From positions 11,023 through 75,022 of the forward strand of contig JBAYMO010000001.1 of assembly GCA_041663485.1 (NCBI GenBank): a DNA stretch of 64,000 nucleotides, read 5' to 3'. Both the position numbers and the translations under genes were made by a program. Positions 1 through 64,000 of the stretch are shown here, piece by piece (within the stretch, counting starts at the first letter, position 1; the number at the start of each line of letters is the position of its first letter). Under the pieces are notes generated by a model. That model saw only the letters and a list, made by a program, of their open reading frames with translations. It had not been told where the DNA came from and did not search any database. The DNA is from Candidatus Buchananbacteria bacterium (GTDB lineage Bacteria > Patescibacteriota > Patescibacteriia > Buchananbacterales > UBA6539).

Positions 1-759
1 AACGGTTCCAGTGGATTTTACTCTCAATTCCCAACCTTCACTGGTAGCCAAGGTTAGCTCATCAGATTCAGGATTCTCAATACTATATTGCAAAATATCA
101 AAATCGGCCGATTTCTTTAATTCATCCTGTAAACTCAGAATATAATCAACAGTTTTTTTTGGCAGAACCTCCTTACCAATTTGAATGTCAGTATTGCTCT
201 TATCCATTACAACCGCTAAATCAGTACTAGCACTCAAAGGCCGAATAATTTCCACGCTGCCAGTTCTTTCTTTTTGGTCAGATAATCCCAATTCATATTT
301 TTTTATGGCTACTCCGTTCTCGTCAAGATTGAATTTCCCCTGATTGTTGATAAAAATAATTGACGTAGTTTTTTCTTTAATCCAAACGTCTACGGTATTA
401 AAATACTTTTTAGAAACTTTGAGATCTTGCAGCGAGTACATCTTATTCAATAAGCGCTTAGCTTGATACTTATTAAAAAATAAAATATTTTTTTGACTAA
501 AAAACAAAAATCTTTTTTTACTGATTTGTTTTTCAATCACCGCCTTGATTTCCTCATCACTAATAAATTCATTGCCCGCCACCCGGATATTACTAATTTT
601 TAAAAAATTTAAATTATTTATAATCGCCAGGCTAATAAAGCATAAAATCAAGCCGGAAATTATAAATATTTTCTTCCCCTGAGGTAAAGAAAATCTTGAC
701 TTTTTCCGCGCAAAATAAGGGTTATTGAATTTTTTTGGCTGATAAATTTTTCTTTTCAT
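1..759 (-). CDS. ftsQ: Cell division protein FtsQ/DivIB, 3'-truncated by the window edge. It has an N-terminal TM helix and a POTRA-like region.
   Basis: Manual minus-strand translation from the ATG at 759 gives MKRKIYQPKKFNNPYFARKK...IFIISGLILCFISLAIINNL...NIRVAGNEFISDEEIKAVI with no stop to position 1. It lies directly downstream of ddl, the classic ddl-ftsQ order. Confidence 0.5.
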   Translation of the reverse strand, partial: MKRKIYQPKKFNNPYFARKKSRFSLPQGKKIFIISGLILCFISLAIINNLNFLKISNIRVAGNEFISDEEIKAVIEKQISKKRFLFFSQKNILFFNKYQAKRLLNKMYSLQDLKVSKKYFNTVDVWIKEKTTSIIFINNQGKFNLDENGVAIKKYELGLSDQKERTGSVEIIRPLSASTDLAVVMDKSNTDIQIGKEVLPKKTVDYILSLQDELKKSADFDILQYSIENPESDELTLATSEGWELRVKSTGTV

Positions 760-761
760 TT

Positions 762-1907
762 TTATTTGTACCAATCTTGTTTAGGCTGATATGAGGTCAG
801 TAATTGATTCTTTTGCTGATGTCGTTTAATAGCTAAATCAATCAACTCATTAAGGAGCTTGGAATAAGATAATCCGACTGCTTCCCAAAGCTTGGGATAC
901 ATTGAAATTGAAGTAAAGCCGGGCAAAGTGTTAACTTCATTAAGATATATCCTTTTTTTGTCTTTGGATAACAAAAAGTCAACTCGTGATAACCCGCTCA
1001 AATCTAGCACTTTAAAAGCCTCAATGGCGTATGCTTTTATTTTTTTTGTTAACTCGGCTGATAGTTTGGCCGGAATTACCGCTTGAGTTTTGCCATCAAC
1101 ATATTTTGCGTCATAATCATAAAATTCGTTGGATGGAATAATTTCTCCTAAAGCTGAAACTCGGGGTTTATCGTTACCTAAAACTGAGACCTCTATTTCG
1201 GTAATATTTTCTATCCCCTGTTCCACAATAACTTTTCGATCGTATCTGGCGGCTTCATTAATACCTCGAATCAATTCCTGACGATTATGACACTTCCCTA
1301 TCCCCACGCTGGAACCGGTATTGGCAGGCTTAGTAAATACCGGATATTTAAGTTTATTTTCAATATTTTTAATAATTTGCTGGCGATTTTTTGACCAAGC
1401 ACTGGATAAAAAATAAACATACTCAACAATCGGCAGTTTGGCCTGAGCAAAAATTTGTTTTTGGACAATTTTATCCATCCCTACGGCTGAACCTAAAACG
1501 CCACAACCGACATACGGAATATTCGCCATTTCCAGCAAGCCTTGTAAACATCCGTCTTCGCCATAGGTACCGTGCATGACTGGAAAAATTACATCGACTT
1601 TAGTAAAAGGTTTTTGCGTTTCTGTCACCGGGGCTAAAGTCTTTTCTGAAACATTGGTTAATCTGTTTTCCGTTGGATCAGGTATTAAAATTGACTTAAA
1701 AGGCAATTTTTTAATGCCGGCTTTGAGATATTCAACCGCCTTCTGACCGGCGATCCATTGACCTTGCTTGGTAATGCCAATCGGCACCGCTTCATACTTG
1801 CTTCGGTCAAGAAATTTTAAGACTGACTGAGCCGACACAATTGAGACTTCATGTTCACCAGACCGACCACCAAATATAACCCCAACTTTAATTTTATTTT
1901 TTGACAT
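762..1907 (-). CDS. ddl: D-alanine--D-alanine ligase
   Basis: 381 aa; N-terminus KVGVIFGGRSGEHEVS and an ATP-grasp layout typical of Ddl. Confidence 0.9.
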   Translation of the reverse strand: MSKNKIKVGVIFGGRSGEHEVSIVSAQSVLKFLDRSKYEAVPIGITKQGQWIAGQKAVEYLKAGIKKLPFKSILIPDPTENRLTNVSEKTLAPVTETQKPFTKVDVIFPVMHGTYGEDGCLQGLLEMANIPYVGCGVLGSAVGMDKIVQKQIFAQAKLPIVEYVYFLSSAWSKNRQQIIKNIENKLKYPVFTKPANTGSSVGIGKCHNRQELIRGINEAARYDRKVIVEQGIENITEIEVSVLGNDKPRVSALGEIIPSNEFYDYDAKYVDGKTQAVIPAKLSAELTKKIKAYAIEAFKVLDLSGLSRVDFLLSKDKKRIYLNEVNTLPGFTSISMYPKLWEAVGLSYSKLLNELIDLAIKRHQQKNQLLTSYQPKQDWYK

Positions 1908-1956
1908 AATATTGATAAAATTATAATTTTTTACCTTATTTAATTATTTTTACGTT

Positions 1957-3072
1957 TTATTTTATATACATCCTAGGCAATAAAGGATTAATTCGCGTGA
2001 CTACTTCGTAATTAATTGTACCGATTTTTTTGGCTAAATCTTCAGCTGGAATTTTATTACCTAACAATATCGCTTCGTCTCCAGTTTTTACTGATTTTAT
2101 TTTAGATACATCAACCATCATCAAATTCATACAGATACGACCAACTACCGAACAAACTGCATTTTTAATCTGAACAAATCCGGTGTTCGAAAGTTTTCGG
2201 TCATAACCTTCCCAATACCCCGCGGCCAACACCGCAATTTTCATTTCTTTTTTTGCTTGATAGGTTGAACCATAACCGACTTTGGCGCCAGCGGGAATAG
2301 TTTTAATTTGTACAATTTTGGTCTTCCAAATTAAGGCCGGTTTTAGTTTAAACCAAGGATATTTTTTTTGAATAATATTTTTAACTTTGGCCGATGGCCA
2401 CAAGCCATAAAGACCCAAACCAAGCCTGATTAAATTAAAATTGGCCTGTGGCTCAACCAAACTGGCAGCACTACAGGCAAAATGTTTATCTGAAATTTTT
2501 ATCTGATTCTTTTCAAGATCTTTGACAACATTATTAAAAATTTTGAGCTGTGATTTTGTATAATTTGGATTGTTTTCTGAATCAGCAAAATGGCTGTAAA
2601 GGCCAACCACCTTCAGACCAGGCATCATAATTATTTTTTTTATAAAAAACTCGGCTTGGCTTGGCGCGATACCAATTCGTGACGTCCCAGTATCAATTTT
2701 AACATGAACTTTAGCTTCTTTTCTTTGTTTTAATGCAACTTGGGAAATAATTTTCGCATAATTTAAATCATAAACCGGCAACTCAATCCCCTGTTTAATT
2801 CCATCACTTAAGTATCGACCGGGGGCATAGCTTAGAACAAAAATATTATTTTTTATTCCGAGTTTTTTTAATGCCAAAGCTTCACCAAGACTGACAACAC
2901 CAAATCTTTTTACTTTAGCCGAAAGTAGCCGGGCAATCTCGAACATCCCATGCCCATAAGCGTTACTTTTAATTACCGGCACGATTTCAACCCTGGAACC
3001 GACCAATTTTTGATATTGAGCTAGGTTGTTTAAAATTGCTGATTTTGAAATTTCGACCCAAGAATTATACAT
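1957..3072 (-). CDS. alr: Alanine racemase
   Basis: 371 aa with the PLP motif VIKSNAYGHG near the N-terminus. Confidence 0.88.
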   Translation of the reverse strand: MYNSWVEISKSAILNNLAQYQKLVGSRVEIVPVIKSNAYGHGMFEIARLLSAKVKRFGVVSLGEALALKKLGIKNNIFVLSYAPGRYLSDGIKQGIELPVYDLNYAKIISQVALKQRKEAKVHVKIDTGTSRIGIAPSQAEFFIKKIIMMPGLKVVGLYSHFADSENNPNYTKSQLKIFNNVVKDLEKNQIKISDKHFACSAASLVEPQANFNLIRLGLGLYGLWPSAKVKNIIQKKYPWFKLKPALIWKTKIVQIKTIPAGAKVGYGSTYQAKKEMKIAVLAAGYWEGYDRKLSNTGFVQIKNAVCSVVGRICMNLMMVDVSKIKSVKTGDEAILLGNKIPAEDLAKKIGTINYEVVTRINPLLPRMYIK

Positions 3073-4325
3073 TATTTATTATTTTTTTCAATTTTACTAA
3101 AGCCGCAAAACGGCTGGAGAGCCAAAGGAATATCCACGGAACCATCTTCATTCTGAAACTGCTCTAAAATCGCAGGAATTAAGCGGCTAGTGGCCAAACC
3201 AGAGGCATTTAGGGTATGAACAAACTCATTTTTGCCAGTTTCCAAATTTTTAAAGCGCACATTACCCCGACGCGCTTGATAATCCAAGGCATTGGAAACA
3301 CTGGAGACTTCTTTGTATCCCTCCATGCTGGGGATCCAGACTTCAATATCAATAGTTTTAGCCATAGCCGCTGAAGCGTCCCCCGCTGCCAATAATACCG
3401 ACTGAAAATGCAGACCTAAGCCTTCTACCAAAGCTTCGGCATTCTTAACTAGTTCCGCAAAACTGTCCCAAGATTGTTCCGGCTTAGTATATTGAAACAT
3501 TTCAATTTTGTTAAATTGATGGCCACGAATCATTCCTCTTTCTTCTTTGCGATAGCTACCGGCTTCGCGCCTAAAACAAGCGGAATAGGCACAATATTTG
3601 TAAGGCAATTTTTGGACGTCCAAAATTTCATCGCGATGATAGTTGCCCAGCATCATTTCCGAAGTCGCGTTCAAACATAATTTATCTTGAGTCCAAAATA
3701 AATCATCACGGAATTTTGGTAAATGTCCAGAAGTATAGGCCGATTGTTCGGTCAGCAAAAATGGCGGGATCATGAAAGTATAGCCATTGCTTTGATGAAA
3801 TTTTATAAAGTATGAAAGCAAGGCCCACTCCAAAATTGCTCCGGCACCTTTATAAATCCAAAAACCCGTACCGGACATTTTAGCCGCCCGCTCGTAATCA
3901 ATAATATCTAAGCTTACCGCCAAATCATAATGATCTTTAATGGTAAATTTAAATTTCTTCTGACTGCCAACGGTTTTTATGACCTTATTATTCTCTTTTC
4001 CACCAGCTAAAACGTCGTCCGCGGGTAAATTGGGCAAAGCCGCCAATTTTTCGTTTAAATTATCTTCCACCATTCTCAACCTATCATCAAGTTCTTTGAT
4101 TTGATCCCCAATATCGCGCATCTTTTTTATCGTTTTTTCGTCCGGCTTGGTTTTAGAAAATTTATTTCTTTCAGCTTTCAAAATTTCCGCCTCTTGCAAA
4201 ATCTCTCGGCGCTTATCATCAGCCAAAATAATATCGTCGAGATTTAAATCTTTTTTATCCAACCTTTTTAACAAAGCCTTAGTTACCTCCTCCTTCTGAT
4301 TTCTGATTCGATTTAGATCTAGCAT
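3072..4325 (-). CDS. serS: Seryl-tRNA synthetase
   Basis: 417 aa with an N-terminal coiled-coil arm and a class II core. Confidence 0.9.
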   Translation of the reverse strand: MLDLNRIRNQKEEVTKALLKRLDKKDLNLDDIILADDKRREILQEAEILKAERNKFSKTKPDEKTIKKMRDIGDQIKELDDRLRMVEDNLNEKLAALPNLPADDVLAGGKENNKVIKTVGSQKKFKFTIKDHYDLAVSLDIIDYERAAKMSGTGFWIYKGAGAILEWALLSYFIKFHQSNGYTFMIPPFLLTEQSAYTSGHLPKFRDDLFWTQDKLCLNATSEMMLGNYHRDEILDVQKLPYKYCAYSACFRREAGSYRKEERGMIRGHQFNKIEMFQYTKPEQSWDSFAELVKNAEALVEGLGLHFQSVLLAAGDASAAMAKTIDIEVWIPSMEGYKEVSSVSNALDYQARRGNVRFKNLETGKNEFVHTLNASGLATSRLIPAILEQFQNEDGSVDIPLALQPFCGFSKIEKNNK

Positions 4326-4339
4326 ATTTATTATAATAA

Positions 4340-4726
4340 TTAATTTAATTTAGATGATTTGAATTTTTTTGGCTGATAAGATTTTAACCGAAAAAAAATT
4401 ATTTTAGGAAACTTTTTTTTAAGATTACAATTAAAACTTTTCTGATCATAGCCTAAACAAATTACCTCCGGTTTAATTTTTCTAATTATAGCCAAAGGGT
4501 CGCGCACTTGCCCTAGAATTCCCAAGTCAACCAATTCATTATTCCTCACTTCTCTCAGCCTGGCAATTTCACTCGTTTTGGGCCAATGTTTTTTTATCTT
4601 AAAAACATTTTTATCCCGCGCGACGACAACAATTAAATACTCGCCTTTTTTCTTAGCCTGCCTGAACAGATTTAAATGCCCCGGATGCAAGCCGTCAAAA
4701 GTGCCAAAAACCATCACTTTTCTCAT
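4340..4726 (-). CDS. Cytidylyltransferase-like nucleotidyltransferase (TagD/RfaE-II/RibL-like)
   Basis: 128 aa; VFGTFDGLHPGH is an HxGH-type nucleotidyltransferase motif, and the size matches the TagD family. Confidence 0.55.
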   Translation of the reverse strand: MRKVMVFGTFDGLHPGHLNLFRQAKKKGEYLIVVVARDKNVFKIKKHWPKTSEIARLREVRNNELVDLGILGQVRDPLAIIRKIKPEVICLGYDQKSFNCNLKKKFPKIIFFRLKSYQPKKFKSSKLN

Positions 4727-4729
4727 AGC

Positions 4730-5296
4730 CTAAAGACTAATTTCCGACGCAATTTCTTTCATCGCGCCTAAACTTATTTCAATAAATTCATCCAAGGAAA
4801 TACCGGCTAATTCGCATTCCTTAATAATTCCACGGTTAACGCTGGCCGCGAAAGACTTATCTTTCATTTTCTTTTTTATGGAACTAATTTCTACGTTTTC
4901 TAGCTTCTTTTCCGGTCTAACCAATGCCGTGGCGTAAATTAAACCCGTAATCGTTTCGGCGGCCGCTAAAAGATGCTCAGTATTAGTTTCTCTTTTTTTA
5001 TCCAAAAAATCCTGACCCAAAACCGCAAAGCCATAAGCATGAGAAACAATAGTATTGATAAAATCCTGATCAAAGCCAGCCTGACTTAAAATTTCAACAC
5101 ACCGCCGACAATGTGTTTTCTCTCCATATTCCCAATCAATATCGTGCAATAGACCCAAATTACCCCAATAATCCTGGTCTTGATTAAGCTTTTTAGCCAG
5201 GGCTCTCATGATAGCTTCCGACTCCCGACTATGATTTAAATTAGTCGGGTCTTTAAGGTGTTTTTGCAACAAAATTATAGCATCTTGCCTGTTCAT
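4730..5296 (-). CDS. HD-domain phosphohydrolase
   Basis: 188 aa; His...HD metal-binding pattern (HSRESEAIM...LLHDIDWEY). Confidence 0.55.
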   Translation of the reverse strand: MNRQDAIILLQKHLKDPTNLNHSRESEAIMRALAKKLNQDQDYWGNLGLLHDIDWEYGEKTHCRRCVEILSQAGFDQDFINTIVSHAYGFAVLGQDFLDKKRETNTEHLLAAAETITGLIYATALVRPEKKLENVEISSIKKKMKDKSFAASVNRGIIKECELAGISLDEFIEISLGAMKEIASEISL

Positions 5297-5370
5297 AAAA
5301 TACTATTTGTTAAACCGATTTTTTTCACTCTCAAAAGGACGAAAACAACTTAGGTTGAAATAAAAAAATT

Positions 5371-6879
5371 TTATTTGATCTTCTTTTCTTGATTATCCAA
5401 ATCAATTGGCCGCAGCAAAGGAAATAGAATAACGTCGCGTAAATTATCTTGCTGGGTCAAAAGAGTTAAAATTCTATCAATACCCATACCCCAGCCAGAA
5501 ATTGGCGGCGCGCCATGTTCCAAAGCTTTTACATATTCATCGTCTTTACCATGGGCCTCGGCATCACCGGCCGCCTTAGCCTGAGCTTGAGCCGAGAAAC
5601 GCTCGCTCTGGTCAATCGGGTCAACTAATTCGGAATAAGCATTAACGATTTCCCAGGTATTGACCAATAATTGAAACCGATCCACGATTTGCGGATTATC
5701 ATCATTTTTTCTAGCTAAAGGCGATAAATCAAGAGGATGTCTAATCAAAAAAGTCGGCATAACAATTTTTTCTCGCGAGACTACCTTGAAAAGGGCATCG
5801 ATTAAATTTCCCCTTTCTAAGTCAGCCATACCGTCAATTTTAATTTTTTTCTTTTCAATTTCTTGTTTTAACTTTTTAGCCGAATCGAATTGATCAATAT
5901 CAATACCACAATCGCGTTTAATTAACTCTGCGAATGTTAATTTAGGCCAGGGGGGAGTAAAATCAACTTCCACTAGTTCCCCTTCTCGATTTTTGATTTT
6001 AATTTTTAACTGACCAAATAATTTATTCAGTAAAAAAGTAATCATTTCTTCCGTAAATTTCATGTTATCTTCAAAATTCCAATAGGCCGCGTAGTGCTCA
6101 CACATGGTAAAATCTTGCAAATGAGAAGGATCCATCCCTTCATTTCTAAAACATCGGCCAATTTCAAAAATCTTTTCAAAGCCGCCAATAATTACTTCCT
6201 TTAAATAAACCTCCGGCGCAATGCGTAAGTAAACATCCAAATCTAGGGCGTTGTAATGAGTAACAAAGGGCTTAGCCAATGCCCCGGAAGCGGCGTTAAC
6301 CAAAATCGGCGTATCGACTTCCATAAAACCTTTTGACCAATAAAATTCTCGCAAAGCCTTAATAAATTCACTGCGCAAGACAAAACGATCATAGGTTTGG
6401 GGATTGGCAATCAAATCCAAATATCTTTGCCGATAACAGCTTTCCTGATCCTGCAAACCGTGCCATTTCTCTGGCAGCGGTCTTAAAGCTTTGCTTAGTA
6501 ACTCAAATTTTTCCACCAGAATTGAAACCTCGCCCTTTTGCGTCTTGAAAATTCGTCCCGACAAACCAATAAAGTCAGCCGGATCAAATGTCTTAAGAAA
6601 ATTCTTAAAAACATCCTTACCGATTTCGTCCTGTTTTAGAACAATTTGCAGTTTGCCCGAGCTATCGGCAATATGGCAAAAACAAATTTTACCCATTTCC
6701 CTGATAGTTAAAATTCTTCCGGCTGCCCTAGCCTGACTGTCCAAAGGCAGTAATAAAATGTCTTTTATATCCTGCTTATCAGAAAACTTTTGCAGATATG
6801 GATTTATCCCCTGTTCTCTCAGCTTTTTAAGCTTTTCTTTACGATTTTGATATTCGTCATTTAAAGTTGATTTTGCCAT
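5371..6879 (-). CDS. lysS: Lysyl-tRNA synthetase (class II)
   Basis: 502 aa with an anticodon-binding OB fold followed by a class II catalytic core. Confidence 0.9.
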   Translation of the reverse strand: MAKSTLNDEYQNRKEKLKKLREQGINPYLQKFSDKQDIKDILLLPLDSQARAAGRILTIREMGKICFCHIADSSGKLQIVLKQDEIGKDVFKNFLKTFDPADFIGLSGRIFKTQKGEVSILVEKFELLSKALRPLPEKWHGLQDQESCYRQRYLDLIANPQTYDRFVLRSEFIKALREFYWSKGFMEVDTPILVNAASGALAKPFVTHYNALDLDVYLRIAPEVYLKEVIIGGFEKIFEIGRCFRNEGMDPSHLQDFTMCEHYAAYWNFEDNMKFTEEMITFLLNKLFGQLKIKIKNREGELVEVDFTPPWPKLTFAELIKRDCGIDIDQFDSAKKLKQEIEKKKIKIDGMADLERGNLIDALFKVVSREKIVMPTFLIRHPLDLSPLARKNDDNPQIVDRFQLLVNTWEIVNAYSELVDPIDQSERFSAQAQAKAAGDAEAHGKDDEYVKALEHGAPPISGWGMGIDRILTLLTQQDNLRDVILFPLLRPIDLDNQEKKIK

Positions 6880-6943
6880 ATTTTTTTCAGATTTATATCC
6901 TATATTTTACTAAATATTCCGACTTTAGTCAAAAAAATTAGCT

Positions 6944-6985
6944 ACACAAAAAAATAGTCCCACCAAGGCGAGACTATTTTTTTTA
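6944..6985. terminator. Bidirectional intrinsic terminator; terminates greA on the minus strand.
   Basis: Stem atagtc/gactat with a 12-nt loop, flanked by an A-run upstream and a T-run downstream. Confidence 0.55.
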
Positions 6986-6999
6986 ATACCTGAAATATC

Positions 7000-7458
7000 T
7001 TATTTGATCTTTAAAATCTCACACTCCATTTCTCCCTTAGGGACTACCACTTTGACTTTTTCACCAATTTTTCGCCCTAAGAAAGCGCGACCCAAAGGCG
7101 ACTCATTTGAGATTAAACCCATGGACGGATTAGCTTCGTTTGAGCCGACGATCGTGTACTCTGTTTCTTTTTTATTGCAAAGAATTTTTATTGTACTACC
7201 GACATTAACCATATTCTTTGAACCGCCCTCTTCAATTAATTCTGACTTGTTGATTAAATTTTCCAGCTCGGCCATCCGACCGGCAATGAAACCTTGTTCA
7301 TCTTTGGCGTCTTGATACTCGGCATTCTCCGAAAGGTCACCCAGCTCTTTGGCTCTGGCAATTCTTTCAATTACTTCCGGCATTTTTATTTTTTTTAAAT
7401 ATTCCAATTCTTCCTCTAATTTCTGTAAACCTTGTTTGGTTAAATAATTTGTTCCCAT
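7000..7458 (-). CDS. greA: Transcription elongation factor GreA
   Basis: 152 aa; N-terminal coiled coil carrying acidic residues and a C-terminal FKBP-like domain. Confidence 0.9.
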   Translation of the reverse strand: MGTNYLTKQGLQKLEEELEYLKKIKMPEVIERIARAKELGDLSENAEYQDAKDEQGFIAGRMAELENLINKSELIEEGGSKNMVNVGSTIKILCNKKETEYTIVGSNEANPSMGLISNESPLGRAFLGRKIGEKVKVVVPKGEMECEILKIK

Positions 7459-7520
7459 AGTAGTAAAAGGCTTAAAAAAAATACAGTTTTTTTAAGAGCT
7501 GTAAAAATTTTATTTAAATA

Positions 7521-7549
7521 CCTGAATTAAATTATAATTTAATAAAAAA
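7521..7549 (-). promoter_or_regulatory. Sigma70 promoter for greA (TTGACA-17-TATAAT on the minus strand)
   Basis: Plus-strand tgtcaa at 7544-7549 and attata at 7521-7526 give a perfect consensus -35 and -10 on the minus strand with a 17-nt spacer. Confidence 0.6.
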
Positions 7550-7570
7550 TATATGTCAAGACTTGTGCCT

Positions 7571-7897
7571 AAAAAATAAAAAGGTTGGCAACAGAAACCA
7601 CTTGGTAGCCCCTTTGGAGGTCCGTTGTTGGGATACGGAGTCTTCTCTAGCAAAAAGAGTCGCAACGAGGGAAGACTAGAAGGGGTATCCGCCAGAGCTC
7701 AGCTACAACTATTCGTATGCCTGGAGCTTTGCCGTTATTACATAGTTGGCCATCATCCGGGGCGGTAGAAACTCTCGAAAAGTTCCGCCTGGCCGTAAAC
7801 CCGCTAGACATGTTGACAATCACCCAACGATAGCCAAAAACACGGCGCAATAGCTTCTGTTGCCAAAAATCGTATAGTCGAATTGCAATGAACAGCG
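7571..7897 (-). ncRNA. Structured ncRNA of about 325 nt, class unresolved (candidates tmRNA, 6S or long SRP RNA). It sits in a GC-rich island with its own promoter and a U-tract.
   Basis: GC is about 50% against roughly 35% in the flanks. A 12-bp closing helix joins 7855-7866 to 7583-7594 and is followed by a U-tract. A TTGACT/TAATAT promoter lies at 7904-7932. No plausible ORF. Confidence 0.5.
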
Positions 7898-7903
7898 ATT
7901 TAA

Positions 7904-7932
7904 ATATTATATAAATTAAACAAAAAAGTCAA
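7904..7932 (-). promoter_or_regulatory. Sigma70-like promoter driving the ncRNA island (TTGACT-17-TAATAT)
   Basis: Plus-strand agtcaa at 7927-7932 and atatta at 7904-7909, immediately after the PBP2 stop codon. Confidence 0.5.
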
Positions 7933-7937
7933 GGGGG

Positions 7938-9923
7938 CTACTTCTTAATTAAGGCCTGGGTCGTAGAAGCCAAACCGGCCTTCTGCGCCGCCCACCAATT
8001 AAAAATATCATAGGCTACCGGCAGGGCCACGCTGCTGCCCTCACCTCCCTCTTCCACCAAAACCGTAATCACAATTTCTGGATCATGGTATGGCGCAAAG
8101 GCCGTAAACCAGGCTTGCGGCAGCTTAGTCGAGGACCATTGAGCCGTTCCAGTTTTAGCCGCCACTTCGACGGGTAGAGCACTTAAACGTTTACCACTAC
8201 CAGTCAAAACAGTTTGTCTCATTCCCCTCTTTATTATTTCAATATTTTTTTCGGATATAAAATCCTGATTTAAAATTCTTGGTTCAATCTTAGATATTGA
8301 ATTATTTTGACCGTCTAAAATTTCTTTAACCACATGCGGCTGGTAAATCTTGCCGCCGTTGGCATAAAATGACGTCCAAAGCGCGACCTGCAATGGCGTG
8401 GCCAGTAAATCACCCTGGCCAATGGCAAAATGATAAGTATCACCAATATACCAAACCTCATTTTTTGTTTCTTCTTTCCACCTGGGATCAGGCACAAAGC
8501 CGGTGGCTTCGTTAGGTAAGTCTATCCCCAGTTCCTTACCAATGTTAAACGATTCGCTATATTTTTCCAGCTGATCCACACCCAAACCCTTAAAATCATT
8601 ATAGCCGCCGCCGACGATATAAAAATAAGTATTGATTGATTCCGCTATCGCCTTAATAATGTTGGTGGCTCCGTGACCGCCGGCTTTCCAATCGGGAAAA
8701 AACCATTTATTAACATGGATGCCGCCGGAACTAACAAAAGTCGTATTTTCATTAACAATATTTTCCTGCAAAGCAGCGCCTCCGACAATCAACTTAAAGG
8801 TTGAACCGGGCGGATATTCACCACTAATTGAACGATTAAACAATGGGTGGCTAGAATCGTTAATTAGTTTCTGAAAATCACTTTGACTGATACCAAGACT
8901 GAATAAATTATTGTCAAAAGTCGGCAAAGAAACTAAGGCCAGGATTTCACCGGTTTTCGGATCCAAAACAATGACTGACCCTTTCTTTTTGCCAGTCGAA
9001 GATAAAATTTTCTTAAGACTCTTTTCCGAGATGTTTTGCAAATCTTGATCAATACTTAAAACCAAATTACTACCGGAAACATACTTCTGCGAAGCTAAAA
9101 TTTCCTTGGCTTGACCAGTGGCGTCTACCTCCACCTGCTCTTTGCCATTACTGCCTTTCAATTCTTTTTCATAGGTCAGCTCTAAGCCCGCCTTGCCGAC
9201 ATAATCATTGTAAAGGTAGCCTTTGGCCAAATATTCCTCCCTTTTACTTTCCTCAATCTTACCCTGATAACCTAAAACATGGGAAAAACTTTCAGTTGAT
9301 GACGCGGTTAAATAATGACGAGTACTGTCAATAATTAAAACCACGCCGGAATATTTCGTGGCCAATATTCTGATGCCGATTGCTTGATCTTGATTGAGAT
9401 TTTCCGCCACGATAATCGGCTGATAAGAATAGACGACTTTAGAAAATACTTGCTGATAGATGCCATCGGCCGATTGGCCGGTGACAGCGGATAATTCATC
9501 GGCCAAACTTCGACGAACGGCCTGATCCTTAGATAAATCAACCGGAATAATGCCCAAAGAAAAGCTTGGGATATTCTCCACCAACGGCTTCATGTTACGA
9601 TCATAAACCAGACCCCGAGGCGCTTTGACATCACGGATACGAATCCGATTGCCCTCCGCCACGGCGCGGAAGTAGTTACTTTGATACAATTGCAGATAAG
9701 CCGTTCGACCAAGTAATATAACCAAGCCTAAGAATAGTATTCCAAGCCAGAAATTGATACGCGGCTTATTTAAAATCAATCCAAATGAGCCGGACCGAAA
9801 ATTATTATCATCCGATGAAAAAGAATCCACTTCATGGCTGTAATTTTTGAAGCGGCGTTGAATACTATACTTGGAATTTTTCGATGTAATCCCAAAGGGA
9901 TCAGCCCCGGTTACGTTTTTCAT
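7938..9923 (-). CDS. mrdA: Penicillin-binding protein 2 / transpeptidase (rod-complex PBP)
   Basis: 661 aa; N-terminal TM helix and the STFK (SxxK) active-site motif. It is directly adjacent to mreD, mreC and mreB. Confidence 0.85.
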   Translation of the reverse strand: MKNVTGADPFGITSKNSKYSIQRRFKNYSHEVDSFSSDDNNFRSGSFGLILNKPRINFWLGILFLGLVILLGRTAYLQLYQSNYFRAVAEGNRIRIRDVKAPRGLVYDRNMKPLVENIPSFSLGIIPVDLSKDQAVRRSLADELSAVTGQSADGIYQQVFSKVVYSYQPIIVAENLNQDQAIGIRILATKYSGVVLIIDSTRHYLTASSTESFSHVLGYQGKIEESKREEYLAKGYLYNDYVGKAGLELTYEKELKGSNGKEQVEVDATGQAKEILASQKYVSGSNLVLSIDQDLQNISEKSLKKILSSTGKKKGSVIVLDPKTGEILALVSLPTFDNNLFSLGISQSDFQKLINDSSHPLFNRSISGEYPPGSTFKLIVGGAALQENIVNENTTFVSSGGIHVNKWFFPDWKAGGHGATNIIKAIAESINTYFYIVGGGYNDFKGLGVDQLEKYSESFNIGKELGIDLPNEATGFVPDPRWKEETKNEVWYIGDTYHFAIGQGDLLATPLQVALWTSFYANGGKIYQPHVVKEILDGQNNSISKIEPRILNQDFISEKNIEIIKRGMRQTVLTGSGKRLSALPVEVAAKTGTAQWSSTKLPQAWFTAFAPYHDPEIVITVLVEEGGEGSSVALPVAYDIFNWWAAQKAGLASTTQALIKK

Positions 9924-10449
9924 AAGAATCAGCAGGAAAAAGAAAATAATTTTTTAGCCGGCCAGAGGAAATAAAATAGGTAAAAAAAACAATCATTAAA
10001 ATCAAAACGTTCATTAAGGGCTCCCAAAGATACAACAATTTAAAATCATAAATGGCAAAAGAAAATTTAAAACCAAAAATTACAAAAATCGCACTCAAAA
10101 AAAGTAAAATCAAATTATGAATAATTGTACCAATAAACCCCAAGATGGCTAATGAATAAAGAGAGCGGTTGGTAAAGAAATTATTGTATAAGAAATTTAT
10201 AGTTACCACCGACAAGAGCAGACTTAAAGTTGTTTGACCAAAAGGCAAAGCGCTGTAAAGTTCCAAAAGTAAACCAGTTAACATGGCAAAAACTAAGCCT
10301 TTTTCGTAAGAAAAAATGACCGTCAAAAAAATAATCAGACAGAAAATAATATTCAAGCTTGAAATGGGTACCGGCCAAGTAGTCAAAAAGCTGATTTGAA
10401 TCAAAACCATCAACAGAGAAAAAAATAAATTGTAAAGAAAGTTATTCAT
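9901..10449 (-). CDS. mreD: Rod shape-determining protein MreD (polytopic membrane protein)
   Basis: 182 aa, very hydrophobic, positioned between mreC and the PBP2 gene. Confidence 0.6.
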   Translation of the reverse strand: MNNFLYNLFFSLLMVLIQISFLTTWPVPISSLNIIFCLIIFLTVIFSYEKGLVFAMLTGLLLELYSALPFGQTTLSLLLSVVTINFLYNNFFTNRSLYSLAILGFIGTIIHNLILLFLSAIFVIFGFKFSFAIYDFKLLYLWEPLMNVLILMIVFFTYFISSGRLKNYFLFPADSYEKRNRG

Positions 10450-11257
10450 GATTTTGGTTTTTTACCACCGAAACAATGGTGAGACTATCCAATTTGACCA
10501 GGGATTGCAAATAAGCGGTTTGGAAAAAAGTGTTGGGCTCGGAAATAATTCGGCTGACTTTGCCGATAACCAAACCTCGAGGAATTTGCGCCTCTGTACC
10601 GGATGTAATAACCACGTCCCCTTCTTTAACTATTTCATTCTTGGGAATCAACTCCATCTTTAAACTTAAGCCATGTTCACCGGCCACCACGCCTCGACTG
10701 CTGCTTTCATTTAAAATTGTCGCTGCGATTTGACTGCGAGAATCACTAATAATAATCGCTTCAGAACTATTTTTTTTGGTATACAAAATTTTACCAACTA
10801 TAATACCGCTATCGCTGATCACCGGCAGACCAACCGCGACGCCGTCTGCTTCACCTTTATTCAAAATTATTGACTGGAGATTCGGCTCGGGATTTTTACC
10901 AATTACCATAGCCGGAATTGATTCAAGCGCGGCGGCCTGGGCAAATTTACATTGCTTGGCTTGTTCTAAATTTTCTTCCAATTTAACTTTTAGACCAGCA
11001 TTTTCCGTTGTTAGCTGGGTAACGGCTTGGTTTAATTTTTCGTTTTCCGACTTAATCTCTGAAACATTGAAACGACTAGAATATAAATCATTAATCCCTG
11101 AACCGAATAAATAGATTCTGGCCTGGAGTGGAGAAATAATTCTTATTAGTAAATTTTCCGCCGGAACAAGAATCGTCGTATAATGCAAAAAAATCAGCAG
11201 AATCGCCGCCGCCAATAATAAAATCGAAAGCTTAGTTTTTCGTAATAACTTAAACAT
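10442..11257 (-). CDS. mreC: Rod shape-determining protein MreC
   Basis: 271 aa; N-terminal TM helix, a coiled coil, and a beta-rich C-terminus. Located downstream of mreB. Confidence 0.8.
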   Translation of the reverse strand: MFKLLRKTKLSILLLAAAILLIFLHYTTILVPAENLLIRIISPLQARIYLFGSGINDLYSSRFNVSEIKSENEKLNQAVTQLTTENAGLKVKLEENLEQAKQCKFAQAAALESIPAMVIGKNPEPNLQSIILNKGEADGVAVGLPVISDSGIIVGKILYTKKNSSEAIIISDSRSQIAATILNESSSRGVVAGEHGLSLKMELIPKNEIVKEGDVVITSGTEAQIPRGLVIGKVSRIISEPNTFFQTAYLQSLVKLDSLTIVSVVKNQNHE

Positions 11258-11269
11258 ACCAGAAATATT

Positions 11270-12328
11270 CTAACGAGAAGTCTTTTCTTCTTTGGTTGAT
11301 GATGGTACCGCCACTTCGCGCAATAAATTGTCATCTTCTAAAATTAGCCCCATACCGCGCACGCAACAAGTCTGAGGATCTTCGACTACTTTAACCGGAA
11401 TATGAGTCGCTTCGGAAATTGTCTCGTTTAAACCGGCCAAAAGCGCACTACCACCGGCTAAAACCATACCCCGCTGATAAATATCGGCAACTAATTCCGG
11501 GGGCGTGATTTCTAAGGTGCTTTTAATACCATCAATAATTCCCGCAACGGAACGCTGCATGGCCTGATGAACCTGGTCAGGGCTGACAATTACTTCTTTG
11601 GGCAAACCCGACATTAAATCGCGACCGCGCATGTGAAGTTCGTAGGCTTGGTCGGAATTAGCCATTTGGCTGGCGCGAATTTTCAAATCTTCGGCCAAAC
11701 TTTCACCCACTAATAAATTATATTCGTTGCGCGCGAATTGAATTATGTCTTGATTTAGTTTATTGCCGGCGACTCTCAAAGATTTCCAAGCCACCACGCC
11801 GGATAAAGAAATGACGGCAATTTCAGTCAGGCCACCACCCAAATCAACAATCATATTGCCTGACGGATCCTGAATCGGCAGCCGCGCGCCAATGGCAGAC
11901 GCGATAATGTTTTCTACTAAATAAACTTCTCTGGCGCCAGCCGATAATACCACATCCTCAACGGCCTTTTTTTCTACTTCTGTCACATCAAGCGGCACGC
12001 CGATAACCACGCGCGGTCGCGGAGAAAGGCCGTGGCTTTGCTGATATAAACGATCAATAAAATATTTCAACATTTTTTCCGTCACTTCAAAATCGGAAAT
12101 AATACCATCAACCAAAGGTTTTGAAATAGTAATGTGCGGCGGAGTTTTACCCAGCATTTTTTGCGCTTCCTCACCAACAGCCAAAATTTGATCATTGCGA
12201 TTATTTAAAGCAACGATAGATGCTTCGCGAACGACTATCCCCCTATCTTTTACATAGATTAGAGTATTGGATGTACCTAAATCAATTCCAATGTCTTTTG
12301 AGAATTTCTTGAATAAATTGTTAAACAT
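11270..12328 (-). CDS. mreB: Rod shape-determining actin homolog MreB
   Basis: 352 aa with the actin-fold motifs IGIDLGTSNTLIYV and DLGGGLTEIAV. Confidence 0.9.
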   Translation of the reverse strand: MFNNLFKKFSKDIGIDLGTSNTLIYVKDRGIVVREASIVALNNRNDQILAVGEEAQKMLGKTPPHITISKPLVDGIISDFEVTEKMLKYFIDRLYQQSHGLSPRPRVVIGVPLDVTEVEKKAVEDVVLSAGAREVYLVENIIASAIGARLPIQDPSGNMIVDLGGGLTEIAVISLSGVVAWKSLRVAGNKLNQDIIQFARNEYNLLVGESLAEDLKIRASQMANSDQAYELHMRGRDLMSGLPKEVIVSPDQVHQAMQRSVAGIIDGIKSTLEITPPELVADIYQRGMVLAGGSALLAGLNETISEATHIPVKVVEDPQTCCVRGMGLILEDDNLLREVAVPSSTKEEKTSR

Positions 12329-12364
12329 ATTTTGGCTTATTTTAAACGTTTTAATTAATTACTG

Positions 12365-12393
12365 TTGACATGATATTGATAATATGTTATGAT
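12365..12393 (+). promoter_or_regulatory. Sigma70 promoter (TTGACA-17-TATGAT) driving the GC-rich RNA island
   Basis: ttgaca at 12365-12370, tatgat at 12388-12393, spacer exactly 17 nt. Confidence 0.6.
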
Positions 12394-12399
12394 TATTTT

Positions 12400-12850
12400 T
12401 GTTCTCAACTTAATGGTGAGTTTGAGAATAGAACCAAAGGGCCAACAACTAACAGAAGGGGTTGTATTAATGGCCGCGTTATCGAAACGCCAGGCAAAAA
12501 TCCTGGCACGTTCCAAGATGATTGGGGAAGGCCGGAAACCGGTTCAGCCGCGGCACCTACGCCTGCCGCGACAACAAAAAGTCTTCTCCAAGAAGGCTGA
12601 CCCCGAACGGGTGACGCCAGACGAAGGCGTCTTGGGCCTTGGAATATTCCCTGGCGGCAAATCGCGCGCGCAGATTGCAGCAGCGAGCTTCTACCTCGCC
12701 GCGGAAGGCCTGAAAGGGTCTATTCGAATGAAAGGCGAGGGGCGCTCGCGCCTCGTCACCATCCCCATCGCTGCCTAGCCAGCAGCGACGAGCTTAAAAG
12801 CTCACCCGGAGCCGATTGACTACCCTGTCCGTCGGCTCCTTTCCTTTTCC
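12400..12850 (+). ncRNA. Large structured ncRNA of about 440 nt, candidate RNase P RNA (bacterial type A-like, reduced)
   Basis: About 58% GC in an AT-rich genome. Upstream promoter; terminal hairpin ggagccga/tcggctcc followed by a T-run at 12808-12850. Tandem hairpins CCAGGCAAAAAUCCUGG and CCGGAAACCGG resemble P8 and P9. ACAACAAAAAG resembles CR-III. GGGUGAC followed by the hairpin GCCAGACGAAGGC resembles CR-IV. ACCCGG lies near the 3' end. CR-I and P4 are not cleanly recognisable. Confidence 0.45.
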
Positions 12851-12860
12851 AAAAATTCAA

Positions 12861-13235
12861 TTAGCCAAACAATTTCTGCCAAAAACCTTTTTTGTCTTCT
12901 TCTGTATTATTTACTTGAAGCTGATTATCCATTTGATTTTTAATCAAGCCTTCCAAACGTTGCGCTTCGCGTTCAACCACCGGCCCGTCATATTCGGCAC
13001 TGTGGGCGTGGGCGCCGGCATAGGAAGGTTTTTTTTGATCCAAATGTAAATTGATGCTGACGCGATTATCCCGATCCTGCTCAATATAGACATGATAGCG
13101 CGGATAGAATACCTCGCCTAATCTTTTTATGTAGCTGGTTTTACCAGTATTATAATCATTAAATTCATGATAGCCCGAGCGACGCATAAATAACGACAAA
13201 TTCTGGTGAAACTCAAAAGGTAAAATTATTTTCAT
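12861..13235 (-). CDS. Hypothetical protein
   Basis: 124 aa ORF with native AT-rich codon usage, immediately downstream of rseP. Confidence 0.4.
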   Translation of the reverse strand: MKIILPFEFHQNLSLFMRRSGYHEFNDYNTGKTSYIKRLGEVFYPRYHVYIEQDRDNRVSINLHLDQKKPSYAGAHAHSAEYDGPVVEREAQRLEGLIKNQMDNQLQVNNTEEDKKGFWQKLFG

Positions 13236-13245
13236 GATTTTTAGA

Positions 13246-14412
13246 TTAGAATAATCCTGTTATTTTTTGCCACCAATTCAAGAATCCCGATGAAACTCGG
13301 GCAATATCACGAAAGGTTACAAGAATTACCAGAATCATTAAAAAAGCAAAACCCAAATTATGCATCATAGCTTCTAGCTTTTGATTAACCGGTTTTCGTC
13401 TAATCGCTTCAATAATCAAGAAAAATACGCGGCCGCCATCAAGAGCCGGGAAAGGCAAAAAATTAATCACAGCAATAATAACCGATAAAACCGCGGTGAA
13501 TTGCAAAATATATAGAAATCCCATTCGCGCCGCATCGCCCACCAAAGACGCGATCCCCACCGGACCGTAGACTTCACCGATGACCTGATGAGAAACAATT
13601 AGGCTGGACAACATTACGTAGAATCCATATAAAACACTACCGATCATTTCAAAGGTTTCACCCAAACCATACCACCAGGCGACATACCACGGATAAGAAA
13701 CGAAGCCGGTTTGCACCAAGGCGACGCCAATGCCGCCTTTTTTGGTTTCATCCAAAACCAGCGGGGTTACCTCTTTTTGCATTTCACTTTGATCTCGTTT
13801 AATGGTAATTTTTATCGGCGCGCCAACCTTGCTGCTGACATATTCTTGCAATTCCTCAATTTTGGAAAATTTTGTGCTATCCATAGCCACGACGCTATCG
13901 CCAACTTGAATCTCAGCTTTAGCTGCGGGTGAGGCTGGAATCACTTCTACCACTTGAATCTTTAGCTCACTGACTCGCGCCAAAGCGGGCAATTCTTTTT
14001 CAATCGCTTGTGGCGAACCAAAAATTAAACCAATTGTAAGCAGCACGGCCGCCAAAACGAAATTCATAAATACCCCGGCCGAAACGATAATAATACGCTG
14101 CCAAACCTTTTTGGTCGCAAAACTGTCGGTGTCGATTTGGTTCTCCCCTTCTTCACCTTTAATTTTTACAAAGCCGCCCATAGGAATCCAGTTCAAAGAA
14201 TAGATAGTGTTTTTTGTTTCGATTTTTTTAGGACCAATAAATTTCAGCTTACCGGCTTCATCTCGATAAACTCCGCCGATGCGCGGCGGTAAACCCAAGC
14301 CGAATTCTTCGGCCTTAACGCCAAATCGTCGAGCGGTAAAAAAATGCCCCGCCTCATGGACTAGCACCAAAATGCTTAAAACGACAAAAAATGCGATCAG
14401 AGTAAAAATCAT
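13246..14412 (-). CDS. rseP: RseP-type site-2 zinc metalloprotease (HExxH motif, PDZ domain)
   Basis: 388 aa; LVHEAGHFF motif inside a TM helix. Confidence 0.85.
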   Translation of the reverse strand: MIFTLIAFFVVLSILVLVHEAGHFFTARRFGVKAEEFGLGLPPRIGGVYRDEAGKLKFIGPKKIETKNTIYSLNWIPMGGFVKIKGEEGENQIDTDSFATKKVWQRIIIVSAGVFMNFVLAAVLLTIGLIFGSPQAIEKELPALARVSELKIQVVEVIPASPAAKAEIQVGDSVVAMDSTKFSKIEELQEYVSSKVGAPIKITIKRDQSEMQKEVTPLVLDETKKGGIGVALVQTGFVSYPWYVAWWYGLGETFEMIGSVLYGFYVMLSSLIVSHQVIGEVYGPVGIASLVGDAARMGFLYILQFTAVLSVIIAVINFLPFPALDGGRVFFLIIEAIRRKPVNQKLEAMMHNLGFAFLMILVILVTFRDIARVSSGFLNWWQKITGLF

Positions 14413-14415
14413 AAT

Positions 14416-14967
14416 TTAGATGGTCATTATTTCATTTTCTTTTTTCTCGCCTAACTCATCGACTTTTTGTGTATATTCTTTCGATACTTCATCAAGTTTT
14501 TTTTGAATGGAAAATTTATCATCTTCGGTTATTTCTTTTTCTTTCTCCATTTTGCTGGCACTATCTCGCACCTTATCGCGAATTTGTCTAATGGTAATTC
14601 GTGCTTTTTCCATTTTTTCTTTGACTGATTTGACTAAATCCTTACGATTCTCTTCGGTCAATTGCGGAATGGTTAATCTTACCTGCTGACCTTCATTGAC
14701 CGGATTGATTCCAATGTTAGCCTGAATAATCGCTTTTTCAATTTCTTTGGACAAAGTTTTATCCCAGGGCTGAATCAAAATCGTCCGTGCTTCCGGCACG
14801 GCAATAGAAGCCATTTGCTTGATTGGCATTTTACTGCCATAAGCATCAACAATAATACCTTCCACCATCGCCGGGTTAGCTCGGCCGATACGCAGGGTAG
14901 CGAGTTCGCTTTTAAGTACGTCGATTGATTTCTCAAAATCCGGCTTACTTTGTTCGATTATTTGCAT
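14416..14967 (-). CDS. frr: Ribosome recycling factor
   Basis: 183 aa with the typical Frr sequence. Confidence 0.9.
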   Translation of the reverse strand: MQIIEQSKPDFEKSIDVLKSELATLRIGRANPAMVEGIIVDAYGSKMPIKQMASIAVPEARTILIQPWDKTLSKEIEKAIIQANIGINPVNEGQQVRLTIPQLTEENRKDLVKSVKEKMEKARITIRQIRDKVRDSASKMEKEKEITEDDKFSIQKKLDEVSKEYTQKVDELGEKKENEIMTI

Positions 14968-14993
14968 AAATATTTTTATTATTTATTATTAAA

Positions 14994-16046
14994 TTATTTT
15001 TTCGCGATAACGGAAAATCCCAAATAAATAATTTTTGGGTCGCTGGGGTCGATGAGCATAGCCGTACCGGCCGTATTGGTGGGCAAACGTTTGGTTACCC
15101 AGTTAACTCCCCCGTCAGTTGATTTATAGAAAGTCGTAGCGGTTGAATAATATATTTCTTGATTATTTTTTGGATTAACAGCCACAGAATAAATGTCCGT
15201 GGCGCCAGCCGGGGTAATCAATTTAATCGGTTCCCAATTCAAACCACCATCAGTGGTTTTTAATAAGCCATATTTAGCCGCTAAAATCAAAGAGTTAGGT
15301 TGGCTTAAATCAAAAATTAAACTTTTATACTCCAGCGCGCCCGAGAAGCTTTTTAGCTCATTATTAATATTGACCCAATTCAACCCAGCATTTTCGGCTT
15401 TAAAAATTCCCTTACTTTTAGTAGCAAAATAAATTGTTTGCGGGGAAAAAGGATCGACCATAATTTTGACAATTTGATCACCCACGCGGTTGATAGTTTG
15501 CCAGGTCGCACCGGCATCACTGGATTTTAATACCTCACCGGCATTGTTGCCGGCATAAATAATTTTGCTATCATCCAAGCCCACGGCCAAAGCGGTTACT
15601 AATTTTTCGGCTCGAGCATCAAGATAAGTTTCCGTCCAGCTGCGATTACAATCGCTTGATTTAATAATAGTATTATTATAAGTCGCGTAAATAGTGCAGC
15701 GATCTTTGGGATCAATGGCCACGGAATAAATCTTAGCATTACCGATACCATTAGCTTTCATCCAACTATCGGCTGAATCATAGCTGTAAAGCAAGCCGGC
15801 CGTGTCAGAATTAATATAAAGCGCTTTGCGATCACTGGGATCAAAGGTCAATCCAGAAACATTAACCCCACTAATTTGACCCACGCCTTTGGAATGTAAA
15901 AACAAATTTTTTGCTTGCCAGGTAACACCGGAATCAACGGATTTGTAGACCCCAGCCACAGTTGGCGTGTTACTACCGCCCAGCTGCAAAGTGCAACCAG
16001 ACAAAAGCATGGCGGCGAAAACAAAAATAATCAAACTTTTTTTCAT
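14994..16046 (-). CDS. Lipoprotein with BNR/Asp-box repeats (beta-propeller, Ycf48/sialidase-like)
   Basis: 350 aa; lipobox LLSGC and repeated SxDxGxTW motifs (SVDSGVTW, SSDAGATW, TTDGGLNW, STDGGVNW). Confidence 0.6.
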   Translation of the reverse strand: MKKSLIIFVFAAMLLSGCTLQLGGSNTPTVAGVYKSVDSGVTWQAKNLFLHSKGVGQISGVNVSGLTFDPSDRKALYINSDTAGLLYSYDSADSWMKANGIGNAKIYSVAIDPKDRCTIYATYNNTIIKSSDCNRSWTETYLDARAEKLVTALAVGLDDSKIIYAGNNAGEVLKSSDAGATWQTINRVGDQIVKIMVDPFSPQTIYFATKSKGIFKAENAGLNWVNINNELKSFSGALEYKSLIFDLSQPNSLILAAKYGLLKTTDGGLNWEPIKLITPAGATDIYSVAVNPKNNQEIYYSTATTFYKSTDGGVNWVTKRLPTNTAGTAMLIDPSDPKIIYLGFSVIAKK

Positions 16047-16056
16047 AAATTTTATT

Positions 16057-17076
16057 TCAAAAATTTAAGGCTAAATTTTCTAAAGTCAGTTTGGGATTAG
16101 CATTGGCATCTAAAAATCTTCTGGCATTGTCAATTTCAAAAATTAAACTAATAATTTTCTTAGGCTGATAAAGCTGGCTCAAGTCTTTTAACTCACTCAA
16201 AAAACTTTGATTACTAACTAAGCCTTCCAGACAACCCACGAGAGCCAAATCACGCAAAAATCTTTTCCAAAGAGAAAGTTCGATTTTAATATTATCTAAA
16301 TCACTGTCGGCCACTTCATTCATTATTTTAAATTTTTCATCCAAACTGCCGCGCATTAAACTGATCAAAATTTTATTTTTTTCTTTAAGTTCTTCATAGA
16401 CTTCCGGCTCCAAAAAATATTTAATCGCCAAGCCAGGACGACCAAAAGATAAAGCTGAAATCTTTTTAGCTTTTTTTCTTTCACATCCAAGTTCTATCAG
16501 ATGATTTTCAATTACTGGCTGGCTAACCGGTAAAAATTTGATAACCTGACAACGAGAAGCAATAGTCGATGGCAAGTCAGAAATGTTATTGGCCAACAAA
16601 ATAAGGACGGTTTGCGGTGCCGGTTCTTCCAAGGTTTTCAGTAATGAATTGGCCGAAGCATTATTTAAAGTTTGAGCCGACTCAATGATGGCGACCTTGT
16701 AGGTATTAAGAAAAGAACAAAGGCTCAATTTTTCCATCAGCTCTCTGGTCTGATCAACGCTGATATTTTTATTGAGTTTGCCAGAGTCGCCAGTTTGCCG
16801 TCGCAACCAATAAACGTCGGGGTGAATTTGATTATTTATTTGCTGGCAACATTCACAGCGACCACAGGGCACGAATTCTTCCTGATTATTTAAATGGCGA
16901 CAAACCAATGAGTTAGCTAAAAAATTTGCTACCGCTGTTTTGCCAATATTATCCGGCCCAACAAAAAGATAAGCATGCGCTATCTGACCCTTTTGCAATT
17001 CCTGCTGCAAAAAACTAATAATATTAGAATGGCCGATTACGGGCCACCTAAAACGGCTTTTTTCATCTTTTGACAT
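16057..17076 (-). CDS. holB: DNA polymerase III delta-prime subunit
   Basis: 339 aa; AAA+ P-loop variant FVGPDNIGKT and a Cys cluster typical of HolB. Confidence 0.75.
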   Translation of the reverse strand: MSKDEKSRFRWPVIGHSNIISFLQQELQKGQIAHAYLFVGPDNIGKTAVANFLANSLVCRHLNNQEEFVPCGRCECCQQINNQIHPDVYWLRRQTGDSGKLNKNISVDQTRELMEKLSLCSFLNTYKVAIIESAQTLNNASANSLLKTLEEPAPQTVLILLANNISDLPSTIASRCQVIKFLPVSQPVIENHLIELGCERKKAKKISALSFGRPGLAIKYFLEPEVYEELKEKNKILISLMRGSLDEKFKIMNEVADSDLDNIKIELSLWKRFLRDLALVGCLEGLVSNQSFLSELKDLSQLYQPKKIISLIFEIDNARRFLDANANPKLTLENLALNF

Positions 17077-17194
17077 GGTTATATTTTATCACAATCTAGG
17101 AATTTTACAAGTAAAATTAAGACACAGAATTAACAAAAAAACAAGAATCTAGTTATGCCTAAAAGCATAATATATTCTTGCAATATTTAATAAT

Positions 17195-18235
17195 TTATGG
17201 CCAGAGAGATTTGGCTTGATTCCAAATTTCTGGCCGGTTATTTTGCTTTAACCAGTACCAATACTCCACTCCCCAAAAATAAATTTTAGAAAAACCAGTC
17301 TTTTGGGCATAAATAACGTTATTCCTAAAGCGTTCAAGATTAAATGATTTCTCTTGTTCGGCTTGGGTCAATTCAATCATGCTCCGATTATACGTCCAGG
17401 GTTCCATCTGCATTTCCACTACAATAATATCTTTAAGATTTTTATGGAAAAATTTAGTTAAATCGGCTTTGACGTGATAATAAGCCGACGGTACAAAAAA
17501 ATAATCCAAAAAACCCATATACTTATTCCAAACAATCCGATACAAAGTCGTGCCTAGAATATCAGGCACAGACGCCGCGGTTTGCCAAGTTGACAACTCG
17601 CCACTGTCAGTAACAATGATCGGGTGTTTGACATCTAATGATTTAACCAGAGCCACTTCTTGTTTTAATAAAGGCAGACTGGGAGCTGGACACTGGCCAA
17701 AAAGCGTGAGTAATGGCTCATTCTCGACTTGCCAGGCCTCAAGCATAGAATTATTTTGATACCGTTCAACTGTTTTGTTTATAAAATTCATCTGGCGGCT
17801 GATTACTTCCGATTGATCCAGACCTTTGAGCCAATTTGGGTCATGGCACTCTGGCCAGCGCGGCGTTCGCCGACCAAGCACCATAATTATTTTCACCCCC
17901 CGATCCGAAGCCTGTCTAACCTGCCAATCCAAATCATTAAAGATGTATTGATCCGGTTCTTTTTCAATTTCATCCCAATAGGCCACTAAACGGACATGAT
18001 CCACTTTTAAATCTTGCAAAATCGCCAAATATGCCTCCTGCCAATTAAGCTTCAGCTCTTCGGCATATTTTTTGCTGAAAGTAACGCCAAAAACCGTTTC
18101 TTTGTTTTTAGAAAAATCCCAAAAGAATGAGGATAAAAAAATTAAAAATATTATTAAAAAAACTCCGGCTAAACTTAACCAGGTTATCATTTTTTTGGAT
18201 CCCATCCAACCGCTTTTATTCGCTTTCTTTAACAT
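17195..18235 (-). CDS. Membrane-anchored TIM-barrel glycoside hydrolase (clan GH-A, GH5-like)
   Basis: 346 aa; N-terminal TM helix, the acid/base motif WQVENEP, and a later TDSGE motif. Confidence 0.45.
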   Translation of the reverse strand: MLKKANKSGWMGSKKMITWLSLAGVFLIIFLIFLSSFFWDFSKNKETVFGVTFSKKYAEELKLNWQEAYLAILQDLKVDHVRLVAYWDEIEKEPDQYIFNDLDWQVRQASDRGVKIIMVLGRRTPRWPECHDPNWLKGLDQSEVISRQMNFINKTVERYQNNSMLEAWQVENEPLLTLFGQCPAPSLPLLKQEVALVKSLDVKHPIIVTDSGELSTWQTAASVPDILGTTLYRIVWNKYMGFLDYFFVPSAYYHVKADLTKFFHKNLKDIIVVEMQMEPWTYNRSMIELTQAEQEKSFNLERFRNNVIYAQKTGFSKIYFWGVEYWYWLKQNNRPEIWNQAKSLWP

Positions 18236-18310
18236 AATTATATTATATCATATTTTTTCTAACAAAAAAACACAAAAAAATCATTGATATCTTTGTGTTT
18301 TTATGATATT

Positions 18311-18430
18311 TTAGGCAATGTTTTTCTTGCCTCGGCGCAAATCCTTGGTTCTCTTAGCCAAAGCTCGGCCAACTTTCGTGTTCTTTTTAGAATGCTTAAT
18401 TCTTGCCTTCAAGGCGCTGTTTTGTCCCAT
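18311..18430 (-). CDS. Possible small basic, ribosomal-protein-like peptide (39 aa)
   Basis: Unlisted minus-strand ORF MGQNSALKARIKHSKKNTKVGRALAKRTKDLRRGKKNIA. No Shine-Dalgarno (SD) sequence seen. Confidence 0.2.
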   Translation of the reverse strand: MGQNSALKARIKHSKKNTKVGRALAKRTKDLRRGKKNIA

Positions 18431-18490
18431 AGTATTTTATTTTAAAATTAATTAATTATTAAATAAGCTATTTTATCTCATAACTTTTTT

Positions 18491-20137
18491 CTATTCCAGA
18501 CTAGAAGGCATACCAGCTTTATAAAAACCCCTTTTACTTTTAATATAATCAACGGCAAATAAATACCTCCCGGTTGTGTGATTTTTTTTGGCTTTTATGC
18601 TTCTTATACTAGTCGGCTCTTTTGGCGCAATTACTTTTGCGCCTAAAACTTCTGATAATTTCTGACCAATGCCATTCTCTGCTCCGGTTGAACATGAAGA
18701 CAAAATAATAGTCGGCATTTTTTCGAAAAATTTAGTGGCGCCAGCCGCGGTTTGACCAGTCAAATCATCTGTGGTTATGCTCCATCTCTCTTGTTCAGGC
18801 GAACCAGGCTTAAAAAAATTATAACGACCAAACTTAATACTATCTTTAGTGCCATGTCCGCCAATTATCGCTAAAGATATTTTGTGACCGGATTGGTCCG
18901 ACGAATTGTAGCGTCGATCAAATTTAATCAAAGTTCGAACAAAGTCTAATTTACCGGAGCATTCTGCCACCCGCAAACTTAAATCTTTCTCAACCTGATC
19001 ATACAAACTCTTTAAAACCTCGCAATCGTTGTAAAAGGCACCATTGTGATCGCTGCGCGGATAAATAATTACGCCATAAGGCTTATCTAGGCTGTCAGCT
19101 TCCTCATATTGCCTAATAAGTAAATCGTTCGGATACCGGGCAAAATCAGCAATATTAAACTCCTGATTCAAAAACTGGCAAACCCCAGGCTTGGTTTCCT
19201 CCAAAGCCCGAACGGCGTTCAAATTATTCCTTATTACCTCGGACAAATCACCACGCCGATCACTTAAATCCCAAGCCCGAAAAAAATCACGTCCCGACAA
19301 ATTATAATCAGAAAGGATATAATCAAGCTCTTCGATACCATTGGTCATTGCTTCACTTTGAAAAGCTTCCGAACGCTCGAAGAGCGAAGACGTTATTTCA
19401 GTATAATGCTCCCAAGCATCTATATATTCCACGTCAGTCGAATAATCATCTTCACCACCTGGCCGCAATCTTTTGGCCAAAAGACCAACTTCATTGGCCG
19501 CGGACTGGTACTTATACCCAAAACCGTATTTAAATACAGGCTTAATTATTTCGACCGCCTCATGCATCTTAGGAGTTAGCTCCTGAGACAGGTATCGTCT
19601 TATAAGCCCAAAATTGTCCGTCAACGCTTCGACACCAATGTCTGAGCGTTTTTCATTGGACCTGTCTTCAGCCACCTGATAATAAGCCTTCAGGACATTA
19701 AATTCATCAAAAATCTCTTGATTCGAAAGGGCAAAATCAATTTCCCCTCTCAGATCGACAATCATGTCTAAGGAAAAATCCTTAACTTTCTTCCAGTCAT
19801 CATCTTGCTCATGTAACTTACTACAATTGGCAAGACGAATTAGAATTTCTAAAATACGATTTCTGAATTCCGATCTGGCGTAACGTTTATCTTCATTGAA
19901 CCCAATAAAAATTTCGCGTACCTCCGATTGCCTGGACTCCAACTCGGCCATCAGGCCAGATAAAGACTGTAAATCTTCTTCACCATTATTGGCCAAACTA
20001 TCAATTTTATTCACCAATTCCGACCAACTATTTAAAGTCGCGCGGGCATCTTTTTTTTCCTTGGGTTTTGGCGACTGATCTTGCTTCTTAGCCTCAAATG
20101 TTTCTTGGGCTGTTAGTTCTTCGTAACGCTCTGCCAT
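18491..20137 (-). CDS. Large protein with a helical N-terminal region and a C-terminal caspase/CHAT-like (clan CD) putative peptidase domain
   Basis: 548 aa; IIGGHGT (His) and ILSSCSTGA (Cys) are 54 residues apart, as in clan CD peptidases. Its start is 10 nt downstream of the mreB paralog's stop. Confidence 0.45.
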   Translation of the reverse strand: MAERYEELTAQETFEAKKQDQSPKPKEKKDARATLNSWSELVNKIDSLANNGEEDLQSLSGLMAELESRQSEVREIFIGFNEDKRYARSEFRNRILEILIRLANCSKLHEQDDDWKKVKDFSLDMIVDLRGEIDFALSNQEIFDEFNVLKAYYQVAEDRSNEKRSDIGVEALTDNFGLIRRYLSQELTPKMHEAVEIIKPVFKYGFGYKYQSAANEVGLLAKRLRPGGEDDYSTDVEYIDAWEHYTEITSSLFERSEAFQSEAMTNGIEELDYILSDYNLSGRDFFRAWDLSDRRGDLSEVIRNNLNAVRALEETKPGVCQFLNQEFNIADFARYPNDLLIRQYEEADSLDKPYGVIIYPRSDHNGAFYNDCEVLKSLYDQVEKDLSLRVAECSGKLDFVRTLIKFDRRYNSSDQSGHKISLAIIGGHGTKDSIKFGRYNFFKPGSPEQERWSITTDDLTGQTAAGATKFFEKMPTIILSSCSTGAENGIGQKLSEVLGAKVIAPKEPTSIRSIKAKKNHTTGRYLFAVDYIKSKRGFYKAGMPSSLE

Positions 20138-20147
20138 ATGTGTTTAA

Positions 20148-21155
20148 TTATTTTATGGCCAAGATACTTCGCTTGTATGATTCCAAATTCTCTAAAGCAA
20201 TACCAGTGCCTTTGGCCACGCAAAATATTGGCTCGTCAGCAATGTAAGCCGGCACGCCAGTTGCCTGCATCACCAATTGATCAATATTTCTCAGCTGACT
20301 GGAACCACCGGACATAATAATCCCCTTGTCAATAACATCCGCGGATAACTCCGGCGGCGTTTTATGCAGTACATCTTTAACGGCCTGAATAATACCTTCC
20401 AACTCCGTTTGAATGGCGTCGGTAACATCATCGGAAGTTACCGTCACGGTTCGAGGCAAACCGGAAACCGTATCGCGACCCCGCACTTCCATCGACAATG
20501 GTTCTTCCATGTACATGGCTGAACCGATATCAATTTTTACGCGTTCAGCTGAACGTTCACCGATAGCCAAATTATATTTACGACGAATAAACTCAGCAAT
20601 AGCCAAATCAAAACGATTGCCTCCGATTTTTACCGAGGTGGAAGCCACAATGCCACCCAAAGAAATAACGGCCATTTCCGACGTGCCGCCGCCGATATCA
20701 ATAATCATGTGACCCGAGGGCGAACCAATCGGAATATCAGCGCCAATAGCGGCCACAATCGGCTCTTTAATAATATAGGCGGCCTTAGCTCCGGCCGCGA
20801 TGGTCGCGTCAATAACCGCGCGCCGCTCAGTAGAAGTAATACCGGCCGGTACAGCCACCATCACTTCTGGCCGAAATAATCTAATACCGCCCAAAGCCTT
20901 ATTAACAAAATATCTCAACATAGCCGCGGTGGTTTTGTAATCGGCGATAACTCCGTCTTTCATCGGCCGAACCGCGATAATGGTTTCCGGCGTGCGGCCA
21001 AGCATTTCTTTAGCTTCAACGCCAACCGCTAAAATCTTTTTATCAATCGCTGAAACCGCTACCACCGAAGGCTCATTAATAACAATTCCCCTCTTGGGCA
21101 CATAAACCAAAGAATTAGTCGTACCTAAATCAATTCCGATTTTCTTGATTAGCAT
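20148..21155 (-). CDS. Second MreB/Mbl-type actin homolog
   Basis: 335 aa; IGIDLGTTNSLVYV and DIGGGTSEMAVISLGG. Confidence 0.85.
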   Translation of the reverse strand: MLIKKIGIDLGTTNSLVYVPKRGIVINEPSVVAVSAIDKKILAVGVEAKEMLGRTPETIIAVRPMKDGVIADYKTTAAMLRYFVNKALGGIRLFRPEVMVAVPAGITSTERRAVIDATIAAGAKAAYIIKEPIVAAIGADIPIGSPSGHMIIDIGGGTSEMAVISLGGIVASTSVKIGGNRFDLAIAEFIRRKYNLAIGERSAERVKIDIGSAMYMEEPLSMEVRGRDTVSGLPRTVTVTSDDVTDAIQTELEGIIQAVKDVLHKTPPELSADVIDKGIIMSGGSSQLRNIDQLVMQATGVPAYIADEPIFCVAKGTGIALENLESYKRSILAIK

Positions 21156-21258
21156 ATATTACAAAAAAAATTCTTTAAAATAGCTTATATATTATAAGCT
21201 AAATTTAAAAATTTGTCTAGTTTTACCCTTAAAAATTATGGCCAAAATAAAATAAAAA

Positions 21259-22119
21259 TTAGCTCCGGCCAGGAGTTTTAATACCAAAATATTTCAAAAA
21301 ATATTTGATACCGGAAATAAGATGAATTCTGCCACCAAGTTTAAACACCCCCAAAATTCCTTCCCGCTCCGCCGAGAATCTGGTATGATAATGAACTAAA
21401 ACCACTTCGGGAAAATAAACTACTTGGCTTTTATTTTCCCAAAAACGCCGGCAGAGATCCAAATCCTCAAAATACATAAAGAATCTTTCGTCGAACAAAC
21501 CAACTTTAACCAAAATTGACTGACGAATTAATAGACAAGCGCCAAATAGCCAATCAACGGGAATGGTTTTATCATGTTCAATATCAATCATCAGATACTG
21601 ATTGACTGAATTTTGAGCAAAAGGCAGCTTACCGAAAATGGTTCGGCGATAAAGTGGCACAAAAGTATTGGGAAATCGCCGGCAGGAATATTGAATGGTG
21701 CCATCCGGATATATTAATTTTGGTCCGATCATGCCGACCGACTCATTGTGTTCCAAATAGTGATACATTTTCTCAATAACGCCAGAAACAATAGCGATAT
21801 CAGAATTCAAAATCATGACATATTTGCCTTTGGCAGCTTTAATGCCTAAATTGTTGCCATAAGCAAAGCCGCCATTAACTTTTGATTGCATAGTGACAAT
21901 GGGCGGCACGACTAGTTCTTTTCCGTTGGCCAACCTGAACCTCTGAATATATTCCCGTGAAAAAAGATTGTTTACCATTTCTAAACACCCGTCATCCGAA
22001 TCATTATCAACCACTATGATTTCGTAGTCTAGCTGAGGTTGGGACAAAACAACGCCCTTGAGACACTGTTTAATCAGCTCCTTTGATTTGTAATTCAATA
22101 AAATAATTGATATATCCAT
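21259..22119 (-). CDS. Glycosyltransferase family 2
   Basis: 286 aa; IIVVDNDSDDG, a DxD-type GT-A fold. Confidence 0.8.
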   Translation of the reverse strand: MDISIILLNYKSKELIKQCLKGVVLSQPQLDYEIIVVDNDSDDGCLEMVNNLFSREYIQRFRLANGKELVVPPIVTMQSKVNGGFAYGNNLGIKAAKGKYVMILNSDIAIVSGVIEKMYHYLEHNESVGMIGPKLIYPDGTIQYSCRRFPNTFVPLYRRTIFGKLPFAQNSVNQYLMIDIEHDKTIPVDWLFGACLLIRQSILVKVGLFDERFFMYFEDLDLCRRFWENKSQVVYFPEVVLVHYHTRFSAEREGILGVFKLGGRIHLISGIKYFLKYFGIKTPGRS

Positions 22120-22124
22120 ATCTT

Positions 22125-23141
22125 TTAATTAAACCATGACCTGATTTGGTTGGCGGTAATTTTTCGGTGTCGCATAATTATTTGTCGTTTAGACCAAGTC
22201 CGGGGCAATAATTTAAAAAACTTTACCAGACCCGACCACTGAAACGGCTCAAAAATTAGCGCCCCAAAGGTTATAATAAAATCACGACTTAAAAACCATG
22301 GTGAAGCCAGAAATAAATTAATCAAATCATCATTTTTTACCAACATCAAATGATGATTGCGTAAAGAATAAATACGCAAAATCTTTGATATCTTTTTTCT
22401 TTCCTTTATTACTTGACTCAACTTTGATTGATAAAAACCACGATGATGAAAACAAACGGCTTGATAATTATACCAACAGGTAAAGCCATAAAGCCGCAAG
22501 CGCCATGATAAATCAATGTCTTCTTTATACGCAACAAAATCTTGATCAAAAAACTCATGGTTGATTGAAACATCATCCAGAGCTGACTTGCGATATAAAA
22601 CACAGGCGCCAGTGACCCCAAAGACTTCTTCGGTTTTATCGTATTGGCCCGAATCAATCTCACCTTCACCGCGATCAACAACTCTTCGGCTTTTAAAAAT
22701 TTTTAAGCCCGTGGAGTCGATGATATTTGATTTAATTGTTTCTCTCATGGACTGATCATTACTATCAATGGCCTCGGTGCTAAATTTCAAAATTTTACCG
22801 CCAAAGGCTGCGCCTTGCGGTTGGCGATCAGCAAATTCTACAATTTTTTCTAAAAAATTTTCCGTTAAAACTACATCGGCATTCATCACTAAGACATATT
22901 CGCTTTTGGCAATCAAAATACCCTGATTGTTAGCTTTGGCGAAACCGAGATTGCGAAAATTTTGTAAAATTGAAACGGTGGGATAATTAGAACGAATAAA
23001 ATCGACTGTTTCGTCGTCTGAGCCGTTGTCGATAACCAAAATGGAAAAGTCGCGAAAAGATTGGCGCATCAAAGACTCCATGCAATCAAAAATATAACGC
23101 ATAGAATTCCAAGTGACAATTTGCACCGATACTTTTGCCAT
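22125..23141 (-). CDS. Glycosyltransferase family 2
   Basis: 338 aa; ILVIDNGSDDET. Confidence 0.8.
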   Translation of the reverse strand: MAKVSVQIVTWNSMRYIFDCMESLMRQSFRDFSILVIDNGSDDETVDFIRSNYPTVSILQNFRNLGFAKANNQGILIAKSEYVLVMNADVVLTENFLEKIVEFADRQPQGAAFGGKILKFSTEAIDSNDQSMRETIKSNIIDSTGLKIFKSRRVVDRGEGEIDSGQYDKTEEVFGVTGACVLYRKSALDDVSINHEFFDQDFVAYKEDIDLSWRLRLYGFTCWYNYQAVCFHHRGFYQSKLSQVIKERKKISKILRIYSLRNHHLMLVKNDDLINLFLASPWFLSRDFIITFGALIFEPFQWSGLVKFFKLLPRTWSKRQIIMRHRKITANQIRSWFN

Positions 23142-23156
23142 AATTTTTAAGTTAAT

Positions 23157-24650
23157 TTATTTTTTTTCGGTTACCCAAAAACCCAAGCGATACTTGCCGC
23201 CCAGCATTAACCGAGTTTGAGCATCAGCGGCCGGCAATGACCCAAAAAGAATTAAGGTTACCGGTACCAATAACCATTGCAAAAACATCAAGACATAATG
23301 GTGCCATTTAAAATGTCTGGGTTTGGGTGGCAGCATAATCGCGTATAAAAAAGCAATGACCACCATGCCAATCATAGAAAAACGCATTAAAAAAGCTAAA
23401 ACATGAGGCGTGTTCTGAAAAAGCGCTGTTTCCCGTTCCATGGGTCGGGCTAGCCACAGCGGCAAATAACCGGCGGAAATCATTATAATCGGCGCGGTGG
23501 CCCAAGAATATACACCTTCAGTCTGATTCCAAAGATATCGTATTTTTTTAAAAAATGGAATGTTTCTACCCTCCCCTGACTTAAACCAAAATTGCTTAAC
23601 CATCCAGGGAAAATGCTCCACGCCCCAGGCCCAGCGGCGCATTTGCTTGTACTGATTCTTCAAGCTGCGCCAAAAATTACCGATATCGACCGTGTTCATA
23701 TAAACCGGAATATACATCGGTACGGTTTGATAATCGCCTTGATACCGAACCAAACCCTGAAGAAAAATTCGCGAATCTTCAGTTACAATTGTATTGTCCC
23801 AATAGCCCACGTCAACTAACGCCCTGAAACTCATAGAATGGGAGGAAAAAGTAAACAATCTCTCTGGACGCGACAAATCAGTAAACAACCAAAAAGTGGT
23901 TGAGCTGGCCACCACCCTGACGATTGGATTAGACTCCCAGACGTTATTATTATAAATGGCGATCGGTTGAAAGCTACAACGGGTCGGGTTGGGCTGAGTT
24001 AAATAATGATAAGTCAAACAGGCAAAATATTGAGGATGAACACAGGTGTCAATGTCAAAATTTGAAACAATCACTTGGTCATAATCTAATCCCAATTCAT
24101 CAATCAATCGATGGGCGCAAATCGCGGCGTAATGAGTATTTGAACCTTTACCCGGCAATTCATGAGGAATATCAGACGGATGAACTGTAATCAAAAATTT
24201 AAAAAATTTGTCGGAAAATTTTTCTCTGATTTGCTCGGAAATTTTTAAAAAATTTTCTTGATCACGCGCCTCACCGGCTAAAACCACAATAAATTTTTTC
24301 AAATCATAATTTGATTCTATCAAAGCCTTAAAAGGTTTTTCCACAATACCAAAAGGTTCTTTATAGGTAGGCAAAAAAATTAAATGATGATACTGAGTAA
24401 AATCTTTGGGCAGGGATTTCACGCGACTGAACCAATCCACCTCCACGTCGCGTCTAAATCGGCGCCAAGAAGTCAAAAGATAAATGAGCATATACAAGAT
24501 CCGAAGCAGCCAATAAATATCAAACGCGATGATAAAATAAATAGCCCAAAGAGGTTTAATAAAGGAAAGCAAAATAATTCCAAGAAAAGTCAGCCAGACT
24601 AATAAACCCGGGATAGTTTCTAAAATTCTATATTTTGTCTGCTCAGTCAT
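23157..24650 (-). CDS. Processive membrane beta-glycosyltransferase (cellulose/chitin synthase-like GT2)
   Basis: 497 aa, multi-TM, with DID, TED and QMRRW (QxxRW) motifs. Confidence 0.6.
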   Translation of the reverse strand: MTEQTKYRILETIPGLLVWLTFLGIILLSFIKPLWAIYFIIAFDIYWLLRILYMLIYLLTSWRRFRRDVEVDWFSRVKSLPKDFTQYHHLIFLPTYKEPFGIVEKPFKALIESNYDLKKFIVVLAGEARDQENFLKISEQIREKFSDKFFKFLITVHPSDIPHELPGKGSNTHYAAICAHRLIDELGLDYDQVIVSNFDIDTCVHPQYFACLTYHYLTQPNPTRCSFQPIAIYNNNVWESNPIVRVVASSTTFWLFTDLSRPERLFTFSSHSMSFRALVDVGYWDNTIVTEDSRIFLQGLVRYQGDYQTVPMYIPVYMNTVDIGNFWRSLKNQYKQMRRWAWGVEHFPWMVKQFWFKSGEGRNIPFFKKIRYLWNQTEGVYSWATAPIIMISAGYLPLWLARPMERETALFQNTPHVLAFLMRFSMIGMVVIAFLYAIMLPPKPRHFKWHHYVLMFLQWLLVPVTLILFGSLPAADAQTRLMLGGKYRLGFWVTEKK

Positions 24651-24728
24651 GTTTATATTTAACCATAAAATTAATTTTTTTGCAACTAAAATAAAACAAT
24701 TTTTTTCACTTGTTTTAATAAAAAAATA

Positions 24729-26318
24729 TTAAATTAATGACCGGCCGGTCATTTCCGGCGACTGAGGAATTTCAAAAATGTTTAAGATGGTGGGCGAAAT
24801 ATCCGCTAGCATACCGGAGGGAGTTAAAATGCTTAAATCACCCTGCACACTATCCAAACCCGAAGTTAATGTTTGACCTTCCCAACGCGCGCCCACCGCG
24901 ATAAAAGGCACGGGGTTGGTGCTGTGCTCCTTGTCAATTTCACCGGTTTGCAAATTTATCAGCTCTTCGGCATTGCCATGGTCAGCCGTGATTAAACAAA
25001 CGCCATTCTGTCCCAACACCGCGTTCACCAATTCACCCAAACACCGATCAACCGTTTCAACCGCTTTAATCGTCGCTGGAATTACACCAGTATGACCAAC
25101 CATGTCAGGGTTGGCAAAATTAACTACGATAAAATCATATTTGGCTTGCTTAATGGCCGCAATTAATTTGGCGTTTAATTCCATGGCGCTCATTTCCGGT
25201 TTTAAATCATAAGTTGGCACCGACGGCGACGGCACCAATATTCTTTGTTCACCCTGAAATTCGTCTTCTTTGCCACCGTTAAAAAAGAAAGTAACGTGGG
25301 CGTATTTTTCCGTTTCCGCCGCGTGAAGCTGAGTCAAATTGTTATCCTGAATAATTTTGGCCAAAGGAGTTTGAATTAATTCTTTAGGGAAAACCACATC
25401 AACCGGCAAATCTTTATCATACTCGGTAAAAGTAATAAAAACTAAATTGGAATATTTTTTTACTTTGGGAAATTTATCAAAACCGGGCAAAGCAAAAGCG
25501 GCGGAAATTTGTCTAGCTCGATCAGCTCTAAAATTAAAAAATATTACAACGTCATTATCATCTATTGTTGCCACCGGTTTAGAATTTTCCATAATTACGG
25601 TCGGCAAAAATTCTTCGTCAAAAATATTTTTACTATATGCTTTTTGAATAGCATCAATCGGATCTTCGGATTTTAATTTACTTTTACCGCTGGCGATGGC
25701 CGTATAGGCGCTCTCAATTCTTTCCCAATGATTATCGCGATCCATAGCGTAAAACCGTCCAGACAAACTGGCAATTTTGCCCACACCCACGGCTTTAATT
25801 TTTGCCTGAAGCGCTTTAACGAAATCTAAACCACCATCTTTTTTGGTATCCCGGCCATCCAAAATTACATGGATGAATACGTCCTTAATGCCATTGGCGC
25901 GGCACATATCAAGCAAAGCATACAAATGATCTTGATGAGAGTGAACACCGCCATTACTAACCAGACCCAAAAGGTGAAGTCGGCTTTTGTTGGTTTTAAC
26001 TTGTTTGATGGCTTTTAGCCACACTGGATTTTCAGCTAAACTTTTATTTTCAATCGCCCGATTAATTTTTGGCAATGTTTGATAAATAATTTTTCCTGAA
26101 CCAAGGTTGAGATGTCCAACTTCGGAATTACCCATTTCGCCCCAAGACAAACCAACCGCTTCGCCAGAAGCTTGCAGGGTCATGACCGGATAAGTAGAAA
26201 CCAGATGTTCAAATACCGGTTTTCTGGCTAAAGTTATACCGTTGCCTTTTGATGGCGGCGCTACGCCCCAACCATCGAGAATGGCCAAGACGACAGGTTT
26301 TGGTCTGATTATTGGCAT
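24729..26318 (-). CDS. gpmI: 2,3-bisphosphoglycerate-independent phosphoglycerate mutase
   Basis: 529 aa; GNSEVGHLNLGSG and ADHGNAE motifs. Confidence 0.88.
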   Translation of the reverse strand: MPIIRPKPVVLAILDGWGVAPPSKGNGITLARKPVFEHLVSTYPVMTLQASGEAVGLSWGEMGNSEVGHLNLGSGKIIYQTLPKINRAIENKSLAENPVWLKAIKQVKTNKSRLHLLGLVSNGGVHSHQDHLYALLDMCRANGIKDVFIHVILDGRDTKKDGGLDFVKALQAKIKAVGVGKIASLSGRFYAMDRDNHWERIESAYTAIASGKSKLKSEDPIDAIQKAYSKNIFDEEFLPTVIMENSKPVATIDDNDVVIFFNFRADRARQISAAFALPGFDKFPKVKKYSNLVFITFTEYDKDLPVDVVFPKELIQTPLAKIIQDNNLTQLHAAETEKYAHVTFFFNGGKEDEFQGEQRILVPSPSVPTYDLKPEMSAMELNAKLIAAIKQAKYDFIVVNFANPDMVGHTGVIPATIKAVETVDRCLGELVNAVLGQNGVCLITADHGNAEELINLQTGEIDKEHSTNPVPFIAVGARWEGQTLTSGLDSVQGDLSILTPSGMLADISPTILNIFEIPQSPEMTGRSLI

Positions 26319-26387
26319 AAATAAATTAAAAACAAAAAATTAAGAAATTAAAACCGTTAATCTTGTTATTTTTAATTTCTTATTTTC

Positions 26388-27974
26388 TTAAAATAGTGAC
26401 CTACCTTTCATTTCTTTAGCTTTGGCTAAGTTCATCAGTTTTAGAATAGTTGGCCCTACGTCCCCTAATTTTCCCTGGTGTAGTTTGCGGTTAATCTTTT
26501 TTGGCTCAATTAAAATAAAGGGGACGGGATTGCTGGTATGCTCAGTATAGACTTCTCCGGTTTTTAAATCAATCATTTTCTCAGCATTGCCATGATCAGC
26601 GGTAATAATTAAGGTTCCATGTTTTTTTAAAACCGCTGGGACCAATTTGCCCAAACACTCATCAACATGTTCAATTGCTTTAATACAAGCTGGCAAATTA
26701 CCGGTATGACCAATCATGTCAGGCGAAGCCAGGTTAGCGCAAATGAATTCAAAACGTGATAAGCTAGAAATTACTTTGTTAGTAACTTTGGTCGTCGACA
26801 TGGCTGGCACTTTATCATAGCTATCAACATGAGGTGAAGCGATATTTATCCTCATTTCACCATTAACGGCATGATCATAACCACCATTAAAAAAGAATGT
26901 GATATGAGCGTATTTTTCCGTTTCCGCGATATAAATTTGTTTATTGCTCGGTAAAATTACCGGCAAAGTATTAAGTAAATCGGCTGAAGGATAAGCGGTC
27001 AAAATCGAATCTAAATCCGGGCCGAAATCGGTCATGGCTACAAAAACTATGTTTTTTAGAATCTTGGCACGTTTAGCAAGACCGGGATTTTTTTTCTCAA
27101 ATTCAACTTGCACGAATGGTTTAGCCAACTGACGGGCGCGGTCGCTGCGTAAGTTAAAGAAAATTATCGCGTCATCGTCGTCAATGCGTGGCACCATTTT
27201 CCCCTTACGCTTAATCACAAACGGCTTGATGAATTCATCAGTAATATTGGAATTATAGGAACGCGAAATACCTTCTTGAGGACTATTGGCCACTGCCACT
27301 TCTTTACCATCTACCATGGCGTTATAAGCTGAAATGGTTCTTGACCAAACCTTTTTGCGATCCATGGCATAAAACCTGCCGATAACCGTCGCAATCCACT
27401 CACCGGACTTTTTACCATTTTCTTTATTTTTCATCTGACGCATCAAAGCTTCAATTAATTTTAAGGAAGCATGCTGAGGTGAATCACGACCATCAGTAAA
27501 CAAATGAAGATAAACGTTAGGAATTTTTTTCAGCCGCGCCCAGGTCAGCAAAGCCAAAAGATGGTCCGGATCACTATGGGCGCTTTGGCCATCGGATAGC
27601 ATGCCCATTAAATGCAAATTGGATTTGTTTTCGATTACGTGCTTATAAGCCGCTTCAAAAGCCGGATTCTTAAAAAATTTTCCCGTGCTAATATCTTTAC
27701 CAATACTAACCGCGTCCTGATCAACCAGCCGGCCAGCACCTAAATTCATATGTCCTGCCTCGGAATTTCCGTGCTGTTTGGGCGGCAGACCAACATATTT
27801 ACCTGAAGCAAAAAGCTGCGTATGGGAATAGTTTTTCCACAAACGATCAAAGACCGGCTTTCGCGCTAGCTCAATGGCATTACCTTTATTTTTTGGCGCC
27901 AGTCCCCAGCCATCCAAAATCAATAAAACTACCGGCGGTTTTTTTTGATTAGCTTTATTTTTTAGTTTAGGCAC
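26388..27974 (-). CDS. Second, divergent iPGM-family phosphoglycerate mutase paralog
   Basis: 528 aa; GNSEAGHMNLGAG and ADHGNAE motifs, arranged in tandem with gpmI. Confidence 0.8.
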   Translation of the reverse strand: MPKLKNKANQKKPPVVLLILDGWGLAPKNKGNAIELARKPVFDRLWKNYSHTQLFASGKYVGLPPKQHGNSEAGHMNLGAGRLVDQDAVSIGKDISTGKFFKNPAFEAAYKHVIENKSNLHLMGMLSDGQSAHSDPDHLLALLTWARLKKIPNVYLHLFTDGRDSPQHASLKLIEALMRQMKNKENGKKSGEWIATVIGRFYAMDRKKVWSRTISAYNAMVDGKEVAVANSPQEGISRSYNSNITDEFIKPFVIKRKGKMVPRIDDDDAIIFFNLRSDRARQLAKPFVQVEFEKKNPGLAKRAKILKNIVFVAMTDFGPDLDSILTAYPSADLLNTLPVILPSNKQIYIAETEKYAHITFFFNGGYDHAVNGEMRINIASPHVDSYDKVPAMSTTKVTNKVISSLSRFEFICANLASPDMIGHTGNLPACIKAIEHVDECLGKLVPAVLKKHGTLIITADHGNAEKMIDLKTGEVYTEHTSNPVPFILIEPKKINRKLHQGKLGDVGPTILKLMNLAKAKEMKGRSLF

Positions 27975-28540
27975 ATGAAAACATTAAGAATAGCTTTAAT
28001 ATTTTTACCAGCTTCTTTTTTGCAATCACTCAAAGTCAATAACTTATTTTTATCTTTCATCTTTTTAATAACATATTGCACCGAATACTCCAAAGTAGCA
28101 CCACGTCGGCCCATTTCGTGCAATAATACTAAACATCCCGGCAAAGTTACAAACTTAAAACATTCGGCATTCTTGACCACTTCCGCAACTACTGATTTAG
28201 CTAAAACTTTATCATGATGCGCTTGAATTGAATTAATGATTACCTCTTGATCATCTTTTTCAATCCGCCATTTATTCAAATACGGTCTGACGAATTTAGC
28301 GCTTAAATTATAATGATTACTTTGCACTCGCCCGCCGATTTTCTCGTCAAAAACCGTATGAGCTAAATACAGAGAAATCTTGACTAAATTTTTATCTACC
28401 TTATATTTTTTGGCCAATTGCTCTCCTTTGCCCACCGCCAACTCAGTTAGTAACCAAGCCGGCGCGCCATTTTTCTTGGTTTGGCTAAACATCAACTGCT
28501 TGGCTTTTTCGATATTAGCTTCAGTTATCATAACAAACAC
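27962..28540 (-). CDS. HD-domain protein
   Basis: 192 aa; IQAHHDKV. Confidence 0.5.
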   Translation of the reverse strand: MFVMITEANIEKAKQLMFSQTKKNGAPAWLLTELAVGKGEQLAKKYKVDKNLVKISLYLAHTVFDEKIGGRVQSNHYNLSAKFVRPYLNKWRIEKDDQEVIINSIQAHHDKVLAKSVVAEVVKNAECFKFVTLPGCLVLLHEMGRRGATLEYSVQYVIKKMKDKNKLLTLSDCKKEAGKNIKAILNVFMCLN

Positions 28541-28549
28541 TTCAATTCT

Positions 28550-29806
28550 TTATTTTAATTCACTTTCAATTTCTAATAATCGATTATACTTTTCCACTCT
28601 TTCCGAACGCGACAAAGAACCGGTTTTAATAAATTCCGAATTAACCGCCACTGCCAAATCCGCGATCGTCGTATCACCGGTTTCACCTGAACGATGGGAA
28701 ATGGAAGTCTTATAATGATTTTTGTGCGCCAATTCAATCGCGTCAATGGTTTCTGACAAAGTACCGATTTGATTTAATTTAATTAAAATCGCGTTGGCCA
28801 CCTTTTCGTCTATCCCCCGTTTTAGTCTGGCTACGTTAGTCACAAACAAATCATCGCCAACCAAAGTAATTTTATCGCCAATTTCTTTCGTCAGTATTTG
28901 CCAATTTTGCCAATCATCCTCGGCCAGGCCGTCTTCGATGGAAATTATCGGATATTTTTCGATCCAAGATTTCTCCATCGCCACCATGGCTTGCGGTGAA
29001 ATAGTTTTTTTATCAGCCTTCAAATCATAATCTTTATTTTTTTCATCATAGAATTCCGTTGAAGCCGCATCAATGGCTAACATAACATCGGCTCCTGCTT
29101 GATATCCGGCCGCGGCAATGGCTTGCAAGATAAAATCAAAAGCTTTCTCGTTACCCGGCAGCTGCGGCGCGTATCCGCCCTCATCACCTTTTAAAGTAGG
29201 ATAATTGCTGGCTTTCAAAATCTTGCCCAAGGCGGCAAAGACTTCCGCGCCGCAGCGGACGCGTTCGGCAAGTTTTTTCTGTTGCGGCACAATCATAAAT
29301 TCCTGAATATCCAACGACCAATCCGCGTGCGCTCCGCCGTTTAATATATTCATGGTCGGATACGGCAAAATCCAATTCTTATACTTCAGCTTATAAGTCT
29401 GACGAATATATTGATACAATGGTTTTTTTGCCGAGGCAGCACTCGCTTTGGCCAAAGCCAAAGAAACGCCTAAAATCGCGTTAGCCCCCAGTTTGGATTT
29501 AGTTTCCGTGCCATCCAGCTTAATCATTTTTTCATCCAACATTCTTTGCTTACCAGTGTCTTGACCGACCAATTTTTTAGCAATAATTTTATTGACATTA
29601 CTAACCGCCTTTTGCACGCCTTTGCCGTTATACCGATTTTTATCATTATCGCGAAGCTCCAAGGCTTCGTGAGCGCCAGTAGAAGCGCCAGACGGCACAG
29701 AGGCTTTGGCCACAATGCCATTAGCTAAAGTCAAAATAACTTCCACGGTTGGATTACCGCGTGAGTCTAAAATTTCAAGAGCTTTAAGGGATTTTATTTT
29801 CGGCAT
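28550..29806 (-). CDS. eno: Enolase
   Basis: 418 aa; ALEILDSRGNPTVEV. Confidence 0.9.
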   Translation of the reverse strand: MPKIKSLKALEILDSRGNPTVEVILTLANGIVAKASVPSGASTGAHEALELRDNDKNRYNGKGVQKAVSNVNKIIAKKLVGQDTGKQRMLDEKMIKLDGTETKSKLGANAILGVSLALAKASAASAKKPLYQYIRQTYKLKYKNWILPYPTMNILNGGAHADWSLDIQEFMIVPQQKKLAERVRCGAEVFAALGKILKASNYPTLKGDEGGYAPQLPGNEKAFDFILQAIAAAGYQAGADVMLAIDAASTEFYDEKNKDYDLKADKKTISPQAMVAMEKSWIEKYPIISIEDGLAEDDWQNWQILTKEIGDKITLVGDDLFVTNVARLKRGIDEKVANAILIKLNQIGTLSETIDAIELAHKNHYKTSISHRSGETGDTTIADLAVAVNSEFIKTGSLSRSERVEKYNRLLEIESELK

Positions 29807-29828
29807 GATTGAATTAATTAAATATTTA

Positions 29829-30989
29829 TTACTTCACAAACTTAAACGCTTTAGAGAAAATGCTACCGTCAATTAAGTCGTCGGTTGAGGTACCAAATCG
29901 CATTATTTCTGCGGTTATCTTTTTTACACCTGGCAAGTCCGGTTCTTTCTTGAAAAAATCATCATACAAATCAACAACAGCACTAACAGTTTGTCCGGGC
30001 TTAATGATGTCAAATAAAGTCACTGGGGTTTGCAACTGATTGGAGTCAGAGAGAGTCACATCAAAATCCACACCATCTAAAGCAGCCTTGGTGCCGATAT
30101 TTTTAATAAAAACTTCAGCCTCGGTGTTTTCGTCGTTGACTTTTGGCGGATTAGGATAAACTTTTATATCAGTAACGACTAAATCAACTTTTGAATCTGA
30201 CAGCTCAAGTCTTCTTAATTCATCTTTTTCCACATTATAAGCTTCAATCCCTTTATTTAAGGTCTCAATCGCTGCGAATTTCCAGGCGCCGCCCTCTTTA
30301 ATAAACAATACATCACCACCAACAGTTCGACCGTTTTTGTATATGACCGTCTGGTTAACCAGATAATTCTGTCCGTTTTTAACCGGATTTGTATATTTTA
30401 TATCAGCAATGCTATTATCTATTTTTACGCCAAATCCAAATAGCTCAAAAGTCTTTTCGCTAAACAAAGACTGATAGGTAGAAGTGGCAACTGGTGTTTT
30501 CGATAATTCCGCTGCGCGAAGTTTATTCATTACCTCCTGCAATGATGCTAAATCATCTAAGGGTTTAAGGCTATAATCGGCAAAAGAGTTAATAATTGCG
30601 TCAGAGACATTATAGGTCTTGGCCTTAGAATATTTTTTTAGCTCGACTAAATTCTTAATCAAATATTTTTTCTGCTCTTTTATCAAATAAATTTTACCCT
30701 TGGTCGATTTGAGCAAAACGCCATCAGCATACTTACTTTCAACATAATTCTGATAGGCATCAGTTACGCTCTTGTCTACAAAAATAATCTTTTGACTCTT
30801 GTATTTTTTTAGCTCGGCTAAAGTTTTAAGATGCAGTTTTTTTTGCTGCTTAATGACATAAACCTTATTACTTGAATCGCGCAACAGTGTCCCATCGGGA
30901 TACTGGGTAACGGCTAAAACTTCACCGGTACAAAACAAAAATCCGAATAGCACCAAGCTAAAAACCAAAGAAAAAAGCAGTTTTTTCAT
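29829..30989 (-). CDS. Secreted hypothetical protein with internal tandem repeats of about 45 aa
   Basis: 386 aa with a signal peptide. The KVYVIKQQKKLHLKTLAELKKY and KIYLIKEQKKYLIKNLVELKKY modules are repeated. Confidence 0.5.
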   Translation of the reverse strand: MKKLLFSLVFSLVLFGFLFCTGEVLAVTQYPDGTLLRDSSNKVYVIKQQKKLHLKTLAELKKYKSQKIIFVDKSVTDAYQNYVESKYADGVLLKSTKGKIYLIKEQKKYLIKNLVELKKYSKAKTYNVSDAIINSFADYSLKPLDDLASLQEVMNKLRAAELSKTPVATSTYQSLFSEKTFELFGFGVKIDNSIADIKYTNPVKNGQNYLVNQTVIYKNGRTVGGDVLFIKEGGAWKFAAIETLNKGIEAYNVEKDELRRLELSDSKVDLVVTDIKVYPNPPKVNDENTEAEVFIKNIGTKAALDGVDFDVTLSDSNQLQTPVTLFDIIKPGQTVSAVVDLYDDFFKKEPDLPGVKKITAEIMRFGTSTDDLIDGSIFSKAFKFVK

Positions 30990-31006
30990 AGACTTAAAAT
31001 TTTATT

Positions 31007-31795
31007 TTATAGCACCTCGTAAGTTACCATGACGTCAACTACAATATCTTGACTGCCAACTTCAACCGCCGGAGCCGGCGCCGCGCCACCCACACCCACA
31101 GCCGCCTCTGACTTCATGGAATAATCACGATAGACCGGCACAACAGAATTTTGCGTACTTTCGGCAAAAGAGACCAATTTACCTAATTTAACTCCCGCGA
31201 TTTTAGCCAAGGCTTCGGCTTTTTCTTTCGCGTTAGCCAGCGCCTTTTCTCGGGCTTGTTGTTTTAATTTTTCCGGTTCATCAATGGTAAAATTCAAGCT
31301 GCCGATTTGATTAGCCCCCAAAGTACCGGCCTGCGAAATGATACTGCCGATTTTGTCCAAATTTCTAATCTTAATCGTCACGGATTGTGACACTGTGTAG
31401 CCGCGCAAAACTTGCTGGCCGTTGCTGTAGTCGTAACGGGGATAAATATTGTAATTGGCAGTTTGAATATCTTTAGCGTCAATGCCGGCACCTTTAAGCT
31501 GCGCAATAATTTTATTCATCTTGTCGGTATTTTCTTTTTGCGCATCGGCTACTTTTTCTTTTTGAGTTTCAATGCCTAAAGAAATTTGGGCAATATCGGG
31601 CACGGCATTAATTTTGCCTTCGCCGTCGATGCTAATGGTGTAAGTCTGCTGACTCTCGCGGCCAATGTAATCATGCTTTTTGACTTCATTCCAAGTTAAC
31701 ACCGACATAAATACTACGAGAAAAACTGTAACAATGGTGCCAAGAATTTTCCAAACCGGCACATGATTACAGCAACATTTTTTTTCGTCTTCCAT
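31007..31795 (-). CDS. SIMPL/DUF541 family periplasmic protein
   Basis: 262 aa with a TM anchor and a BP26-like C-terminal pattern. Confidence 0.55.
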   Translation of the reverse strand: MEDEKKCCCNHVPVWKILGTIVTVFLVVFMSVLTWNEVKKHDYIGRESQQTYTISIDGEGKINAVPDIAQISLGIETQKEKVADAQKENTDKMNKIIAQLKGAGIDAKDIQTANYNIYPRYDYSNGQQVLRGYTVSQSVTIKIRNLDKIGSIISQAGTLGANQIGSLNFTIDEPEKLKQQAREKALANAKEKAEALAKIAGVKLGKLVSFAESTQNSVVPVYRDYSMKSEAAVGVGGAAPAPAVEVGSQDIVVDVMVTYEVL

Positions 31796-31805
31796 AAATT
31801 TTAAA

Positions 31806-33041
31806 TTAATTTTTAATAATATTTTTTAAAGCGGGCAAAATTTTTCCCGACATTAATTCCAAGCTGGCGCCGCCACCGGTTGAAATATGGCTGAATTTCC
31901 CCTCAAGCTTGTATTTAGCCACCACCATTTCCGTATCGCCGCCGCCAATGACCGACATGGCCTTGCTCCTGGCCACCGCCTCCGCAATTTTTCTGGTGCC
32001 AAAAGCGAATTTGTCAATTTCAAAAACACCCATGGGTCCGTTCCAAAAAATTGTCTTGGCCTGTTTTAATTCAAATAAATAATTGGCAATGGTTTTAGGT
32101 CCAATATCCAAAAACATCCACCGCTTATCAATTTTTTGATGATTTTGTAAATCAACCATTTCCACCAAAGAATGCTGGTCAATTTTATTGCCCGAGAGCA
32201 TATCAACCGGTAAAACAATTTTTTGTTTATGATGTTTTAATAAATCTTTGGCAAATTTTACGATATCGACATTTTTTCTTTTGGCCTTATCAACAAAGGA
32301 TGATTCCACCAGAGATTTACCAATTTCAAAACCCTGGGCTTTTAAAAATACGTTGGCGGCGCCCCCGCCGATCAAAACTTTATCGGCTACTTTGATTAAA
32401 TGGTCTAAGACGGCAATTTTGTCTGACATTTTAGCGCCGCCCAGAACGACCACGAAAGGTTTTTGGGGGTTTTGAGCCACGCCAGTTAAAACTTTTATTT
32501 CCTTTTGCAGCAAGAACCCGGCATAACTCGGCAATAATTCCGTAATCCCCGTCGTCGAAGCATGGACGCGATGAGCCTGAGCGAACGCGTCAAAGCAAAT
32601 TAAATCACTGCCATGAACCAAAAGCTTGGCGAATAATTTATTATTTTCTTCTTCCTGGTGATAAAATCTGACATTTTCCAGCATAACAATCTCCCCGGCC
32701 TTCATCTTACTGATTTTTTCGAAAACCTTTGGTCCCACGCAATCATCCAGCTTCTTTACCGGTTTTTTAATTAACTTCGCTAAGGCCTTAGCCACCGAAT
32801 CCATTTTCAATTTTTCCACCATTTTGCCGTCCGGCCGACCCAACCACGATAAAACCACCACTCGACATTTGTTTTTCAAAAGAAATCTTAAGGTGGGCAA
32901 AGTCTCTCTAATTCTACGATCATCAAATACTTGCCAACTTCCATCTTTTAAGACTAATGGCAAATCATAAGCCACGCGAAATAAAACCGTCTTGCCTCTT
33001 AAATTTTTTACCTCCCTGATTGATTTAAGTTTCATTATCAA
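31806..33041 (-). CDS. pgk: Phosphoglycerate kinase
   Basis: 411 aa with typical PGK N- and C-terminal domains. Confidence 0.9.
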   Translation of the reverse strand: MIMKLKSIREVKNLRGKTVLFRVAYDLPLVLKDGSWQVFDDRRIRETLPTLRFLLKNKCRVVVLSWLGRPDGKMVEKLKMDSVAKALAKLIKKPVKKLDDCVGPKVFEKISKMKAGEIVMLENVRFYHQEEENNKLFAKLLVHGSDLICFDAFAQAHRVHASTTGITELLPSYAGFLLQKEIKVLTGVAQNPQKPFVVVLGGAKMSDKIAVLDHLIKVADKVLIGGGAANVFLKAQGFEIGKSLVESSFVDKAKRKNVDIVKFAKDLLKHHKQKIVLPVDMLSGNKIDQHSLVEMVDLQNHQKIDKRWMFLDIGPKTIANYLFELKQAKTIFWNGPMGVFEIDKFAFGTRKIAEAVARSKAMSVIGGGDTEMVVAKYKLEGKFSHISTGGGASLELMSGKILPALKNIIKN

Positions 33042-33160
33042 GTTTTTAATTATTTCGTCTTCAAAATAATTACTTCGGTATTGAAATTATAACATAAAAA
33101 GCCAGGATTCAGCAAGGCAAAATTTAAAAATAATGATTAACAAATTCTAGCCGCTCACGA

Positions 33161-33415
33161 CTACTCCCCTTCAATCTCCACCAGCTTCCAGGTGCTGCCC
33201 GCTACCGGTCTGATTTCAATTTCTGCCATTTTAGCCGGAGTTTGACTGGCCAGCAATTTCAAATTATAGGCTAAATTTTCTGGATTTATCTCCTGACTAT
33301 GCTCAACAACAGAGCCAAGTTCAATCACTATTTTTTTTATTTCTTTGATTTTGTTTTCGGCCGCCTTTTCTAAAACTAATTTCAAAATCAAATCGGCCGC
33401 GTGAAGATCATGCAT
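33161..33415 (-). CDS. hypA: HypA-like hydrogenase nickel-insertion protein lacking the C-terminal CxxC zinc finger
   Basis: The start was moved to the internal ATG (MHDLHAADLILKLVLEKAAENKIKEIKKIVIELGSV, which fits the HypA N-terminal domain). There are no Cys residues. It lies 15 nt downstream of the large-subunit stop. Confidence 0.5.
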   Translation of the reverse strand: MHDLHAADLILKLVLEKAAENKIKEIKKIVIELGSVVEHSQEINPENLAYNLKLLASQTPAKMAEIEIRPVAGSTWKLVEIEGE

Positions 33416-33432
33416 AAAAAAATAATTATTAT

Positions 33433-34719
33433 TTAATGAGTCGCGCAAGAAATGCAAGGATCATACGCGCGAATCATAGCTCGAATTTTTTGTTCACGTT
33501 CCGTCGCATTCATCTGAGCCAAGCCTGGCATATACGTCATTAAATCCTGTTCAATATTATTTAAAAATTGAACCGTCGGTGTGATAATGTCGGCTTTGAC
33601 AATAATACCATTCTCATCGATTCGCAACATATCATACAATATGCCCCGAGGCGCTTCCATAATTGAATATCCGGTTCTAACTTTACCCAAAGGATTGGCG
33701 CCGGCAATTAAATTTAATTTCTTAGCCAAACTTTCTTCGGGTTTTAAATTTTTAATTATGTCTTTTAATAATAATCCGGCGGTTTCTGTGGCATGAACTA
33801 ACTCAATGGCTTGAGCCAAGACGTTGTAAAAAGTATTATAAATGGGAAATTCTAATTTTAAATCAGCTACCACCTTTTTGGCCAAAGGGCTGAGCCGATT
33901 GTGATTAATATTTAATCTGGCTAATGCGCCCACCATAAAACTCTTACCTTTATAATTGGCCCGCTTGGCTGCCGTGGCCAACAGCTGGTATTCATCAATG
34001 GCTTTACCGTAGTGATTAGCGCCAATAATCTTGCCTGATAAAAATTTTACTTGCCCGTCATAAATAGCATATTCTTTACTATTTACCAAACAGGCATATT
34101 CTTGTTCTCGATAAAAATTTGGTATGGGCATTCTCGAAGCAAATAAAACCAGATTCATCGCCGATTCCATGGCTTGTTCCCAGTCGCCTAGAATCTCTTG
34201 TAATTTTTTCTTTTTAGGCAAAACTTTGAAACCGCCAACCTCACAGGCAATCGGATGAACGGCGCGGCCGGCTACCGCTTCTAAAATCGCTAAAGCAAAT
34301 TGTCGACTATTAATAGCCGCCTGGGCTTCGGTGGGGTGATTTTTAATAAAATCAAGATCATCTTTGACGCCATAAAAATCCGGCATGGATAAAAAATAAA
34401 GGTGCAAAGCGTGACTATGGATGACCTGGCATAATTCCATTAATTTTCGCAACCTAACTGTTTGGTCGCTGGGATGTAAATTAAAAGCGTCTTCAATACA
34501 CTTGATAGTATTTAAAGAATGAACAACCGGACAAATACCACAAATCCTGGCGGTAATAATCGGCACATCACTATAGTGCCGACCAACCAAAATGCTTTCG
34601 ATTAATCTCACACCCTCAGTAGTTTTTATTTTGGCCGCAGCCATGTCACCATCAAAAATATCACCAATAAAATCGGCATGACCTTCCATTTTCGCCAGAT
34701 GATTAATGACTATTTTCAT
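33433..34719 (-). CDS. hydA: NiFe hydrogenase large subunit (group 3, sulfhydrogenase alpha-like)
   Basis: 428 aa; N-terminal RICGICPVVH and C-terminal DPCISCATH. The protein ends at the His with no extension. Confidence 0.85.
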   Translation of the reverse strand: MKIVINHLAKMEGHADFIGDIFDGDMAAAKIKTTEGVRLIESILVGRHYSDVPIITARICGICPVVHSLNTIKCIEDAFNLHPSDQTVRLRKLMELCQVIHSHALHLYFLSMPDFYGVKDDLDFIKNHPTEAQAAINSRQFALAILEAVAGRAVHPIACEVGGFKVLPKKKKLQEILGDWEQAMESAMNLVLFASRMPIPNFYREQEYACLVNSKEYAIYDGQVKFLSGKIIGANHYGKAIDEYQLLATAAKRANYKGKSFMVGALARLNINHNRLSPLAKKVVADLKLEFPIYNTFYNVLAQAIELVHATETAGLLLKDIIKNLKPEESLAKKLNLIAGANPLGKVRTGYSIMEAPRGILYDMLRIDENGIIVKADIITPTVQFLNNIEQDLMTYMPGLAQMNATEREQKIRAMIRAYDPCISCATH

Positions 34720-34731
34720 AAAATAATTTTA

Positions 34732-35568
34732 TTACTTTTTAACAATCAAATCCTTTGGCGTTTGTTCAGAGCGCCATTCTTTTTGAGCCTGATCCAACCA
34801 GTCATCCTTGACCCCAAAAACTTCTAAAACTTTTTTTACTTCAGCGGCGTCATGGCCGGCCAGAAAACAATTTTTAACAAACTTATCAACGTCGGGTTCT
34901 TCCAATAATCCACGGCAACCCCAACAAGGCTGTTTGCTATTCAAACACACCGCATTGCAACCACCCAAAGTAATTGGTCCACAGCATAAATCACTATTTT
35001 GCAATAAACATTCATTGCCGTTAAATTGACATTCCAAGCAAACTGGATTTTGAGCAATGAAGGGTTTCTTGCCGGCCAAAATCTGCAAAACAATATTTAA
35101 AAACTCTTCACCGTTGATCGGACAAGTCGGAATTGTAAAATCAACTTTGACAATTTTGTTAATTGGTAAAATATCTAAATTATCAATTCCTTCCGGTTTT
35201 TCATAAACCTCGCCTAAGGCTCGATATCGTCCTACCCAATTTTTCATCCGATGAATACCGCCGGTATGAGCACAGTTGCCCAAAACAATTAGCATCTTGG
35301 ATTTTTTTCTAAGTTCCTTTAATGTTTTTAAATTATTTTTTGTTACCACTGAGCCTTCCACAAAACAAACATCAAACGGCCCAAGCTCGGGCGGATCTTC
35401 TTTGACAAACCTCCATTGAACCAAATCAATTCTTTTGGCCAATTCCAAAAATCTCTGGCCTAAATCCAAAATAGCGAATTCGCATCCCTCGCAACAAGTC
35501 AGGCCAATAATTCCCACTCTCGGTTTAGCAATTTGATTAGACTTAGACGAAAATATTTTTTTAAACAT
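34732..35568 (-). CDS. hydD: NiFe hydrogenase small subunit (delta-like)
   Basis: 278 aa; GLTCCEGCE proximal-cluster motif and additional Cys clusters. Confidence 0.8.
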   Translation of the reverse strand: MFKKIFSSKSNQIAKPRVGIIGLTCCEGCEFAILDLGQRFLELAKRIDLVQWRFVKEDPPELGPFDVCFVEGSVVTKNNLKTLKELRKKSKMLIVLGNCAHTGGIHRMKNWVGRYRALGEVYEKPEGIDNLDILPINKIVKVDFTIPTCPINGEEFLNIVLQILAGKKPFIAQNPVCLECQFNGNECLLQNSDLCCGPITLGGCNAVCLNSKQPCWGCRGLLEEPDVDKFVKNCFLAGHDAAEVKKVLEVFGVKDDWLDQAQKEWRSEQTPKDLIVKK

Positions 35569-36340
35569 ATAAATTAGCTAGATTTAAATTATACTTAGTC
35601 CATTTCTCTAAATTTTGTTTTTGTTCTTGAGATAAATAATCGCAAACCCAACCCCAATGAATTGATACAAAATCCCCAACTTTCAGCTCAGCCACAAATG
35701 ATTTATTATTTACTTCAAGCCAAACCTCCCTTTCAATCGGCTCAGCCAAAACTAATTTATCGCCCGCAACCGCTAACGGTTGGTATTCAATAATAATTCC
35801 TTTGGTTAAATTATTTAAATCCTTAATTTCTGATTTCTGTTCTTTAACTTTTCCCCACCCAATCCGACATTCATCCATGGTTTTAATGGTATGCTCCAAG
35901 GGATAGTGGCCGGTTCGTTTGGGAATATTTAAAACATGAAAACTGTGATGCGGCTTGGCTCCAACCGGAATTTTGCCAAAAATTTTTTCGACCAGGGCGG
36001 GTTTAAGTTTCTTTTTTAATTTTTGTTCATCAACTAAATACTGATAAAAATTTTGCATGGAAACATTTTCCAATAATTCATTGCCCAGCCAATAAGCCTC
36101 AACCACTTTATAATCAAACGGGTCAAGAATTTTATTTGCCTCAGCAATTAAGCGCAAATACGGAAACATGGTTTCAAATTCCCTTAACATGTTTTTCAAG
36201 CCATCATCGCTGACGGCTTGGGCCGCATATTCAAACAGTTCGGCATTGCTATCCCCGCCGCAATAACGCAGCTTATTGGGCATAAAAGCGTAACGGGCGG
36301 CTAATAGGACTCCATCTGAATTTCTAATATTATCCGACAT
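35561..36340 (-). CDS. Hypothetical protein, first gene of the hydD-hydA unit (8-nt overlap with hydD)
   Basis: 259 aa with no recognisable motif. Its stop overlaps the hydD start, which suggests translational coupling. Confidence 0.5.
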   Translation of the reverse strand: MSDNIRNSDGVLLAARYAFMPNKLRYCGGDSNAELFEYAAQAVSDDGLKNMLREFETMFPYLRLIAEANKILDPFDYKVVEAYWLGNELLENVSMQNFYQYLVDEQKLKKKLKPALVEKIFGKIPVGAKPHHSFHVLNIPKRTGHYPLEHTIKTMDECRIGWGKVKEQKSEIKDLNNLTKGIIIEYQPLAVAGDKLVLAEPIEREVWLEVNNKSFVAELKVGDFVSIHWGWVCDYLSQEQKQNLEKWTKYNLNLANLYV

Positions 36341-36361
36341 TAATTTTTTTCTAAATTTTAC

Positions 36362-37267
36362 TTAATTTTCCTGAATAATTTTTTTAACCAAAAACTTTTT
36401 TTCAAAAATCAAAATGCAAGCAACACCCCCTAAAATAATTATCAATCCCATAAATTTTTCAACCGCTAATAATTTGTGCGTCACAAAAACCGAATTCAAT
36501 ATGGTCGTTACTGGCGACGCTAAAACTAAAATGCAAGCCGTTAGCGTCGCTGGCATCATTTTTAGACCGCGATACCAAGTTATTACATAAGCCGTCAAAA
36601 GAATTGAAGCGAGTAATAGCCACGACCACTGGACTGAATTTAAATTGGTTAAGCCGGACAAATCATTGGTCAGCCACAAAAATCCCAAAAGAAACCAAGC
36701 ACCGAAAAACATTCTCCCCCAGGCTACCACCAAAGAGTCCAATTTAAACAAAGTTTTTTTGACAATCACTGTTTCCGTGGCCCAAAACAGCGTAGCCAAC
36801 AAAATCAAAGTTTCGGCCAGACCCCAGCTCAAACCCTTGAAACCTTCAAACACCATATTGCCATAAAGTAAAACTCCCAAGGCAACAAATTGCCACCAAG
36901 AAACTTTTTCTTTCAAAAATGGCCAGGCTAAAATTGCCACCCAAACAAATAATGTTTTGTGAATAAATGAAGCACTAGTGGAAGAAGTCAAGCTTAAGCC
37001 CTTAAAAAATAACAAAAAAGGAATACTACCGCCAATCAAACCAATCAGGGCTAAATTTAACCAATCTTTAATTTCTAACAGTTTTAATTTCCTAAAAATC
37101 CAGGGAGATAAAATAACCAAAGACAAGACCAAGGCGACTAAAATATTTTTTAGGGTTGTGTATTGAAAAGAATCCTTACCGACCACGCTCATGGCGAATT
37201 TATTAAAAAAATTAGCCAATCCGGAAATAATTGCCGTAATTAAAACTAAATAAAAACCTTTTTTCAT
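36362..37267 (-). CDS. EamA/DMT-family transporter
   Basis: 301 aa with about 10 TM helices in a duplicated EamA layout. Confidence 0.7.
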   Translation of the reverse strand: MKKGFYLVLITAIISGLANFFNKFAMSVVGKDSFQYTTLKNILVALVLSLVILSPWIFRKLKLLEIKDWLNLALIGLIGGSIPFLLFFKGLSLTSSTSASFIHKTLFVWVAILAWPFLKEKVSWWQFVALGVLLYGNMVFEGFKGLSWGLAETLILLATLFWATETVIVKKTLFKLDSLVVAWGRMFFGAWFLLGFLWLTNDLSGLTNLNSVQWSWLLLASILLTAYVITWYRGLKMMPATLTACILVLASPVTTILNSVFVTHKLLAVEKFMGLIIILGGVACILIFEKKFLVKKIIQEN

Positions 37268-37272
37268 AAATA

Positions 37273-37464
37273 TTATTTTAAATATTCGTTAATCTCTTTG
37301 GCTTCTTGATCAGAAATTTTAGTTAAAGCCAAATTGGCGTTAGCCAAAACCCAATCTCCAGCTTTAACTTTTTTTATCAAAGCAACATTAATCATTCGGC
37401 CATCAGCTAATTCGGCCACCTGTCCATTAACCTTTTTAATTTTTTGCGGCTTGGTTAAACACAT
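37273..37464 (-). CDS. hypC: Hydrogenase maturation chaperone HypC/HybG
   Basis: 63 aa starting MCLTKP (MC(L/I)xxP signature). Confidence 0.8.
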   Translation of the reverse strand: MCLTKPQKIKKVNGQVAELADGRMINVALIKKVKAGDWVLANANLALTKISDQEAKEINEYLK

Positions 37465-37750
37465 AAATTACTACCCGGCCAAGAAAAAATAAAATACTAA
37501 AAACCAATATTACCCCCAAAACTCCGGCCAGACTTGAAGCCAGCCAAGTTTGGCCAATACCGGGAATTAGATATTCAGAAAAAAGACCGGGGAAATAATT
37601 ATTACTTTTTTGTATAAAACCCAAATTCTCCGCCACATACTCCAAACCATCGGGAAAAGAAAAAGCTGCTAGTGAAACCACGCCGCCGCAAAATAACGAA
37701 AACAATAATATCTTATTCCGTCTTTTCATAAAAAAATAATTTGATGGCAA
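37436..37750 (-). CDS. PDGLE-domain small membrane protein (CbiN/NikN-like auxiliary component)
   Basis: 104 aa containing FPDGLEYVAENLGF. Confidence 0.6.
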   Translation of the reverse strand: MPSNYFFMKRRNKILLFSLFCGGVVSLAAFSFPDGLEYVAENLGFIQKSNNYFPGLFSEYLIPGIGQTWLASSLAGVLGVILVFSILFFLGRVVIYVFNQAAKN

Positions 37751-38417
37751 AAATAGTTATTATGGCTTCAGCCAAACCAATTAAGACATGGACTTTTAGC
37801 ATCGCCCAAAAAACTAAATTAAAAGAAATGTTGCCGGATAATCCAAGTTCAACCGAACAAGCCGTGGCAGCCAAAACTACTGAAAGCCAACTGGCCAAAC
37901 CAATGGCTAAAAATTTATTATGACTCTTTTGATAAATATAAGAATAAATTAAAAAACTAAACAACACGCCAATTATTCCCATATTAAAAATATTGGCACC
38001 CAAAGCGATTATGCCCCCATCCGAAAAAACCAAGGATTGAACGGCCAAAACCGATGCAATAGCCAATAACCCGGTCCAAGGTCCTAAAACAACAGCCGCC
38101 AAAACTCCGCCCAAAAAATGTCCGGAAGTTCCATACTGCACCGGAAAATTCAGCATCTGCAAAGCAAAAATAAATGACGCCACCAAAGCCAGTTGTTCAA
38201 CTTTTTTGTTCGCTTGATTTTTGGCTCTGAATTTGGTCAAAAATTCAGGTGAACAAAATTTTTGTCCAATATTGGTTTGGATCTGGGGCAATAATATTTT
38301 GACTTTTTCAAAGTTTGAATTAAAAAAATTTTTAAAAGCCTGACCTAAAAATCCGGCGGAAACCGCCGCTAAAATAAAGCTGGTCTGATTGGACAAAAAT
38401 TGATCAGGCAAATGCAT
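37713..38417 (-). CDS. cbiM: CbiM/NikM substrate-capture component of an ECF-type Ni/Co transporter
   Basis: 234 aa; N-terminal MHLPDQFLS, the MHIPDG-type signature. Confidence 0.8.
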   Translation of the reverse strand: MHLPDQFLSNQTSFILAAVSAGFLGQAFKNFFNSNFEKVKILLPQIQTNIGQKFCSPEFLTKFRAKNQANKKVEQLALVASFIFALQMLNFPVQYGTSGHFLGGVLAAVVLGPWTGLLAIASVLAVQSLVFSDGGIIALGANIFNMGIIGVLFSFLIYSYIYQKSHNKFLAIGLASWLSVVLAATACSVELGLSGNISFNLVFWAMLKVHVLIGLAEAIITIFAIKLFFYEKTE

Positions 38418-38437
38418 AAATATTTTTTTAAATTGGC

Positions 38438-38578
38438 TTATTTTTTCTTAAAAATCATGGCAATACCAATGACTAATACCGCCATCGGCCAAACGATATC
38501 CCAGTTAACCCCGGGAATCATGCCAAGATTTTTCATCAAAAAAATTGCACCAATCACGACTAAAGCAATACCAAACAT
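38438..38578 (-). CDS. Small two-TM membrane protein (46 aa, DUF5668/LiaF-N-like)
   Basis: Unlisted ORF MFGIALVVIGAIFLMKNLGMIPGVNWDIVWPMAVLVIGIAMIFKKK. Confidence 0.4.
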   Translation of the reverse strand: MFGIALVVIGAIFLMKNLGMIPGVNWDIVWPMAVLVIGIAMIFKKK

Positions 38579-38594
38579 AAAACAATATTATTTA

Positions 38595-38684
38595 TTATTT
38601 TTTCTTTTTCTTAGCAGCTGGTTTCTTTTTTTTGGCTGGTGCTTTCTTGCTCGCACAGCCGCTGCAACATGAACAACATGGCAT
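38595..38684 (-). CDS. Putative 29-aa cysteine-rich, lysine-tailed peptide
   Basis: Unlisted ORF MPCCSCCSGCASKKAPAKKKKPAAKKKKK located 21 nt downstream of the 610-aa gene. Its start codon is in a locally GC-rich patch. No SD. Confidence 0.3.
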   Translation of the reverse strand: MPCCSCCSGCASKKAPAKKKKPAAKKKKK

Positions 38685-38705
38685 AAGATTATATATAATT
38701 AATTA

Positions 38706-40538
38706 TTAAATTATTCCTTCCCGAACCAGCATCCTGGCGTGTTCCCGCGGTAGAAATACTTCATTCTCGCGCCAATCAACTCGATTGCAAAATTCCAATA
38801 CCGATTTTTTTACCCATGTATCAATTATTTTTTCCGGCGGTAATTTGGTTAAATATTGCATTTTCTTATCACCACTTTTTTCGATATCTTCGGCAACTTC
38901 CGCCTGATGATCGACTAGTAAGACCTCACGGTAATAATTGCTTATTGTATCTTCAAAATTACTTTCAAATCCCCCGAAATGCCGGCCGCTGGCGATAATA
39001 CCAGGAAAAACTTTCGCAATCTCCCTTACTATTTCACGTTCGCGTCGCCGGCTGTCTTCCTCATCGGACCAAGCGTCCGTGCCAACACGTTTAAAAATGA
39101 CATTATATTTTTTTCTCAAAATATTTTTTACTAAATCAGTCATTTCAGTCGAGGACGGCACAAATTCAATCTGATCATTCTCACTATTTTTTGCCAAATT
39201 TTCTTCAGCCAGTCCGGTAGAAATTACGGTAGAATTTTTTGGAATTTTAATTCCCAATTTATTTGGATCAACCACCCAATATGTATCAGCCGGCATAAAA
39301 TTAGCCATTACACCATTTTCTTTTACCATTTGACCCAATGGCGCAAGAATACCAATATTACTTTTATCCCATTCCCCAGGGCCGATAAATCCCGCCGTGG
39401 CAATACCGTCGATGGCAAAATGCTCGGTAATTCGTCCAACTTTATTGCCAGTGGCCCCAGAATGCGTCGGAATTATCCAGTCGCCCGATTCCTGATCAAA
39501 GATTGGTTCATAGGCCGTCATGTGAATTGCGACGTGCTGGTCAAGCGCCTCAACCAAACGCTCCGGAATTTCCACTTCTTCGCCATTTTTATGGCGCTCA
39601 ATAAAATCTTCGAGATCTGCGATTACAGAAGAAATTTCTACGGCCTGTTTGCGAAAATTTTCTTTTTCATATTCCATCTTTGATTTAGATTCCGATTCTT
39701 GGATACTAGTTAAATTGATTTTATATCCAGCTAACACTAACTTACATTGACGAACCAGAAAAGGTGGCGAAAAATGTTTTTTCTTTTCTAATTCTTGCTG
39801 TAAATCCGCTGATATTCTTTTGTCGCCTAACAACGCCTGCAAAATTAGATTCCTGGCATTTTGAGAATTATCTCTTAAAATGCCGCTTTCATCAAAACTT
39901 AAAGCAATAATCATATCTTCCAAAACTTCGGTTTTTACCACATCGATTTCCGAGGCTGAAAACTGACCTTCCGGGAAAGAATTTCTGATCATGACCGCCA
40001 AGTCAGCCAATGACTTAGGCTGGCCATCAGCAACAAAAACGGCGCTACCTTTACTTGCGGCTTTCCTTAAATTATCCAGTTCGGCTTTTCTTAGGCCGGT
40101 TTTTGGTTTGGGATAATCCGCTTCCGATGGATTAATCCGGTATTCTTTAAAATTATATCCACCGGCCCTACACTGATAGTTGACATTAACCTGAGGATGA
40201 TATGGTTTAGTATATTCTCCGCTGAGATTTATATCATAAACCGCAGCGGCACTTTTTTCTAGACTAACTTTATTTTCCTTGATTTTTTCCGGCTCCCTGG
40301 CGTAAGGCACATCGCCGACCATCACTGCAACTTTATCTTTTACCATCTCCGGATCAAACAAATTTTCCTGGTCTTTGAAATAAACCGAAATTCTGGCATC
40401 ACCAATCTTATAAACATATTCGTTATACTGCAAACCGCTACTGTCTTGGCGTTCAATTGTTTCTACTTCAAACTTCGGCTGGGGCTCCACCTCAAACCCG
40501 ACTTCAGCTAAATTTTTTGATATTTCTCGACGCTCCAT
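38706..40538 (-). CDS. Hypothetical 610-aa soluble protein embedded in the hydrogenase/nickel operon
   Basis: Long ORF with no recognisable signature, lying between hydG and the Ni-transporter genes. Confidence 0.6.
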   Translation of the reverse strand: MERREISKNLAEVGFEVEPQPKFEVETIERQDSSGLQYNEYVYKIGDARISVYFKDQENLFDPEMVKDKVAVMVGDVPYAREPEKIKENKVSLEKSAAAVYDINLSGEYTKPYHPQVNVNYQCRAGGYNFKEYRINPSEADYPKPKTGLRKAELDNLRKAASKGSAVFVADGQPKSLADLAVMIRNSFPEGQFSASEIDVVKTEVLEDMIIALSFDESGILRDNSQNARNLILQALLGDKRISADLQQELEKKKHFSPPFLVRQCKLVLAGYKINLTSIQESESKSKMEYEKENFRKQAVEISSVIADLEDFIERHKNGEEVEIPERLVEALDQHVAIHMTAYEPIFDQESGDWIIPTHSGATGNKVGRITEHFAIDGIATAGFIGPGEWDKSNIGILAPLGQMVKENGVMANFMPADTYWVVDPNKLGIKIPKNSTVISTGLAEENLAKNSENDQIEFVPSSTEMTDLVKNILRKKYNVIFKRVGTDAWSDEEDSRRREREIVREIAKVFPGIIASGRHFGGFESNFEDTISNYYREVLLVDHQAEVAEDIEKSGDKKMQYLTKLPPEKIIDTWVKKSVLEFCNRVDWRENEVFLPREHARMLVREGII

Positions 40539-40594
40539 ATTAAATACTCAATTATTATTTATTGTTGATTAATTACCCTTTTGATCGGTATATT

Positions 40595-41413
40595 TCAAAC
40601 TGTCCCCGGGATATCTTTTAACTGAGCCCAAGAAAAAATCGGACCATCTTTACAGACATAATAAGGACCAATGGCGCAATGCTGACACACACCAACACCG
40701 CAATACATCTTTCTTTCCAAAGAAATATAAATATCTTCGTCTTTTACCCCCTGTTTCTTTAAATTTTCTATAACCGGTCGATACATTACCGGCGGACCAA
40801 CAACCAAAGCCACGGTATTGGCAAAATCCTGCTTTTTATTAAACAAAACCGTAATCACTCCGGTTGGACCCTTCCACTTTTTTGACGGGCTAGCCAAAAC
40901 CACATCCAAGCCAACTTTTTTTTGCCACTGACAGAATTCACGCTTAAAAAGTAAATTATGTTCATCCTGACAACCATAAAAAACATTAACTTTATTGGCA
41001 GGCAATTTACCGGCCAAAAAATCCAAAACAATTGAACGCATGACGATAAATCCCGAACCACCGCCCACCAAAAGCAAATCTTTCCCTTGGGTCATTTTCT
41101 CTGGCAAACCGTTACCAAATGGTCCCCTAACCGTTGCTTGATCACCAACATTTAGCTCGTGTAATTTGGTAGTTAAAGTACCCACTTTTCTGATAGCCAA
41201 ATCAAAAGTTTTAGTTTGACTGGCCGAGGAACAAATATCAAAAGCCGCCTCACCGTGATTTAGCAAACCAAGCATTAAAAACTGGCCATGATTAAAGGCA
41301 AAATTTATTCTGTTTTTTCTTTCAATAAACTCAAAAGTAAAAAGTTTAATGTCAGGCGTTTGCTCAACAATCTTTATCACTCTGACTAATTTTGGGATAT
41401 ACAAATTATGCAT
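40595..41413 (-). CDS. hydG: Hydrogenase gamma subunit / PyrK-like FAD-NAD(P) oxidoreductase with a 2Fe-2S cluster
   Basis: 272 aa; ferredoxin-reductase fold and C-terminal CGVGVCQHC...C. Confidence 0.75.
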   Translation of the reverse strand: MHNLYIPKLVRVIKIVEQTPDIKLFTFEFIERKNRINFAFNHGQFLMLGLLNHGEAAFDICSSASQTKTFDLAIRKVGTLTTKLHELNVGDQATVRGPFGNGLPEKMTQGKDLLLVGGGSGFIVMRSIVLDFLAGKLPANKVNVFYGCQDEHNLLFKREFCQWQKKVGLDVVLASPSKKWKGPTGVITVLFNKKQDFANTVALVVGPPVMYRPVIENLKKQGVKDEDIYISLERKMYCGVGVCQHCAIGPYYVCKDGPIFSWAQLKDIPGTV

Positions 41414-41417
41414 TGAT

Positions 41418-42404
41418 TTATTTAATCTTGCCTTTTAAAATTCTCTGCAAATTTTCTTTAATATCAATACCCACCGGACAAACTTTTGTACAACGACCAC
41501 AGCCGACACATCCGGGCAAAGAAATATCGTCGGGACAGCGGACAAATTTATGTTCATACCAAAATCTAATCCGACTCATAGTATTCGATAAAAATTTTGG
41601 TTTTTTTGAATCAATTTCCAAACCGGCCACTTCGGAAAAATCCGTATAAAAACAAGTAGTTTGCAACCGACAACGATCGCCACAGCCAGAGTTTAGTCCG
41701 GGCTGATCGCTAATATCAAAACAGAAACAGCACGGACAAATTACCGTACATTTGCCGCATTCAATACAAATTTTTCCCAGATCTTCCCAAATTTTATTAT
41801 CCTCATAAAACTTTTCTCTGATTTTTAACATCTGTGGATCTTTGCCTTCTTCTCTGATTGGTCCGACATATTCAACGTGATCGTAATTTTTATAACCAAA
41901 ATCGTCTAAAATTCGCTGCCCATCTTCTGAGCCGGTATAAACCAAATATTTGTCTTTACAAACAGCCAAGAATATATCAAATTTTAAATGCTCCAGCATG
42001 TCCTCTTGAAACTTTGCCAGAAAAAATTGCGTTCTCTCAGCGGGCACCAAACTATGACCGACAATCAAAGTGTTTTTTACGCGCTCCTGAAAGTAAGGAT
42101 CTTTGGCAAAAATTTGATTCAAAAAAGTTACTGCCTTTAAATCAACTACGGTCAGACCAAAAATCACTTGTTTAGGCGAGGTAAAATTCTGTTTAATTTG
42201 GTTTTTTTGATAAGAAAAAAGCACCTCTTTGGCAGGTACTAAAATTCGTTTAAATGAATGCAGAGGCAATTCATTAGTTAATTCAACTTTTTTGGGATCA
42301 TCAACTGTTTCCATGACCAATTCACCGTTAATTCTTTGCGGTGCCCAAACAATATTTTGTTGGGACAAATACTCAATAAATTGACGCAATTGTTTATTGG
42401 TCAT
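41418..42404 (-). CDS. hydB: Hydrogenase beta subunit (HydB/AsrA-like Fe-S protein)
   Basis: 328 aa; CIECGKCTVICP and CVGCGRCTKVCP, i.e. two 4Fe-4S motifs. Confidence 0.75.
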   Translation of the reverse strand: MTNKQLRQFIEYLSQQNIVWAPQRINGELVMETVDDPKKVELTNELPLHSFKRILVPAKEVLFSYQKNQIKQNFTSPKQVIFGLTVVDLKAVTFLNQIFAKDPYFQERVKNTLIVGHSLVPAERTQFFLAKFQEDMLEHLKFDIFLAVCKDKYLVYTGSEDGQRILDDFGYKNYDHVEYVGPIREEGKDPQMLKIREKFYEDNKIWEDLGKICIECGKCTVICPCCFCFDISDQPGLNSGCGDRCRLQTTCFYTDFSEVAGLEIDSKKPKFLSNTMSRIRFWYEHKFVRCPDDISLPGCVGCGRCTKVCPVGIDIKENLQRILKGKIK

Positions 42405-42564
42405 ATCTATTTTATTATAACATAAATTCAGAATATAACCAAGGAATAATTTACTAAAAAATTACTTCTTGAAAATAATTTTAAGCTTACCTGATTGACA
42501 AATCAATCTAGCCGGCATAATATGGCCATAGAATCTTTGCTGCTCTTTACTGGAGGGAACTAAC

Positions 42565-42783
42565 GTGGCAAAACAAACCGATACCTGGATAGAGGCCTGT
42601 CCAAACTGCGGCACCGAAGCCACATTAACACAATGGGCTTGCGGCTGCATCACCTGGACCTGGAAATCTGAAGATGTTAATAATGGGGGGCATAGCCGTA
42701 AATGTCCGACCGGAGACTTCTTTTCCAAAAGAGCCCACCTGTGCGCTGAGGGAAAAAATCCACATAGGCCATTGGAACATTAA
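42565..42783 (+). CDS. Cysteine-rich small protein (72 aa, zinc-ribbon-like) with a GTG start
   Basis: GGAGGG SD 6 nt upstream of the GTG. Motifs CPNCG...CGC...KCPTGD...C. Intrinsic terminator at 42784-42814. An antisense ORF at 42462-42728 overlaps it. Confidence 0.45.
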   Translation: MAKQTDTWIEACPNCGTEATLTQWACGCITWTWKSEDVNNGGHSRKCPTGDFFSKRAHLCAEGKNPHRPLEH

Positions 42784-42814
42784 CCCAACAAAACCGTAGT
42801 TGGGCTATTTTTTT
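42784..42814 (+). terminator. Intrinsic terminator
   Basis: Stem cccaac/gttggg with a 9-nt loop, followed by T8. Confidence 0.6.
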
Positions 42815-42831
42815 AATTTTAATTATATACT

Positions 42832-43317
42832 TTATTTATATTTATTTTTACTTGAAGCATTAAATTTAACCACCCCATCTAATATCCCCTGTTTAAATAA
42901 TTTCTCCCGCAAAATCAAATCATTTTTTCGTGAGTAAATAAATTTCAAATCTTTGACTAAATTCAACTCTACTATTAGCTCTTTTTTGGTCAATTTTTTT
43001 TGCTTAATAAAATTAATATAACAATTTTGATATTGTTTAACTGTTTTACAGTTTAAGTAATTTTGCGATCCAAATATTTTTTTATCTTCGGGCGTAGCTA
43101 AAACTAAACAAGTAGTAAACTTGTCGTTTTTCTTATTTTTTAATAAATTATAAAGCCGACAAGTGGCGCATTGGTTTTTACAATTTCTCACCTCAACACA
43201 ATCATAAATAAAACGATAACCTCGCCAATTGTCTAAAATAACGTTAATAAACCCAGAATATTTTTTTGACAATTTCTTGAATTCAGCTTCTGCTTGTTTA
43301 ATTATTTTTTGATTCAT
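42832..43317 (-). CDS. Hypothetical Cys-containing protein (161 aa)
   Basis: CVEVRNCKNQCATC cluster and native AT-rich codon usage. Confidence 0.5.
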   Translation of the reverse strand: MNQKIIKQAEAEFKKLSKKYSGFINVILDNWRGYRFIYDCVEVRNCKNQCATCRLYNLLKNKKNDKFTTCLVLATPEDKKIFGSQNYLNCKTVKQYQNCYINFIKQKKLTKKELIVELNLVKDLKFIYSRKNDLILREKLFKQGILDGVVKFNASSKNKYK

Positions 43318-43332
43318 AAATTTATACGAATA

Positions 43333-43380
43333 ATTTTTTTAAAAATGGTTGGGACAGTTATCTTGTTATTCTGTCCCAAC
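43333..43380 (-). terminator. Intrinsic terminator of the radical SAM gene
   Basis: 10-bp stem gttgggacag/ctgtcccaac followed by a U-run on the minus strand. Confidence 0.6.
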
Positions 43381-43390
43381 CCAACTCAAA

Positions 43391-44434
43391 TTAGAGGTAC
43401 GCCATGGGGCATAGGGTATAACCCCCGAAAGGATCGCCCATACCTTCGACCGTGGCTCGACATCCGCCGCGACATTTCTCCCATTTGGCACAGGAATGGC
43501 AAGGTTCCTTGACCAGACTTTGATCCAATTTCAAACGATGGCAAATCAAAGGTGATTCGTAGGCTGCCTGAATCGGATTGGTGTCAGAAATTCGAGCCAA
43601 AACCACGGGGCTATTAGTACAAGCCCGAATTGACCCATCTACGGCAAAATACAAACCTTTGTCATAGAACGGGCACGAACCAAAGACATGCGGCATTAAA
43701 ACTTCAGCCGGCTCCAAACCAAACTCCGCTCGAACTGACTGAATGGCCAAAATCATTTCCGCAATCTGCGGCGGCGTTGGCGCCACTTGCCAATAGTCTG
43801 GCCCAATGGTCTCGCCCGAGCCCATCAATTCCAGATCAGTACCAATATTCTGTTGCAAACACCAGCGATAATACTCAGATGCCAAGCCGATATTTTCCTG
43901 ACGAATCAAATTCTGCAAGCGCAAAAGCGGTTGGGTATAACCAGCCTGCTGCAAAATACCAATCGCCTCAATCATCCTTTGCGCTTGAACCTGGCTCTGA
44001 CCAATCATTTTTGCCTGCAAGGGCAGCTGGGTCTGATCGGCCGGATTAATGTTGAGCTTGCCGGTAATGTGAATCTGCCGCTCAAATAACCACTGGGCCA
44101 AGGCCGGAGTAATGGCCAGCATATTGGTAAAAATCCACGGTAGAATGCCCCGCTCAAGCAAAATCTCAATGTACTGGCGCAGATTGGGCCAAAGCAGCGG
44201 ATCGCCGCCCAGCAAATCCATAGTTTCCAGCTCCGAGCCGCGATAATCACGACAAAGATCCAAAACCCTGATCGCCTGATCCAGCGACATCTCGCCATGA
44301 TTCAAAGCCTTACGCCTAACCATGTAACATCCCGGACAAGCGCATTGACATCGACTTGTTACCTCAATAATGCCATAGCGTAAACCACAAGCCTGACCTG
44401 ATTGTAGATAACGATCTTTCTGATTTGTCTGCAT
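43391..44434 (-). CDS. Radical SAM enzyme with a C-terminal SPASM/twitch-like Cys-rich domain
   Basis: CQCACPGC (CxxxCxxC) motif; C-terminal CHSCAKWEKCRGGCRA. The start was moved to the internal ATG preceded by a GGAGGA SD. GC is about 48%. Confidence 0.75.
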   Translation of the reverse strand: MQTNQKDRYLQSGQACGLRYGIIEVTSRCQCACPGCYMVRRKALNHGEMSLDQAIRVLDLCRDYRGSELETMDLLGGDPLLWPNLRQYIEILLERGILPWIFTNMLAITPALAQWLFERQIHITGKLNINPADQTQLPLQAKMIGQSQVQAQRMIEAIGILQQAGYTQPLLRLQNLIRQENIGLASEYYRWCLQQNIGTDLELMGSGETIGPDYWQVAPTPPQIAEMILAIQSVRAEFGLEPAEVLMPHVFGSCPFYDKGLYFAVDGSIRACTNSPVVLARISDTNPIQAAYESPLICHRLKLDQSLVKEPCHSCAKWEKCRGGCRATVEGMGDPFGGYTLCPMAYL

Positions 44435-44471
44435 GGAATGCTTCCTCCAAAGTGTAAAGAGCCTGATTTTT

Positions 44472-44501
44472 GCTAATGCAAAAACCCCGCCACAAGCGGG
44501 G
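44472..44501 (-). terminator. Hairpin plus U-run between the yerC-like and radical SAM genes (terminator or attenuator)
   Basis: ccccgc/gcgggg stem with a uugug loop followed by UUUUUG. It lies within the N-terminal 31 codons of the longest ORF call. Confidence 0.4.
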
Positions 44502-44528
44502 CAATTAGACATTTTTAAAAATCTCAAA

Positions 44529-44882
44529 TCACCTCGATCGTGGCGAGTTGATTCGATGATGATTATTTAATTTGATATTATTATTCATAGTTTTATTATT
44601 TTTAGATAACGCCAATTTGTAACCCCCTTCACCATAATTTAACCAATAAGCGACGCGAGTAACCGTGGTCGTCGATAAACCGGTTTTTTGGGCAATTTCG
44701 CGATAAGGCTTGCCCCGGCTGATCATTTTTACCGCTTGCCAACGGCTAGTCATTTCCTTTAATTCTTCCAGGGTGCAAAGATCACGAAAAAATTTTGCTA
44801 CTTCACCGGTTTTTTTCAATTTCAAAATTGCTTTAAATAATTCCGTGCTTTCTTTGTTTTGCCAGACAAATTTTGAAGCCAT
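44529..44882 (-). CDS. YerC/YecD (TrpR-like) helix-turn-helix protein
   Basis: ELFKAILKLKKTGEVAKFFRDLCTLEELKEMTSRWQAVKMISRGKPYREIAQKTGLSTTTVTRV aligns closely with B. subtilis YerC. The start was moved to MASKF because the longer call overlaps the promoter. Confidence 0.7.
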   Translation of the reverse strand: MASKFVWQNKESTELFKAILKLKKTGEVAKFFRDLCTLEELKEMTSRWQAVKMISRGKPYREIAQKTGLSTTTVTRVAYWLNYGEGGYKLALSKNNKTMNNNIKLNNHHRINSPRSR

Positions 44883-44911
44883 AGGCTGTTTCAATGTTTT
44901 AATATGATAAT

Positions 44912-44940
44912 ACATTACCACGGTCATAGAATTATGTCAA
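44912..44940 (-). promoter_or_regulatory. Sigma70 promoter (TTGACA-17-TAATGT) for the yerC-like gene
   Basis: Plus-strand tgtcaa at 44935-44940 and acatta at 44912-44917. Confidence 0.5.
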
Positions 44941-44954
44941 GACCTGAAATAACC

Positions 44955-44986
44955 AGATACAAAAGAAGCCGTTTTTACGGCTTCTT
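44955..44986 (-). terminator. Intrinsic terminator of gap
   Basis: 9-bp stem aagaagccg/cggcttctt followed by a U-run on the minus strand. Confidence 0.6.
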
Positions 44987-45008
44987 AAAATAAACTGAAA
45001 TAAAATAT

Positions 45009-46031
45009 TTACTTTATCAATTTGCCCATATCTTCTAGCATTTGTACCATACGCATTGAGTAACCCCATTCATTATCATACCAAGCTAAAACTTTTATTA
45101 GATTACCACCAATCACGCGCGTATAAGGCAAATCAATAATAGCGGAAAACGGGTTACCAATATAGTCGCTGGAGACCAACGGTTCCTCCGTGACTTTTAA
45201 AATCCCCTTGTAGAGTGGATCCTTGGCTGCTTTTTTAAAGGCATTATTAATTTCTTCAATGGTAGTATTTTTCTTTAAAACTGCCGTAATATCAGAAACC
45301 GAAGCACAAATCGTTGGCACGCGAATAGAGATACCATCAAAGAGATCAGCTAATTTTGGGATTACTTTTGTTGTAGCAATCGCCGCACCGGTGGTGGTAG
45401 GAATTATATTATAAGCGGCCGCTCTGGCTCGACGTAAATCGCGATGCGGACCATCAACTAAATTCTGGTCAGCGGTATAAGAATGCACGGTTGTCATCAT
45501 GGCTTTTTCAATGCCAAAAATATCAGATAAAACCTGCATAACTGGCGAAATACAATTAGTTGTGCAAGAAGCCATGGAAACCACCTGATCACATTTGCCC
45601 TTAGTAATGCAATCAACTGAATATCTAGTACCATAAACCAAAGTCTGAGTTTGATCGTCTTTGGCCGGCGCCGACAAAAGCACGCGTTTGGCTCCAGCGG
45701 TTAAATGGCCACCCGCCTCTTCTTTATTGGTGAAGCGTCCGGTACACTCGGCCACTACTTTTACTCCCAACTTAGACCAGGGCAATTTAGCCGGATCTTT
45801 TTCGGCAAAAATTGGATAAAATTTTCCGTCAACTTTAATTCCCTCTTTTACCGCTTCCACTTTTTTAAAATATTCCCGATAGACAGTGTCATATTTTAGT
45901 AAGTGAGCTAAAGTCTTACTATCCATTAAATCATTAATCGCTATGACTTCCAGCTTTTTGCTGGCTAAAGCACCTTTAAAAACCGCCCGGCCAATGCGGC
46001 CAAAGCCATTAATTGCAATTTTTGTCGCCAT
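45009..46031 (-). CDS. gap: Glyceraldehyde-3-phosphate dehydrogenase
   Basis: 340 aa; INGFGRIGR and the catalytic SCTTNC motif. Confidence 0.9.
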   Translation of the reverse strand: MATKIAINGFGRIGRAVFKGALASKKLEVIAINDLMDSKTLAHLLKYDTVYREYFKKVEAVKEGIKVDGKFYPIFAEKDPAKLPWSKLGVKVVAECTGRFTNKEEAGGHLTAGAKRVLLSAPAKDDQTQTLVYGTRYSVDCITKGKCDQVVSMASCTTNCISPVMQVLSDIFGIEKAMMTTVHSYTADQNLVDGPHRDLRRARAAAYNIIPTTTGAAIATTKVIPKLADLFDGISIRVPTICASVSDITAVLKKNTTIEEINNAFKKAAKDPLYKGILKVTEEPLVSSDYIGNPFSAIIDLPYTRVIGGNLIKVLAWYDNEWGYSMRMVQMLEDMGKLIK

Positions 46032-46096
46032 AATTTTTGGTTAATACTTACTGTAATATTATAACATATAAATTTATTTTTTATAACTCAGGTAAT

Positions 46097-46125
46097 TTGA
46101 CAAGAATATAGTTTCTTGATAATTT
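46097..46125 (+). promoter_or_regulatory. Sigma70 promoter (TTGACA-17-TAATTT)
   Basis: ttgaca at 46097-46102, taattt at 46120-46125. Confidence 0.55.
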
Positions 46126-46161
46126 ATAGCCAACCAAGGACAACCCAGAGGAGACTCAGTC

Positions 46162-46542
46162 ATGAACATGAACAAAAAACCAGTCGAGATTCGTGGAATC
46201 TATCACTGTGAAGTGATCAAGACGACCAAAGAAGTTCAGGTCAAATCAGAAGAACCAAGGCATAATCGTTTCTATGGCGAATGTGAATATAAAGATGTGA
46301 CGGTATCGGAGAAAGAATTTGTTCGAACCGTACAGGTGACCGAAACCGGTAACCCATATAGCGGCAAAATCTTGCCAATTGCTTCTCACTACGGCCAGCT
46401 CAAAGATGGTGACGAGGTGGTATTTATAATTTCGGATGACAACCCGCCGAAAGCGGCCATGGTTCATCCCAAAAATTACCAACCCAGCAATTCCCGTCGT
46501 CCTGGCCTTCGCCAAAATCCGTGGTATAGCTCGAGACGATAA
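46162..46542 (+). CDS. Hypothetical 126-aa protein
   Basis: Strong promoter and a GAGGAG SD upstream, with a terminator at 46566-46590. No motif recognised. Confidence 0.55.
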   Translation: MNMNKKPVEIRGIYHCEVIKTTKEVQVKSEEPRHNRFYGECEYKDVTVSEKEFVRTVQVTETGNPYSGKILPIASHYGQLKDGDEVVFIISDDNPPKAAMVHPKNYQPSNSRRPGLRQNPWYSSRR

Positions 46543-46565
46543 CTTTTACATTGATCATTGTTTGA

Positions 46566-46625
46566 CAAACCGCTTTGGTTTGTTTTTTTATTAACAAAAC
46601 CGCCGCTGAAAGCGGCGGGATAAAA
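46566..46625. terminator. Two face-to-face intrinsic terminators between convergent genes
   Basis: Plus-strand hairpin caaacc/ggtttg followed by T7. Minus-strand hairpin ccgccgc/gcggcgg followed by a U-run. Confidence 0.6.
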
Positions 46626-46657
46626 AATATATTTTAAGCCTAAATAACTACCAAAAG

Positions 46658-47086
46658 CTATTGGCTTAAAATATTATAAGTAAAAGTCTTCTCAACTTTT
46701 TTACCCGGCCAACCATAATTAAATTCCAACTTAAACTGTCCGGTCTTTTCCACCTTAAAAAGCCAGGTTACTGTTCTCTCATTGGTTTTATCATCGCTGG
46801 TTACCTTTTGATCCTTGAGAGAAACATAAGACGCCGCGGCAATACCGGCAATAACATATTCCCGATTCTTATCTTTATTAACAAATTTAACTGATAAAAC
46901 ATCGCCCGGGGTAGTGGTATTGGTTTGATTATTTTGGACTGACAAGTCAATGACTTTGCCGGTCTCAGCTACACCCACTGCCTCTTCAACAGTTTGCTGA
47001 TTAACTTGGGACTTTGTCCCAAAACTACAAGCGCTTAAGGTTAGCGCAAAAAACAAAACTAAAATAATTAAAATCTTTTTTCTCAT
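46658..47086 (-). CDS. Hypothetical lipoprotein
   Basis: 142 aa with the lipobox LTLSAC. Confidence 0.5.
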   Translation of the reverse strand: MRKKILIILVLFFALTLSACSFGTKSQVNQQTVEEAVGVAETGKVIDLSVQNNQTNTTTPGDVLSVKFVNKDKNREYVIAGIAAASYVSLKDQKVTSDDKTNERTVTWLFKVEKTGQFKLEFNYGWPGKKVEKTFTYNILSQ

Positions 47087-47898
47087 ATATTTTTTAAACT
47101 TTTAATTGCTACTTCAACGCGGTTAGCGTCATCACCCTCCAAGACCACATCCACGGTTTGTTTAAGCGTGTGCCAACCGATTACTTTGCCTTTGCCCTGA
47201 GGCGTTTTAACCTGACTGCCAATGGGTGGCAAATTTTTCACTAAATCATTATAAACTTCCTGTTCGTAGGCCAAACAACAACGCAACCGGCCGCAGCTGC
47301 CGGAAAGGCGTTCCGAACCGCGATGAGCAATTTGCTGAACATCGGCCAACTCGGAAGTGATACTGGCTAATTCTTTAAGATGAGTTTTACAGCAAAGGGT
47401 GCGTCCGCAAGTTCCGACATCACCGGCAATTTTAGCCTCATCGCGAATACCGATTTGCTGCAAACGAATTGATTTCTGGAAATGATGGGTTAAATCTTTA
47501 ACTAATTGGCGAAAATCAATCCGGCCATCGGCAATAAACGGAAAAACAATCCGACTGCCGTCAAAAGAAAAATGAACATCAATAACTTTCATGGGCAAAT
47601 CCAAACGATCAACCATTTTTTTACAATAATCCAATCCGGCGGCCTTTTGCTTGTTCAATTCATTTTGATTTTGCACGTCTTCGGTTGTCACTTTGCGAAC
47701 AATCACCGCCGCCTCACCGGTTTCCGGCCCAAAAGTCGGTTCGGTTGACGGAATAAAAAGCATCATGACCCGACCCATATCAAACCCGGCTTCGGTTTTG
47801 ACTACCACTTGTTCGCCTAATTCCAATTTGTAATCGCCAACTTTAGCGATAAACGGTTTCTCCCAAAGAGAGACCTGGATTTGCGCGTATTTATCCAT
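47083..47898 (-). CDS. ricT: PSP1-domain protein RicT/YaaT-like
   Basis: 271 aa; TCGRTLCC and CGRLRCC Cys motifs typical of the PSP1 C-terminal domain. Confidence 0.7.
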   Translation of the reverse strand: MDKYAQIQVSLWEKPFIAKVGDYKLELGEQVVVKTEAGFDMGRVMMLFIPSTEPTFGPETGEAAVIVRKVTTEDVQNQNELNKQKAAGLDYCKKMVDRLDLPMKVIDVHFSFDGSRIVFPFIADGRIDFRQLVKDLTHHFQKSIRLQQIGIRDEAKIAGDVGTCGRTLCCKTHLKELASITSELADVQQIAHRGSERLSGSCGRLRCCLAYEQEVYNDLVKNLPPIGSQVKTPQGKGKVIGWHTLKQTVDVVLEGDDANRVEVAIKSLKNI

Positions 47899-47938
47899 AA
47901 TATATTAGGACGCAATTACTATCGCGCCATAGATTGAT

Positions 47939-48721
47939 TTAGATCTGATAACGCTGAAAGCTGATAATCTCTCCAGCGTCATTTTGCTGCAAAAGTTTTT
48001 CAATAGAAATTTTGTCGTCTTTAATAAACGGCTGCTTAACCAGGCAAACGTCGGAATAATATTTTTGCAGTTTACCTTCAATAATCTTATCCCACATGGC
48101 TTCGTTTTTACCTTCGGCTCTTAATTGTTCACGATAAATTTCTTTTTCTTTATCTAATTCAGCTTTAGCAATATCTTCCGGTTTAAGATATTTCGGCGAC
48201 ATGGCCACGACTTGCATGGCAATGTCATTGGCCAATTCTTGGCTACCTTTGGCTAAAACCACCACCGCGGCAACTTTTTTATTGGAATGCAAATAAGTGC
48301 CAATAATTTTGCCTTCAACGATATCGGCGGCGGAAATTTTCATGTTCTCACCAATTTTAACCGACAATTCATTCTTAATCTTATCCTGCACCCAGGTCGT
48401 AAATTCCGCCACGCCCAATTCCATTAATTTAGCCGCTAAATTATTAACGGTATCAATAAAATCTTGGTTGCGAGAAACAAAATCAGTTTCACAAGCTAAA
48501 CCCACCAGGCAAACTTTACCATCACTTTTGACTAAAGCGATTACACCCTCATTAGTCGCCCGATCCGACTTTTTAGCCGCTTTAATCGCGCCTTTTTTGC
48601 GCAATAATTCAACAGCCTTATTGATATCACCACCGGCTTCCTCTAACGTGGCTTTGCAATCACCGATGCCAGCGCCAGTTAGTTCCCGTAATTTAGTTAT
48701 CGCCTGAGTATCTACGCTCAT
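47939..48721 (-). CDS. tsf: Elongation factor Ts
   Basis: 260 aa; UBA-like N-terminus ITKLRELTGAGIGDCKATLEEAGGDINKAVELLRKKG. Confidence 0.9.
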   Translation of the reverse strand: MSVDTQAITKLRELTGAGIGDCKATLEEAGGDINKAVELLRKKGAIKAAKKSDRATNEGVIALVKSDGKVCLVGLACETDFVSRNQDFIDTVNNLAAKLMELGVAEFTTWVQDKIKNELSVKIGENMKISAADIVEGKIIGTYLHSNKKVAAVVVLAKGSQELANDIAMQVVAMSPKYLKPEDIAKAELDKEKEIYREQLRAEGKNEAMWDKIIEGKLQKYYSDVCLVKQPFIKDDKISIEKLLQQNDAGEIISFQRYQI

Positions 48722-48742
48722 ATTATTATTTTGTTTTAATGA

Positions 48743-49486
48743 TTAATTCTTTTTAACAAATTTGGTCTTAGCCTCCGCGGATACTACCGGAGCCTGAGGC
48801 CTGGCTTTAATGCCTTCTTTAACGGCTTCGGCCATGAGACTGGTAACAATTTCAATGGACTTGACCGCGTCGTCGTTAGCCGGAATCGGATAATTAATAA
48901 TTTCCGGATTGATGTTGGTATCCACCATGGCAATAAGAGAAATATTTTTCTTTAAAGACTCGGCCACGGCAGTTTTTTCTTTTTTAATATCAACCACAAA
49001 AACCGCGTCGGGAATTTTTGACATATTTTCAATGCCGCCTACCATGCGATCTAATTTTTCAATGGTTTTATTAAATTCCAGTTGTTCTTTTTTGGTATAT
49101 TTTTCCAACTGACCGAGAGCTTTCTTCTTTTTTAAATCGGTTAATTTTCTGATCATGCGAGAGATTTCCCCAAAATTGGTAAAAGTTCCACCCAACCATC
49201 TCTCGGTAACATACGGCATACCACATTCTTTGGCGTACTTAACCACAATCGGCTGAGCTTGTTTTTTTGTACCCAAAAATAAAATAGTGCCGCCATTGCT
49301 CACTACTTTTTTAGCAAAATCCAAAGCTTCTTGGAGTTTGATTTGAGTTTGCTCTAAATTAATGATATGAAACCCACCTTTGTTCATAAAGATGTACGGT
49401 TCCATTTTTGGATGACGTTTGGAAAGCTTGTGGCCAAAATGGCTGCCAGCTTTAAGCAAAGTCATCAAATCCGGGATTTGTGACAT
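48743..49486 (-). CDS. rpsB: 30S ribosomal protein S2
   Basis: 247 aa with typical S2 sequence, located upstream of tsf. Confidence 0.9.
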   Translation of the reverse strand: MSQIPDLMTLLKAGSHFGHKLSKRHPKMEPYIFMNKGGFHIINLEQTQIKLQEALDFAKKVVSNGGTILFLGTKKQAQPIVVKYAKECGMPYVTERWLGGTFTNFGEISRMIRKLTDLKKKKALGQLEKYTKKEQLEFNKTIEKLDRMVGGIENMSKIPDAVFVVDIKKEKTAVAESLKKNISLIAMVDTNINPEIINYPIPANDDAVKSIEIVTSLMAEAVKEGIKARPQAPVVSAEAKTKFVKKN

Positions 49487-49593
49487 AATTTTTTCCTTTT
49501 CTTTCTTCTACCGCTGTTAACTAGGCCCCATGATTCGGGGAGGATTTAGCTAAACTAAAAAACGGCATGAATGATTAATAAATTAACTATATT

Positions 49594-49622
49594 AATATAA
49601 AGGAATTTTAAGACTTTGTCAA
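49594..49622 (-). promoter_or_regulatory. Sigma70 promoter (TTGACA-17-TATATT) of the rpsB-tsf operon, with a structured 5' leader
   Basis: Plus-strand tgtcaa at 49617-49622 and aatata at 49594-49599. The leader hairpin ccccatgattcgggg sits at 49527-49541. Confidence 0.55.
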
Positions 49623-49631
49623 GCCTTTTAT

Positions 49632-49660
49632 TTGACAAATTAATATATTATTACTAAGCT
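49632..49660 (+). promoter_or_regulatory. Sigma70 promoter (TTGACA-17-TAAGCT) for the ROK gene, divergent from and back-to-back with the rpsB promoter
   Basis: ttgaca at 49632-49637, taagct at 49655-49660. Confidence 0.5.
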
Positions 49661-49741
49661 TTTCGAGAAAGCACCAATGGTTGGTGCGACTGGCTCAAAA
49701 ACCACATCACAGAGGAGAGCAATAGAATAGGACAAGAAGCA

Positions 49742-50623
49742 GTGGCAATTGGTGGGAATCTTGGTGGCAGCCATTTTTCCTGCGCGGGCGTAAACGATAG
49801 CGGGACGTTACTCACAAAAGTCGAGGAAACGCCAATCAATCCGAATCAGTCGCAAGAAGAAATTCTTGGCGCCATGGCCGAACTGGTTAACGGATTGAAG
49901 TGCGAACTTGTGCAAAAAGGTTTCAAGGTTGTCGGTTTCGGCACAGGCGCGCCAGGACCGGCCAACTTTGACACCGGCGTGATTGGCGAAACACCCAACA
50001 TGCCAACCATGCGCGGCTGCCGGTTAAATGACGAGCTTTCCAACCGAACCGAACTGCCGGTCAAAAGCAACAACGACGGCAATCTTACTGTTTTTGGCGA
50101 AAGCCGACACGGAGCAGCCCGGGGCTACAAGAACGTGTTCGGTAACACGCTCGGCACGGGTTTGGGCGGCGGACTGGTCATCAATGACGAAATCTATACC
50201 GGAGAAGACTTCTCGGCCACCGAACTCGCCAAAATGCCGACCAGTGTCGGAAGCCTCGACAACAGCACCATTGAGCAACTAGTTTCGACCGGTGGTATTA
50301 TGGCCCGTTACCATAGCCTTACCGGTCAGCAAGCCGACCCGAAAGAAATTGAAGCTCTGGCTAAGGGTGGCGACAAGAAAGCTCAAAACACTTACGACTG
50401 GTTTGGCAAATGGCTCGGTTTTGAACTGGCCTGGGTTCAGGGTCTGTTGGCGCCGGATATCATGGTAATCGGCGGCAAAATCGCCAAAGGCTGGGACTTG
50501 TTCGCGCCGGCAATGTTTGCCATGCTCCAGCTTCACACCTGGAAAAAGGATGTGCTTGTCGTGCCGGCCGCGCTCGGCGAAGCCGGTCCCATTATCGGCG
50601 GCGCCTCGCTCTTTTTGGGATAA
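49742..50623 (+). CDS. ROK-family sugar kinase (glucokinase-like) with a GTG start and elevated GC
   Basis: 293 aa; AIGGNLGGSHFSCA N-terminus and the GTGLGGGLVINDEIYTG ROK signature. About 55% GC against roughly 37% for the genome. Confidence 0.8.
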   Translation: MAIGGNLGGSHFSCAGVNDSGTLLTKVEETPINPNQSQEEILGAMAELVNGLKCELVQKGFKVVGFGTGAPGPANFDTGVIGETPNMPTMRGCRLNDELSNRTELPVKSNNDGNLTVFGESRHGAARGYKNVFGNTLGTGLGGGLVINDEIYTGEDFSATELAKMPTSVGSLDNSTIEQLVSTGGIMARYHSLTGQQADPKEIEALAKGGDKKAQNTYDWFGKWLGFELAWVQGLLAPDIMVIGGKIAKGWDLFAPAMFAMLQLHTWKKDVLVVPAALGEAGPIIGGASLFLG

Positions 50624-50661
50624 CACCCAATAAATTCGGAGGGGATTTGATTTTTGCTATG

Positions 50662-50693
50662 CAGTGGCGACTGATGTTTGCCACTGTTTTTTT
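50662..50693 (+). terminator. Intrinsic terminator of the ROK gene
   Basis: Stem cagtggc/gccactg followed by T7. Confidence 0.6.
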
Positions 50694-50697
50694 AAAT

Positions 50698-50750
50698 TTG
50701 TGATTAAGTTTATTTTCGTTTATAATAAAAGTAGACAAAAGTGGACAAAA
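50698..50750 (+). promoter_or_regulatory. Promoter (TTGTGA-17-TATAAT) with tandem 10-bp direct repeats GT(A/G)GACAAAA at the predicted transcription start site (TSS) (candidate operator)
   Basis: ttgtga at 50698-50703, tataat at 50721-50726, repeats at 50731-50740 and 50741-50750. Confidence 0.45.
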
Positions 50751-50766
50751 TATTTTTAAACAATTT

Positions 50767-51363
50767 ATGACAAAATTTTTAAAACCTAAAGACTTAGCCG
50801 AATATTTAGGCGTGAGCAAAAAAACCATTTTTCGCTACCTTGCCTCCGGCCAAATTAAGGCCATAAAAATCGGCCAATGGAAAATTGAGCCGCATGATTT
50901 TAATAAATTTTTGAAAAAAAATTTAATCACCAAGAATCGCCAGGCCGTCAAACTAATGCGCCCCCAGGCAAAAACCGCTTTTAATCTGCCGCTTTATCTT
51001 TCCCCGGTCGCCGCCGGCTTCCCCTCCCCGGCCGAAGATTTTATTGAAGACCGGCTTGATCTAAATTTATATTTAATCAAAAATCAACCGGCCACCTTTT
51101 TAGTCAAAGTCCAAGGCCATTCCATGATTGGTGCCGGTATCAATGAAGGTGATATCTTGGTAGTTGATAAATCACTGCCCAGCCAAGACGGAAAAATCGT
51201 GATCGCGGTTTTGGACGGCGAATTAACAGTTAAACGCCTGAAAAAAATAAAAAATCAACTATACTTAATGCCGGAAAACCCCGACTACCAACCAATTGAA
51301 ATTAAAAAAGAATCAGAGTTAATGATTTGGGGCGTGGTAGTTGGCGTAGTCAGAAAATTATAA
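50767..51363 (+). CDS. umuD: UmuD-like S24 self-cleaving peptidase fused to an N-terminal excisionase/MerR-type HTH (LexA-like architecture)
   Basis: The C-terminal 130 aa align nearly residue-for-residue with E. coli UmuD (GFPSPAEDFIEDRLDLN...GHSMIGAGINEGDILVVD...VLDGELTVKRL). The N-terminal 70 aa, LKPKDLAEYLGVSKKTIFRYLASGQIKAIKIG, is an Xis-family HTH. The AG cleavage site is VAAGFP. Confidence 0.8.
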   Translation: MTKFLKPKDLAEYLGVSKKTIFRYLASGQIKAIKIGQWKIEPHDFNKFLKKNLITKNRQAVKLMRPQAKTAFNLPLYLSPVAAGFPSPAEDFIEDRLDLNLYLIKNQPATFLVKVQGHSMIGAGINEGDILVVDKSLPSQDGKIVIAVLDGELTVKRLKKIKNQLYLMPENPDYQPIEIKKESELMIWGVVVGVVRKL

Positions 51364-51460
51364 TAGACCGATGCTAATTTACGAATGCATACGAATAATA
51401 CTAATTCAATAATATTCGCATCATTCGCATTTATTCGTATTCATTAGCATCGGTTAATAG
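51361..51460. mobile_element. MITE-like 88-bp element with 12-bp perfect terminal inverted repeats and a 6-bp target-site duplication (TAATAG), inserted between umuD and umuC
   Basis: accgatgctaat at 51367-51378 and attagcatcggt at 51443-51454; flanking TAATAG at 51361-51366 and 51455-51460. The interior is built from ACGAAT/ATTCGCAT-type subrepeats. Confidence 0.45.
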
Positions 51461-51471
51461 TATCGCGAAAT

Positions 51472-52731
51472 ATGTTTGCTCTGATTGATTGCAACAATTT
51501 TTATGCTTCCTGTGAAAGACTGTTTAATCCCAAGCTGGAAAATTTCCCGGTTGTGGTTTTATCTAACAACGACGGTTGTGTTATTGCCAGATCTGAAGAA
51601 GCCAAAAAACTTGGTATTGCCATGGGCCAGCCTTATTTTGAAATCAAAAAACTAGCCGAGCAAAAACTGGTACATGTCGCCTCTTCCAATTTTTCCCTTT
51701 ACGGTGATATTTCTCAAAGAGTGATGAATATCTTGCATTATTTTATTGACGAAATAGAAATTTATTCCATTGATGAGGCCTTTATTAATTTAGACCAAAT
51801 TAAAAAATCGGATTTAACTGCTTTCGGTTTAGATATCAGAAAGACTATCAAACAGTGGACCGGCATTCCCGTTTCCATCGGTTTGGGATCAACCAAAACT
51901 TTGGCCAAAGCCGCCAGTAAAGTGGCCAAAAAACAACCTCAATTTGGCGGAGTAGTAAATTTTATTAACAACCCAGCCATTGATTCTTGGCTTGACCAGA
52001 TTGCAGTTGACGATATTTGGGGCATTGGCCGGCAATATGGCAAACTTTTAAAAAGTTTAAATATCGCCACGGCCCTGGACTTTAAAAAGCTACCGCCCGA
52101 TTGGATTAAAAAAAATCTAACCAGCGCCGGCCTGACAACCTGGCAAGAAATTAACGGCCAAGCTTTGGTTGATTTTGAAAAAGAAAAAAGTCAAGCCAAA
52201 AGCATTATCAGTTCACGATCTTTTAAGCAGCCTATTAGAGAACTTGGTGCGTTAGAAAAACTCGTTGCCAGCTACACGGCTCGCGCGGCGGAAAAACTCC
52301 GAGCTGACCGGCTCAAGGCCAAAGAAATTTCAGTTTATATCCGCACTAATCGTTTTAACCGAGAAAACTTTTATTTTAATTCGACTAAAATTAAACTGAA
52401 CCCACCGACCGATTACTCCCCCGAATTAATCACCCAAGCGCAAATAGCTTTAAAAAAAATTTTTAAACCGGGTCTGCCTTATAAAAAAGCCGGCATTAGT
52501 CTGACGCAATTGGTGGATAAAAATTGTATTCAACCGAATTTATTTGAAAATAAAAACTTAGAAAATAAAAAAGAGCGCCTGATGCGCTGCTTGGATAAAC
52601 TTAATCAAAAATTCGGATCTAAAACCATTGGCTCGGCGGCGGAAAGTTTTTGCGGCGTCAGCTTTTTGGAACAAAGTTTTAAATCTCCCAGCTACACCAC
52701 CGACTGGCAAGAATTATTACTGGTTAAGTAA
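51472..52731 (+). CDS. umuC: Y-family translesion DNA polymerase (UmuC/Pol V-like)
   Basis: 419 aa; [16 protein letters not shown]-terminus typical of UmuC/DinB. Confidence 0.85.
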
Positions 52732-52732
52732 T

Positions 52733-53980
52733 TTATTTTTGCGATCGCAAAGCGTTAACCGGGTCTAAACGGGACGCGGTTAAGGCGGGAAAAACGCCAA
52801 AAACAATGCCAATAAAAAACGAGACGCCAACCGCTAAAATAATTGAGAATGGTGAAACAACAAACTTCCAGCTCAAACCCTGAGAAGTGGCGACAACGGA
52901 AATCAGAAAAGACAGCAACACGCCAAATACCAACCCCAGAATCGCGCCCAAAAGTGTAATGACAATAGCTTCCCAAAGAAACTGCCACAAAATATTTCTG
53001 CCGGTAGCGCCGAAAGATTTGCGCAAACCAATTTCATAAGTTCTTTCCGTGACGGAAACATACATGATATTCATAATCCCTACGCCGCCAACCACCAAAG
53101 AAATACCGGCGATAGCCGCTAAAAGCAAATTGATCGCGCCAAAAATCGTATTATACATATCCATGGCTTCAGCCATGCTCATAACCGCGAAATCATCTTT
53201 ATTGGGATCGGTAATGTCGTGGCGTTCACGCAAAAGTGCCACCAATTCCGCGCTAGTTTCATCCGCTAAATTTTTATCAATAGCCTCATTCATGATGTTG
53301 ACTACATAGTCCACACCCATAATCTTTTTTTGTAATGTCCGAATCGGCACGTAAACCATATTATCCAAATCAAAAAAAGCAATCGAACCGCGCTTGTTCA
53401 TAATACCGATAACCATAAATTTTTCCCGACCGATTTTTACCATCTTACCGATCGGATCCTGACTGCCAAAAAATTTATCCTTTACGGTCAAACCGATAAT
53501 GGCCAACTGCGCCAAACTCTTATCCTCTTCCTCAGTAAAAAACCTACCGGCGGCCAAACCAGTTTTATCCAAATCATTATACGAAGAGGTCGTGCCCCAA
53601 AGCATGACTTGTTTATTTTCATCTTGATACGACATAACCTGCATACCAATCAAATTGGAATAATTATTCCTAATATTTGGCACTTTTTTCATCGCCTCGG
53701 CATCATCTAAAGTCAAAGTGGTAATGGTAACGCCCTGGGCCATACTACCGGCATTCTCGGTCGAAACTTGACTGGTGTTGGGAACCTTGACCTCGACTTG
53801 GATCATGTCCGTGCCGAATTTTTCAATCTCACCGGTTACATACGACTGCAACCCGCCGCCGGCTGACATGACGGTGATTACGGCCATAATCCCAATGACA
53901 ATACCTAAAATTGTCAGAAAAGTTCTGACTTTATTTCGCTTCAAAGAAGCCAAAGCAATTTTTAACGGCTGAAGTCTCAT
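52733..53980 (-). CDS. ABC transporter permease (MacB/FtsX-like)
   Basis: 415 aa; N-terminal TM helix, a MacB-type periplasmic domain, then four C-terminal TM helices. Confidence 0.8.
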   Translation of the reverse strand: MRLQPLKIALASLKRNKVRTFLTILGIVIGIMAVITVMSAGGGLQSYVTGEIEKFGTDMIQVEVKVPNTSQVSTENAGSMAQGVTITTLTLDDAEAMKKVPNIRNNYSNLIGMQVMSYQDENKQVMLWGTTSSYNDLDKTGLAAGRFFTEEEDKSLAQLAIIGLTVKDKFFGSQDPIGKMVKIGREKFMVIGIMNKRGSIAFFDLDNMVYVPIRTLQKKIMGVDYVVNIMNEAIDKNLADETSAELVALLRERHDITDPNKDDFAVMSMAEAMDMYNTIFGAINLLLAAIAGISLVVGGVGIMNIMYVSVTERTYEIGLRKSFGATGRNILWQFLWEAIVITLLGAILGLVFGVLLSFLISVVATSQGLSWKFVVSPFSIILAVGVSFFIGIVFGVFPALTASRLDPVNALRSQK

Positions 53981-53989
53981 TTTGTAAGT

Positions 53990-55228
53990 TTATTCATAAC
54001 GCAAGGCGGTAATTGGATCAAGATTGGCCGCCTTATAGGCCGGATAAATCCCAAAAACCAAACCAATACTAACGGCAATACCGCAGGCTAAAACAATTGA
54101 AGAAATCGATACCACAAAATCCCATTGATAACCAAGATAGCGCGCCACCAGGGCTACCAAAGCCGAAAATAAAAAGCCCACGGCAATACCGATTATGCCC
54201 CCACCCAAAGATAAAACTATAGTTTCAACTAAAAACTGACTTAAAATATTTCCCCGGCGCGCTCCCACCGCTTTTCTCAAACCGATTTCTCTGATGCGCT
54301 CATTAACTGATACCAGCATAATATTCATAATCCCAATTCCACCAACCAATAAAGCAATGGCGGCGATAGCCGCAAGAAAAAATTTTAAAGCATTGGTTAC
54401 GCCGGTAAAGACATCCAAAGCTTGCTGCATGCTGCGCACAGAAAAATCATCAGCCACCGTACCGGTCAAATCATGCTGCTCCCGCAGTGTGGCTTTAATA
54501 TCTTGAATGGTTTCGGTAATATTATCCGATGAATCAACCTTGACGCGAATATAGCCCAAATGATTCACTCCTAAGATTATTTTCTGAGCGGTTAAAAGCG
54601 GAATAAAAATTTGATTGTCTTGGTTCTGAAAAGCGACCGAGCCGCGCTCCTTCATAACGCCAATTACGCGAAAAGTTTCGCGCTTAATTTTTACCGTTTG
54701 ACCGATAGGATCGGTGCCTTGAAATAAATCTTTAACTACTTGACTACCCAAAACCACAACCCGAGAAATTGATTTTTCTTCTTCGACGGAGAAAAATAAT
54801 CCCTGTTCCACGATGGCATCCTCAACGCTAGTATAACCGGCCGTCGTGCCGGTAAAATTAGTATCAATGCTGCGATTGCCCCAGGCAATCGTGCCGGTCC
54901 CCTTAACATAAGACGCGACCGCCAGCGCGTGAGGAACTTTTTCTTTTTTGGCAATCGCCACGGCATCGTCATATTTCAAAGTCGTAACGGTTACACCCAT
55001 AACTGATGCCGGCGGGCCTTCTTCATCGGATGCGCCCGGCAAAACCCCGATCAAATTCGAACCCATGCCTTTGATTTGATTTAAAATCAAACTTTGAGCA
55101 CCGGCACCGACGGCCATAATAATAATCACCGAAGAAATGCCAATAATCATGCCCAGCATGGTTAAAAATGTTCTCATCTTTCGGGCAATCAAGCGCGAGA
55201 TTGAAGATTTAACCGTTTCAAATATCAT
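53990..55228 (-). CDS. ABC transporter permease (MacB/FtsX-like), paralog of the previous gene
   Basis: 412 aa with the same architecture. Confidence 0.8.
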   Translation of the reverse strand: MIFETVKSSISRLIARKMRTFLTMLGMIIGISSVIIIMAVGAGAQSLILNQIKGMGSNLIGVLPGASDEEGPPASVMGVTVTTLKYDDAVAIAKKEKVPHALAVASYVKGTGTIAWGNRSIDTNFTGTTAGYTSVEDAIVEQGLFFSVEEEKSISRVVVLGSQVVKDLFQGTDPIGQTVKIKRETFRVIGVMKERGSVAFQNQDNQIFIPLLTAQKIILGVNHLGYIRVKVDSSDNITETIQDIKATLREQHDLTGTVADDFSVRSMQQALDVFTGVTNALKFFLAAIAAIALLVGGIGIMNIMLVSVNERIREIGLRKAVGARRGNILSQFLVETIVLSLGGGIIGIAVGFLFSALVALVARYLGYQWDFVVSISSIVLACGIAVSIGLVFGIYPAYKAANLDPITALRYE

Positions 55229-55233
55229 AAAAA

Positions 55234-55959
55234 TTATTTTCTTAATTCGCCGTCTTTAGCCGTGCGCCGATGAACAACAACTTCATCCGCCAAAATCAAA
55301 CCGTCGCGAATTTTAATAATTCTGCGCGCGTGGTCGGCCGTGTCCTGCTCGTGAGTAACTAAAATAATAGAATGGCCGCTTTCGTTCAAATCTTCCAAAA
55401 TCGCCATGACCTGCGTGCCTGATTTTGAGTCTAAATTTCCGGTTGGCTCATCGGCAAAAATTACCTTAGGATCATTAACCAAAGCCCGAGCAATCGCCAC
55501 GCGCTGTTGTTCGCCGCCGGACAATTGATTGGATAAATGATTGATCCGATGATACAGGCCGACCGCCTTAACCGCGTCTTTGGCTTTTTCGTCCATGGCT
55601 TTAACGGAAATACCGGAGTAAATTAGGGGCAATTTCACATTTTCCAGAACCGTAGTACGCGGTAAAAGGTTGTAACTTTGAAAAACAAAACCGACTTTTT
55701 TATTGCGCAAACCGGCCAATTCGTCATCACCGAATTCCGCCACGTTGCGGCCTTCAAATTCATAAACTCCCGAAATTGGCCGATCCAAAAACCCCAAAAT
55801 ATGCATTAAAGTCGATTTGCCGGAACCGGACGGACCCATAATGGCCACGAATTCGCCGGCGGCAATTTCAAAACTGACACCGCGTAAAACACTGGTGGTT
55901 ACTTCATCGTTAATATATTCTTTTTTGATATCCGCTAATTTGATTAATGTCTGTTTCAT
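55234..55959 (-). CDS. ABC transporter ATP-binding protein (MacB/LolD-type)
   Basis: 241 aa; Walker [10 protein letters not shown], the LSGGEQQR signature, and Walker B. Confidence 0.9.
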
Positions 55960-56047
55960 AAAATTGGCTAAATTTTAAAATATTATTCTAACTTCTAAAA
56001 CTGCTAACATTTTAGCACAAATATCCCTGTCTTGCCCAATAAGAAAA

Positions 56048-56103
56048 GGGGTTAATTTGGCAGTCTCTGACTTTTTGTCATTGACTTCAAATTAACCCCT
56101 TGG
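56048..56103. repeat. Hairpin with 14-bp perfect inverted-repeat arms at the left border of the GC-rich island
   Basis: aaggggttaatttg ... caaattaacccctt separated by 28 nt and followed by T7. Confidence 0.5.
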
Positions 56104-56159
56104 TTTTTTTCTGCCCTCCTTTCACAAGTTGGCGAACCCAGCTCACGAAGCTCCATTCG

Positions 56160-57299
56160 TCAGCCCCTGCCGACGTTTGCGCGTTGCTTTTTGCTGCGTT
56201 TGGCCACGACCGCCTGGCCCGGCTTGACTTCTTCCAAGGCTTGCTTGGCTATCGTCGTGTCGGGTTGTTCGATGGCCACTTCGTCGTGGTGAACGGCTTC
56301 CACTTCCTGCACCTCCGTGCCCTGGGGCAGTTCCTGCGCGGGAACGTGAATGGCTTCGGGTACGGCATTGGCCGATTTCAGCGCAGCGTGTAGGGCTTCG
56401 CCTAGCTGGCCAAAGCCGCTGCCGCTGATCGCGGGCGCAGGCGCCTGAACGACCGGCTTCGGTTTGGCCGCCTTGGTCGCGGCGAACCGCTGAAGCCCCT
56501 CCCAATCCGTCTTGGTCAGGAAGGTGTAGTTGACTGCGAATAAATCGCGACCAACCTTGACCGCGATGAACTGGCAGATCGTGCGCGGCTCACTGACCAG
56601 CATGTACTCCGCGTTGGCGGAAATATGCTGCCCCCGATGAAACCCCGTTGGCACCAGAATCGAGAAGCACCGGGCCTCCCGATCCATCGAGACAAACACG
56701 CACCCCGTGCGTTCCGTCTCGATCAGACAGTAATTTCCCTCCCCGGTCGGAAAGTTGACCATGGAACCCTGAAGGGCGAGGCTGATGTTCCCGTCAACGC
56801 GACATTGCGTCAGACCGACCACCAGAATTCCATTCTTCTGGCGATAGATTTGCACAGCCGCCGCCGCATTGATTGAATCCGTCAATGCCATCTGGTAACC
56901 GGCCTGGCTGGCCTCATGGATTTTGTTCAACTCGTCGGCCTTGGCCTCGGCCGTGGCCAACATTTCCTCGATTCCGACGACACCATTATCGACGGCCATT
57001 TTCAGGCCGTCGACAGCTTTGCGCGCGACCGACAATTCGGCCGGCACATTATCCATGGCCGACTGCCAGGCCTTGTAGACACTGAGGCTGGTGGGCCTCG
57101 TGTCAAATACGGCCAACCCACTGTCTTGGTGGGTCAGGCCACACAAGGCCTGCGCGTCGCCGAACTTGACAAGCTGCAAGTTGGCCGGGTCTGACGGGAC
57201 CAAGAGCACTCGCATGCCCAGCCAGCCTTCGCCAACTGAGACCAAGCCTGCGCCGAAGTCAACTTCGACTTCCGGCCCGCACGATGGATTTGCACTCAT
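56160..57299 (-). CDS. Hypothetical 379-aa protein encoded by a roughly 60% GC island, probably of foreign origin
   Basis: The only long ORF spanning the 56.1-57.3 kb GC-rich block; GGAGGAAACGAC-ATG SD. The C-terminal tail AKRSKKQRANVGRG is basic and Ala/Pro/Lys-rich. No recognisable domain. Confidence 0.6.
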   Translation of the reverse strand: MSANPSCGPEVEVDFGAGLVSVGEGWLGMRVLLVPSDPANLQLVKFGDAQALCGLTHQDSGLAVFDTRPTSLSVYKAWQSAMDNVPAELSVARKAVDGLKMAVDNGVVGIEEMLATAEAKADELNKIHEASQAGYQMALTDSINAAAAVQIYRQKNGILVVGLTQCRVDGNISLALQGSMVNFPTGEGNYCLIETERTGCVFVSMDREARCFSILVPTGFHRGQHISANAEYMLVSEPRTICQFIAVKVGRDLFAVNYTFLTKTDWEGLQRFAATKAAKPKPVVQAPAPAISGSGFGQLGEALHAALKSANAVPEAIHVPAQELPQGTEVQEVEAVHHDEVAIEQPDTTIAKQALEEVKPGQAVVAKRSKKQRANVGRG

Positions 57300-57438
57300 G
57301 TCGTTTCCTCCAGATAGGTAGGTTCACGTAAAAGAAGCAACCGTTGAAAAAACCAACAGGGTTTATCAACGTTATTTCGGCAACAGGCCGAAATTCGAAC
57401 CTTGGAACAGCCAAAGTTCGAGTCAAAATTGACTTTCT

Positions 57439-57467
57439 ACCATATCATATTATCATAAAAAAGTCAA
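57439..57467 (-). promoter_or_regulatory. Sigma70 promoter (TTGACT-17-TATGGT) for the GC-island gene. A palindrome, AGTCAAAATTGACT, lies near the TSS.
   Basis: Plus-strand agtcaa at 57462-57467 and accata at 57439-57444. A 14-bp palindrome at 57419-57432 sits at the start of the 5' UTR of about 130 nt. Confidence 0.5.
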
Positions 57468-57490
57468 CCTTGACCAAAAAATTATAGTAA

Positions 57491-57519
57491 TTGACACTAA
57501 TTTAAAAGAATTATATGAT
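57491..57519 (+). promoter_or_regulatory. Sigma70 promoter (TTGACA-17-TATGAT) for the zinc-ribbon gene, divergent from the island-gene promoter
   Basis: ttgaca at 57491-57496, tatgat at 57514-57519. Confidence 0.55.
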
Positions 57520-57604
57520 GGCAAAGGCAATGTTTCTATTGCTATCTCTGCACCTTACCTCAAAACTATTTTACCCAACCAACATTAATCTGGAGGATGA
57601 TTAA

Positions 57605-57904
57605 ATGCCAGAAACCAATGCCATTGCTGTCATGCCGGGCAGAATTGATACAACCGGCCTCTGTTCTGCTTGTAAAAAGGATGTCTCGTTTCTTTTTCCT
57701 TTTATCGAAAATGGAGAAATTCCCCGGCCTAATTATTGCCCAAAATGCAAAACACCGTTTCGGGAAGGAGAAATTGACAGGATAATTTTGAAGTGCGGAA
57801 ACTGCGATACAAAAATCGTAGCGCCTGATGAAATTATTTACTGTACCGGTTGCGGAAAAAAAATTATTTATCCCCCAAAGGATGATGGGCAACCCAATGA
57901 CTAA
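57605..57904 (+). CDS. Double zinc-ribbon small protein (four CxxC pairs)
   Basis: 99 aa; CSAC, CPKC, CGNC and CTGC pairs, with a GGAGGA SD upstream. Confidence 0.6.
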   Translation: MPETNAIAVMPGRIDTTGLCSACKKDVSFLFPFIENGEIPRPNYCPKCKTPFREGEIDRIILKCGNCDTKIVAPDEIIYCTGCGKKIIYPPKDDGQPND

Positions 57905-57936
57905 AAACGCGGTTGTCCCTTTTTATTAAACAAAAA

Positions 57937-57955
57937 CCCCGGCTATTAACCGGGG
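57937..57955 (-). terminator. Intrinsic terminator of the 627-aa gene (ccccgg/ccgggg hairpin followed by a U-run on the minus strand)
   Basis: Hairpin ccccggctattaaccgggg followed on the minus strand by TTTTTGTTT. Confidence 0.55.
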
Positions 57956-57972
57956 TAAGCAGATAGATCTAC

Positions 57973-59856
57973 TTATCTGTTCTTAAAAAAATTTGATAAA
58001 TTATTTATGTCTTGTTGAGACGGCGGTTTGGTTTTTCTTTCTTTGGCTGCTATTCTGTCTGCTTCGGCCTTGTTCTCTTTATCTTTTCTTAATTGCGCCT
58101 CTCTTTCATCTTTGAGCCTTTTTTCCTCAATTAATTCTTGTTGTTCTTCAAGCCATGGTTTTAACTTTTTAAATAAATAAGGCGACAGTTCTTCCAAAAT
58201 TTCCGGAGCAACTTCCGCTAAATATTCAGGATTACTAAATTGTCCGGCAGCCAAAAGATTTCTCACCCCATGCCCTTTATCTTGATTACCGTTTAGCAAG
58301 TCTCGATTTGTTTTTAAATCAAAACCAATTATTTTATTGGTCACCAAAAGTAGAGCCCGCTTGGTCCCATCAGGGTTATATAAAGTCGATGTTTTAGAGC
58401 GTGCATTTGATTGTTCCTGACTGTCGTCAATAACCACACCAGTTTTGGCCAATTCAATAAGTCCAGCAGAACCATTAAGTTCTTGCCGACTTGGGAATAA
58501 ATAATGCTTAACTAATAGCGGCAATTGCCCAGCAATAAAACTTTTTTTAATGCCCTCAGTCTTATTGCTTAAATTGGATGATAAACTATAAAGCGCGTCC
58601 TTAATACTTCTTTCGAGCCTAAAATCCTGATCCAAGTCGGTTTCCGATTCTGATTTCGATAATGCCTGTAGTTTAGTTAAAACGTTAAGCCATCTGTCTA
58701 AAAGCGGTTCCTGACCAATAACGGTTTCATTGGGATAGCGCTCTAGCAGTTCGTCTTCAATAGACAAAAGCGCCTGATTGCTTTTCGGTTCGTCTATCAG
58801 TTGACTCATGGCCAAAACTTCATCAACACATTCATTTTCTTTAGCTTCAACCAGTCTCCTGGCTTGGCCTAAGCTTTGACAACCAAAATGTTCCATCGCT
58901 TCAAGGCATTTACCGGCCATTTCGGTTACTTGACCATTTTCATCTAAACAATCAAATACCATCAGTTCTTTAACAACAGTTTTTTCAAGCTTCTCGGCCG
59001 ATTTGGGATACCACTTTTTAACATTTTCTCGCAACTTTTCTACCCATAGTGCAACTGGTTGACTATTCTTTTCTTTAAGTGCTTCTAAAACAAAACCGTC
59101 AAAATCAGCTAAATAATTTTCGTCTGGTATTTCTTTGCCATAAGTCACGGGACGTTGATGATCGTCAGTGGCATATTTATCATACAGAGGAATATAGCTA
59201 TTGCTAGCCTCACGCCGACGGGCAATCTCTTCTCGGCTCGCCATCCGTGTTGCCATTACTAATAAACCAGAACTCAAATCGATGCCAGAAACGGTCTGTA
59301 AACCGCTATCTAGGAGTACAACATCTGGCTTTGGTCTCTGACGTCCACCCTGATTGGAATTGTTATTTATTATCTCATTTCGTTGTCCAAAAAATTTTTC
59401 TGCTGATGATGAAGTAACAGCAACTCGTCTTTTGAAATATGGCGCGTTAAATTGTCTTGATTGACGAGCCGGCACATATTCTTTGACTACATCAATCTGA
59501 CGATTAGGCTGGCTACGGCCAATCACTTTGGCTACTTTATCAACAACCCCGCTTGAAGGCGCCATAATCACCATATCTTTTTCAACTAAAGCCCTAACGT
59601 CATCGTCTATTTTATTCTGTTGGGCTAATTCATCAAACCAAGCAATCACTTCACGCGCCCGATCTTCTAAATTCAATTGGCCTAAATTTCTAACGCCTAA
59701 TTTACCTTTAACATATTCAGCAAACTCAGACGGCTGATCGGGTGGAAACTTCACGCTAAAACCATCAATTATATCATCTTTAAATTTATCTAAACCAATC
59801 AATGATTCTCTTTCTTCCGGCGATTGGGGCATTTGATTAATGAATTCCCTGTCCAT
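57973..59856 (-). CDS. Hypothetical 627-aa protein, start corrected to the internal ATG
   Basis: The long ORF call (to 60045) overlaps the upstream gene. The ATG at 59856 (MDREFINQMPQSP) removes that overlap. Mostly helical with a Lys/Glu-rich C-terminus and no motif. Confidence 0.55.
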   Translation of the reverse strand: MDREFINQMPQSPEERESLIGLDKFKDDIIDGFSVKFPPDQPSEFAEYVKGKLGVRNLGQLNLEDRAREVIAWFDELAQQNKIDDDVRALVEKDMVIMAPSSGVVDKVAKVIGRSQPNRQIDVVKEYVPARQSRQFNAPYFKRRVAVTSSSAEKFFGQRNEIINNNSNQGGRQRPKPDVVLLDSGLQTVSGIDLSSGLLVMATRMASREEIARRREASNSYIPLYDKYATDDHQRPVTYGKEIPDENYLADFDGFVLEALKEKNSQPVALWVEKLRENVKKWYPKSAEKLEKTVVKELMVFDCLDENGQVTEMAGKCLEAMEHFGCQSLGQARRLVEAKENECVDEVLAMSQLIDEPKSNQALLSIEDELLERYPNETVIGQEPLLDRWLNVLTKLQALSKSESETDLDQDFRLERSIKDALYSLSSNLSNKTEGIKKSFIAGQLPLLVKHYLFPSRQELNGSAGLIELAKTGVVIDDSQEQSNARSKTSTLYNPDGTKRALLLVTNKIIGFDLKTNRDLLNGNQDKGHGVRNLLAAGQFSNPEYLAEVAPEILEELSPYLFKKLKPWLEEQQELIEEKRLKDEREAQLRKDKENKAEADRIAAKERKTKPPSQQDINNLSNFFKNR

Positions 59857-59872
59857 GTTTTTTATCTCTAAT

Positions 59873-60742
59873 TCATTGATTAACCGGCATAAAAGATTCC
59901 GAACTGATAATATCAGCTTCCGGATAAATCTCCACGCTTGATACCGCCGGTAAAGATTCATACCAGCGCATCTCGACTTCGCGCGTTTCTTTAGATAACA
60001 AGTTATCCAAAGAAATGTAATTGGCGCCAACCGGCGAAGTACCATTGAGTAATATCATATAAACTCCCACATGCCAATAACCATAGGCGCTGTCATTCAA
60101 AATTTTAAAATTCAAAATGCTAACCGGCAAATCGCCTTTCACGCCCGACTCCCCGGCAGCTTTGAAATTAATGTCACTGACTTTAAATTTTAACCGCTGA
60201 CTGCCATAAACAGAAAAATTATTAAACCGGCTCCAATCTACTTTAACGATTCTGACAGAGGCCCCGGCCGCATCCGCAATCTCTTGACCAAAGATGCCCA
60301 AATATTTTTCCTCACCGGCGTAAACATACCCGGTTTTTTCCGCCAAAATCTGATCATTTACTAAAAGCTGATAAGTAACATTGAGGGCCACAAAATTATT
60401 ATTGGGATTTTTTACTTTAAAGATAAAATCATATTTTCCCTCCCCGTCTTTTAAAGCATTCGAACTGAGAATTTGCAAATCTTGGGGTTTCTGTGTTTGG
60501 CGGAAATAGCTATAATCAATCAAATTATTTGGCAAATTGGCCAGATCAGCTTGCTGAGCCTGGTCGTTAATTAAAATAACTACCAACCGATAAATCGAAT
60601 AACTATATAAAATAACGCAAAAAGCTATCAACACACCAACTAAAACCTTTTTTAACTGGAGCTTATGATTTATATACCAGTAGCTGACTTTTAGTTGCCA
60701 GTGACTAATTTGTCCGGGTGGTTGAGTGTTTGGAGTAGCCAT
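59873..60742 (-). CDS. Hypothetical membrane-anchored protein (289 aa)
   Basis: One N-terminal TM helix followed by a beta-rich extracytoplasmic domain. Lies 17 nt upstream of the 627-aa gene. Confidence 0.5.
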   Translation of the reverse strand: MATPNTQPPGQISHWQLKVSYWYINHKLQLKKVLVGVLIAFCVILYSYSIYRLVVILINDQAQQADLANLPNNLIDYSYFRQTQKPQDLQILSSNALKDGEGKYDFIFKVKNPNNNFVALNVTYQLLVNDQILAEKTGYVYAGEEKYLGIFGQEIADAAGASVRIVKVDWSRFNNFSVYGSQRLKFKVSDINFKAAGESGVKGDLPVSILNFKILNDSAYGYWHVGVYMILLNGTSPVGANYISLDNLLSKETREVEMRWYESLPAVSSVEIYPEADIISSESFMPVNQ

Positions 60743-60848
60743 AATAATAAAAATTAATACTTTTATTATAACATATTCTTAAAAATCCCACACTTAAATT
60801 AAAATTGTTATTTTATGACTCTTGGATTCTTTTTGTTCAATTTTGCCC

Positions 60849-60877
60849 TTGAACCTTTTATGATTTTCTGCTAAAAT
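60849..60877 (+). promoter_or_regulatory. Sigma70 promoter (TTGAAC-17-TAAAAT) for gyrB
   Basis: ttgaac at 60849-60854, taaaat at 60872-60877. Confidence 0.5.
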
Positions 60878-60934
60878 ATAAGCAGTGAAATCTTTCTAAA
60901 TCTAAGCAATATTTCGCCAATATTTATAGGCTAA

Positions 60935-62989
<2,055 letters not shown>

Positions 62990-63007
62990 ATTTTCATTAA
63001 GTTCTTT

Positions 63008-63040
63008 AAAGCTCCGGCAGTGCCGGAGCTTTATATTTCA
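63008..63040 (+). terminator. Intrinsic terminator of gyrB
   Basis: Stem aaagctccggc/gccggagcttt followed by a T-rich run. Confidence 0.6.
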
Positions 63041-63124
63041 CAAATTATGAACCAATAATAAATTATTTACATAAAAAAAATAAGGCCGACGATAAATCGC
63101 GACCCTAAAGCATTGGTTTTTAAC

Positions 63125-63400
63125 TTAAAATGGTAGGCGGTCTGCCGCGAGTTCCTGTCGGAACTCTTCAACCTCGGCCGGCGTGATTTCGCCCAACGCC
63201 TCGGCGGGCAAATCCAGCCCAGCCGGTTTAATCGCCGTGACCGTAATCCGATTCATATTATCGCATTCAGGACACACGATAAATATTACCATCACCTCGT
63301 CATTGACCAGCCGTTCACATTCGTTGTCGGTAACAGTAAGACCAAACTGAATGGCCTGACCACATTGACGACAGCGAAACACCAAAACAATTTTTTTCAC
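63125..63400 (-). CDS. GC-rich small zinc-ribbon protein (91 aa, GTG start)
   Basis: CRQCGQ ... CPECDN; GGAGG SD 6 nt upstream of the GTG. About 58% GC. Confidence 0.5.
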   Translation of the reverse strand: MKKIVLVFRCRQCGQAIQFGLTVTDNECERLVNDEVMVIFIVCPECDNMNRITVTAIKPAGLDLPAEALGEITPAEVEEFRQELAADRLPF

Positions 63401-63652
63401 AATAGACCTCCATGGCTAAAACCCAAAATAGCAGACAACAAAAAATCTAATTTGCGTATCGGCATCGCGAACCGATTTGCTGTTCAAAAACAAAGGATAA
63501 TTACTAAAAGAACCAAACCGGTTTGAAACAACGCCGCTAATTATTTCTACTAAAAATCATCAGATAATACGACAATCTAACATAAATAATCAAAAAAATC
63601 AAGGCTAACGCAATGGATCAAGGTAGCAAACTGCCGTATCATATATAGCCCC

Positions 63653-63682
63653 TTGACTTTATTAGATTAATTGTGGTAGAAT
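63653..63682 (+). promoter_or_regulatory. Candidate promoter (TTGACT-18-TGgTAGAAT, extended -10) upstream of secE
   Basis: ttgact at 63653-63658, tagaat at 63677-63682 with TG at -15/-14. Followed by the hairpin aagccc/gggctt plus T5 at 63701-63720. Confidence 0.35.
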
Positions 63683-63774
63683 AATTAAGTAAATTAAATA
63701 AAGCCCAGCGACGGGCTTTTTAAAAAACTTTAAAAAATCAATTGGTAATCATAAGCGAATAATAAACAAAAATT

Positions 63775-63966
63775 ATGACTATTTTTGAACGCCTCACTAA
63801 TTACATCAAAACCTCCCACCAAGAACTGAAAAAAGTCGTTTGGCCAACCAAAAAGGAAGTAATCCAACACACCCTCATGGTCATCGGCATCAGCTTGGGC
63901 GTGGCCGCTTTTTTGGGCATTATTGACTATATTTTAGTCTATATCATGGGAATTATTATTAAATAA
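63775..63966 (+). CDS. secE: Preprotein translocase subunit SecE
   Basis: 63 aa with a single C-terminal TM helix and typical SecE sequence. Confidence 0.7.
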   Translation: MTIFERLTNYIKTSHQELKKVVWPTKKEVIQHTLMVIGISLGVAAFLGIIDYILVYIMGIIIK

Positions 63967-64000
63967 CAAACGCGTATGCCAAAACAAACATTACAACAAG

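What the first reader, a model, noticed from the sequence alone, without database searches (positions are those of the whole stretch)
7571..7932. Second GC-rich structured RNA island (about 325 nt, minus strand) between the PBP2 gene and greA
GC is about 50% against roughly 35% in the flanks. Its own TTGACT/TAATAT promoter abuts the PBP2 stop codon. A 12-bp helix pairs the transcript 5' end (7855-7866) with its 3' end (7583-7594) and is followed by a U-tract. The greA promoter starts immediately afterwards. There is no ORF. It has the size and end-to-end pairing of tmRNA, 6S or long SRP RNA. I could not find a tmRNA T-arm, a 5' GGGG, or the SRP domain IV motif.
Basis: seen in the sequence. Interest (0 to 1): 0.5.

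Follow-up and report, generated by a model that had tools for sequence, protein, structure and literature searches.

The report
New cloverleaf small RNA upstream greA

Summary
Window 7571-7932 (minus strand) contains a promoter 5 nt after the PBP2 stop codon, an 18-bp helix joining the RNA's two ends, a U-tract, and then the greA promoter. I found 12 homologous copies (11 distinct) upstream of greA in relatives of Candidatus Buchananbacteria. Two of them have a different upstream gene, and one locus has two tandem copies, each with its own promoter and terminator. All 12 fold into the same plan: a long closing helix P1 around a four-way junction (variable P2/P3 domain, P4 and P5 arms; the P4 arm is vestigial in the two shortest folds), with stability z-scores of -1.9 to -6.7. 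On sequence-only alignments P1 is 87.7% paired (32-48% when slid) and 9 of 14 pairs change on both sides. P1, the P3 base and P4 together are 90.8% paired, with 14 of 22 pairs changed on both sides. Rfam 15, ARAGORN, and phage, plasmid and viral searches find nothing. It is not 6S, tmRNA, SRP or RNase P RNA, not a dispersed repeat, and not coding. It is patchy: close relatives lack it or keep only the promoter. Best reading: a clade-specific, independently transcribed structured small RNA. Function is inferred only.

The parts
7904..7932 (-). Promoter of the RNA gene: -35 TTGACT (7932-7927), 17-nt spacer, -10 TAATAT (7909-7904). It starts 5 nt after the PBP2 stop codon.
   Evidence: scan; the same TTGAC[A/T]-17-TAnnnT arrangement sits at the same distance from P1 in 10 of 12 homologous copies.
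7867..7897 (-). Predicted unpaired 5' leader of about 30 nt, U-rich at its 3' end. The transcription start (about 7897) is inferred from the -10 position and has not been mapped.
   Evidence: A leader of similar length is predicted in all copies that have a promoter match.
7849..7866 (-). P1, 5' strand (UUGGCAACAGAAGCUAUU). It contains the family-conserved AGAAGC block.
   Evidence: fold; on the sequence-only alignment A5, 87.7% of cells are paired against 32-48% when slid, 9 of 14 pairs change on both sides, and 0 of 500 shuffles reach the score.
7840..7848 (-). Conserved block GCGCCGUGU: joint J1/2 (GC), the 5' strand of P2 (GCCGU) and the start of P3.
   Evidence: It is identical in the window, L164, L091 and L175a, and occurs only once in the 64-kb window.
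7731..7846 (-). P2/P3 domain, 116 nt here. P2 (GCCGU/ACGGC) closes a variable, branched P3 domain that ranges from 61 to 137 nt across the family.
   Evidence: Compensatory changes are seen in P2/P3 within subgroups, and the P3 base is counted.
7727..7736 (-). Conserved block AACGGCAAAG: the 3' strand of P2, joint J2/4 and the start of P4.
   Evidence: The 14-mer AACGGCAAAGCTCC is shared exactly with L001.
7696..7728 (-). P4 hairpin arm (33 nt here; 18-24 nt in eight copies, 39 nt in the L001 fold, reduced to a 2-bp stem in the L163 and L161 folds).
   Evidence: P4 is recovered by RNAalifold from a plain MAFFT alignment, and all 5 of its pairs change on both sides.
7603..7694 (-). P5 arm (92 nt and branched here; 12-66 nt elsewhere).
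   Evidence: Compensatory changes occur in P5 between L003 and L089.
7585..7602 (-). P1, 3' strand (AGUGGUUUCUGUUGCCAA).
7571..7582 (-). U-tract (UUUUUAUUUUUU), 2 nt after P1. Together with P1 it forms the presumed intrinsic terminator.
   Evidence: A U-rich tract follows P1 within 0-8 nt in all 12 copies. The simple terminator scan misses it because the 'loop' is the whole RNA.
7531..7559 (-). Separate greA promoter (TTGACA-17-TATAAT). It marks the downstream boundary of the element and shows that greA does not depend on the element's promoter.
   Evidence: 12 of 12 matches.

Best explanation
This is a stand-alone gene for a structured small RNA. It belongs to a family found so far only upstream of greA in one clade of Candidatus Buchananbacteria (Patescibacteria). 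Shown or directly readable from sequence: a sigma-70-type promoter immediately after the PBP2 stop codon; a leader of about 30 nt; a 12-18 bp closing helix P1 that encloses a nearly perfect four-way junction with three arms (a variable P2/P3 domain, P4 and P5); and a U-tract directly after the 3' strand of P1. Inferred mechanism: when the 3' strand of P1 is transcribed it pairs with the 5' strand made 150-280 nt earlier. Because a U-tract follows, that long-range helix works as an intrinsic terminator. It releases an RNA of about 170-325 nt whose two ends are locked together, which should make it resistant to exonucleases. Sequence conservation is concentrated in the helices that meet at the junction (AGAAGC/GCUUCU in P1, GCCGU/ACGGC in P2, GUGUC/GAUGU at the base of P3, and the A-rich J2/4 joint), while the arms vary freely in length and sequence. 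I therefore infer that the junction core is a recognition platform, most likely for a protein, and that the RNA acts in trans. Its constant position next to greA reflects linkage or co-regulation, not leader-type control. The RNA is dispensable or replaceable, because close relatives lack it.
For: Homology: 12 copies (11 distinct) at the same place and in the same orientation. A profile built without the window copy finds that copy as the top hit in the 64-kb window, E = 1.2e-7. A covariance model built from two copies recovers seven held-out copies (L001). Structure: all 12 independent MFE folds give P1 plus a multiloop with three branches, with z-scores of -1.9 to -6.7. On sequence-only alignments, P1 is 87.7% paired against 32-48% when slid, 9 of 14 pairs change on both sides and 0 of 500 shuffles reach the score. 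P1, the P3 base and P4 together are 90.8% paired against 33-59%, with 14 of 22 pairs changed on both sides and 0 of 500 shuffles. Each of two subgroup alignments has 6 compensatory pairs. Copies from different subgroups are only 45-64% identical yet keep the architecture. Independent gene: the promoter is conserved in 10 of 12 copies; a U-tract follows P1 in 12 of 12; a full-consensus greA promoter lies downstream of the terminator; and L175 has two tandem copies of different subtype, each with its own promoter and terminator. Strand: the sense strand folds better than the antisense strand in 11 of 11 copies, by 7.9 kcal/mol on average. Non-coding: gap lengths break any frame and there is no Pfam match. 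Linkage to greA: in L091 and L175 the upstream gene is not PBP2, but the element still precedes greA.
Against: There is no expression data, so transcript ends, stability and trans action are all inferred. Only 11 distinct sequences from one narrow clade are available, so the covariation statistics are inflated by relatedness; no R-scape-type test on a curated alignment could be run. The family-wide alignment of P2 and P5 could not be made with the available tools, so support for those helices comes from subgroups and from individual folds. P4 is not clear-cut in the short L001-type copies: it shrinks to a 2-bp stem in the L163 and L161 folds. The element is absent from close relatives (L162, L165/L166, L088, L167, L168), so it is not essential at this locus. 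Strict co-location with greA would also fit a cis role. No partner protein or target is identified, and no conserved complementarity to the greA 5' region was found.
Confidence: 0.7

Rival explanations
1. It is a cis-acting attenuator or riboswitch-like sensor for greA. The four-way junction binds a ligand or protein. Binding controls whether P1 closes and terminates transcription from the upstream promoter, which sets the amount of read-through into greA.
For: The element always lies upstream of greA on the same strand, even when the upstream neighbour changes. P1 abuts a U-tract, so P1 closure and termination are coupled. Conserved nucleotides cluster at the junction, as they do in aptamers.
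Against: greA has its own full-consensus promoter downstream of the terminator. In L175 the two tandem copies each have their own promoter and terminator, unlike tandem riboswitches, which share one transcript. P1 is 12-18 bp and very stable, with no alternative anti-terminator pairing evident. The arms vary widely in length (61-137 nt for P2/P3), and the element is missing in relatives with 85-88% identical GreA.
Confidence: 0.12
2. It is the structured 3' end (terminator, insulator or stabiliser) of the mreBCD-PBP2 operon transcript rather than a separate gene.
For: Only 5 nt separate the PBP2 stop codon from the element's -35 box, and no other terminator lies between PBP2 and the element. 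Operon transcripts must therefore run into the element and would stop at P1/U-tract.
Against: The promoter is conserved in 10 of 12 copies. The element follows greA, not PBP2, in L091 and L175. Most relatives end the PBP2 gene with a spacer of 28-140 nt and no such structure. A 170-300 nt covarying four-way junction is far more than a terminator needs.
Confidence: 0.07
3. It is a non-functional or selfish sequence: a MITE-like inverted-repeat element, or a decaying remnant that happens to fold.
For: Presence is patchy among close relatives. L165 and L166 have a promoter-only remnant. There are terminal inverted repeats (P1), and length varies widely.
Against: It is single-copy in the 64-kb window and has no similarity to phage, plasmid or viral collections. 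The copies are orthologous in position and as diverged as their hosts. Compensatory changes maintain four helices. The outermost P1 bases vary while the inner ones are conserved, the opposite of transposon ends. Promoter and U-tract are retained.
Confidence: 0.05
4. It is a highly divergent member of a known housekeeping RNA family (6S, tmRNA, SRP RNA or RNase P RNA) that the Rfam models miss in Patescibacteria.
For: Its size and end-to-end pairing resemble those RNAs. No Rfam family at all is detected in the 64-kb window, so the whereabouts of those genes in this genome is unknown.
Against: No hit appears even at E<=10 locally or at E<=5 on nine other members. ARAGORN finds no tmRNA. The fold is a four-way junction with no central bubble and no sign of a tRNA-like domain, an SRP domain IV or the RNase P core. 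Essential RNAs would not be missing from this locus in sister genomes or be duplicated in tandem with diverged arms.
Confidence: 0.03
5. It encodes a small protein (for example the 67-aa TTG ORF at 7647-7850).
For: Stop-free runs of 36-79 codons exist on the sense strand of every copy.
Against: There is no Pfam match. Only 1 of 10 and 1 of 8 internal gaps between close homologues are multiples of three. The longest stop-free run falls in different frames in different copies. Substitutions are compensatory in helices.
Confidence: 0.02

Closest known systems
6S RNA (ssrS; Rfam RF00013 and relatives)
   Same: It is a stand-alone, abundant-type bacterial RNA of a few hundred nt whose 5' and 3' ends pair in a long closing stem. 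Some species carry two diverged copies. Being linked to a transcription-factor gene invites the idea of an RNA-polymerase-related role.
   Different: 6S is a rod with a large central bubble that mimics an open promoter. This RNA has a four-way junction with 0-3 unpaired nt per joint. No Rfam 6S model scores on any member.
GraL, the short RNAs from the E. coli greA leader (PMC2836576)
   Same: It is a non-coding RNA produced next to greA by termination upstream of the coding sequence.
   Different: GraL is 40-60 nt, starts at the greA promoters and ends at a leader terminator (PMC2836576, abstract). The element here lies upstream of the greA promoter, has its own promoter, and is 170-325 nt and highly structured. 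A separate, GraL-like small hairpin plus T-tract does exist in the greA leader here (window 7474-7502).
Orphan structured ncRNA motifs found in long GC-rich intergenic regions of AT-rich genomes (GC-IGR approach; PMC6429828, PMC8632094), such as raiA-type RNAs
   Same: The discovery signature is the same: an unusually long, GC-rich spacer in an AT-rich genome, a multi-stem fold supported by covariation, narrow phylogenetic range and no known function.
   Different: It matches none of those motifs, all of which are in Rfam. It comes from Patescibacteria, and its closing helix doubles as the terminator.
Four-way-junction riboswitch aptamers (SAM-I and cobalamin type; comparison from my own knowledge)
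   Same: P1 closes a four-way junction and the conserved nucleotides are concentrated around the junction.
   Different: P1 here is 12-18 bp rather than 4-8 bp. There is no separate expression platform. The downstream gene has its own promoter, tandem copies have separate promoters, and the arm lengths are very variable.
Tandemly duplicated small-RNA genes such as PrrF1/PrrF2 or OmrA/OmrB (comparison from my own knowledge)
   Same: L175 carries two diverged paralogues side by side, each with its own promoter and terminator.
   Different: Those are short, Hfq-dependent base-pairing sRNAs with a simple terminator hairpin. This RNA is a large cloverleaf with no identified seed or target.

Membership tests
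6S RNA | Matches the Rfam 6S covariance models (RF00013 and clan members) | tested here: not met
   There is no hit at the gathering score in the window, none at E<=10 in 7400-8050, and none at E<=5 on nine other members.
6S RNA | Rod-like fold: closing stem, large single-stranded central bubble, terminal stem | tested here: not met
   All 12 folds show a four-way junction with joints of 0-3 nt and no bubble.
tmRNA | tRNA-like domain (acceptor and T-arm, 3' CCA) plus a tag-peptide reading frame | tested here: not met
   ARAGORN finds no tRNA or tmRNA in the window, and Rfam gives no hit.
SRP RNA (small or large bacterial type) | Domain IV helix with the conserved symmetric and asymmetric loops and a GNAR tetraloop, as captured by the Rfam SRP models | tested here: not met
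   No Rfam SRP hit appears at any threshold used.
RNase P RNA | Conserved catalytic core (P4 pseudoknot, CR-I to CR-V), as captured by the Rfam RNase P models | tested here: not met
   No Rfam RNase P hit appears. The four-way junction fold shows no sign of a P4-type core.
Cis-regulatory leader or riboswitch of greA | Lies within the 5' UTR of the regulated gene, with no promoter between the element and the gene | tested here: not met
   A 12-of-12 consensus promoter (7559-7531) lies between the element's terminator and greA. The tandem copies in L175 each have their own promoter.
Cis-regulatory leader or riboswitch of greA | Constant association with the same downstream gene | tested here: met
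   All 12 copies lie upstream of greA on the same strand, including two loci where the upstream gene is not PBP2. However, every locus was retrieved through GreA, so copies elsewhere in these genomes could not have been seen.
Independent small-RNA gene (generic) | Own promoter and own intrinsic terminator, non-coding, conserved with structure-preserving substitutions | tested here: met
   See (promoter; P1 and U-tract; non-coding; covariation). Expression itself could not be tested.
MITE or dispersed inverted-repeat element | Multiple near-identical copies per genome, with the terminal-most bases conserved | tested here: not met
   There is one copy in 64 kb. The outer P1 bases vary while the inner ones are conserved. 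No phage, plasmid or viral similarity was found. Whole genomes could not be scanned, and target-site duplications were not checked systematically.
GraL (greA leader RNA) | Starts at the greA promoter and ends at a terminator within the greA leader; 40-60 nt | tested here: not met
   The element lies upstream of the greA promoter and is 170-325 nt. The GraL definition is taken from PMC2836576.
Bacterial Y RNA (YrlA type) | Ro/Rsr-binding stem plus a tRNA-like module; encoded next to rsr | tested here: inconclusive
   There is no Rfam Y-RNA hit, and no rsr gene is evident among the ORFs read around the element. Whether these genomes encode Rsr at all could not be checked.

The most novel reading that the evidence does not exclude
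The RNA is a Patescibacteria-specific regulator of the transcription machinery: a decoy or scaffold that binds RNA polymerase or GreA. It would be functionally analogous to 6S or Ms1 RNA but structurally unrelated, and this would explain why it stays glued to greA through genome rearrangements and why paralogous subtypes coexist in tandem.
Probability: 0.1. Interest if true: 0.75.

Novelty: new variant of a known kind. Interest (0 to 1): 0.45.

Why it matters
To my knowledge and from two literature searches, very few non-coding RNAs beyond rRNA, tRNA and introns have been described for Patescibacteria (CPR), which have tiny genomes and little intergenic DNA. A 170-325 nt spacer kept under structural selection in such a genome is therefore likely to do something. 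This family gives a concrete, testable candidate with defined ends, a defined fold, conserved junction helices, natural presence/absence variants and a natural tandem duplication. It also shows an unusual design in which the helix that closes the whole RNA doubles as its intrinsic terminator. If it turned out to act on RNA polymerase or GreA, it would be a new class of transcription-regulating RNA. If not, it is one more clade-restricted orphan RNA, which is useful for annotation but not surprising.

Tried and rejected
(1) blastn and single-sequence nhmmer of the element against 80 related loci found nothing. Homology became visible only by reading the orthologous spacers and was then confirmed with profiles.
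(2) MAFFT on all full-length copies (A1; A4) misaligned the large indels. The structure-aware MAFFT modes are not installed.
(3) A single-sequence covariance model (R1) found only 5 of 12 copies and misaligned the L092-type copies, so I did not iterate on it.
A trimmed eight-sequence alignment was still out of register in P4.
(5) Model R2 (two trimmed copies) recovered seven held-out copies. It did not recover the window, L003 or L089 copies, probably because of their long insertions. It found no convincing new member among 178 greA loci; the L081-L083 hit lies inside what looks like a coding sequence, and the other weak hits (including L138) were not inspected.
(6) Complementarity between the RNA and the greA 5' region gave z from -2.9 to +0.6 at different sites in each genome, so there is no support for antisense control of greA.
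(7) I looked by eye for pairing between a leader CUUUGCC motif and the internal GGCAAAG block. It is present in some copies and absent in others, so I dropped it.
(8) Phage and plasmid BLAST and a viral-contig scan for the most conserved 22-mer found no match.
(9) Literature searches for a described Patescibacteria or greA-associated RNA found nothing relevant except GraL.
(10) I checked whether the other GC-rich island (12329-12860) is a paralogue. It is not.

Full report
WHAT IS THERE. The window is a 40% GC stretch from a Patescibacteria genome. Its GreA protein is identical to one deposited as 'Candidatus Buchananbacteria bacterium' (P0001), and the nearest genomes are Buchananbacteria/Patescibacteria MAGs. 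Genes run on the minus strand in the order mreB, mreC, mreD, PBP2 (7938-9923), then a 479-nt spacer, then greA (7000-7458) and lysS. The spacer reads, 5' to 3' on the minus strand, as follows. The promoter TTGACT-17-TAATAT lies at 7932-7904, 5 nt after the PBP2 stop codon. A leader of about 30 nt follows. The 302-nt core is 49% GC. The U-tract is at 7582-7571. The greA promoter, a perfect TTGACA-17-TATAAT, is at 7559-7531.

IS IT MORE THAN CHANCE? The region folds to -107.7 kcal/mol, z = -3.5, and 0 of 100 dinucleotide shuffles fold as well. An 18-bp helix pairs 7866-7849 with 7585-7602. The decisive evidence is comparative. The PBP2-greA-lysS order is conserved across many Patescibacteria, and the usual PBP2-greA spacer is 28-140 nt and mostly AT-rich. 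Long spacers without GC depletion occur only in close relatives. Simple similarity searches failed. Reading those spacers showed the same layout, with shared blocks: GCGCCGTGT, AACGGCAAAG(CTCC), and AGAAGC...GCTTCT in the closing helix. Using genome, metagenome and protein-anchored look-ups, I collected 12 copies, 11 of them distinct: the window, L164, L001 (nearly identical to L163), L161, L091, L175a, L175b, L003 (= L087), L089, L092 and L171. A profile built from five other copies, with the window excluded, finds the window element as the best hit in the whole 64-kb window (E = 1.2e-7, minus strand).

STRUCTURE. Folded independently, all 12 copies give the same plan. P1 has 12-18 bp and closes a multiloop with three branches and joints of only 0-3 nt. 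The first branch is a P2/P3 domain of 61-137 nt. In 10 of the 12 folds the other two branches are clear P4 and P5 hairpin arms. In the L163 and L161 folds, P4 shrinks to a 2-bp stem. A U-rich tract follows 0-8 nt after P1. Stability z-scores are -1.9 to -6.7, and seven are below -4.5. Individually predicted pairs are canonical by construction, so I tested pairing on alignments made from sequence alone. With the first 36 and last 40 nt of each copy aligned by MAFFT (A5), P1 is 87.7% paired against 32-48% when the partner strand is slid by 1-3 columns. Nine of 14 pairs change on both sides, and 0 of 500 column shuffles reach the observed score. On a plain MAFFT alignment of eight full-length copies (A6), RNAalifold itself recovers P1 and P4. 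P1, the P3 base and P4 together are 90.8% paired against 33-59% when slid, with 14 of 22 pairs changed on both sides and 0 of 500 shuffles. Within subgroups that align trivially, there are 6 compensatory pairs in L092/L171/L175b (P2/P3 and P4) and 6 in L003/L089 (P2/P3, P4 and P5), and the L003/L089 pair has no broken pair among its 57 predicted pairs. Copies from different subgroups are only 45-64% identical overall. The sense strand folds better than the antisense strand in 11 of 11 copies, which fits the G·U pairs seen in P1 and the promoter and terminator orientation. Caveats: the sequences are few and related, so the shuffle statistics overstate significance. I could not produce a family-wide structural alignment for P2 and P5 with the tools at hand.

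WHAT KIND OF THING IT IS. It is an independent transcription unit. A TTGAC[A/T]-17-TAnnnT promoter sits at a fixed distance from P1 in 10 of 12 copies, and the other two have weaker TTTAC-type matches that I read by eye. P1 plus the U-tract ends every copy, and greA has its own consensus promoter after that. L175 carries two copies in tandem, one of the window's subtype and one of the L092 subtype, each with its own promoter and terminator. That is how duplicated small-RNA genes look, not how leaders look. The element is non-coding: gap lengths between close homologues break any frame, and the 67-aa ORF has no Pfam match. It is not a dispersed repeat or a mobile element: there is one copy in 64 kb and no phage, plasmid or viral similarity. 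It stays with greA when the upstream neighbour changes, which happens in L091 (a methyltransferase-like ORF and another ORF lie upstream) and in L175. It is patchy. Among relatives with 85-88% identical GreA, L162 has a 98-nt spacer without it. L165 and L166 keep the upstream promoter followed by only about 60 nt of AT-rich sequence. L088, L167, L168, L173, L174 and L176 also lack it. A covariance model built from two trimmed copies recovers seven held-out copies and finds no convincing further member among 178 greA loci.

WHAT IT IS NOT. Rfam 15 (4227 families) gives no hit at the gathering score anywhere in the window, none at E<=10 in 7400-8050, and none at E<=5 on the element in nine other loci. 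ARAGORN finds no tmRNA or tRNA. The four-way junction with almost no unpaired joint nucleotides is incompatible with the 6S rod-and-bubble, and it shows no sign of an SRP domain IV, an RNase P core or a tRNA-like domain. It is not GraL, the 40-60 nt RNAs made from the E. coli greA promoters and leader terminator (PMC2836576), because it lies upstream of the greA promoter. Searches of the literature library found no description of such an RNA in Patescibacteria. The general signature, a long GC-rich spacer in an AT-rich genome, is the one exploited by the GC-IGR discovery pipeline (PMC6429828, PMC8632094).

HOW IT MOST LIKELY WORKS. Shown: the promoter, the fold, the U-tract, the conservation pattern and the gene linkage. 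Inferred: RNA polymerase starts near 7897. When the 3' strand of P1 emerges, it zips onto the 5' strand and, with the U-tract, terminates transcription. This releases an RNA of about 325 nt whose ends are sealed in an 18-bp helix. Sequence conservation is concentrated where the helices meet: AGAAGC/GCUUCU in P1; GCCGU/ACGGC in P2, with a G·U variant in L001 and a compensated GUCGU/ACGAC in L161; GUGUC/GAUGU at the P3 base; and an A-rich J2/4 joint. The arms tolerate large insertions. I therefore favour a trans-acting RNA whose junction core is a recognition platform, most likely for a protein. A cis role on greA read-through is the main rival (about 0.12). I found no conserved complementarity to the greA 5' region.

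NOVELTY AND VERDICT. This is a genuine structured small-RNA family that matches nothing in Rfam 15 and was not found in the searched literature. It has a narrow range (one Buchananbacteria clade) and an unknown function. The kind of thing, a clade-restricted orphan structured sRNA, is familiar. The particular architecture (a cloverleaf whose closing helix is the terminator), the host group and the strict greA linkage are new. Interest is moderate (0.45). It would be high only if a link to RNA polymerase or GreA were shown (probability about 0.1).

Noticed in passing
It is not a paralogue of the element and has no Rfam hit. It looks like a plus-strand small protein gene running against all its neighbours: TTGACA-17-TATGAT promoter, a GAAGGGG Shine-Dalgarno-like site, ATG near 12470 (about 102 aa), and a GGAGCCGA...TCGGCTCC hairpin plus T-tract (read). 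There is no Pfam match. It may be foreign DNA.
   Followed up: partly
window 7474-7502 (minus strand), in the greA 5' UTR: A small hairpin plus T-tract, ACAG-N(5-12)-CTGTATTTTTT, lies between the greA promoter and the start codon. The same motif occurs in 18 of 45 distinct greA upstream regions of relatives. In position it resembles the E. coli greA leader terminator that produces GraL (PMC2836576).
   Followed up: partly
L003, L089, L092, L171, L175, L091, L004, L005, L088 and others, mostly about 110-120 nt upstream of the greA ATG: A DnaA-box-like 9-mer (TGTGGATAA) sits just upstream of the greA promoter in 31 of 45 distinct relatives. It is absent from the window and its seven closest relatives. 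This may indicate DnaA control of greA in part of the clade.
   Followed up: partly
L002 (= L086) 1742-3000: In this relative the PBP2-greA spacer is 1259 nt and 44% GC. In place of the RNA element it carries a promoter-like site, a long leader and a 216-aa ORF (2064-2714) with a hairpin terminator. The ORF was not identified.
   Followed up: no
L081-L083 about 2960-3170: A GC-rich stretch of about 200 nt lies immediately after the greA stop codon, ahead of what looks like a protein-coding ORF. It is unrelated in sequence to the element and could be another structured RNA or a repeat.
   Followed up: no
L165 614-807 and L166 463-656: These loci keep the upstream promoter (TTGACA...TATTAT, nearly as in L001), but only about 60 nt of AT-rich sequence follows it where the RNA should be. 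This looks like a recent deletion of the RNA body.
   Followed up: partly
L091 263-1581: A 242-aa ORF that looks like a DNA methyltransferase and a convergent 197-aa cysteine-rich ORF lie upstream of the element, in a locus where no PBP2 homologue was found. Neither ORF was scanned against a family library. This is a local rearrangement that left the RNA-greA pair intact.
   Followed up: no
whole window 1-64000: No tRNA, tmRNA or Rfam family of any kind is detected in 64 kb.
   Followed up: no
window 52125-52169 (plus strand): The family profile gives a weak hit here (E = 0.011) containing AACGGCCAAGCT, inside the ORF at 51472-52731. It is probably chance.
   Followed up: no

What the first reader, a model, noticed from the sequence alone, without database searches (positions are those of the whole stretch)
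18491..21155. Second MreB paralog operonically coupled to a 548-aa protein with a caspase/CHAT-like His-Cys domain
The window has two mreB genes. One sits in the canonical mreBCD-PBP2 module. The second stands alone, and 10 nt after its stop comes a long helical protein whose C-terminal roughly 170 aa carry GGHG and SCSTG motifs 54 residues apart. That spacing is the hallmark of clan CD (caspase/CHAT/gingipain) peptidases. An actin-like filament protein paired with a putative protease is not a standard module. It could be a cytoskeleton-anchored effector or a regulated-proteolysis or defence-like system.
Basis: partly seen in the sequence, partly recalled or inferred. Interest (0 to 1): 0.6.

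Follow-up and report, generated by a model that had tools for sequence, protein, structure and literature searches.

The report
Uncharacterised caspase-fold protease beside MreB
A 548-residue protein of a Candidate Phyla Radiation (CPR) bacterium is predicted to end in a caspase-like cysteine-protease domain from a large unnamed family, but its position next to a second mreB gene occurs only in this genome and is not a conserved actin-protease module.

Summary
mreB2 (20148-21155, -) is followed after 10 nt by a 548-aa ORF (18491-20137, -). That ORF carries GGHG (His428) and SCSTG (Cys482) 54 residues apart. A separate mreB1-mreC-(mreD)-PBP2 module lies at 7938-12328.

The proposed module is not supported. 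In 87 other loci no mreB is adjacent. Two distinct genomes (four loci, two of them duplicates) have one about 3 kb away, separated by opposite-strand genes. Neighbours are varied housekeeping genes and no defence genes were seen.

Best reading: a soluble helical-repeat plus clan-CD cysteine peptidase, probably co-transcribed with mreB2 here by local gene order. It is a new family of a known kind and of moderate interest.

The parts
18491..20137 (-). Gene X: 548-aa soluble protein made of an N-terminal helical repeat region plus a C-terminal clan-CD-fold cysteine peptidase domain. It is 100% identical to the hypothetical protein WCX71_00170 of a Candidatus Buchananbacteria MAG.
   Evidence: No Pfam or NCBIfam family. 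No hydrophobic segment (maximum KD19 of 0.66) and a charged N-terminus.
19301..20047 (-). Residues 31-279: all-helical, alpha-solenoid-like region, poorly conserved in sequence among homologs.
   Evidence: AF2 secondary structure. Most homologs align only over the C-terminal 45-55% of the protein. Weak Foldseek and profile matches to importin, ARM, HEAT and designed helical repeat proteins.
19103..19300 (-). Residues 280-345: conserved helical module that precedes the protease domain. Consensus: W..S...NL..I..LE...PG....L..EFGI.DF.RYP..LL..Q.
   Evidence: Nearly invariant W289, E313, G318, L323, F332, R334, Y335, P336, L340 and Q343. pLDDT 96-99 in the C-terminal model.
18494..19102 (-). Residues 346-548: caspase/hemoglobinase-fold (clan CD) domain. 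The beta-alpha-beta core is followed by three C-terminal strands.
18854..18856 (-). Codon CAT for His428 (GGHG), the predicted general base of the dyad.
   Evidence: Two residues after strand 420-426. Present in 212 of 213 relatives; the exception is a fragment. Codon checked.
18692..18694 (-). Codon TGT for Cys482 (SCSTG), the predicted nucleophile.
   Evidence: Two residues after strand 471-480. Present in 212 of 213 relatives; the exception is a fragment. Codon checked.
19049..19051 (-). Codon for Asp363, an invariant acidic residue in the loop after the first core strand. Candidate S1-pocket residue or His-orienting residue (inference).
   Evidence: Asp in 209 of 209 aligned sequences. Position relative to strand 354-360.
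18962..18964 (-). Codon for Glu392, an invariant acidic residue at the end of the second core strand. Role unknown.
   Evidence: Glu in 211 of 211 aligned sequences. Strand 387-393.
20138..20147 (-). 10-nt spacer (TTAAACACAT) between the mreB2 stop codon and the X start codon.
   Evidence: No terminator-like site falls here.
20148..21155 (-). mreB2: a stand-alone, full-length MreB, the upstream neighbour of X and probably co-transcribed with it. It is 63-64% identical to stand-alone mreB genes in Kaiserbacteria and Adlerbacteria loci.
21191..21219 (-). Best sigma-70-like promoter match of the region (TAGACA-17-TATAAT, 11 of 12), upstream of mreB2.
   Evidence: This is a consensus match only; the number of sites found was not above the shuffled expectation.
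18265..18302 (-). A/U-rich hairpin followed by a U-run, a possible terminator of the mreB2-X unit. It lies after a 39-aa ORF at 18311-18430.
   Evidence: RNA fold of -16.2 kcal/mol, z = -3.8 against shuffles. Sequence read. The consensus terminator scan did not report it because the stem has few G-C pairs.

Best explanation
Gene X encodes a soluble, intracellular cysteine endopeptidase of clan CD. It belongs to a large, unnamed family that is a remote branch of the DUF4347/CHAT/C80 group.

Shown by prediction and conservation:
- A caspase-type alpha/beta/alpha sandwich spans residues 346-548.
- His428 follows one core strand and Cys482 follows the next.
- A conserved three-helix module (residues 280-345) precedes the sheet domain.
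- A variable alpha-solenoid occupies residues 31-279.

Inferred:
- Cys482 is the nucleophile and His428 the general base.
- The invariant Asp363 lies in the loop after the first strand. That is the position that supplies the P1-determining residue in caspases (Arg179), the paracaspase MALT1 (Asp365) and metacaspases. Together with invariant Glu392 it would form an acidic S1 pocket, so cleavage after Arg or Lys is predicted.
- The helical N-terminal region binds a substrate or regulator, or holds the enzyme inactive. This is how helical regions serve in separase and in the TPR-CHAT protease Csx29.

In this genome X is probably transcribed with mreB2 from a promoter upstream of mreB2. That adjacency is a local gene-order accident within a housekeeping region. 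It is not a conserved functional pair, and the substrate is unknown.

For: Dyad: His428 and Cys482 lie two residues past strands 420-426 and 471-480. Both are invariant in the 78- and 80-sequence alignments and present in 212 of 213 sequences each. The spacing of 54 residues equals that of the proposed Tce1 dyad, His186/Cys240 (PMC13323088).

Sequence bridge to known families: relative P0034 reaches 25.0 bits on PF14252 DUF4347 (cut-off 24.6) over the stretch that holds His and Cys. P0094 reaches 24.5 bits, plus a weak Peptidase_C80 match. Eight of 78 relatives match DUF4347 at E<=1.

Location in the cell: no signal peptide or membrane segment.

Family size and architecture: 3,014, 1,624 and 699 representatives at E<=1e-3, 1e-10 and 1e-30. 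In most full-length proteins among the 150 listed the domain is at the C-terminus of a protein of about 500 aa.

Adjacency is not conserved.

Local co-transcription.
Against: - No biochemical data exist for any family member.
- The His-Cys distance in the model could not be measured, because model coordinates are not exposed by the tools.
- The window protein itself matches no protease HMM.
- The P1 prediction rests on analogy only.
- Clan CD also contains non-proteolytic members (Raptor, c-FLIP) and transpeptidases (GPI8).
- The closest structural match, Tce1, is itself only a putative protease; it showed no toxicity in yeast, unlike Tce2.
Confidence: 0.7

Rival explanations
1. MreB2 and X form a functional module: the protease is anchored to, regulated by, or cleaves the second actin-like filament (a cytoskeleton-coupled effector or regulated proteolysis of MreB).
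For: - The 10-nt spacing and shared strand make co-transcription probable.
- An mreB2-type gene lies about 3 kb from the X homolog in Kaiserbacteria and Adlerbacteria loci (L012, L014).
- A RodA/FtsW gene is directly adjacent to the homolog in L001, L003, L005 and L038. Cell-shape genes therefore turn up near X more often than a rough 2-3% chance expectation. That category was chosen after seeing the data, and the loci are not independent.
Against: - No other locus has mreB adjacent: 0 of 57 loci with at least 1.1 kb upstream and 0 of 62 with at least 1.1 kb downstream.
- In L012 and L014 opposite-strand genes separate X from mreB, so they are not in one operon.
- X, mreB2 and frr share a loosely syntenic housekeeping region, which explains the proximity without any shared function.
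- Homologs occur in Micrarchaeota, Woesearchaeota and Altiarchaeota. By my own knowledge these generally lack MreB; this was not tested here.
Confidence: 0.07
2. X is the effector of an anti-phage or abortive-infection system, like CHAT proteases in CBASS (SAVED-CHAT) or type III-E CRISPR (TPR-CHAT/Csx29). It would be activated by a signal and then cleave cellular targets.
Against: - No PADLOC model matches, and no CHAT Pfam match appears in any of 78 relatives.
- No sensor, cyclase, CRISPR or other conserved partner gene was found in 88 loci.
- Neighbours are DNA ligase, TIM, RpiB, ribosomal protein L25, methionine aminopeptidase, exonuclease VII and the like.
- Only one copy was found in this 64-kb window.
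Confidence: 0.07
3. X is an exported toxin or effector against the host cell of this episymbiont, or a self-processing domain. The models would be the T6SS cargo proteins Tce1/Tce2 (DUF4347) or the C80 cysteine protease domains of MARTX and TcdA/B toxins.
For: - There are marginal DUF4347 and C80 HMM matches in relatives.
- Tce2 toxicity in yeast depends on its Cys (PMC13323088).
- Several archaeal and metagenomic relatives are giant proteins of 1,070 to more than 2,900 aa, where the domain could act as a processing module.
Against: - No signal peptide or membrane segment.
- No secretion-system or immunity-like gene recurs next to X.
- Gene context is housekeeping.
- T6SS is not known in CPR bacteria (my own knowledge, not tested).
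Confidence: 0.08
4. The domain is not a hydrolytic protease. It could be a transpeptidase or ligase (as in GPI8, asparaginyl ligases or PorU) or a catalytically silent scaffold (as in Raptor or c-FLIP).
Against: Absolute conservation of His, Cys, Asp and Glu in about 210 sequences argues against a silent scaffold. No acceptor-substrate pathway is suggested by the gene context. Nothing distinguishes a ligase from a hydrolase at this level of analysis.
Confidence: 0.08

Closest known systems
DUF4347 (Pfam PF14252), e.g. the P. aeruginosa H3-T6SS cargo proteins Tce1 (PA0256, PDB 9qpe) and Tce2 (PA2372)
   Same: - Same His-then-Cys order and the same 54-residue spacing (Tce1 His186/Cys240).
- One relative of X just passes the DUF4347 cut-off (25.0 against 24.6 bits).
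   Different: - The window protein matches no Pfam model even at E<=10.
- X has a 345-residue helical N-terminal part and a conserved pre-domain that were not reported for Tce1 or Tce2.
- X is not associated with T6SS genes.
- X occurs in CPR bacteria and small-celled archaea rather than in Proteobacteria.
CHAT domain proteases (PF12770): SAVED-CHAT of CBASS (8tl0) and TPR-CHAT/Csx29 of type III-E CRISPR
   Same: - Helical repeats N-terminal to the protease domain.
- An 'L.SC.TG'-type cysteine motif (from my own knowledge of CHAT motifs).
   Different: - No CHAT HMM match in any of 78 relatives.
- No SAVED, TPR or CRISPR partner.
- No defence-island context.
Clostripain-like C11, gingipain C25, legumain C13, and caspase/metacaspase/paracaspase C14 peptidases
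   Same: - The dyad residues lie at the ends of consecutive core strands.
- An acidic residue follows the first strand, as in the Arg/Lys-specific members (inference).
   Different: - Sequence identity of 8-17% and no HMM match above threshold (2 of 78 relatives reach E of 0.017 or weaker on Peptidase_C14).
- No recognisable prodomain, p20/p10 linker or secretion signal.
Separase (C50)
   Different: Separase is far larger, is eukaryotic, and has a pseudo-protease domain and securin regulation. No homology of the helical parts was shown.
Peptidase C80 (cysteine protease domains of MARTX RtxA and TcdA/TcdB)
   Different: C80 domains are InsP6-activated self-cleaving modules inside giant secreted toxins. 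Nothing comparable is evident for X.

Membership tests
MEROPS clan CD cysteine peptidases | Caspase/hemoglobinase alpha/beta/alpha sandwich fold | tested here: met
   [not shown]
MEROPS clan CD cysteine peptidases | Catalytic His precedes catalytic Cys in the sequence; each follows a hydrophobic beta-strand; His is followed by Gly | tested here: met
   LAIIGGH428G follows strand 420-426, and PTIILSSC482 follows strand 471-480. Both residues are invariant.
MEROPS clan CD cysteine peptidases | His and Cys side chains close enough in space to act as a dyad | not testable with these tools
   [not shown]
MEROPS clan CD cysteine peptidases | Peptidase activity that depends on the Cys | not testable with these tools
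   Needs biochemistry. No family member has been characterised: every named homolog is 'hypothetical protein'.
Pfam DUF4347 (PF14252) | Score at or above the gathering cut-off of 24.6 bits | tested here: not met
   The window protein has no Pfam match at E<=10. Relative P0034 scores 25.0 bits and P0094 24.5 bits. Eight of 78 relatives match at E<=1. X is a remote relative, not a member by Pfam's criterion.
Pfam CHAT (PF12770) | HMM match | tested here: not met
   CHAT is absent from the families matched by the 78 relatives at E<=1. No match for X.
Pfam Peptidase_C14 (caspase) and Peptidase_C80 | HMM match at the gathering score | tested here: not met
   Peptidase_C14: 2 of 78 relatives, best E 0.017. 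Peptidase_C80: 1 of 78 relatives, E 0.0099 and 16.6 bits against a cut-off of 23.8.
MreB/Mbl family (for the neighbour mreB2) | Full-length match above the curated cut-offs | tested here: met
   PF06723 scores 440.6 bits over residues 4-328. TIGR00904 scores 442.1 bits against a cut-off of 365.75.
Conserved MreB-protease gene pair (the proposed module) | The two genes are adjacent in related genomes | tested here: not met
   0 of 87 other loci have mreB next to the homolog. mreB lies within 4-6 kb in only two distinct genomes (L012, duplicated as L069/L070, and L014), with opposite-strand genes in between.
Known anti-phage defence systems (PADLOC-DB 2.0) | Match to a defence-protein model, or a conserved defence partner gene | tested here: not met
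   No PADLOC match for X or mreB2 at E<=1. No recurrent partner gene in 88 loci.

The most novel reading that the evidence does not exclude
The family could be a lineage-typical regulatory protease of ultrasmall episymbionts (CPR bacteria and DPANN archaea) that acts on the cell-shape or elongation machinery. Under this reading the mreB2-X pair in this genome, and the RodA/FtsW-X pairs in Staskawiczbacteria-like genomes, would be remnants of a real functional link, such as proteolytic control of a second MreB filament or of SEDS-dependent wall synthesis.
Probability: 0.07. Interest if true: 0.7.

Novelty: new member of a known kind. Interest (0 to 1): 0.35.

Why it matters
CPR bacteria and DPANN archaea make up a large share of microbial diversity, yet most of their lineage-specific proteins have no assigned function. 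This work gives a fold, a catalytic dyad and a testable activity to a family with at least 1,600 representatives at 50% identity. Every named member is annotated 'hypothetical', and Pfam, NCBIfam and PADLOC do not detect the window protein (a few relatives match Pfam DUF4347 only marginally). It also extends the DUF4347/CHAT/C80 branch of caspase-like proteases into organisms where no such enzyme has been described, and it suggests a separase-like or TPR-CHAT-like layout for an intracellular protease. Finally, it removes a tempting but unsupported idea: the actin-protease 'module' is a gene-order coincidence in one genome.

Tried and rejected
1. Sequence search of X and of family profiles against PDB. 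Only designed helical-repeat, TIM-barrel or 'Pizza' proteins scored. The DUF4347 chain 9qpe_G appeared at E 0.92, and its alignment could not be displayed. The trimmed profile A6 gave only repeat artefacts.
Probability was 0.26, not significant, although His428 aligned with His121.
3. A word-indexed homolog search with the domain profile, meant to reach Pfam-annotated distant relatives. It returned only 22 short, unannotated proteins.
4. The afdb50 structure library was not available, so no comparison with predicted structures of annotated proteins was possible.
5. Search for conserved neighbours: all-against-all clustering of ORFs in 33 and then 89 loci, plus a Pfam scan of 104 flanking genes. 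The only recurrent 'neighbours' were antisense shadow ORFs inside X. The most frequent real neighbour was FtsW/RodA, with four ORF matches in three loci in that scan (a fourth locus, L038, turned up later).
6. Defence reading: PADLOC gave nothing.
7. Rfam scan of the whole window: no family at gathering score.
8. Closer relatives that might preserve the pair. The only near-identical contig (L037, 98% identity) begins inside X, so it says nothing about the upstream gene.
9. Literature: no paper links CPR bacteria, caspase-like proteins and MreB.
Full report
OBSERVATION

The ORF list shows two genes on the minus strand: a 335-aa ORF at 20148-21155 and a 548-aa ORF at 18491-20137. I call the second one X. 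A 10-nt spacer, TTAAACACAT, separates them.

The upstream product is a full-length MreB. It scores 440.6 bits on PF06723 and 442 bits on TIGR00904, against a cut-off of 365.75.

A second MreB, mreB1 (11270-12328), heads a canonical module. It is followed by MreC (10442-11257), a 182-aa ORF in the MreD position that has no Pfam hit, and a PBP2-type transpeptidase (7938-9923). The two MreBs are 42% identical.

X contains GGHG with His at residue 428 and SCSTG with Cys at residue 482, 54 residues apart.

The window comes from a Candidatus Buchananbacteria genome of the Candidate Phyla Radiation (CPR). X is 100% identical to the hypothetical protein WCX71_00170.

WHAT X IS

X matches no Pfam model even at E<=10, and in NCBIfam it has only insignificant matches far below cut-off. 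It has no PADLOC match at E<=1 and no solved structure by sequence. It has no hydrophobic segment and a charged N-terminus, so it is predicted to be soluble and cytoplasmic.

A word-indexed search found 96 homologs. Every one that carries a name is called 'hypothetical'. The closest is only 37-38% identical, and most align only over the C-terminal half.

In an alignment of 78 sequences the invariant positions include Asp363, Glu392, His428 and Cys482. After adding the best hits of an exhaustive search, I aligned 213 sequences to the domain profile. His was present in 212 of 213 and Cys in 212 of 213, the two exceptions being fragments. Asp363 was present in 209 of 209 aligned sequences and Glu392 in 211 of 211. 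The motifs are therefore not chance.

AlphaFold2 with this alignment gave a confident model of the full protein: pLDDT 89, pTM 0.87. Residues 300-548 modelled alone gave pLDDT 95, pTM 0.92. The layout is as follows:
- Residues 31 to about 345 are all helical.
- Residues 346-548 form a beta-alpha-beta sandwich.
- His428 lies two residues after strand 420-426.
- Cys482 lies two residues after strand 471-480.

Foldseek gave the same answer independently. All five hits with E<=1e-3 were clan CD: caspase-11 at 5.6e-5, GPI8 and a C11 protease. The full-length model gave the same families, more weakly.

There is also a thin bridge by sequence. Relative P0034 reaches 25.0 bits on PF14252 DUF4347 (cut-off 24.6) across the stretch that holds His and Cys. 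P0094 reaches 24.5 bits, plus a weak Peptidase_C80 match. Eight of 78 relatives match DUF4347 at E<=1.

The study that solved Tce1 proposes His186/Cys240 as its dyad, also 54 residues apart. It also shows that the yeast toxicity of its paralog Tce2 depends on Cys115 (PMC13323088).

One caveat remains: the tools do not return coordinates, so I could not measure the His-Cys distance.

FAMILY SIZE AND DISTRIBUTION

An exhaustive profile search of 1.84 billion cluster representatives found 3,014 proteins at E<=1e-3, 1,624 at E<=1e-10 and 699 at E<=1e-30. In most full-length proteins among the 150 listed, the domain sits at the C-terminus of a protein of about 500 aa.

Records with names are mostly CPR bacteria. 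These include Buchanan-, Uhr-, Staskawicz-, Levy-, Berkel-, Kaiser-, Adler-, Nomura-, Sung- and Peribacteria, Moraniibacteriota and Saccharibacteria. The rest are mostly small-celled archaea: Micrarchaeota, Woesearchaeota and Altiarchaeota. There is one Promethearchaeota record and one Omnitrophica record. A few assemblies are labelled Gammaproteobacteria or Pseudomonadales, and I did not verify those labels. Archaeal and some metagenomic versions are much longer, from 1,070 to more than 2,900 aa.

IS THE PAIRING WITH mreB A MODULE?

I collected 87 other loci that encode a relative:
- 32 from one genome per species.
- 4 by exact look-up of top homologs on long contigs.
- 52 from metagenomes, of which 51 gave a plus-strand domain match in the tally.

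tblastn with both MreBs found an mreB near the homolog in only two distinct genomes. These are Kaiserbacteria L012 (duplicated as L069/L070) and Adlerbacteria L014. In both, mreB lies about 3 kb downstream, not upstream, and opposite-strand genes sit in between.

Of the 87 loci, 57 have at least 1.1 kb of sequence upstream of the gene and 62 have at least 1.1 kb downstream. None has an adjacent mreB.

Clustering all flanking ORFs found no recurrent partner. The large clusters are antisense shadow ORFs inside X itself. A Pfam scan of 104 flanking genes gave FtsW/RodA as the most frequent family (four ORF matches in three loci). After that came scattered housekeeping functions: DNA ligase, TIM, RpiB, ribosomal protein L25, methionine aminopeptidase, exonuclease VII, NUDIX and glycosyltransferases.

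The window, L012 and L014 also share frr a few kb away. The proximity of X and mreB2 in these Parcubacteria therefore looks like residual synteny of a housekeeping region.

Within this genome co-transcription is still likely:
- The spacer is 10 nt, with no terminator-like site in it.
- The best promoter-like site of the region (11 of 12 matches) lies upstream of mreB2.
- An A/U-rich hairpin with a U-run (z = -3.8) follows X and a 39-aa ORF.

MECHANISM

Shown by prediction and conservation:
- A clan-CD fold.
- His and Cys at the canonical strand ends.
- Four invariant polar residues.
- A conserved three-helix module (residues 280-345; pLDDT 96-99) packed before the sheet domain.
- A variable alpha-solenoid at the N-terminus.

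Inferred:
- Cys482 attacks the scissile bond, with His428 acting as the base.
- Asp363 sits in the loop after the first strand. That position supplies the P1-determining residue in caspases (Arg179), MALT1 (Asp365) and metacaspases, according to established knowledge of these families. An acidic residue there, together with invariant Glu392, predicts cleavage after Arg or Lys.
- The helical part binds a substrate or regulator, or keeps the enzyme inactive, as in separase and TPR-CHAT.

The substrate is unknown. I put 0.7 on 'soluble clan-CD cysteine peptidase of a new CPR/archaeal family, with the adjacency to mreB2 incidental'.

RIVALS

- A true MreB-linked module: 0.07.
- A CHAT-like defence effector: 0.07. 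There is no partner gene, no PADLOC hit and no defence-island context.
- An exported or self-processing toxin domain like Tce1 or C80: 0.08. The best structural match and the giant relatives favour it. The lack of any export signal and the gene context argue against it.
- A transpeptidase or a silent scaffold: 0.08. Invariant catalytic residues argue against a silent domain.

COMPARISON WITH WHAT IS KNOWN, AND NOVELTY

X works like a clan CD peptidase. It is closest to DUF4347, CHAT and C80. X itself fails the HMM membership tests for all named families. I found no paper describing such a family in CPR or DPANN organisms.

X is therefore a new family within a known kind of enzyme. It is not a new kind of system, and the 'actin-plus-protease module' is not a real feature.

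Interest is moderate. The family is very large, is restricted to poorly understood lineages and can now be tested experimentally. The surprising part of the original finding, however, does not hold.

Noticed in passing
window 18311-18430 (-) and 18265-18302 (-): A 39-aa, very basic ORF (MGQNSALKARIKHSKKNTKVGRALAKRTKDLRRGKKNIA) lies 60 nt downstream of X. It is followed by an A/U-rich hairpin with a U-run (-16.2 kcal/mol, z = -3.8). The ORF has no Pfam match. It may be a small ribosome-associated or nucleic-acid-binding protein that closes the transcription unit.
   Followed up: partly
L001 7252-8342, L003 1058-2146, L005 3990-5093, L038 about 928-1836: A RodA/FtsW (SEDS) gene is directly adjacent to the X homolog in four loci, downstream in three and upstream in L005. 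Together with the mreB proximity in the window, L012 and L014, this is a weak, post-hoc hint of a link to cell-shape genes. The loci are not phylogenetically independent.
   Followed up: partly
window 14416-14967 (frr) with L012 12169-12657, L014 12246-12632, L022 11429-11968: The ribosome recycling factor gene lies 4-6 kb from the X homolog in four lineages. This indicates residual synteny (X .. mreB2-type .. frr) among Parcubacteria, with local rearrangements.
   Followed up: partly
L024 1762-8790, L025 3463-8175, L026 3379-6615, L027 2432-5644, L065 2-8755: In Altiarchaeota, Micrarchaeota, Peribacteria and a metagenome contig, the same His-Cys domain sits inside giant proteins of 1,070 to more than 2,900 aa. 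These architectures differ from the roughly 500-aa CPR form, and their other domains were not examined.
   Followed up: no
window 24729-26318 (-) and 26388-27974 (-): Two tandem paralogs of cofactor-independent phosphoglycerate mutase, 44% identical over their full length. The second one matches iPGM_N and Metalloenzyme in Pfam. This is an unusual duplication for a reduced genome.
   Followed up: partly
window 56001-58000; ORF 56160-57299 (-): This segment has 51% G+C against about 40% elsewhere in the window. It holds a 379-aa ORF with no Pfam match. The neighbouring 690-aa ORF (57973-60045) also has no match. The segment may have been acquired horizontally.
   Followed up: no
window 9901-10449 (-): The 182-aa ORF in the MreD position between mreC and the PBP2 gene has no Pfam match at E<=0.001. 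Calling it MreD rests on position alone.
   Followed up: no
window 21259-24650 (-): Three consecutive family-2 glycosyltransferase genes lie directly upstream of mreB2 on the same strand. The X homolog in L002 is also followed by a GT2 gene.
   Followed up: no
window 33433-34719 (-): An ORF matching the NiFe-hydrogenase large subunit (PF00374, 5.2e-34).
   Followed up: no
window 1-64000: No Rfam family reaches its gathering score anywhere in the 64 kb, so there is no tRNA, rRNA or riboswitch. Nearly all genes are on the minus strand and the GC skew is steadily negative.
   Followed up: no
L005, L009, L013, L021: Assemblies labelled 'uncultured Gammaproteobacteria' or 'Pseudomonadales' carry homologs of X that are 32-45% identical. 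L005 has a compact context (RodA/FtsW upstream, ribosomal protein L25 downstream) like that of the CPR loci; the other three were not examined. The taxonomic labels of these records look doubtful.
   Followed up: no

What the first reader, a model, noticed from the sequence alone, without database searches (positions are those of the whole stretch)
33161..42404. NiFe hydrogenase supercluster with a split subunit arrangement, nickel uptake genes and several uncharacterised genes in one long minus-strand unit
All genes from hydB to the hypA-like gene are co-directional and have only short gaps. The order is hydB, hydG, an unknown 610-aa gene, a 29-aa Cys peptide, a 46-aa two-TM protein, cbiM, a PDGLE protein, hypC, an EamA transporter, an unknown 259-aa gene, the small subunit, the large subunit and the hypA-like gene. 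The diaphorase-like subunits (beta and gamma) are therefore separated from the catalytic subunits (delta and alpha) by about 5 kb. That stretch holds maturation and transport genes plus three genes with no assignable function. hypD, hypE and hypF are absent from the window.
Basis: partly seen in the sequence, partly recalled or inferred. Interest (0 to 1): 0.55.

Follow-up and report, generated by a model that had tools for sequence, protein, structure and literature searches.

The report
CPR hydrogenase locus with unusual helpers
This is a real nickel-iron hydrogenase gene cluster from a tiny-genome (CPR) bacterium. Its structural genes are split by a conserved but unstudied trio of helper genes (hypC, an EamA transporter, DUF6390), and those three genes may be part of an undescribed way of building the enzyme's metal centre.

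Summary
All 13 genes lie at the stated coordinates, in the stated order, on the minus strand of a Candidatus Buchananbacteria contig.

The enzyme is a four-subunit group 3b [NiFe]-hydrogenase. The 5 kb between hydBG and the catalytic subunits is not one unit but three layers:
- **Conserved trio.** hypC–EamA–DUF6390 recurs next to NiFe hydrogenases in 93 loci from several phyla. It also occurs apart from the structural genes.
- **Recent add-on.** A nickel/cobalt uptake set (Cys/Lys-rich peptide, CbiM, PDGLE) is seen only in the closest relatives.
- **Unrelated insertion.** The 610-aa orphan gene is absent from all 12 relatives.

The maturation kit looks minimal. HypA lacks its zinc domain, and the large subunit ends at DPCISCATH with no cleavable tail. 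No hypB/D/E/F or protease was found in the window or in about 0.9 Mb of related loci.

In sister lineages the same slot holds a HypC::HydE fusion, in one locus (L009) followed by HydG.

Whether canonical hypDEF lie elsewhere in these genomes could not be tested.

The parts
41418..42404 (-). hydB: beta subunit (328 aa), 4Fe-4S dicluster, AsrA/HydB-like
   Evidence: Pfam Fer4_22 2.7e-22. NCBIfam sulfhyd_HydB 2.4e-31 and ShyB 9.8e-30. Conserved in 11 of 12 relatives.
40595..41413 (-). hydG: gamma subunit (272 aa), FAD/NAD(P)-binding plus 2Fe-2S, AsrB-like
   Evidence: Pfam FAD_binding_6, NAD_binding_1 and DHODB_Fe-S_bind. NCBIfam PRK08345 3e-64 and ShyC 4e-52.
38706..40538 (-). 610-aa orphan gene: a lineage-specific insertion, not part of the hydrogenase system
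   Evidence: No Pfam, NCBIfam or PDB match. Only 2 homologues found by the word-indexed search of 5.8e9 proteins. One lies between nrdD and a radical-SAM gene, the other after an M23 peptidase. Absent from all 12 syntenic relatives and all 80 DUF6390 loci. The profile search finds about 10 full-length relatives plus a shared core of about 120 aa in about 160 other proteins.
38595..38684 (-). 29-aa Cys-rich, Lys-tailed peptide (MPCCSCCSGC...KKKKK); inferred thiolate metal-binding peptide linked to CbiM
   Evidence: Read directly. Homologous peptides lie just upstream of cbiM or liaF in L003, L004 and L022. That is 4 of 5 cbiM loci with readable upstream sequence, and none in loci lacking cbiM.
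38438..38578 (-). 46-aa two-TM LiaI/LiaF-like hairpin protein
   Evidence: Pfam LiaI-LiaF-like_TM1 2.2e-10. Conserved between hydG and hypC in L003, L006, L008, L009, L010, L012, L021, L026, L027 and L100.
37713..38417 (-). cbiM/nikM-type Ni/Co uptake S-component (234 aa), N-terminus MHLPD
   Evidence: Pfam CbiM 9.4e-53; NCBIfam CbiM 1.5e-44. Present only in L003, L004, L021, L022 and L024. No ECF T or A component was found next to it. The only ABC ATPase motif in the window is at 55234-55959.
37436..37750 (-). PDGLE-domain membrane protein (CbiN/NikN-like partner of CbiM)
   Evidence: Pfam PDGLE 9.6e-12; weak CbiN match. Found in L003 and L022.
37273..37464 (-). hypC (63 aa), N-terminal Met-Cys retained, Asn in place of E. 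coli His51
   Evidence: Pfam HupF_HypC 2.2e-13. Alignment A4.
36362..37267 (-). EamA/DMT 10-TM transporter (301 aa), conserved partner of hypC and DUF6390
   Evidence: Pfam EamA 2.2e-35. Directly upstream of DUF6390 in 37 of 56 metagenome loci with enough sequence. 46 orthologues at 36-66% identity have near-invariant K40, N41, H103, K104, E120, E165, K170, R185, Y232.
35561..36340 (-). DUF6390 (259 aa): helical Cys/His N-domain plus HypC-like OB-fold C-domain; candidate maturation factor
34732..35568 (-). hydD: small (delta) subunit, 278 aa
   Evidence: Pfam Oxidored_q6 2.9e-23; NCBIfam ShyD 1.3e-41.
33433..34719 (-). hydA: large (alpha) catalytic subunit, 428 aa, RICGICPVVH ... DPCISCATH-stop
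   Evidence: NCBIfam ShyA 4e-70. PDB 5yxy (T. kodakarensis HyhL) 181 bits, P. furiosus SHI alpha 180, Mvh 148, 3d 107. No C-terminal extension in any of 14 clade members.
33161..33415 (-). hypA-like, 84 aa from MHD start: nickel-binding domain only, zinc-finger domain deleted, no Cys
   Evidence: Pfam HypA 4.4e-08, covering profile positions 1-71 of 112. NCBIfam HypA 1.5e-09. Alignment with E. coli HypA shows about 37 residues with both CxxC pairs missing. The 84-aa form is conserved in all 12 relatives.

Best explanation
**What the locus is.** It encodes a cytoplasmic, NAD(P)-linked group 3b [NiFe]-hydrogenase (alpha-delta catalytic pair plus beta-gamma diaphorase-like pair). It is embedded among lower-glycolysis genes (gapdh ... 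pgk, eno), where it most likely disposes of or recaptures fermentation reducing equivalents as H2.

**The 5 kb between hydBG and hydDA is a composite of three layers.**
1. A conserved accessory module, hypC-EamA-DUF6390, that belongs functionally with the hydrogenase.
2. A recently acquired Ni/Co-uptake add-on: Cys/Lys peptide, LiaF-like hairpin, CbiM, PDGLE.
3. An unrelated 610-aa gene inserted only in this lineage.

**Inferred mechanism.**
- DUF6390 carries a HypC-type OB domain that keeps the equivalents of HypC Cys2 (C158) and His51 (H228). It also has an extra helical domain with invariant Cys and His-His-x-x-His.
- I propose that DUF6390 acts with the short HypC as an iron-cofactor scaffold or chaperone for the large subunit.
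- EamA would move a small, probably anionic, metabolite needed for or produced by that chemistry.
- The zinc-less HypA would insert Ni supplied by CbiM/PDGLE.
- No proteolytic finishing step is needed, because the large subunit is made without a C-terminal tail.

**Shown:** gene identities, domain homology, conservation and linkage.
**Inferred:** the roles of DUF6390, EamA and the peptide, and operon status.
For: **Group 3b.** Subunit set and best matches. L1 and L2 motifs are intact.

**Glycolytic embedding is conserved.** The order gapdh-trpR-...-hypA-pgk-SIMPL-eno recurs in L003-L015, L026, L032 and L100.

**The trio is a module.**
- hypC-EamA-DUF6390 is adjacent in the window and in L003, L004, L008, L010, L014 and L015.
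- It is also adjacent where it is detached from, or convergent with, the structural genes (L017, L018, L034, L036, L037).
- In the 80 metagenome loci, EamA is adjacent in 37/56, hypC lies within 1.5 kb in 34/49, and a NiFe large subunit is present in 17/19 loci with at least 3 kb on both sides.

**DUF6390 accompanies several hydrogenase types.** These include 623-628-aa large subunits in high-GC contigs.

**Slot replacement.** In L006, L007, L009, L012 and L100 the same position holds HypC fused to a HydE-type radical SAM (276 bits, above cutoff 254.6). HydG follows in L009 (574 bits). These loci have no EamA or DUF6390.

**None of the DUF6390 loci examined has HydE or HydG.** The search covered the 80 metagenome loci plus L015, L017 and L018.

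**No HypB/D/F in any locus.** This holds across the 80 metagenome loci (about 0.62 Mb), the 12 genome loci plus L015 (about 0.24 Mb) and the window. The only HypE-like ORF is a 112-aa fragment ending PRIS next to DUF6390 in L062 and L064.

**The 610-aa gene is absent in all relatives**.

**The Cys peptide tracks cbiM**.
Against: - Whole genomes could not be scanned, so canonical hypD/E/F/B may exist elsewhere. DUF6390 might then be only an auxiliary, HupF-like chaperone.
- In DUF6390 the HypC-type cysteine is internal, not N-terminal as in every characterised HypC.
- DUF6390 also occurs next to hydrogenases that keep a C-terminal tail, a HycI protease and a full-length HypA (L060, L062). It is therefore not tied to the minimal kit.
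- The EamA substrate is inferred only from conserved Lys/Arg/Glu residues.
- Promoter and terminator scans are near the random expectation, so operon structure is untested.
- No paper in the searchable library mentions DUF6390.
Confidence: 0.62

Rival explanations
1. **Ordinary 3b hydrogenase with canonical maturation elsewhere.** HypB/D/E/F are encoded at another place in the genome. DUF6390 is just a second HypC/HupF-type large-subunit chaperone, and EamA is a housekeeping transporter that happens to be linked.
For: - Only 64 kb of the genome (an 85.7-kb contig) was available.
- The DUF6390 C-domain is HypC-like, and second HypC paralogues (HupF, HybG) are established accessory chaperones.
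- DUF6390 coexists with HycI and full-length HypA in L060 and L062.
Against: - hypC is adjacent to EamA-DUF6390 and never to hypD, across the 80 metagenome loci (about 0.62 Mb), the 12 genome loci plus L015, and the window. In characterised systems hypC-hypD adjacency is the rule (general knowledge).
- EamA orthologues stay adjacent across loci with GC from 28% to 76%, with many invariant residues. That argues against chance linkage.
- A decayed hypE fragment sits next to DUF6390 in L062 and L064.
Confidence: 0.3
2. **EamA and DUF6390 are a nickel supply system.** EamA would be a transporter and DUF6390 a His/Cys-rich metallochaperone standing in for HypB/SlyD, rather than having an iron-cofactor role.
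For: - Invariant HHxxH plus three Cys in DUF6390.
- No HypB-type GTPase in any DUF6390 locus.
- HypA lacks its zinc domain.
- Most loci have no cbiM, so another nickel route is needed.
Against: - The conserved charged residues of EamA are mainly Lys/Arg with two Glu. This is unlike known Ni/Co permeases, although one near-invariant His (H103) is present.
- The window clade added CbiM/PDGLE on top of EamA.
- The DUF6390 C-domain matches the iron-binding chaperone HypC, including the Cys2 equivalent.
- The alternative occupant of the same slot is HypC::HydE (with HydG in L009), which is ligand and iron chemistry, not nickel delivery.
Confidence: 0.15
3. **One obligate 9-kb operon.** All 13 genes, including the 610-aa gene, would work together.
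For: - All genes are co-directional with gaps of at most 56 nt, and several overlap.
- Sigma-70-like sites lie upstream of hydB at 42506-42472, and a weak terminator-like hairpin follows hypA at 33163-33148.
Against: - The 610-aa gene is absent in all 12 relatives and sits in unrelated contexts elsewhere.
- Relatives interrupt the array with opposite-strand genes or with AspRS, and split it into convergent blocks.
- Almost the whole window is on the minus strand.
- Promoter and terminator counts are close to the shuffled expectation.
Confidence: 0.1

Closest known systems
Group 3b [NiFe]-hydrogenases: Pyrococcus furiosus sulfhydrogenase I (HydBGDA) and Thermococcus kodakarensis Hyh (PDB 9e1j, 9e15, 5yxy)
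   Same: - Four subunits with the same domain content.
- The large subunit's best PDB matches, at 180-181 bits.
- L1 and L2 cysteine motifs are present.
- HypA is the nickel chaperone partner (5yxy is the HyhL-HypA complex).
   Different: - The beta/gamma genes are separated from the delta/alpha genes by 5 kb of other genes.
- The large subunit ends at the His of DPCxxCxxH, whereas the 5yxy chain has 4 more residues.
- HypA lacks its zinc domain.
- The locus is embedded in glycolysis genes.
HypC/HybG/HupF chaperone family (PF01455; PDB 2z1c, 2ot2)
   Same: - The Cys2 and His51 equivalents are conserved (C158, H228).
   Different: - The cysteine is internal, preceded by a 155-residue helical Cys/His domain with no known relative.
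- Pfam's HypC model does not hit it.
- A separate short HypC is also encoded.
Canonical Hyp maturation pathway (HypABCDEF plus endopeptidase, E. coli hyp/hyc)
   Same: HypA-like and HypC genes sit next to the structural genes.
   Different: - No HypB, HypD, HypE, HypF or protease in the window or in any related locus.
- HypA lacks its Zn finger.
- No C-terminal peptide to cleave.
CbiMNQO / NikMNQO ECF-type Co/Ni importers
   Same: - CbiM with the N-terminal Met-His motif.
- A PDGLE (CbiN/NikN-like) partner directly downstream.
   Different: - No Q (T-component) or O (ATPase) gene nearby.
- An extra loop of about 45 residues after TM1.
- Preceded by a conserved Cys/Lys-rich 22-29-aa peptide and a LiaF-like hairpin.
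[FeFe]-hydrogenase maturases HydE and HydG (seen in sister loci, not in the window)
   Same: They occupy the same slot between hydG and the small subunit in L006, L007, L009, L012 and L100. Their NCBIfam scores exceed the equivalog cutoffs.
   Different: - HydE is fused to HypC and sits in a NiFe locus, not an FeFe locus.
- It is mutually exclusive with EamA-DUF6390 in every locus examined.

Membership tests
Group 3b [NiFe]-hydrogenase | Large subunit with N-terminal RxCGxCxxxH and C-terminal DPCxxCxxH nickel-binding motifs | tested here: met
   RICGICPVVH and DPCISCATH.
Group 3b [NiFe]-hydrogenase | Closest sequence relatives are characterised 3b enzymes rather than 3a, 3c, 3d or group 1 | tested here: met
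   PDB: 3b 180-181 bits, 3c 148, 3d 107, 3a 83-116. NCBIfam: ShyA 237, HydA 204, VhuA 144, FrhA 129. These are bit-score ranks, not a phylogeny.
Group 3b [NiFe]-hydrogenase | Heterotetramer with an AsrA-like FeS beta subunit and an AsrB-like FAD/NAD(P) gamma subunit | tested here: met
   hydB has Fer4_22 and HydB/ShyB/AsrA matches. hydG has FAD_binding_6, NAD_binding_1 and 2Fe-2S domains.
Group 3b [NiFe]-hydrogenase | Formal HydDB or phylogenetic placement | not testable with these tools
   No classifier or reference tree was available.
Canonical Hyp maturation system | HypC with N-terminal Cys | tested here: met
   MCLTKPQKI....
Canonical Hyp maturation system | HypD, HypE and HypF present | tested here: not met
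   Absent from the 64-kb window and from all fetched loci. Presence in the rest of the genome was not testable.
Canonical Hyp maturation system | C-terminal extension of the large subunit removed by a HycI/HoxW-type protease | tested here: not met
   The protein stops at the His of DPCISCATH in all 14 clade members. No HycI relative was found in the window.
HypA nickel metallochaperone | N-terminal Met-His-Glu/Asp nickel site | tested here: met
   MHD start, conserved in relatives.
HypA nickel metallochaperone | Zinc domain with two CxxC pairs | tested here: not met
   No cysteine in the 84-aa protein. About 37 residues are deleted relative to E. coli HypA.
DUF6390 (PF19927) | Pfam model match above the gathering score | tested here: met
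   197 bits against a cutoff of 25, covering residues 8-256.
HypC/HupF (for the DUF6390 C-terminal domain) | OB-fold homologous to HypC | tested here: met
   [not shown]
HypC/HupF (for the DUF6390 C-terminal domain) | Essential cysteine at the processed N-terminus (position 2) | tested here: not met
   The aligned cysteine is residue 158, internal to the chain.
CbiMNQO/NikMNQO ECF transporter | CbiM/NikM S-component with N-terminal Met-His | tested here: met
   Pfam CbiM 179.5 bits; sequence starts MHLPD.
CbiMNQO/NikMNQO ECF transporter | Adjacent Q (T-component) and O (ATPase) genes | tested here: not met
   None in the locus. The only ABC ATPase motif in the window is about 17 kb away, next to two roughly 410-aa ORFs that were not scanned.

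The most novel reading that the evidence does not exclude
Many bacteria, including most hydrogenase-bearing CPR lineages, may assemble the Fe(CN)2CO-Ni centre of [NiFe]-hydrogenases without HypD/E/F. They would use one of two interchangeable, undescribed modules.
- **hypC-EamA-DUF6390** (this window). DUF6390 would be a single-chain HypC-plus-scaffold protein, and EamA would supply or remove a ligand precursor.
- **A HypC::HydE fusion, seen together with HydG in two of the six loci read** (sister lineages, and a Planctomycetes-labelled locus). This would borrow the tyrosine-derived CO/CN chemistry of [FeFe]-hydrogenase maturation.

A zinc-less HypA and a tail-less large subunit would complete a minimal maturation pathway.
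Probability: 0.33. Interest if true: 0.88.

Novelty: new variant of a known kind. Interest (0 to 1): 0.62.

Why it matters
[NiFe]-hydrogenase maturation by HypA-F is regarded as essentially universal. A conserved three-gene module always sits where hypD/E/F would be expected. In sister genomes it is swapped for a HypC::HydE fusion (with HydG in L009). This gives a concrete, testable handle on alternative routes to the CN/CO-ligated iron centre.

It also bears on two practical questions:
- whether the widely reported 3b hydrogenases of CPR bacteria can be functional in genomes of about 1 Mb;
- which minimal gene set would be needed to express such enzymes heterologously.

The finding also assigns a first functional context to a Pfam DUF with more than 2000 members. 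It flags a conserved Cys/Lys mini-peptide linked to CbiM.

Tried and rejected
**610-aa protein.**
- The exhaustive profile search found a shared core of about 120 aa but no annotated relative. Eight distant members have no Pfam domain.
- Junction comparison for the 610-aa insertion showed only AT-rich TAATTAAT on both sides, which is not interpretable.

**DUF6390.**
- The N-domain against HypD gave no similarity.
- A PDB profile search with DUF6390 gave only sub-threshold HypC hits, E 0.38.
- The afdb50 fold library was unavailable, so taxonomic spread was instead judged from the GC content of 80 loci.

**Window scans.**
- Rfam and tRNA scans of the window found nothing.
- The promoter and terminator scan was uninformative.

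**Literature.** Six full-text searches for DUF6390, CPR hyp genes or a HypC-HydE fusion returned nothing relevant. Kantor 2013 (PMC3812714) confirms only that 3b-like hydrogenases are known in WWE3 and OD1.

**Ideas considered and rejected.**
- That the radical-SAM/SPASM gene at 44527-43391 modifies the Cys peptide. It is 5 kb away, matches no curated family above cutoff, and has no detectable homologue in L003 or L004, which have the peptide.
- That L099's 79-aa HypA is zinc-less. The alignment shows it keeps the CxxC pairs.

Full report
**1. What is there.**
- The exact-match protein P0001 names the source as a Candidatus Buchananbacteria (CPR/Patescibacteria) MAG, on a contig of 85.7 kb.
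- Pfam and NCBIfam identify these genes:
  - hydB (Fer4_22, HydB/ShyB/AsrA-like)
  - hydG (FAD/NAD-binding plus 2Fe-2S, AsrB-like)
  - a 46-aa LiaI/LiaF-type hairpin
  - CbiM
  - a PDGLE protein
  - HypC
  - an EamA transporter
  - DUF6390, which is the "unknown 259-aa gene" (197 bits)
  - the Oxidored_q6 small subunit
  - the NiFeSe_Hases large subunit
  - a truncated HypA
- Gaps are at most 56 nt and several genes overlap.
- Nearly all ORFs of at least 120 aa in the 64-kb window are on the same strand. Co-directionality is therefore weak evidence for an operon.
- Promoter and terminator scans are close to the shuffled expectation.

**2. Hydrogenase class.**
- The large subunit carries RICGICPVVH and DPCISCATH.
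- Its best solved relatives are group 3b enzymes: T. kodakarensis HyhL (5yxy, 181 bits) and P. furiosus sulfhydrogenase I alpha (180 bits).
- These are ahead of Mvh (3c, 148 bits) and the NAD-reducing 3d enzyme (107 bits).
- NCBIfam ranks ShyA above HydA, VhuA and FrhA.
- Together with the AsrA/AsrB-like beta and gamma subunits this supports group 3b. A formal phylogeny was not possible.
- 3b-like hydrogenases in CPR phyla are already in the literature (PMC3812714).

**3. Synteny dissects the 5-kb intervening stretch.**
- Twelve genome loci were found with the large subunit and compared by tblastn and ORF analysis.
- They share this scaffold: hydB-hydG-[variable]-(LiaF hairpin)-hypC-...-small-[variable]-large-[variable]-hypA(84 aa)-pgk-SIMPL-eno. 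gapdh and a TrpR-like gene often lie upstream.
- A 1.05-Mb CPR contig shows the same order, continuing into iPGM, pta, ackA and glucokinase.
- The hydrogenase is thus a stable resident of a glycolysis/fermentation neighbourhood.

Within the scaffold:
- The 610-aa gene is absent from all 12 relatives, including two with 74-75% identical large subunits.
- cbiM occurs only in those two and in three metagenome loci.
- Relatives carry many other inserts at the junctions:
  - a CDP-alcohol phosphatidyltransferase on the opposite strand before the small subunit
  - AspRS between the small and large subunits (L014)
  - a CNNM/CorC protein between large and hypA (L003)
  - 23S-rRNA-IVP proteins
  - a flavin reductase
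- The array is therefore a string of separable modules with insertion-tolerant junctions, not an indivisible unit.

**4. The conserved core: hypC-EamA-DUF6390.**
- DUF6390 has 2045 homologues at E<1e-5.
- In more distant CPR genomes the triplet hypC-EamA-DUF6390 is intact while convergent with the structural genes (L017). In L018 it stands alone, with no hydrogenase within 10 kb.
- Eighty further metagenome loci were retrieved with a DUF6390 profile:
  - EamA lies directly upstream in 37 of 56 loci with at least 1 kb upstream.
  - hypC lies within 1.5 kb in 34 of 49.
  - A NiFe large subunit is present in 17 of 19 loci with at least 3 kb on both sides.
- These loci range from 28% to 76% GC. 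They include large subunits of 623-628 aa with long C-terminal tails, next to a NifU-Rieske protein and a HycI protease in L060.
- The module is therefore not CPR- or 3b-specific.
- The full-text search for DUF6390 returned no paper.

**5. What DUF6390 is.**
- A 30-sequence alignment has invariant C27, H131, H132, H135, C158, H228 and C233.
- The AF2 model (pLDDT 84, pTM 0.85) is an all-helical domain (residues 10-158) followed by an OB fold and a terminal helix.
- Profile-profile comparison with an alignment of locus HypCs gives 95.1% probability (E 3.4e-8). C158 falls on HypC Cys2, and the GDWVS-H-W motif falls on the HypC GDWVL-x-x motif.
- The short CPR HypCs have Asn where E. coli HypC has His51. 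DUF6390 keeps a His there.
- The N-domain has no detectable relative and no similarity to HypD.

**6. A minimal maturation kit.**
- The HypA-like protein starts MHD, so the nickel site is retained. It has no cysteine and lacks the roughly 37-residue zinc-finger insert. The same 84-aa form is found in all relatives.
- All 14 large subunits of the clade stop at the His of DPCxxCxxH, so no endopeptidase step is required.
- No HypB/D/E/F, HycI, HydE or HydG relative is detectable in the window.
- No HypB/D/F was found in the roughly 0.9 Mb of related loci.
- The only HypE-like sequence is a 112-aa C-terminal fragment beside DUF6390 in L062 and L064. It ends PRIS instead of the catalytic PRIC, which looks like a relic.
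- Whether hypD/E/F exist elsewhere in these genomes could not be tested. This is the main open point.

**7. Slot replacement in sister lineages.**
- In L006, L007, L009, L012 and L100 the position between hydG and the small subunit holds a single 416-426-aa protein. It is HypC fused to a HydE-type radical SAM (NCBIfam HydE 270-276 bits, cutoff 254.6).
- In L009 this is followed by a bona fide HydG (574 bits, cutoff 312).
- EamA and DUF6390 are absent from these loci. Conversely, no DUF6390 locus has HydE or HydG.
- The fusion has 1477 homologues. The top 120 nearly all have the HypC + radical-SAM architecture. They include proteins labelled Planctomycetes and Deltaproteobacteria, auto-annotated as "HydE" or "biotin synthase".
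- In a Planctomycetes-labelled contig the fusion sits with a 458-aa radical SAM + BATS protein (HydG-like by length and domain content; not scanned against NCBIfam), HypA, a CobW/HypB-family GTPase and a different NiFe hydrogenase.
- I found no paper describing this.
- Mutually exclusive occupancy of one syntenic slot suggests that EamA-DUF6390 and HypC::HydE (with HydG in L009) do equivalent jobs in iron-ligand assembly. This is an inference, not a demonstration.

**8. The nickel add-on and the peptide.**
- CbiM (N-terminus MHLPD) and PDGLE have no adjacent Q or O components. The only ABC ATPase motif in the window is about 17 kb away.
- The 29-aa peptide MPCCSCCSGCASKK...KKKKK has clear counterparts immediately upstream of cbiM/liaF:
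  - L003: MPCCSCCCGSTKKK...
  - L004: MPCRCSCCGPAK...
  - L022: MPCCCCCGPKKAK...
- It is absent from L021 and from all loci without cbiM.
- It is therefore a real, conserved small gene.
- A thiolate metal-binding role is my inference. It recalls the CxxCGC nickel site at the N-terminus of E. coli HypB, whose N-terminal sequence MCTTCGCGEG is shown.

**9. EamA.** Forty-six orthologues next to DUF6390 (36-66% identity) keep K40, N41, H103, K104, E120, E165, K170, R185, Y232 and K236. This basic-residue-rich pattern fits an anionic or zwitterionic small molecule better than Ni2+. The substrate is unknown.

**10. The 610-aa gene.**
- The word-indexed search finds only two homologues. One lies between nrdD and an nrdG-like radical-SAM gene; the other follows an M23 peptidase.
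- An exhaustive profile search finds about 10 full-length relatives and about 160 proteins sharing a core of about 120 aa. The core motif is VHxTxYxP ... RxTxHFxLNH ... GxW ... NGxP ... DTxW. Hits include proteins of 1221-3359 aa.
- No member examined has a Pfam domain. Neither PDB profiles nor the low-confidence AF2 model identify it.
- It is a context-independent insertion of unknown function.

**11. Verdict.**
- The "supercluster" is best read as a known kind of enzyme (a CPR 3b hydrogenase) in a conserved but undescribed genetic arrangement.
- Its interesting content is the hypC-EamA-DUF6390 module and the pared-down HypA and large subunit.
- The 610-aa gene is incidental.
- The strongest novel reading, HypDEF-independent maturation, is plausible but unproven because whole genomes could not be searched.

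Noticed in passing
L006:6683-7945, L007:6828-8078, L009:4862-6115, L012:5158-6423, L100:10001-11281, L099:10001-11296: - HypC is fused to a HydE-type radical SAM enzyme inside [NiFe]-hydrogenase loci.
- L009 also has a true HydG (6116-7489).
- L099 has a HydG-like rSAM/BATS protein, HypA and a CobW/HypB-like GTPase.
- The fusion has 1477 homologues and is auto-annotated as FeFe maturase HydE or biotin synthase.
- It is mutually exclusive with EamA-DUF6390 in every locus seen.
- No paper was found.
   Followed up: partly
window 38595-38684; L003:5359-5445; L004:4849-4926; L022:6649-6717: A conserved 22-29-aa peptide (MPCC[SC]CC..G followed by a Lys-rich tail) lies immediately upstream of cbiM or the LiaF hairpin. 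It is found in 4 of 5 cbiM loci with readable upstream sequence, and in no locus without cbiM.
   Followed up: yes
window 38706-40538: - The 610-aa orphan shares a core of about 120 aa (HxTxYxP ... RxTxHFxLNH ... NGxP ... DTxW) with about 160 otherwise unrelated proteins, including ones of 1221-3359 aa.
- The core matches no Pfam or PDB entry.
- One homologue lies between nrdD and an nrdG-like gene, another after an M23 peptidase.
   Followed up: partly
window 33161-33415 and the 84-86-aa orthologues in L003-L015, L026-L032, L088, L100: HypA lacks the entire zinc-finger domain (no cysteine) but keeps the MH(D) nickel motif. Full-length HypA with CxxC pairs appears in high-GC DUF6390 loci (L045, L046, L062, L063, L068, L097).
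   Followed up: partly
window 33433-33460 (3' end of the large-subunit gene); 14 clade members: The large subunit is encoded without any C-terminal extension after DPCxxCxxH. Other DUF6390-linked hydrogenases have tails of 7-40 residues (FLKVKWS and similar).
   Followed up: yes
L062:10824-11162 and L064:1907-2245: A 112-aa ORF matches only the C-terminal third of HypE (AIRS_C). It ends PRIS instead of PRIC and lies directly downstream of DUF6390. It looks like a decayed hypE.
   Followed up: partly
L014:8186-9991; L003:8539-9093(-), 11274-12524; L005:6340-6773; L006:11450-11800: The junctions of the hydrogenase array accept unrelated genes in relatives:
- AspRS between the small and large subunits.
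- An opposite-strand CDP-alcohol phosphatidyltransferase before the small subunit (5 loci).
- CNNM/CorC between large and hypA.
- 23S-rRNA-IVP four-helix proteins.
- A recurrent AbrB-like 55-aa ORF plus a conserved 85-aa ORF of unknown function between small and large (7 loci).
   Followed up: partly
L057, L060, L086, L098 (GC 54-70%): DUF6390 (with hypC and EamA in L060) also sits beside 623-628-aa large subunits ending DPCMPCTTH plus a Cys-containing tail. L060 also has a NifU-Rieske fusion and HycI. L086 has a NikA/B-like ABC importer. By subunit length and tail motif these resemble the high-affinity group 1h-type clusters I know from the literature (from memory, not tested).
   Followed up: partly
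window 42405-44527: - The stretch between the TrpR-like gene and hydB is another variable slot.
- It holds a radical SAM/SPASM protein (44527-43391, weak matches only) and a 161-aa orphan (43317-42832). Neither has a tblastn counterpart in the relatives.
- The rSAM ORF's N-terminus (MSNCPACGGVFA) recurs as a 56-aa ORF in L003:2961-3131.
- A 427-bp non-coding gap precedes hydB.
   Followed up: no
window 1-64000: Nearly all ORFs of at least 120 aa are on the minus strand, with negative GC skew throughout. No tRNA or Rfam match was found in the 64 kb.
   Followed up: no
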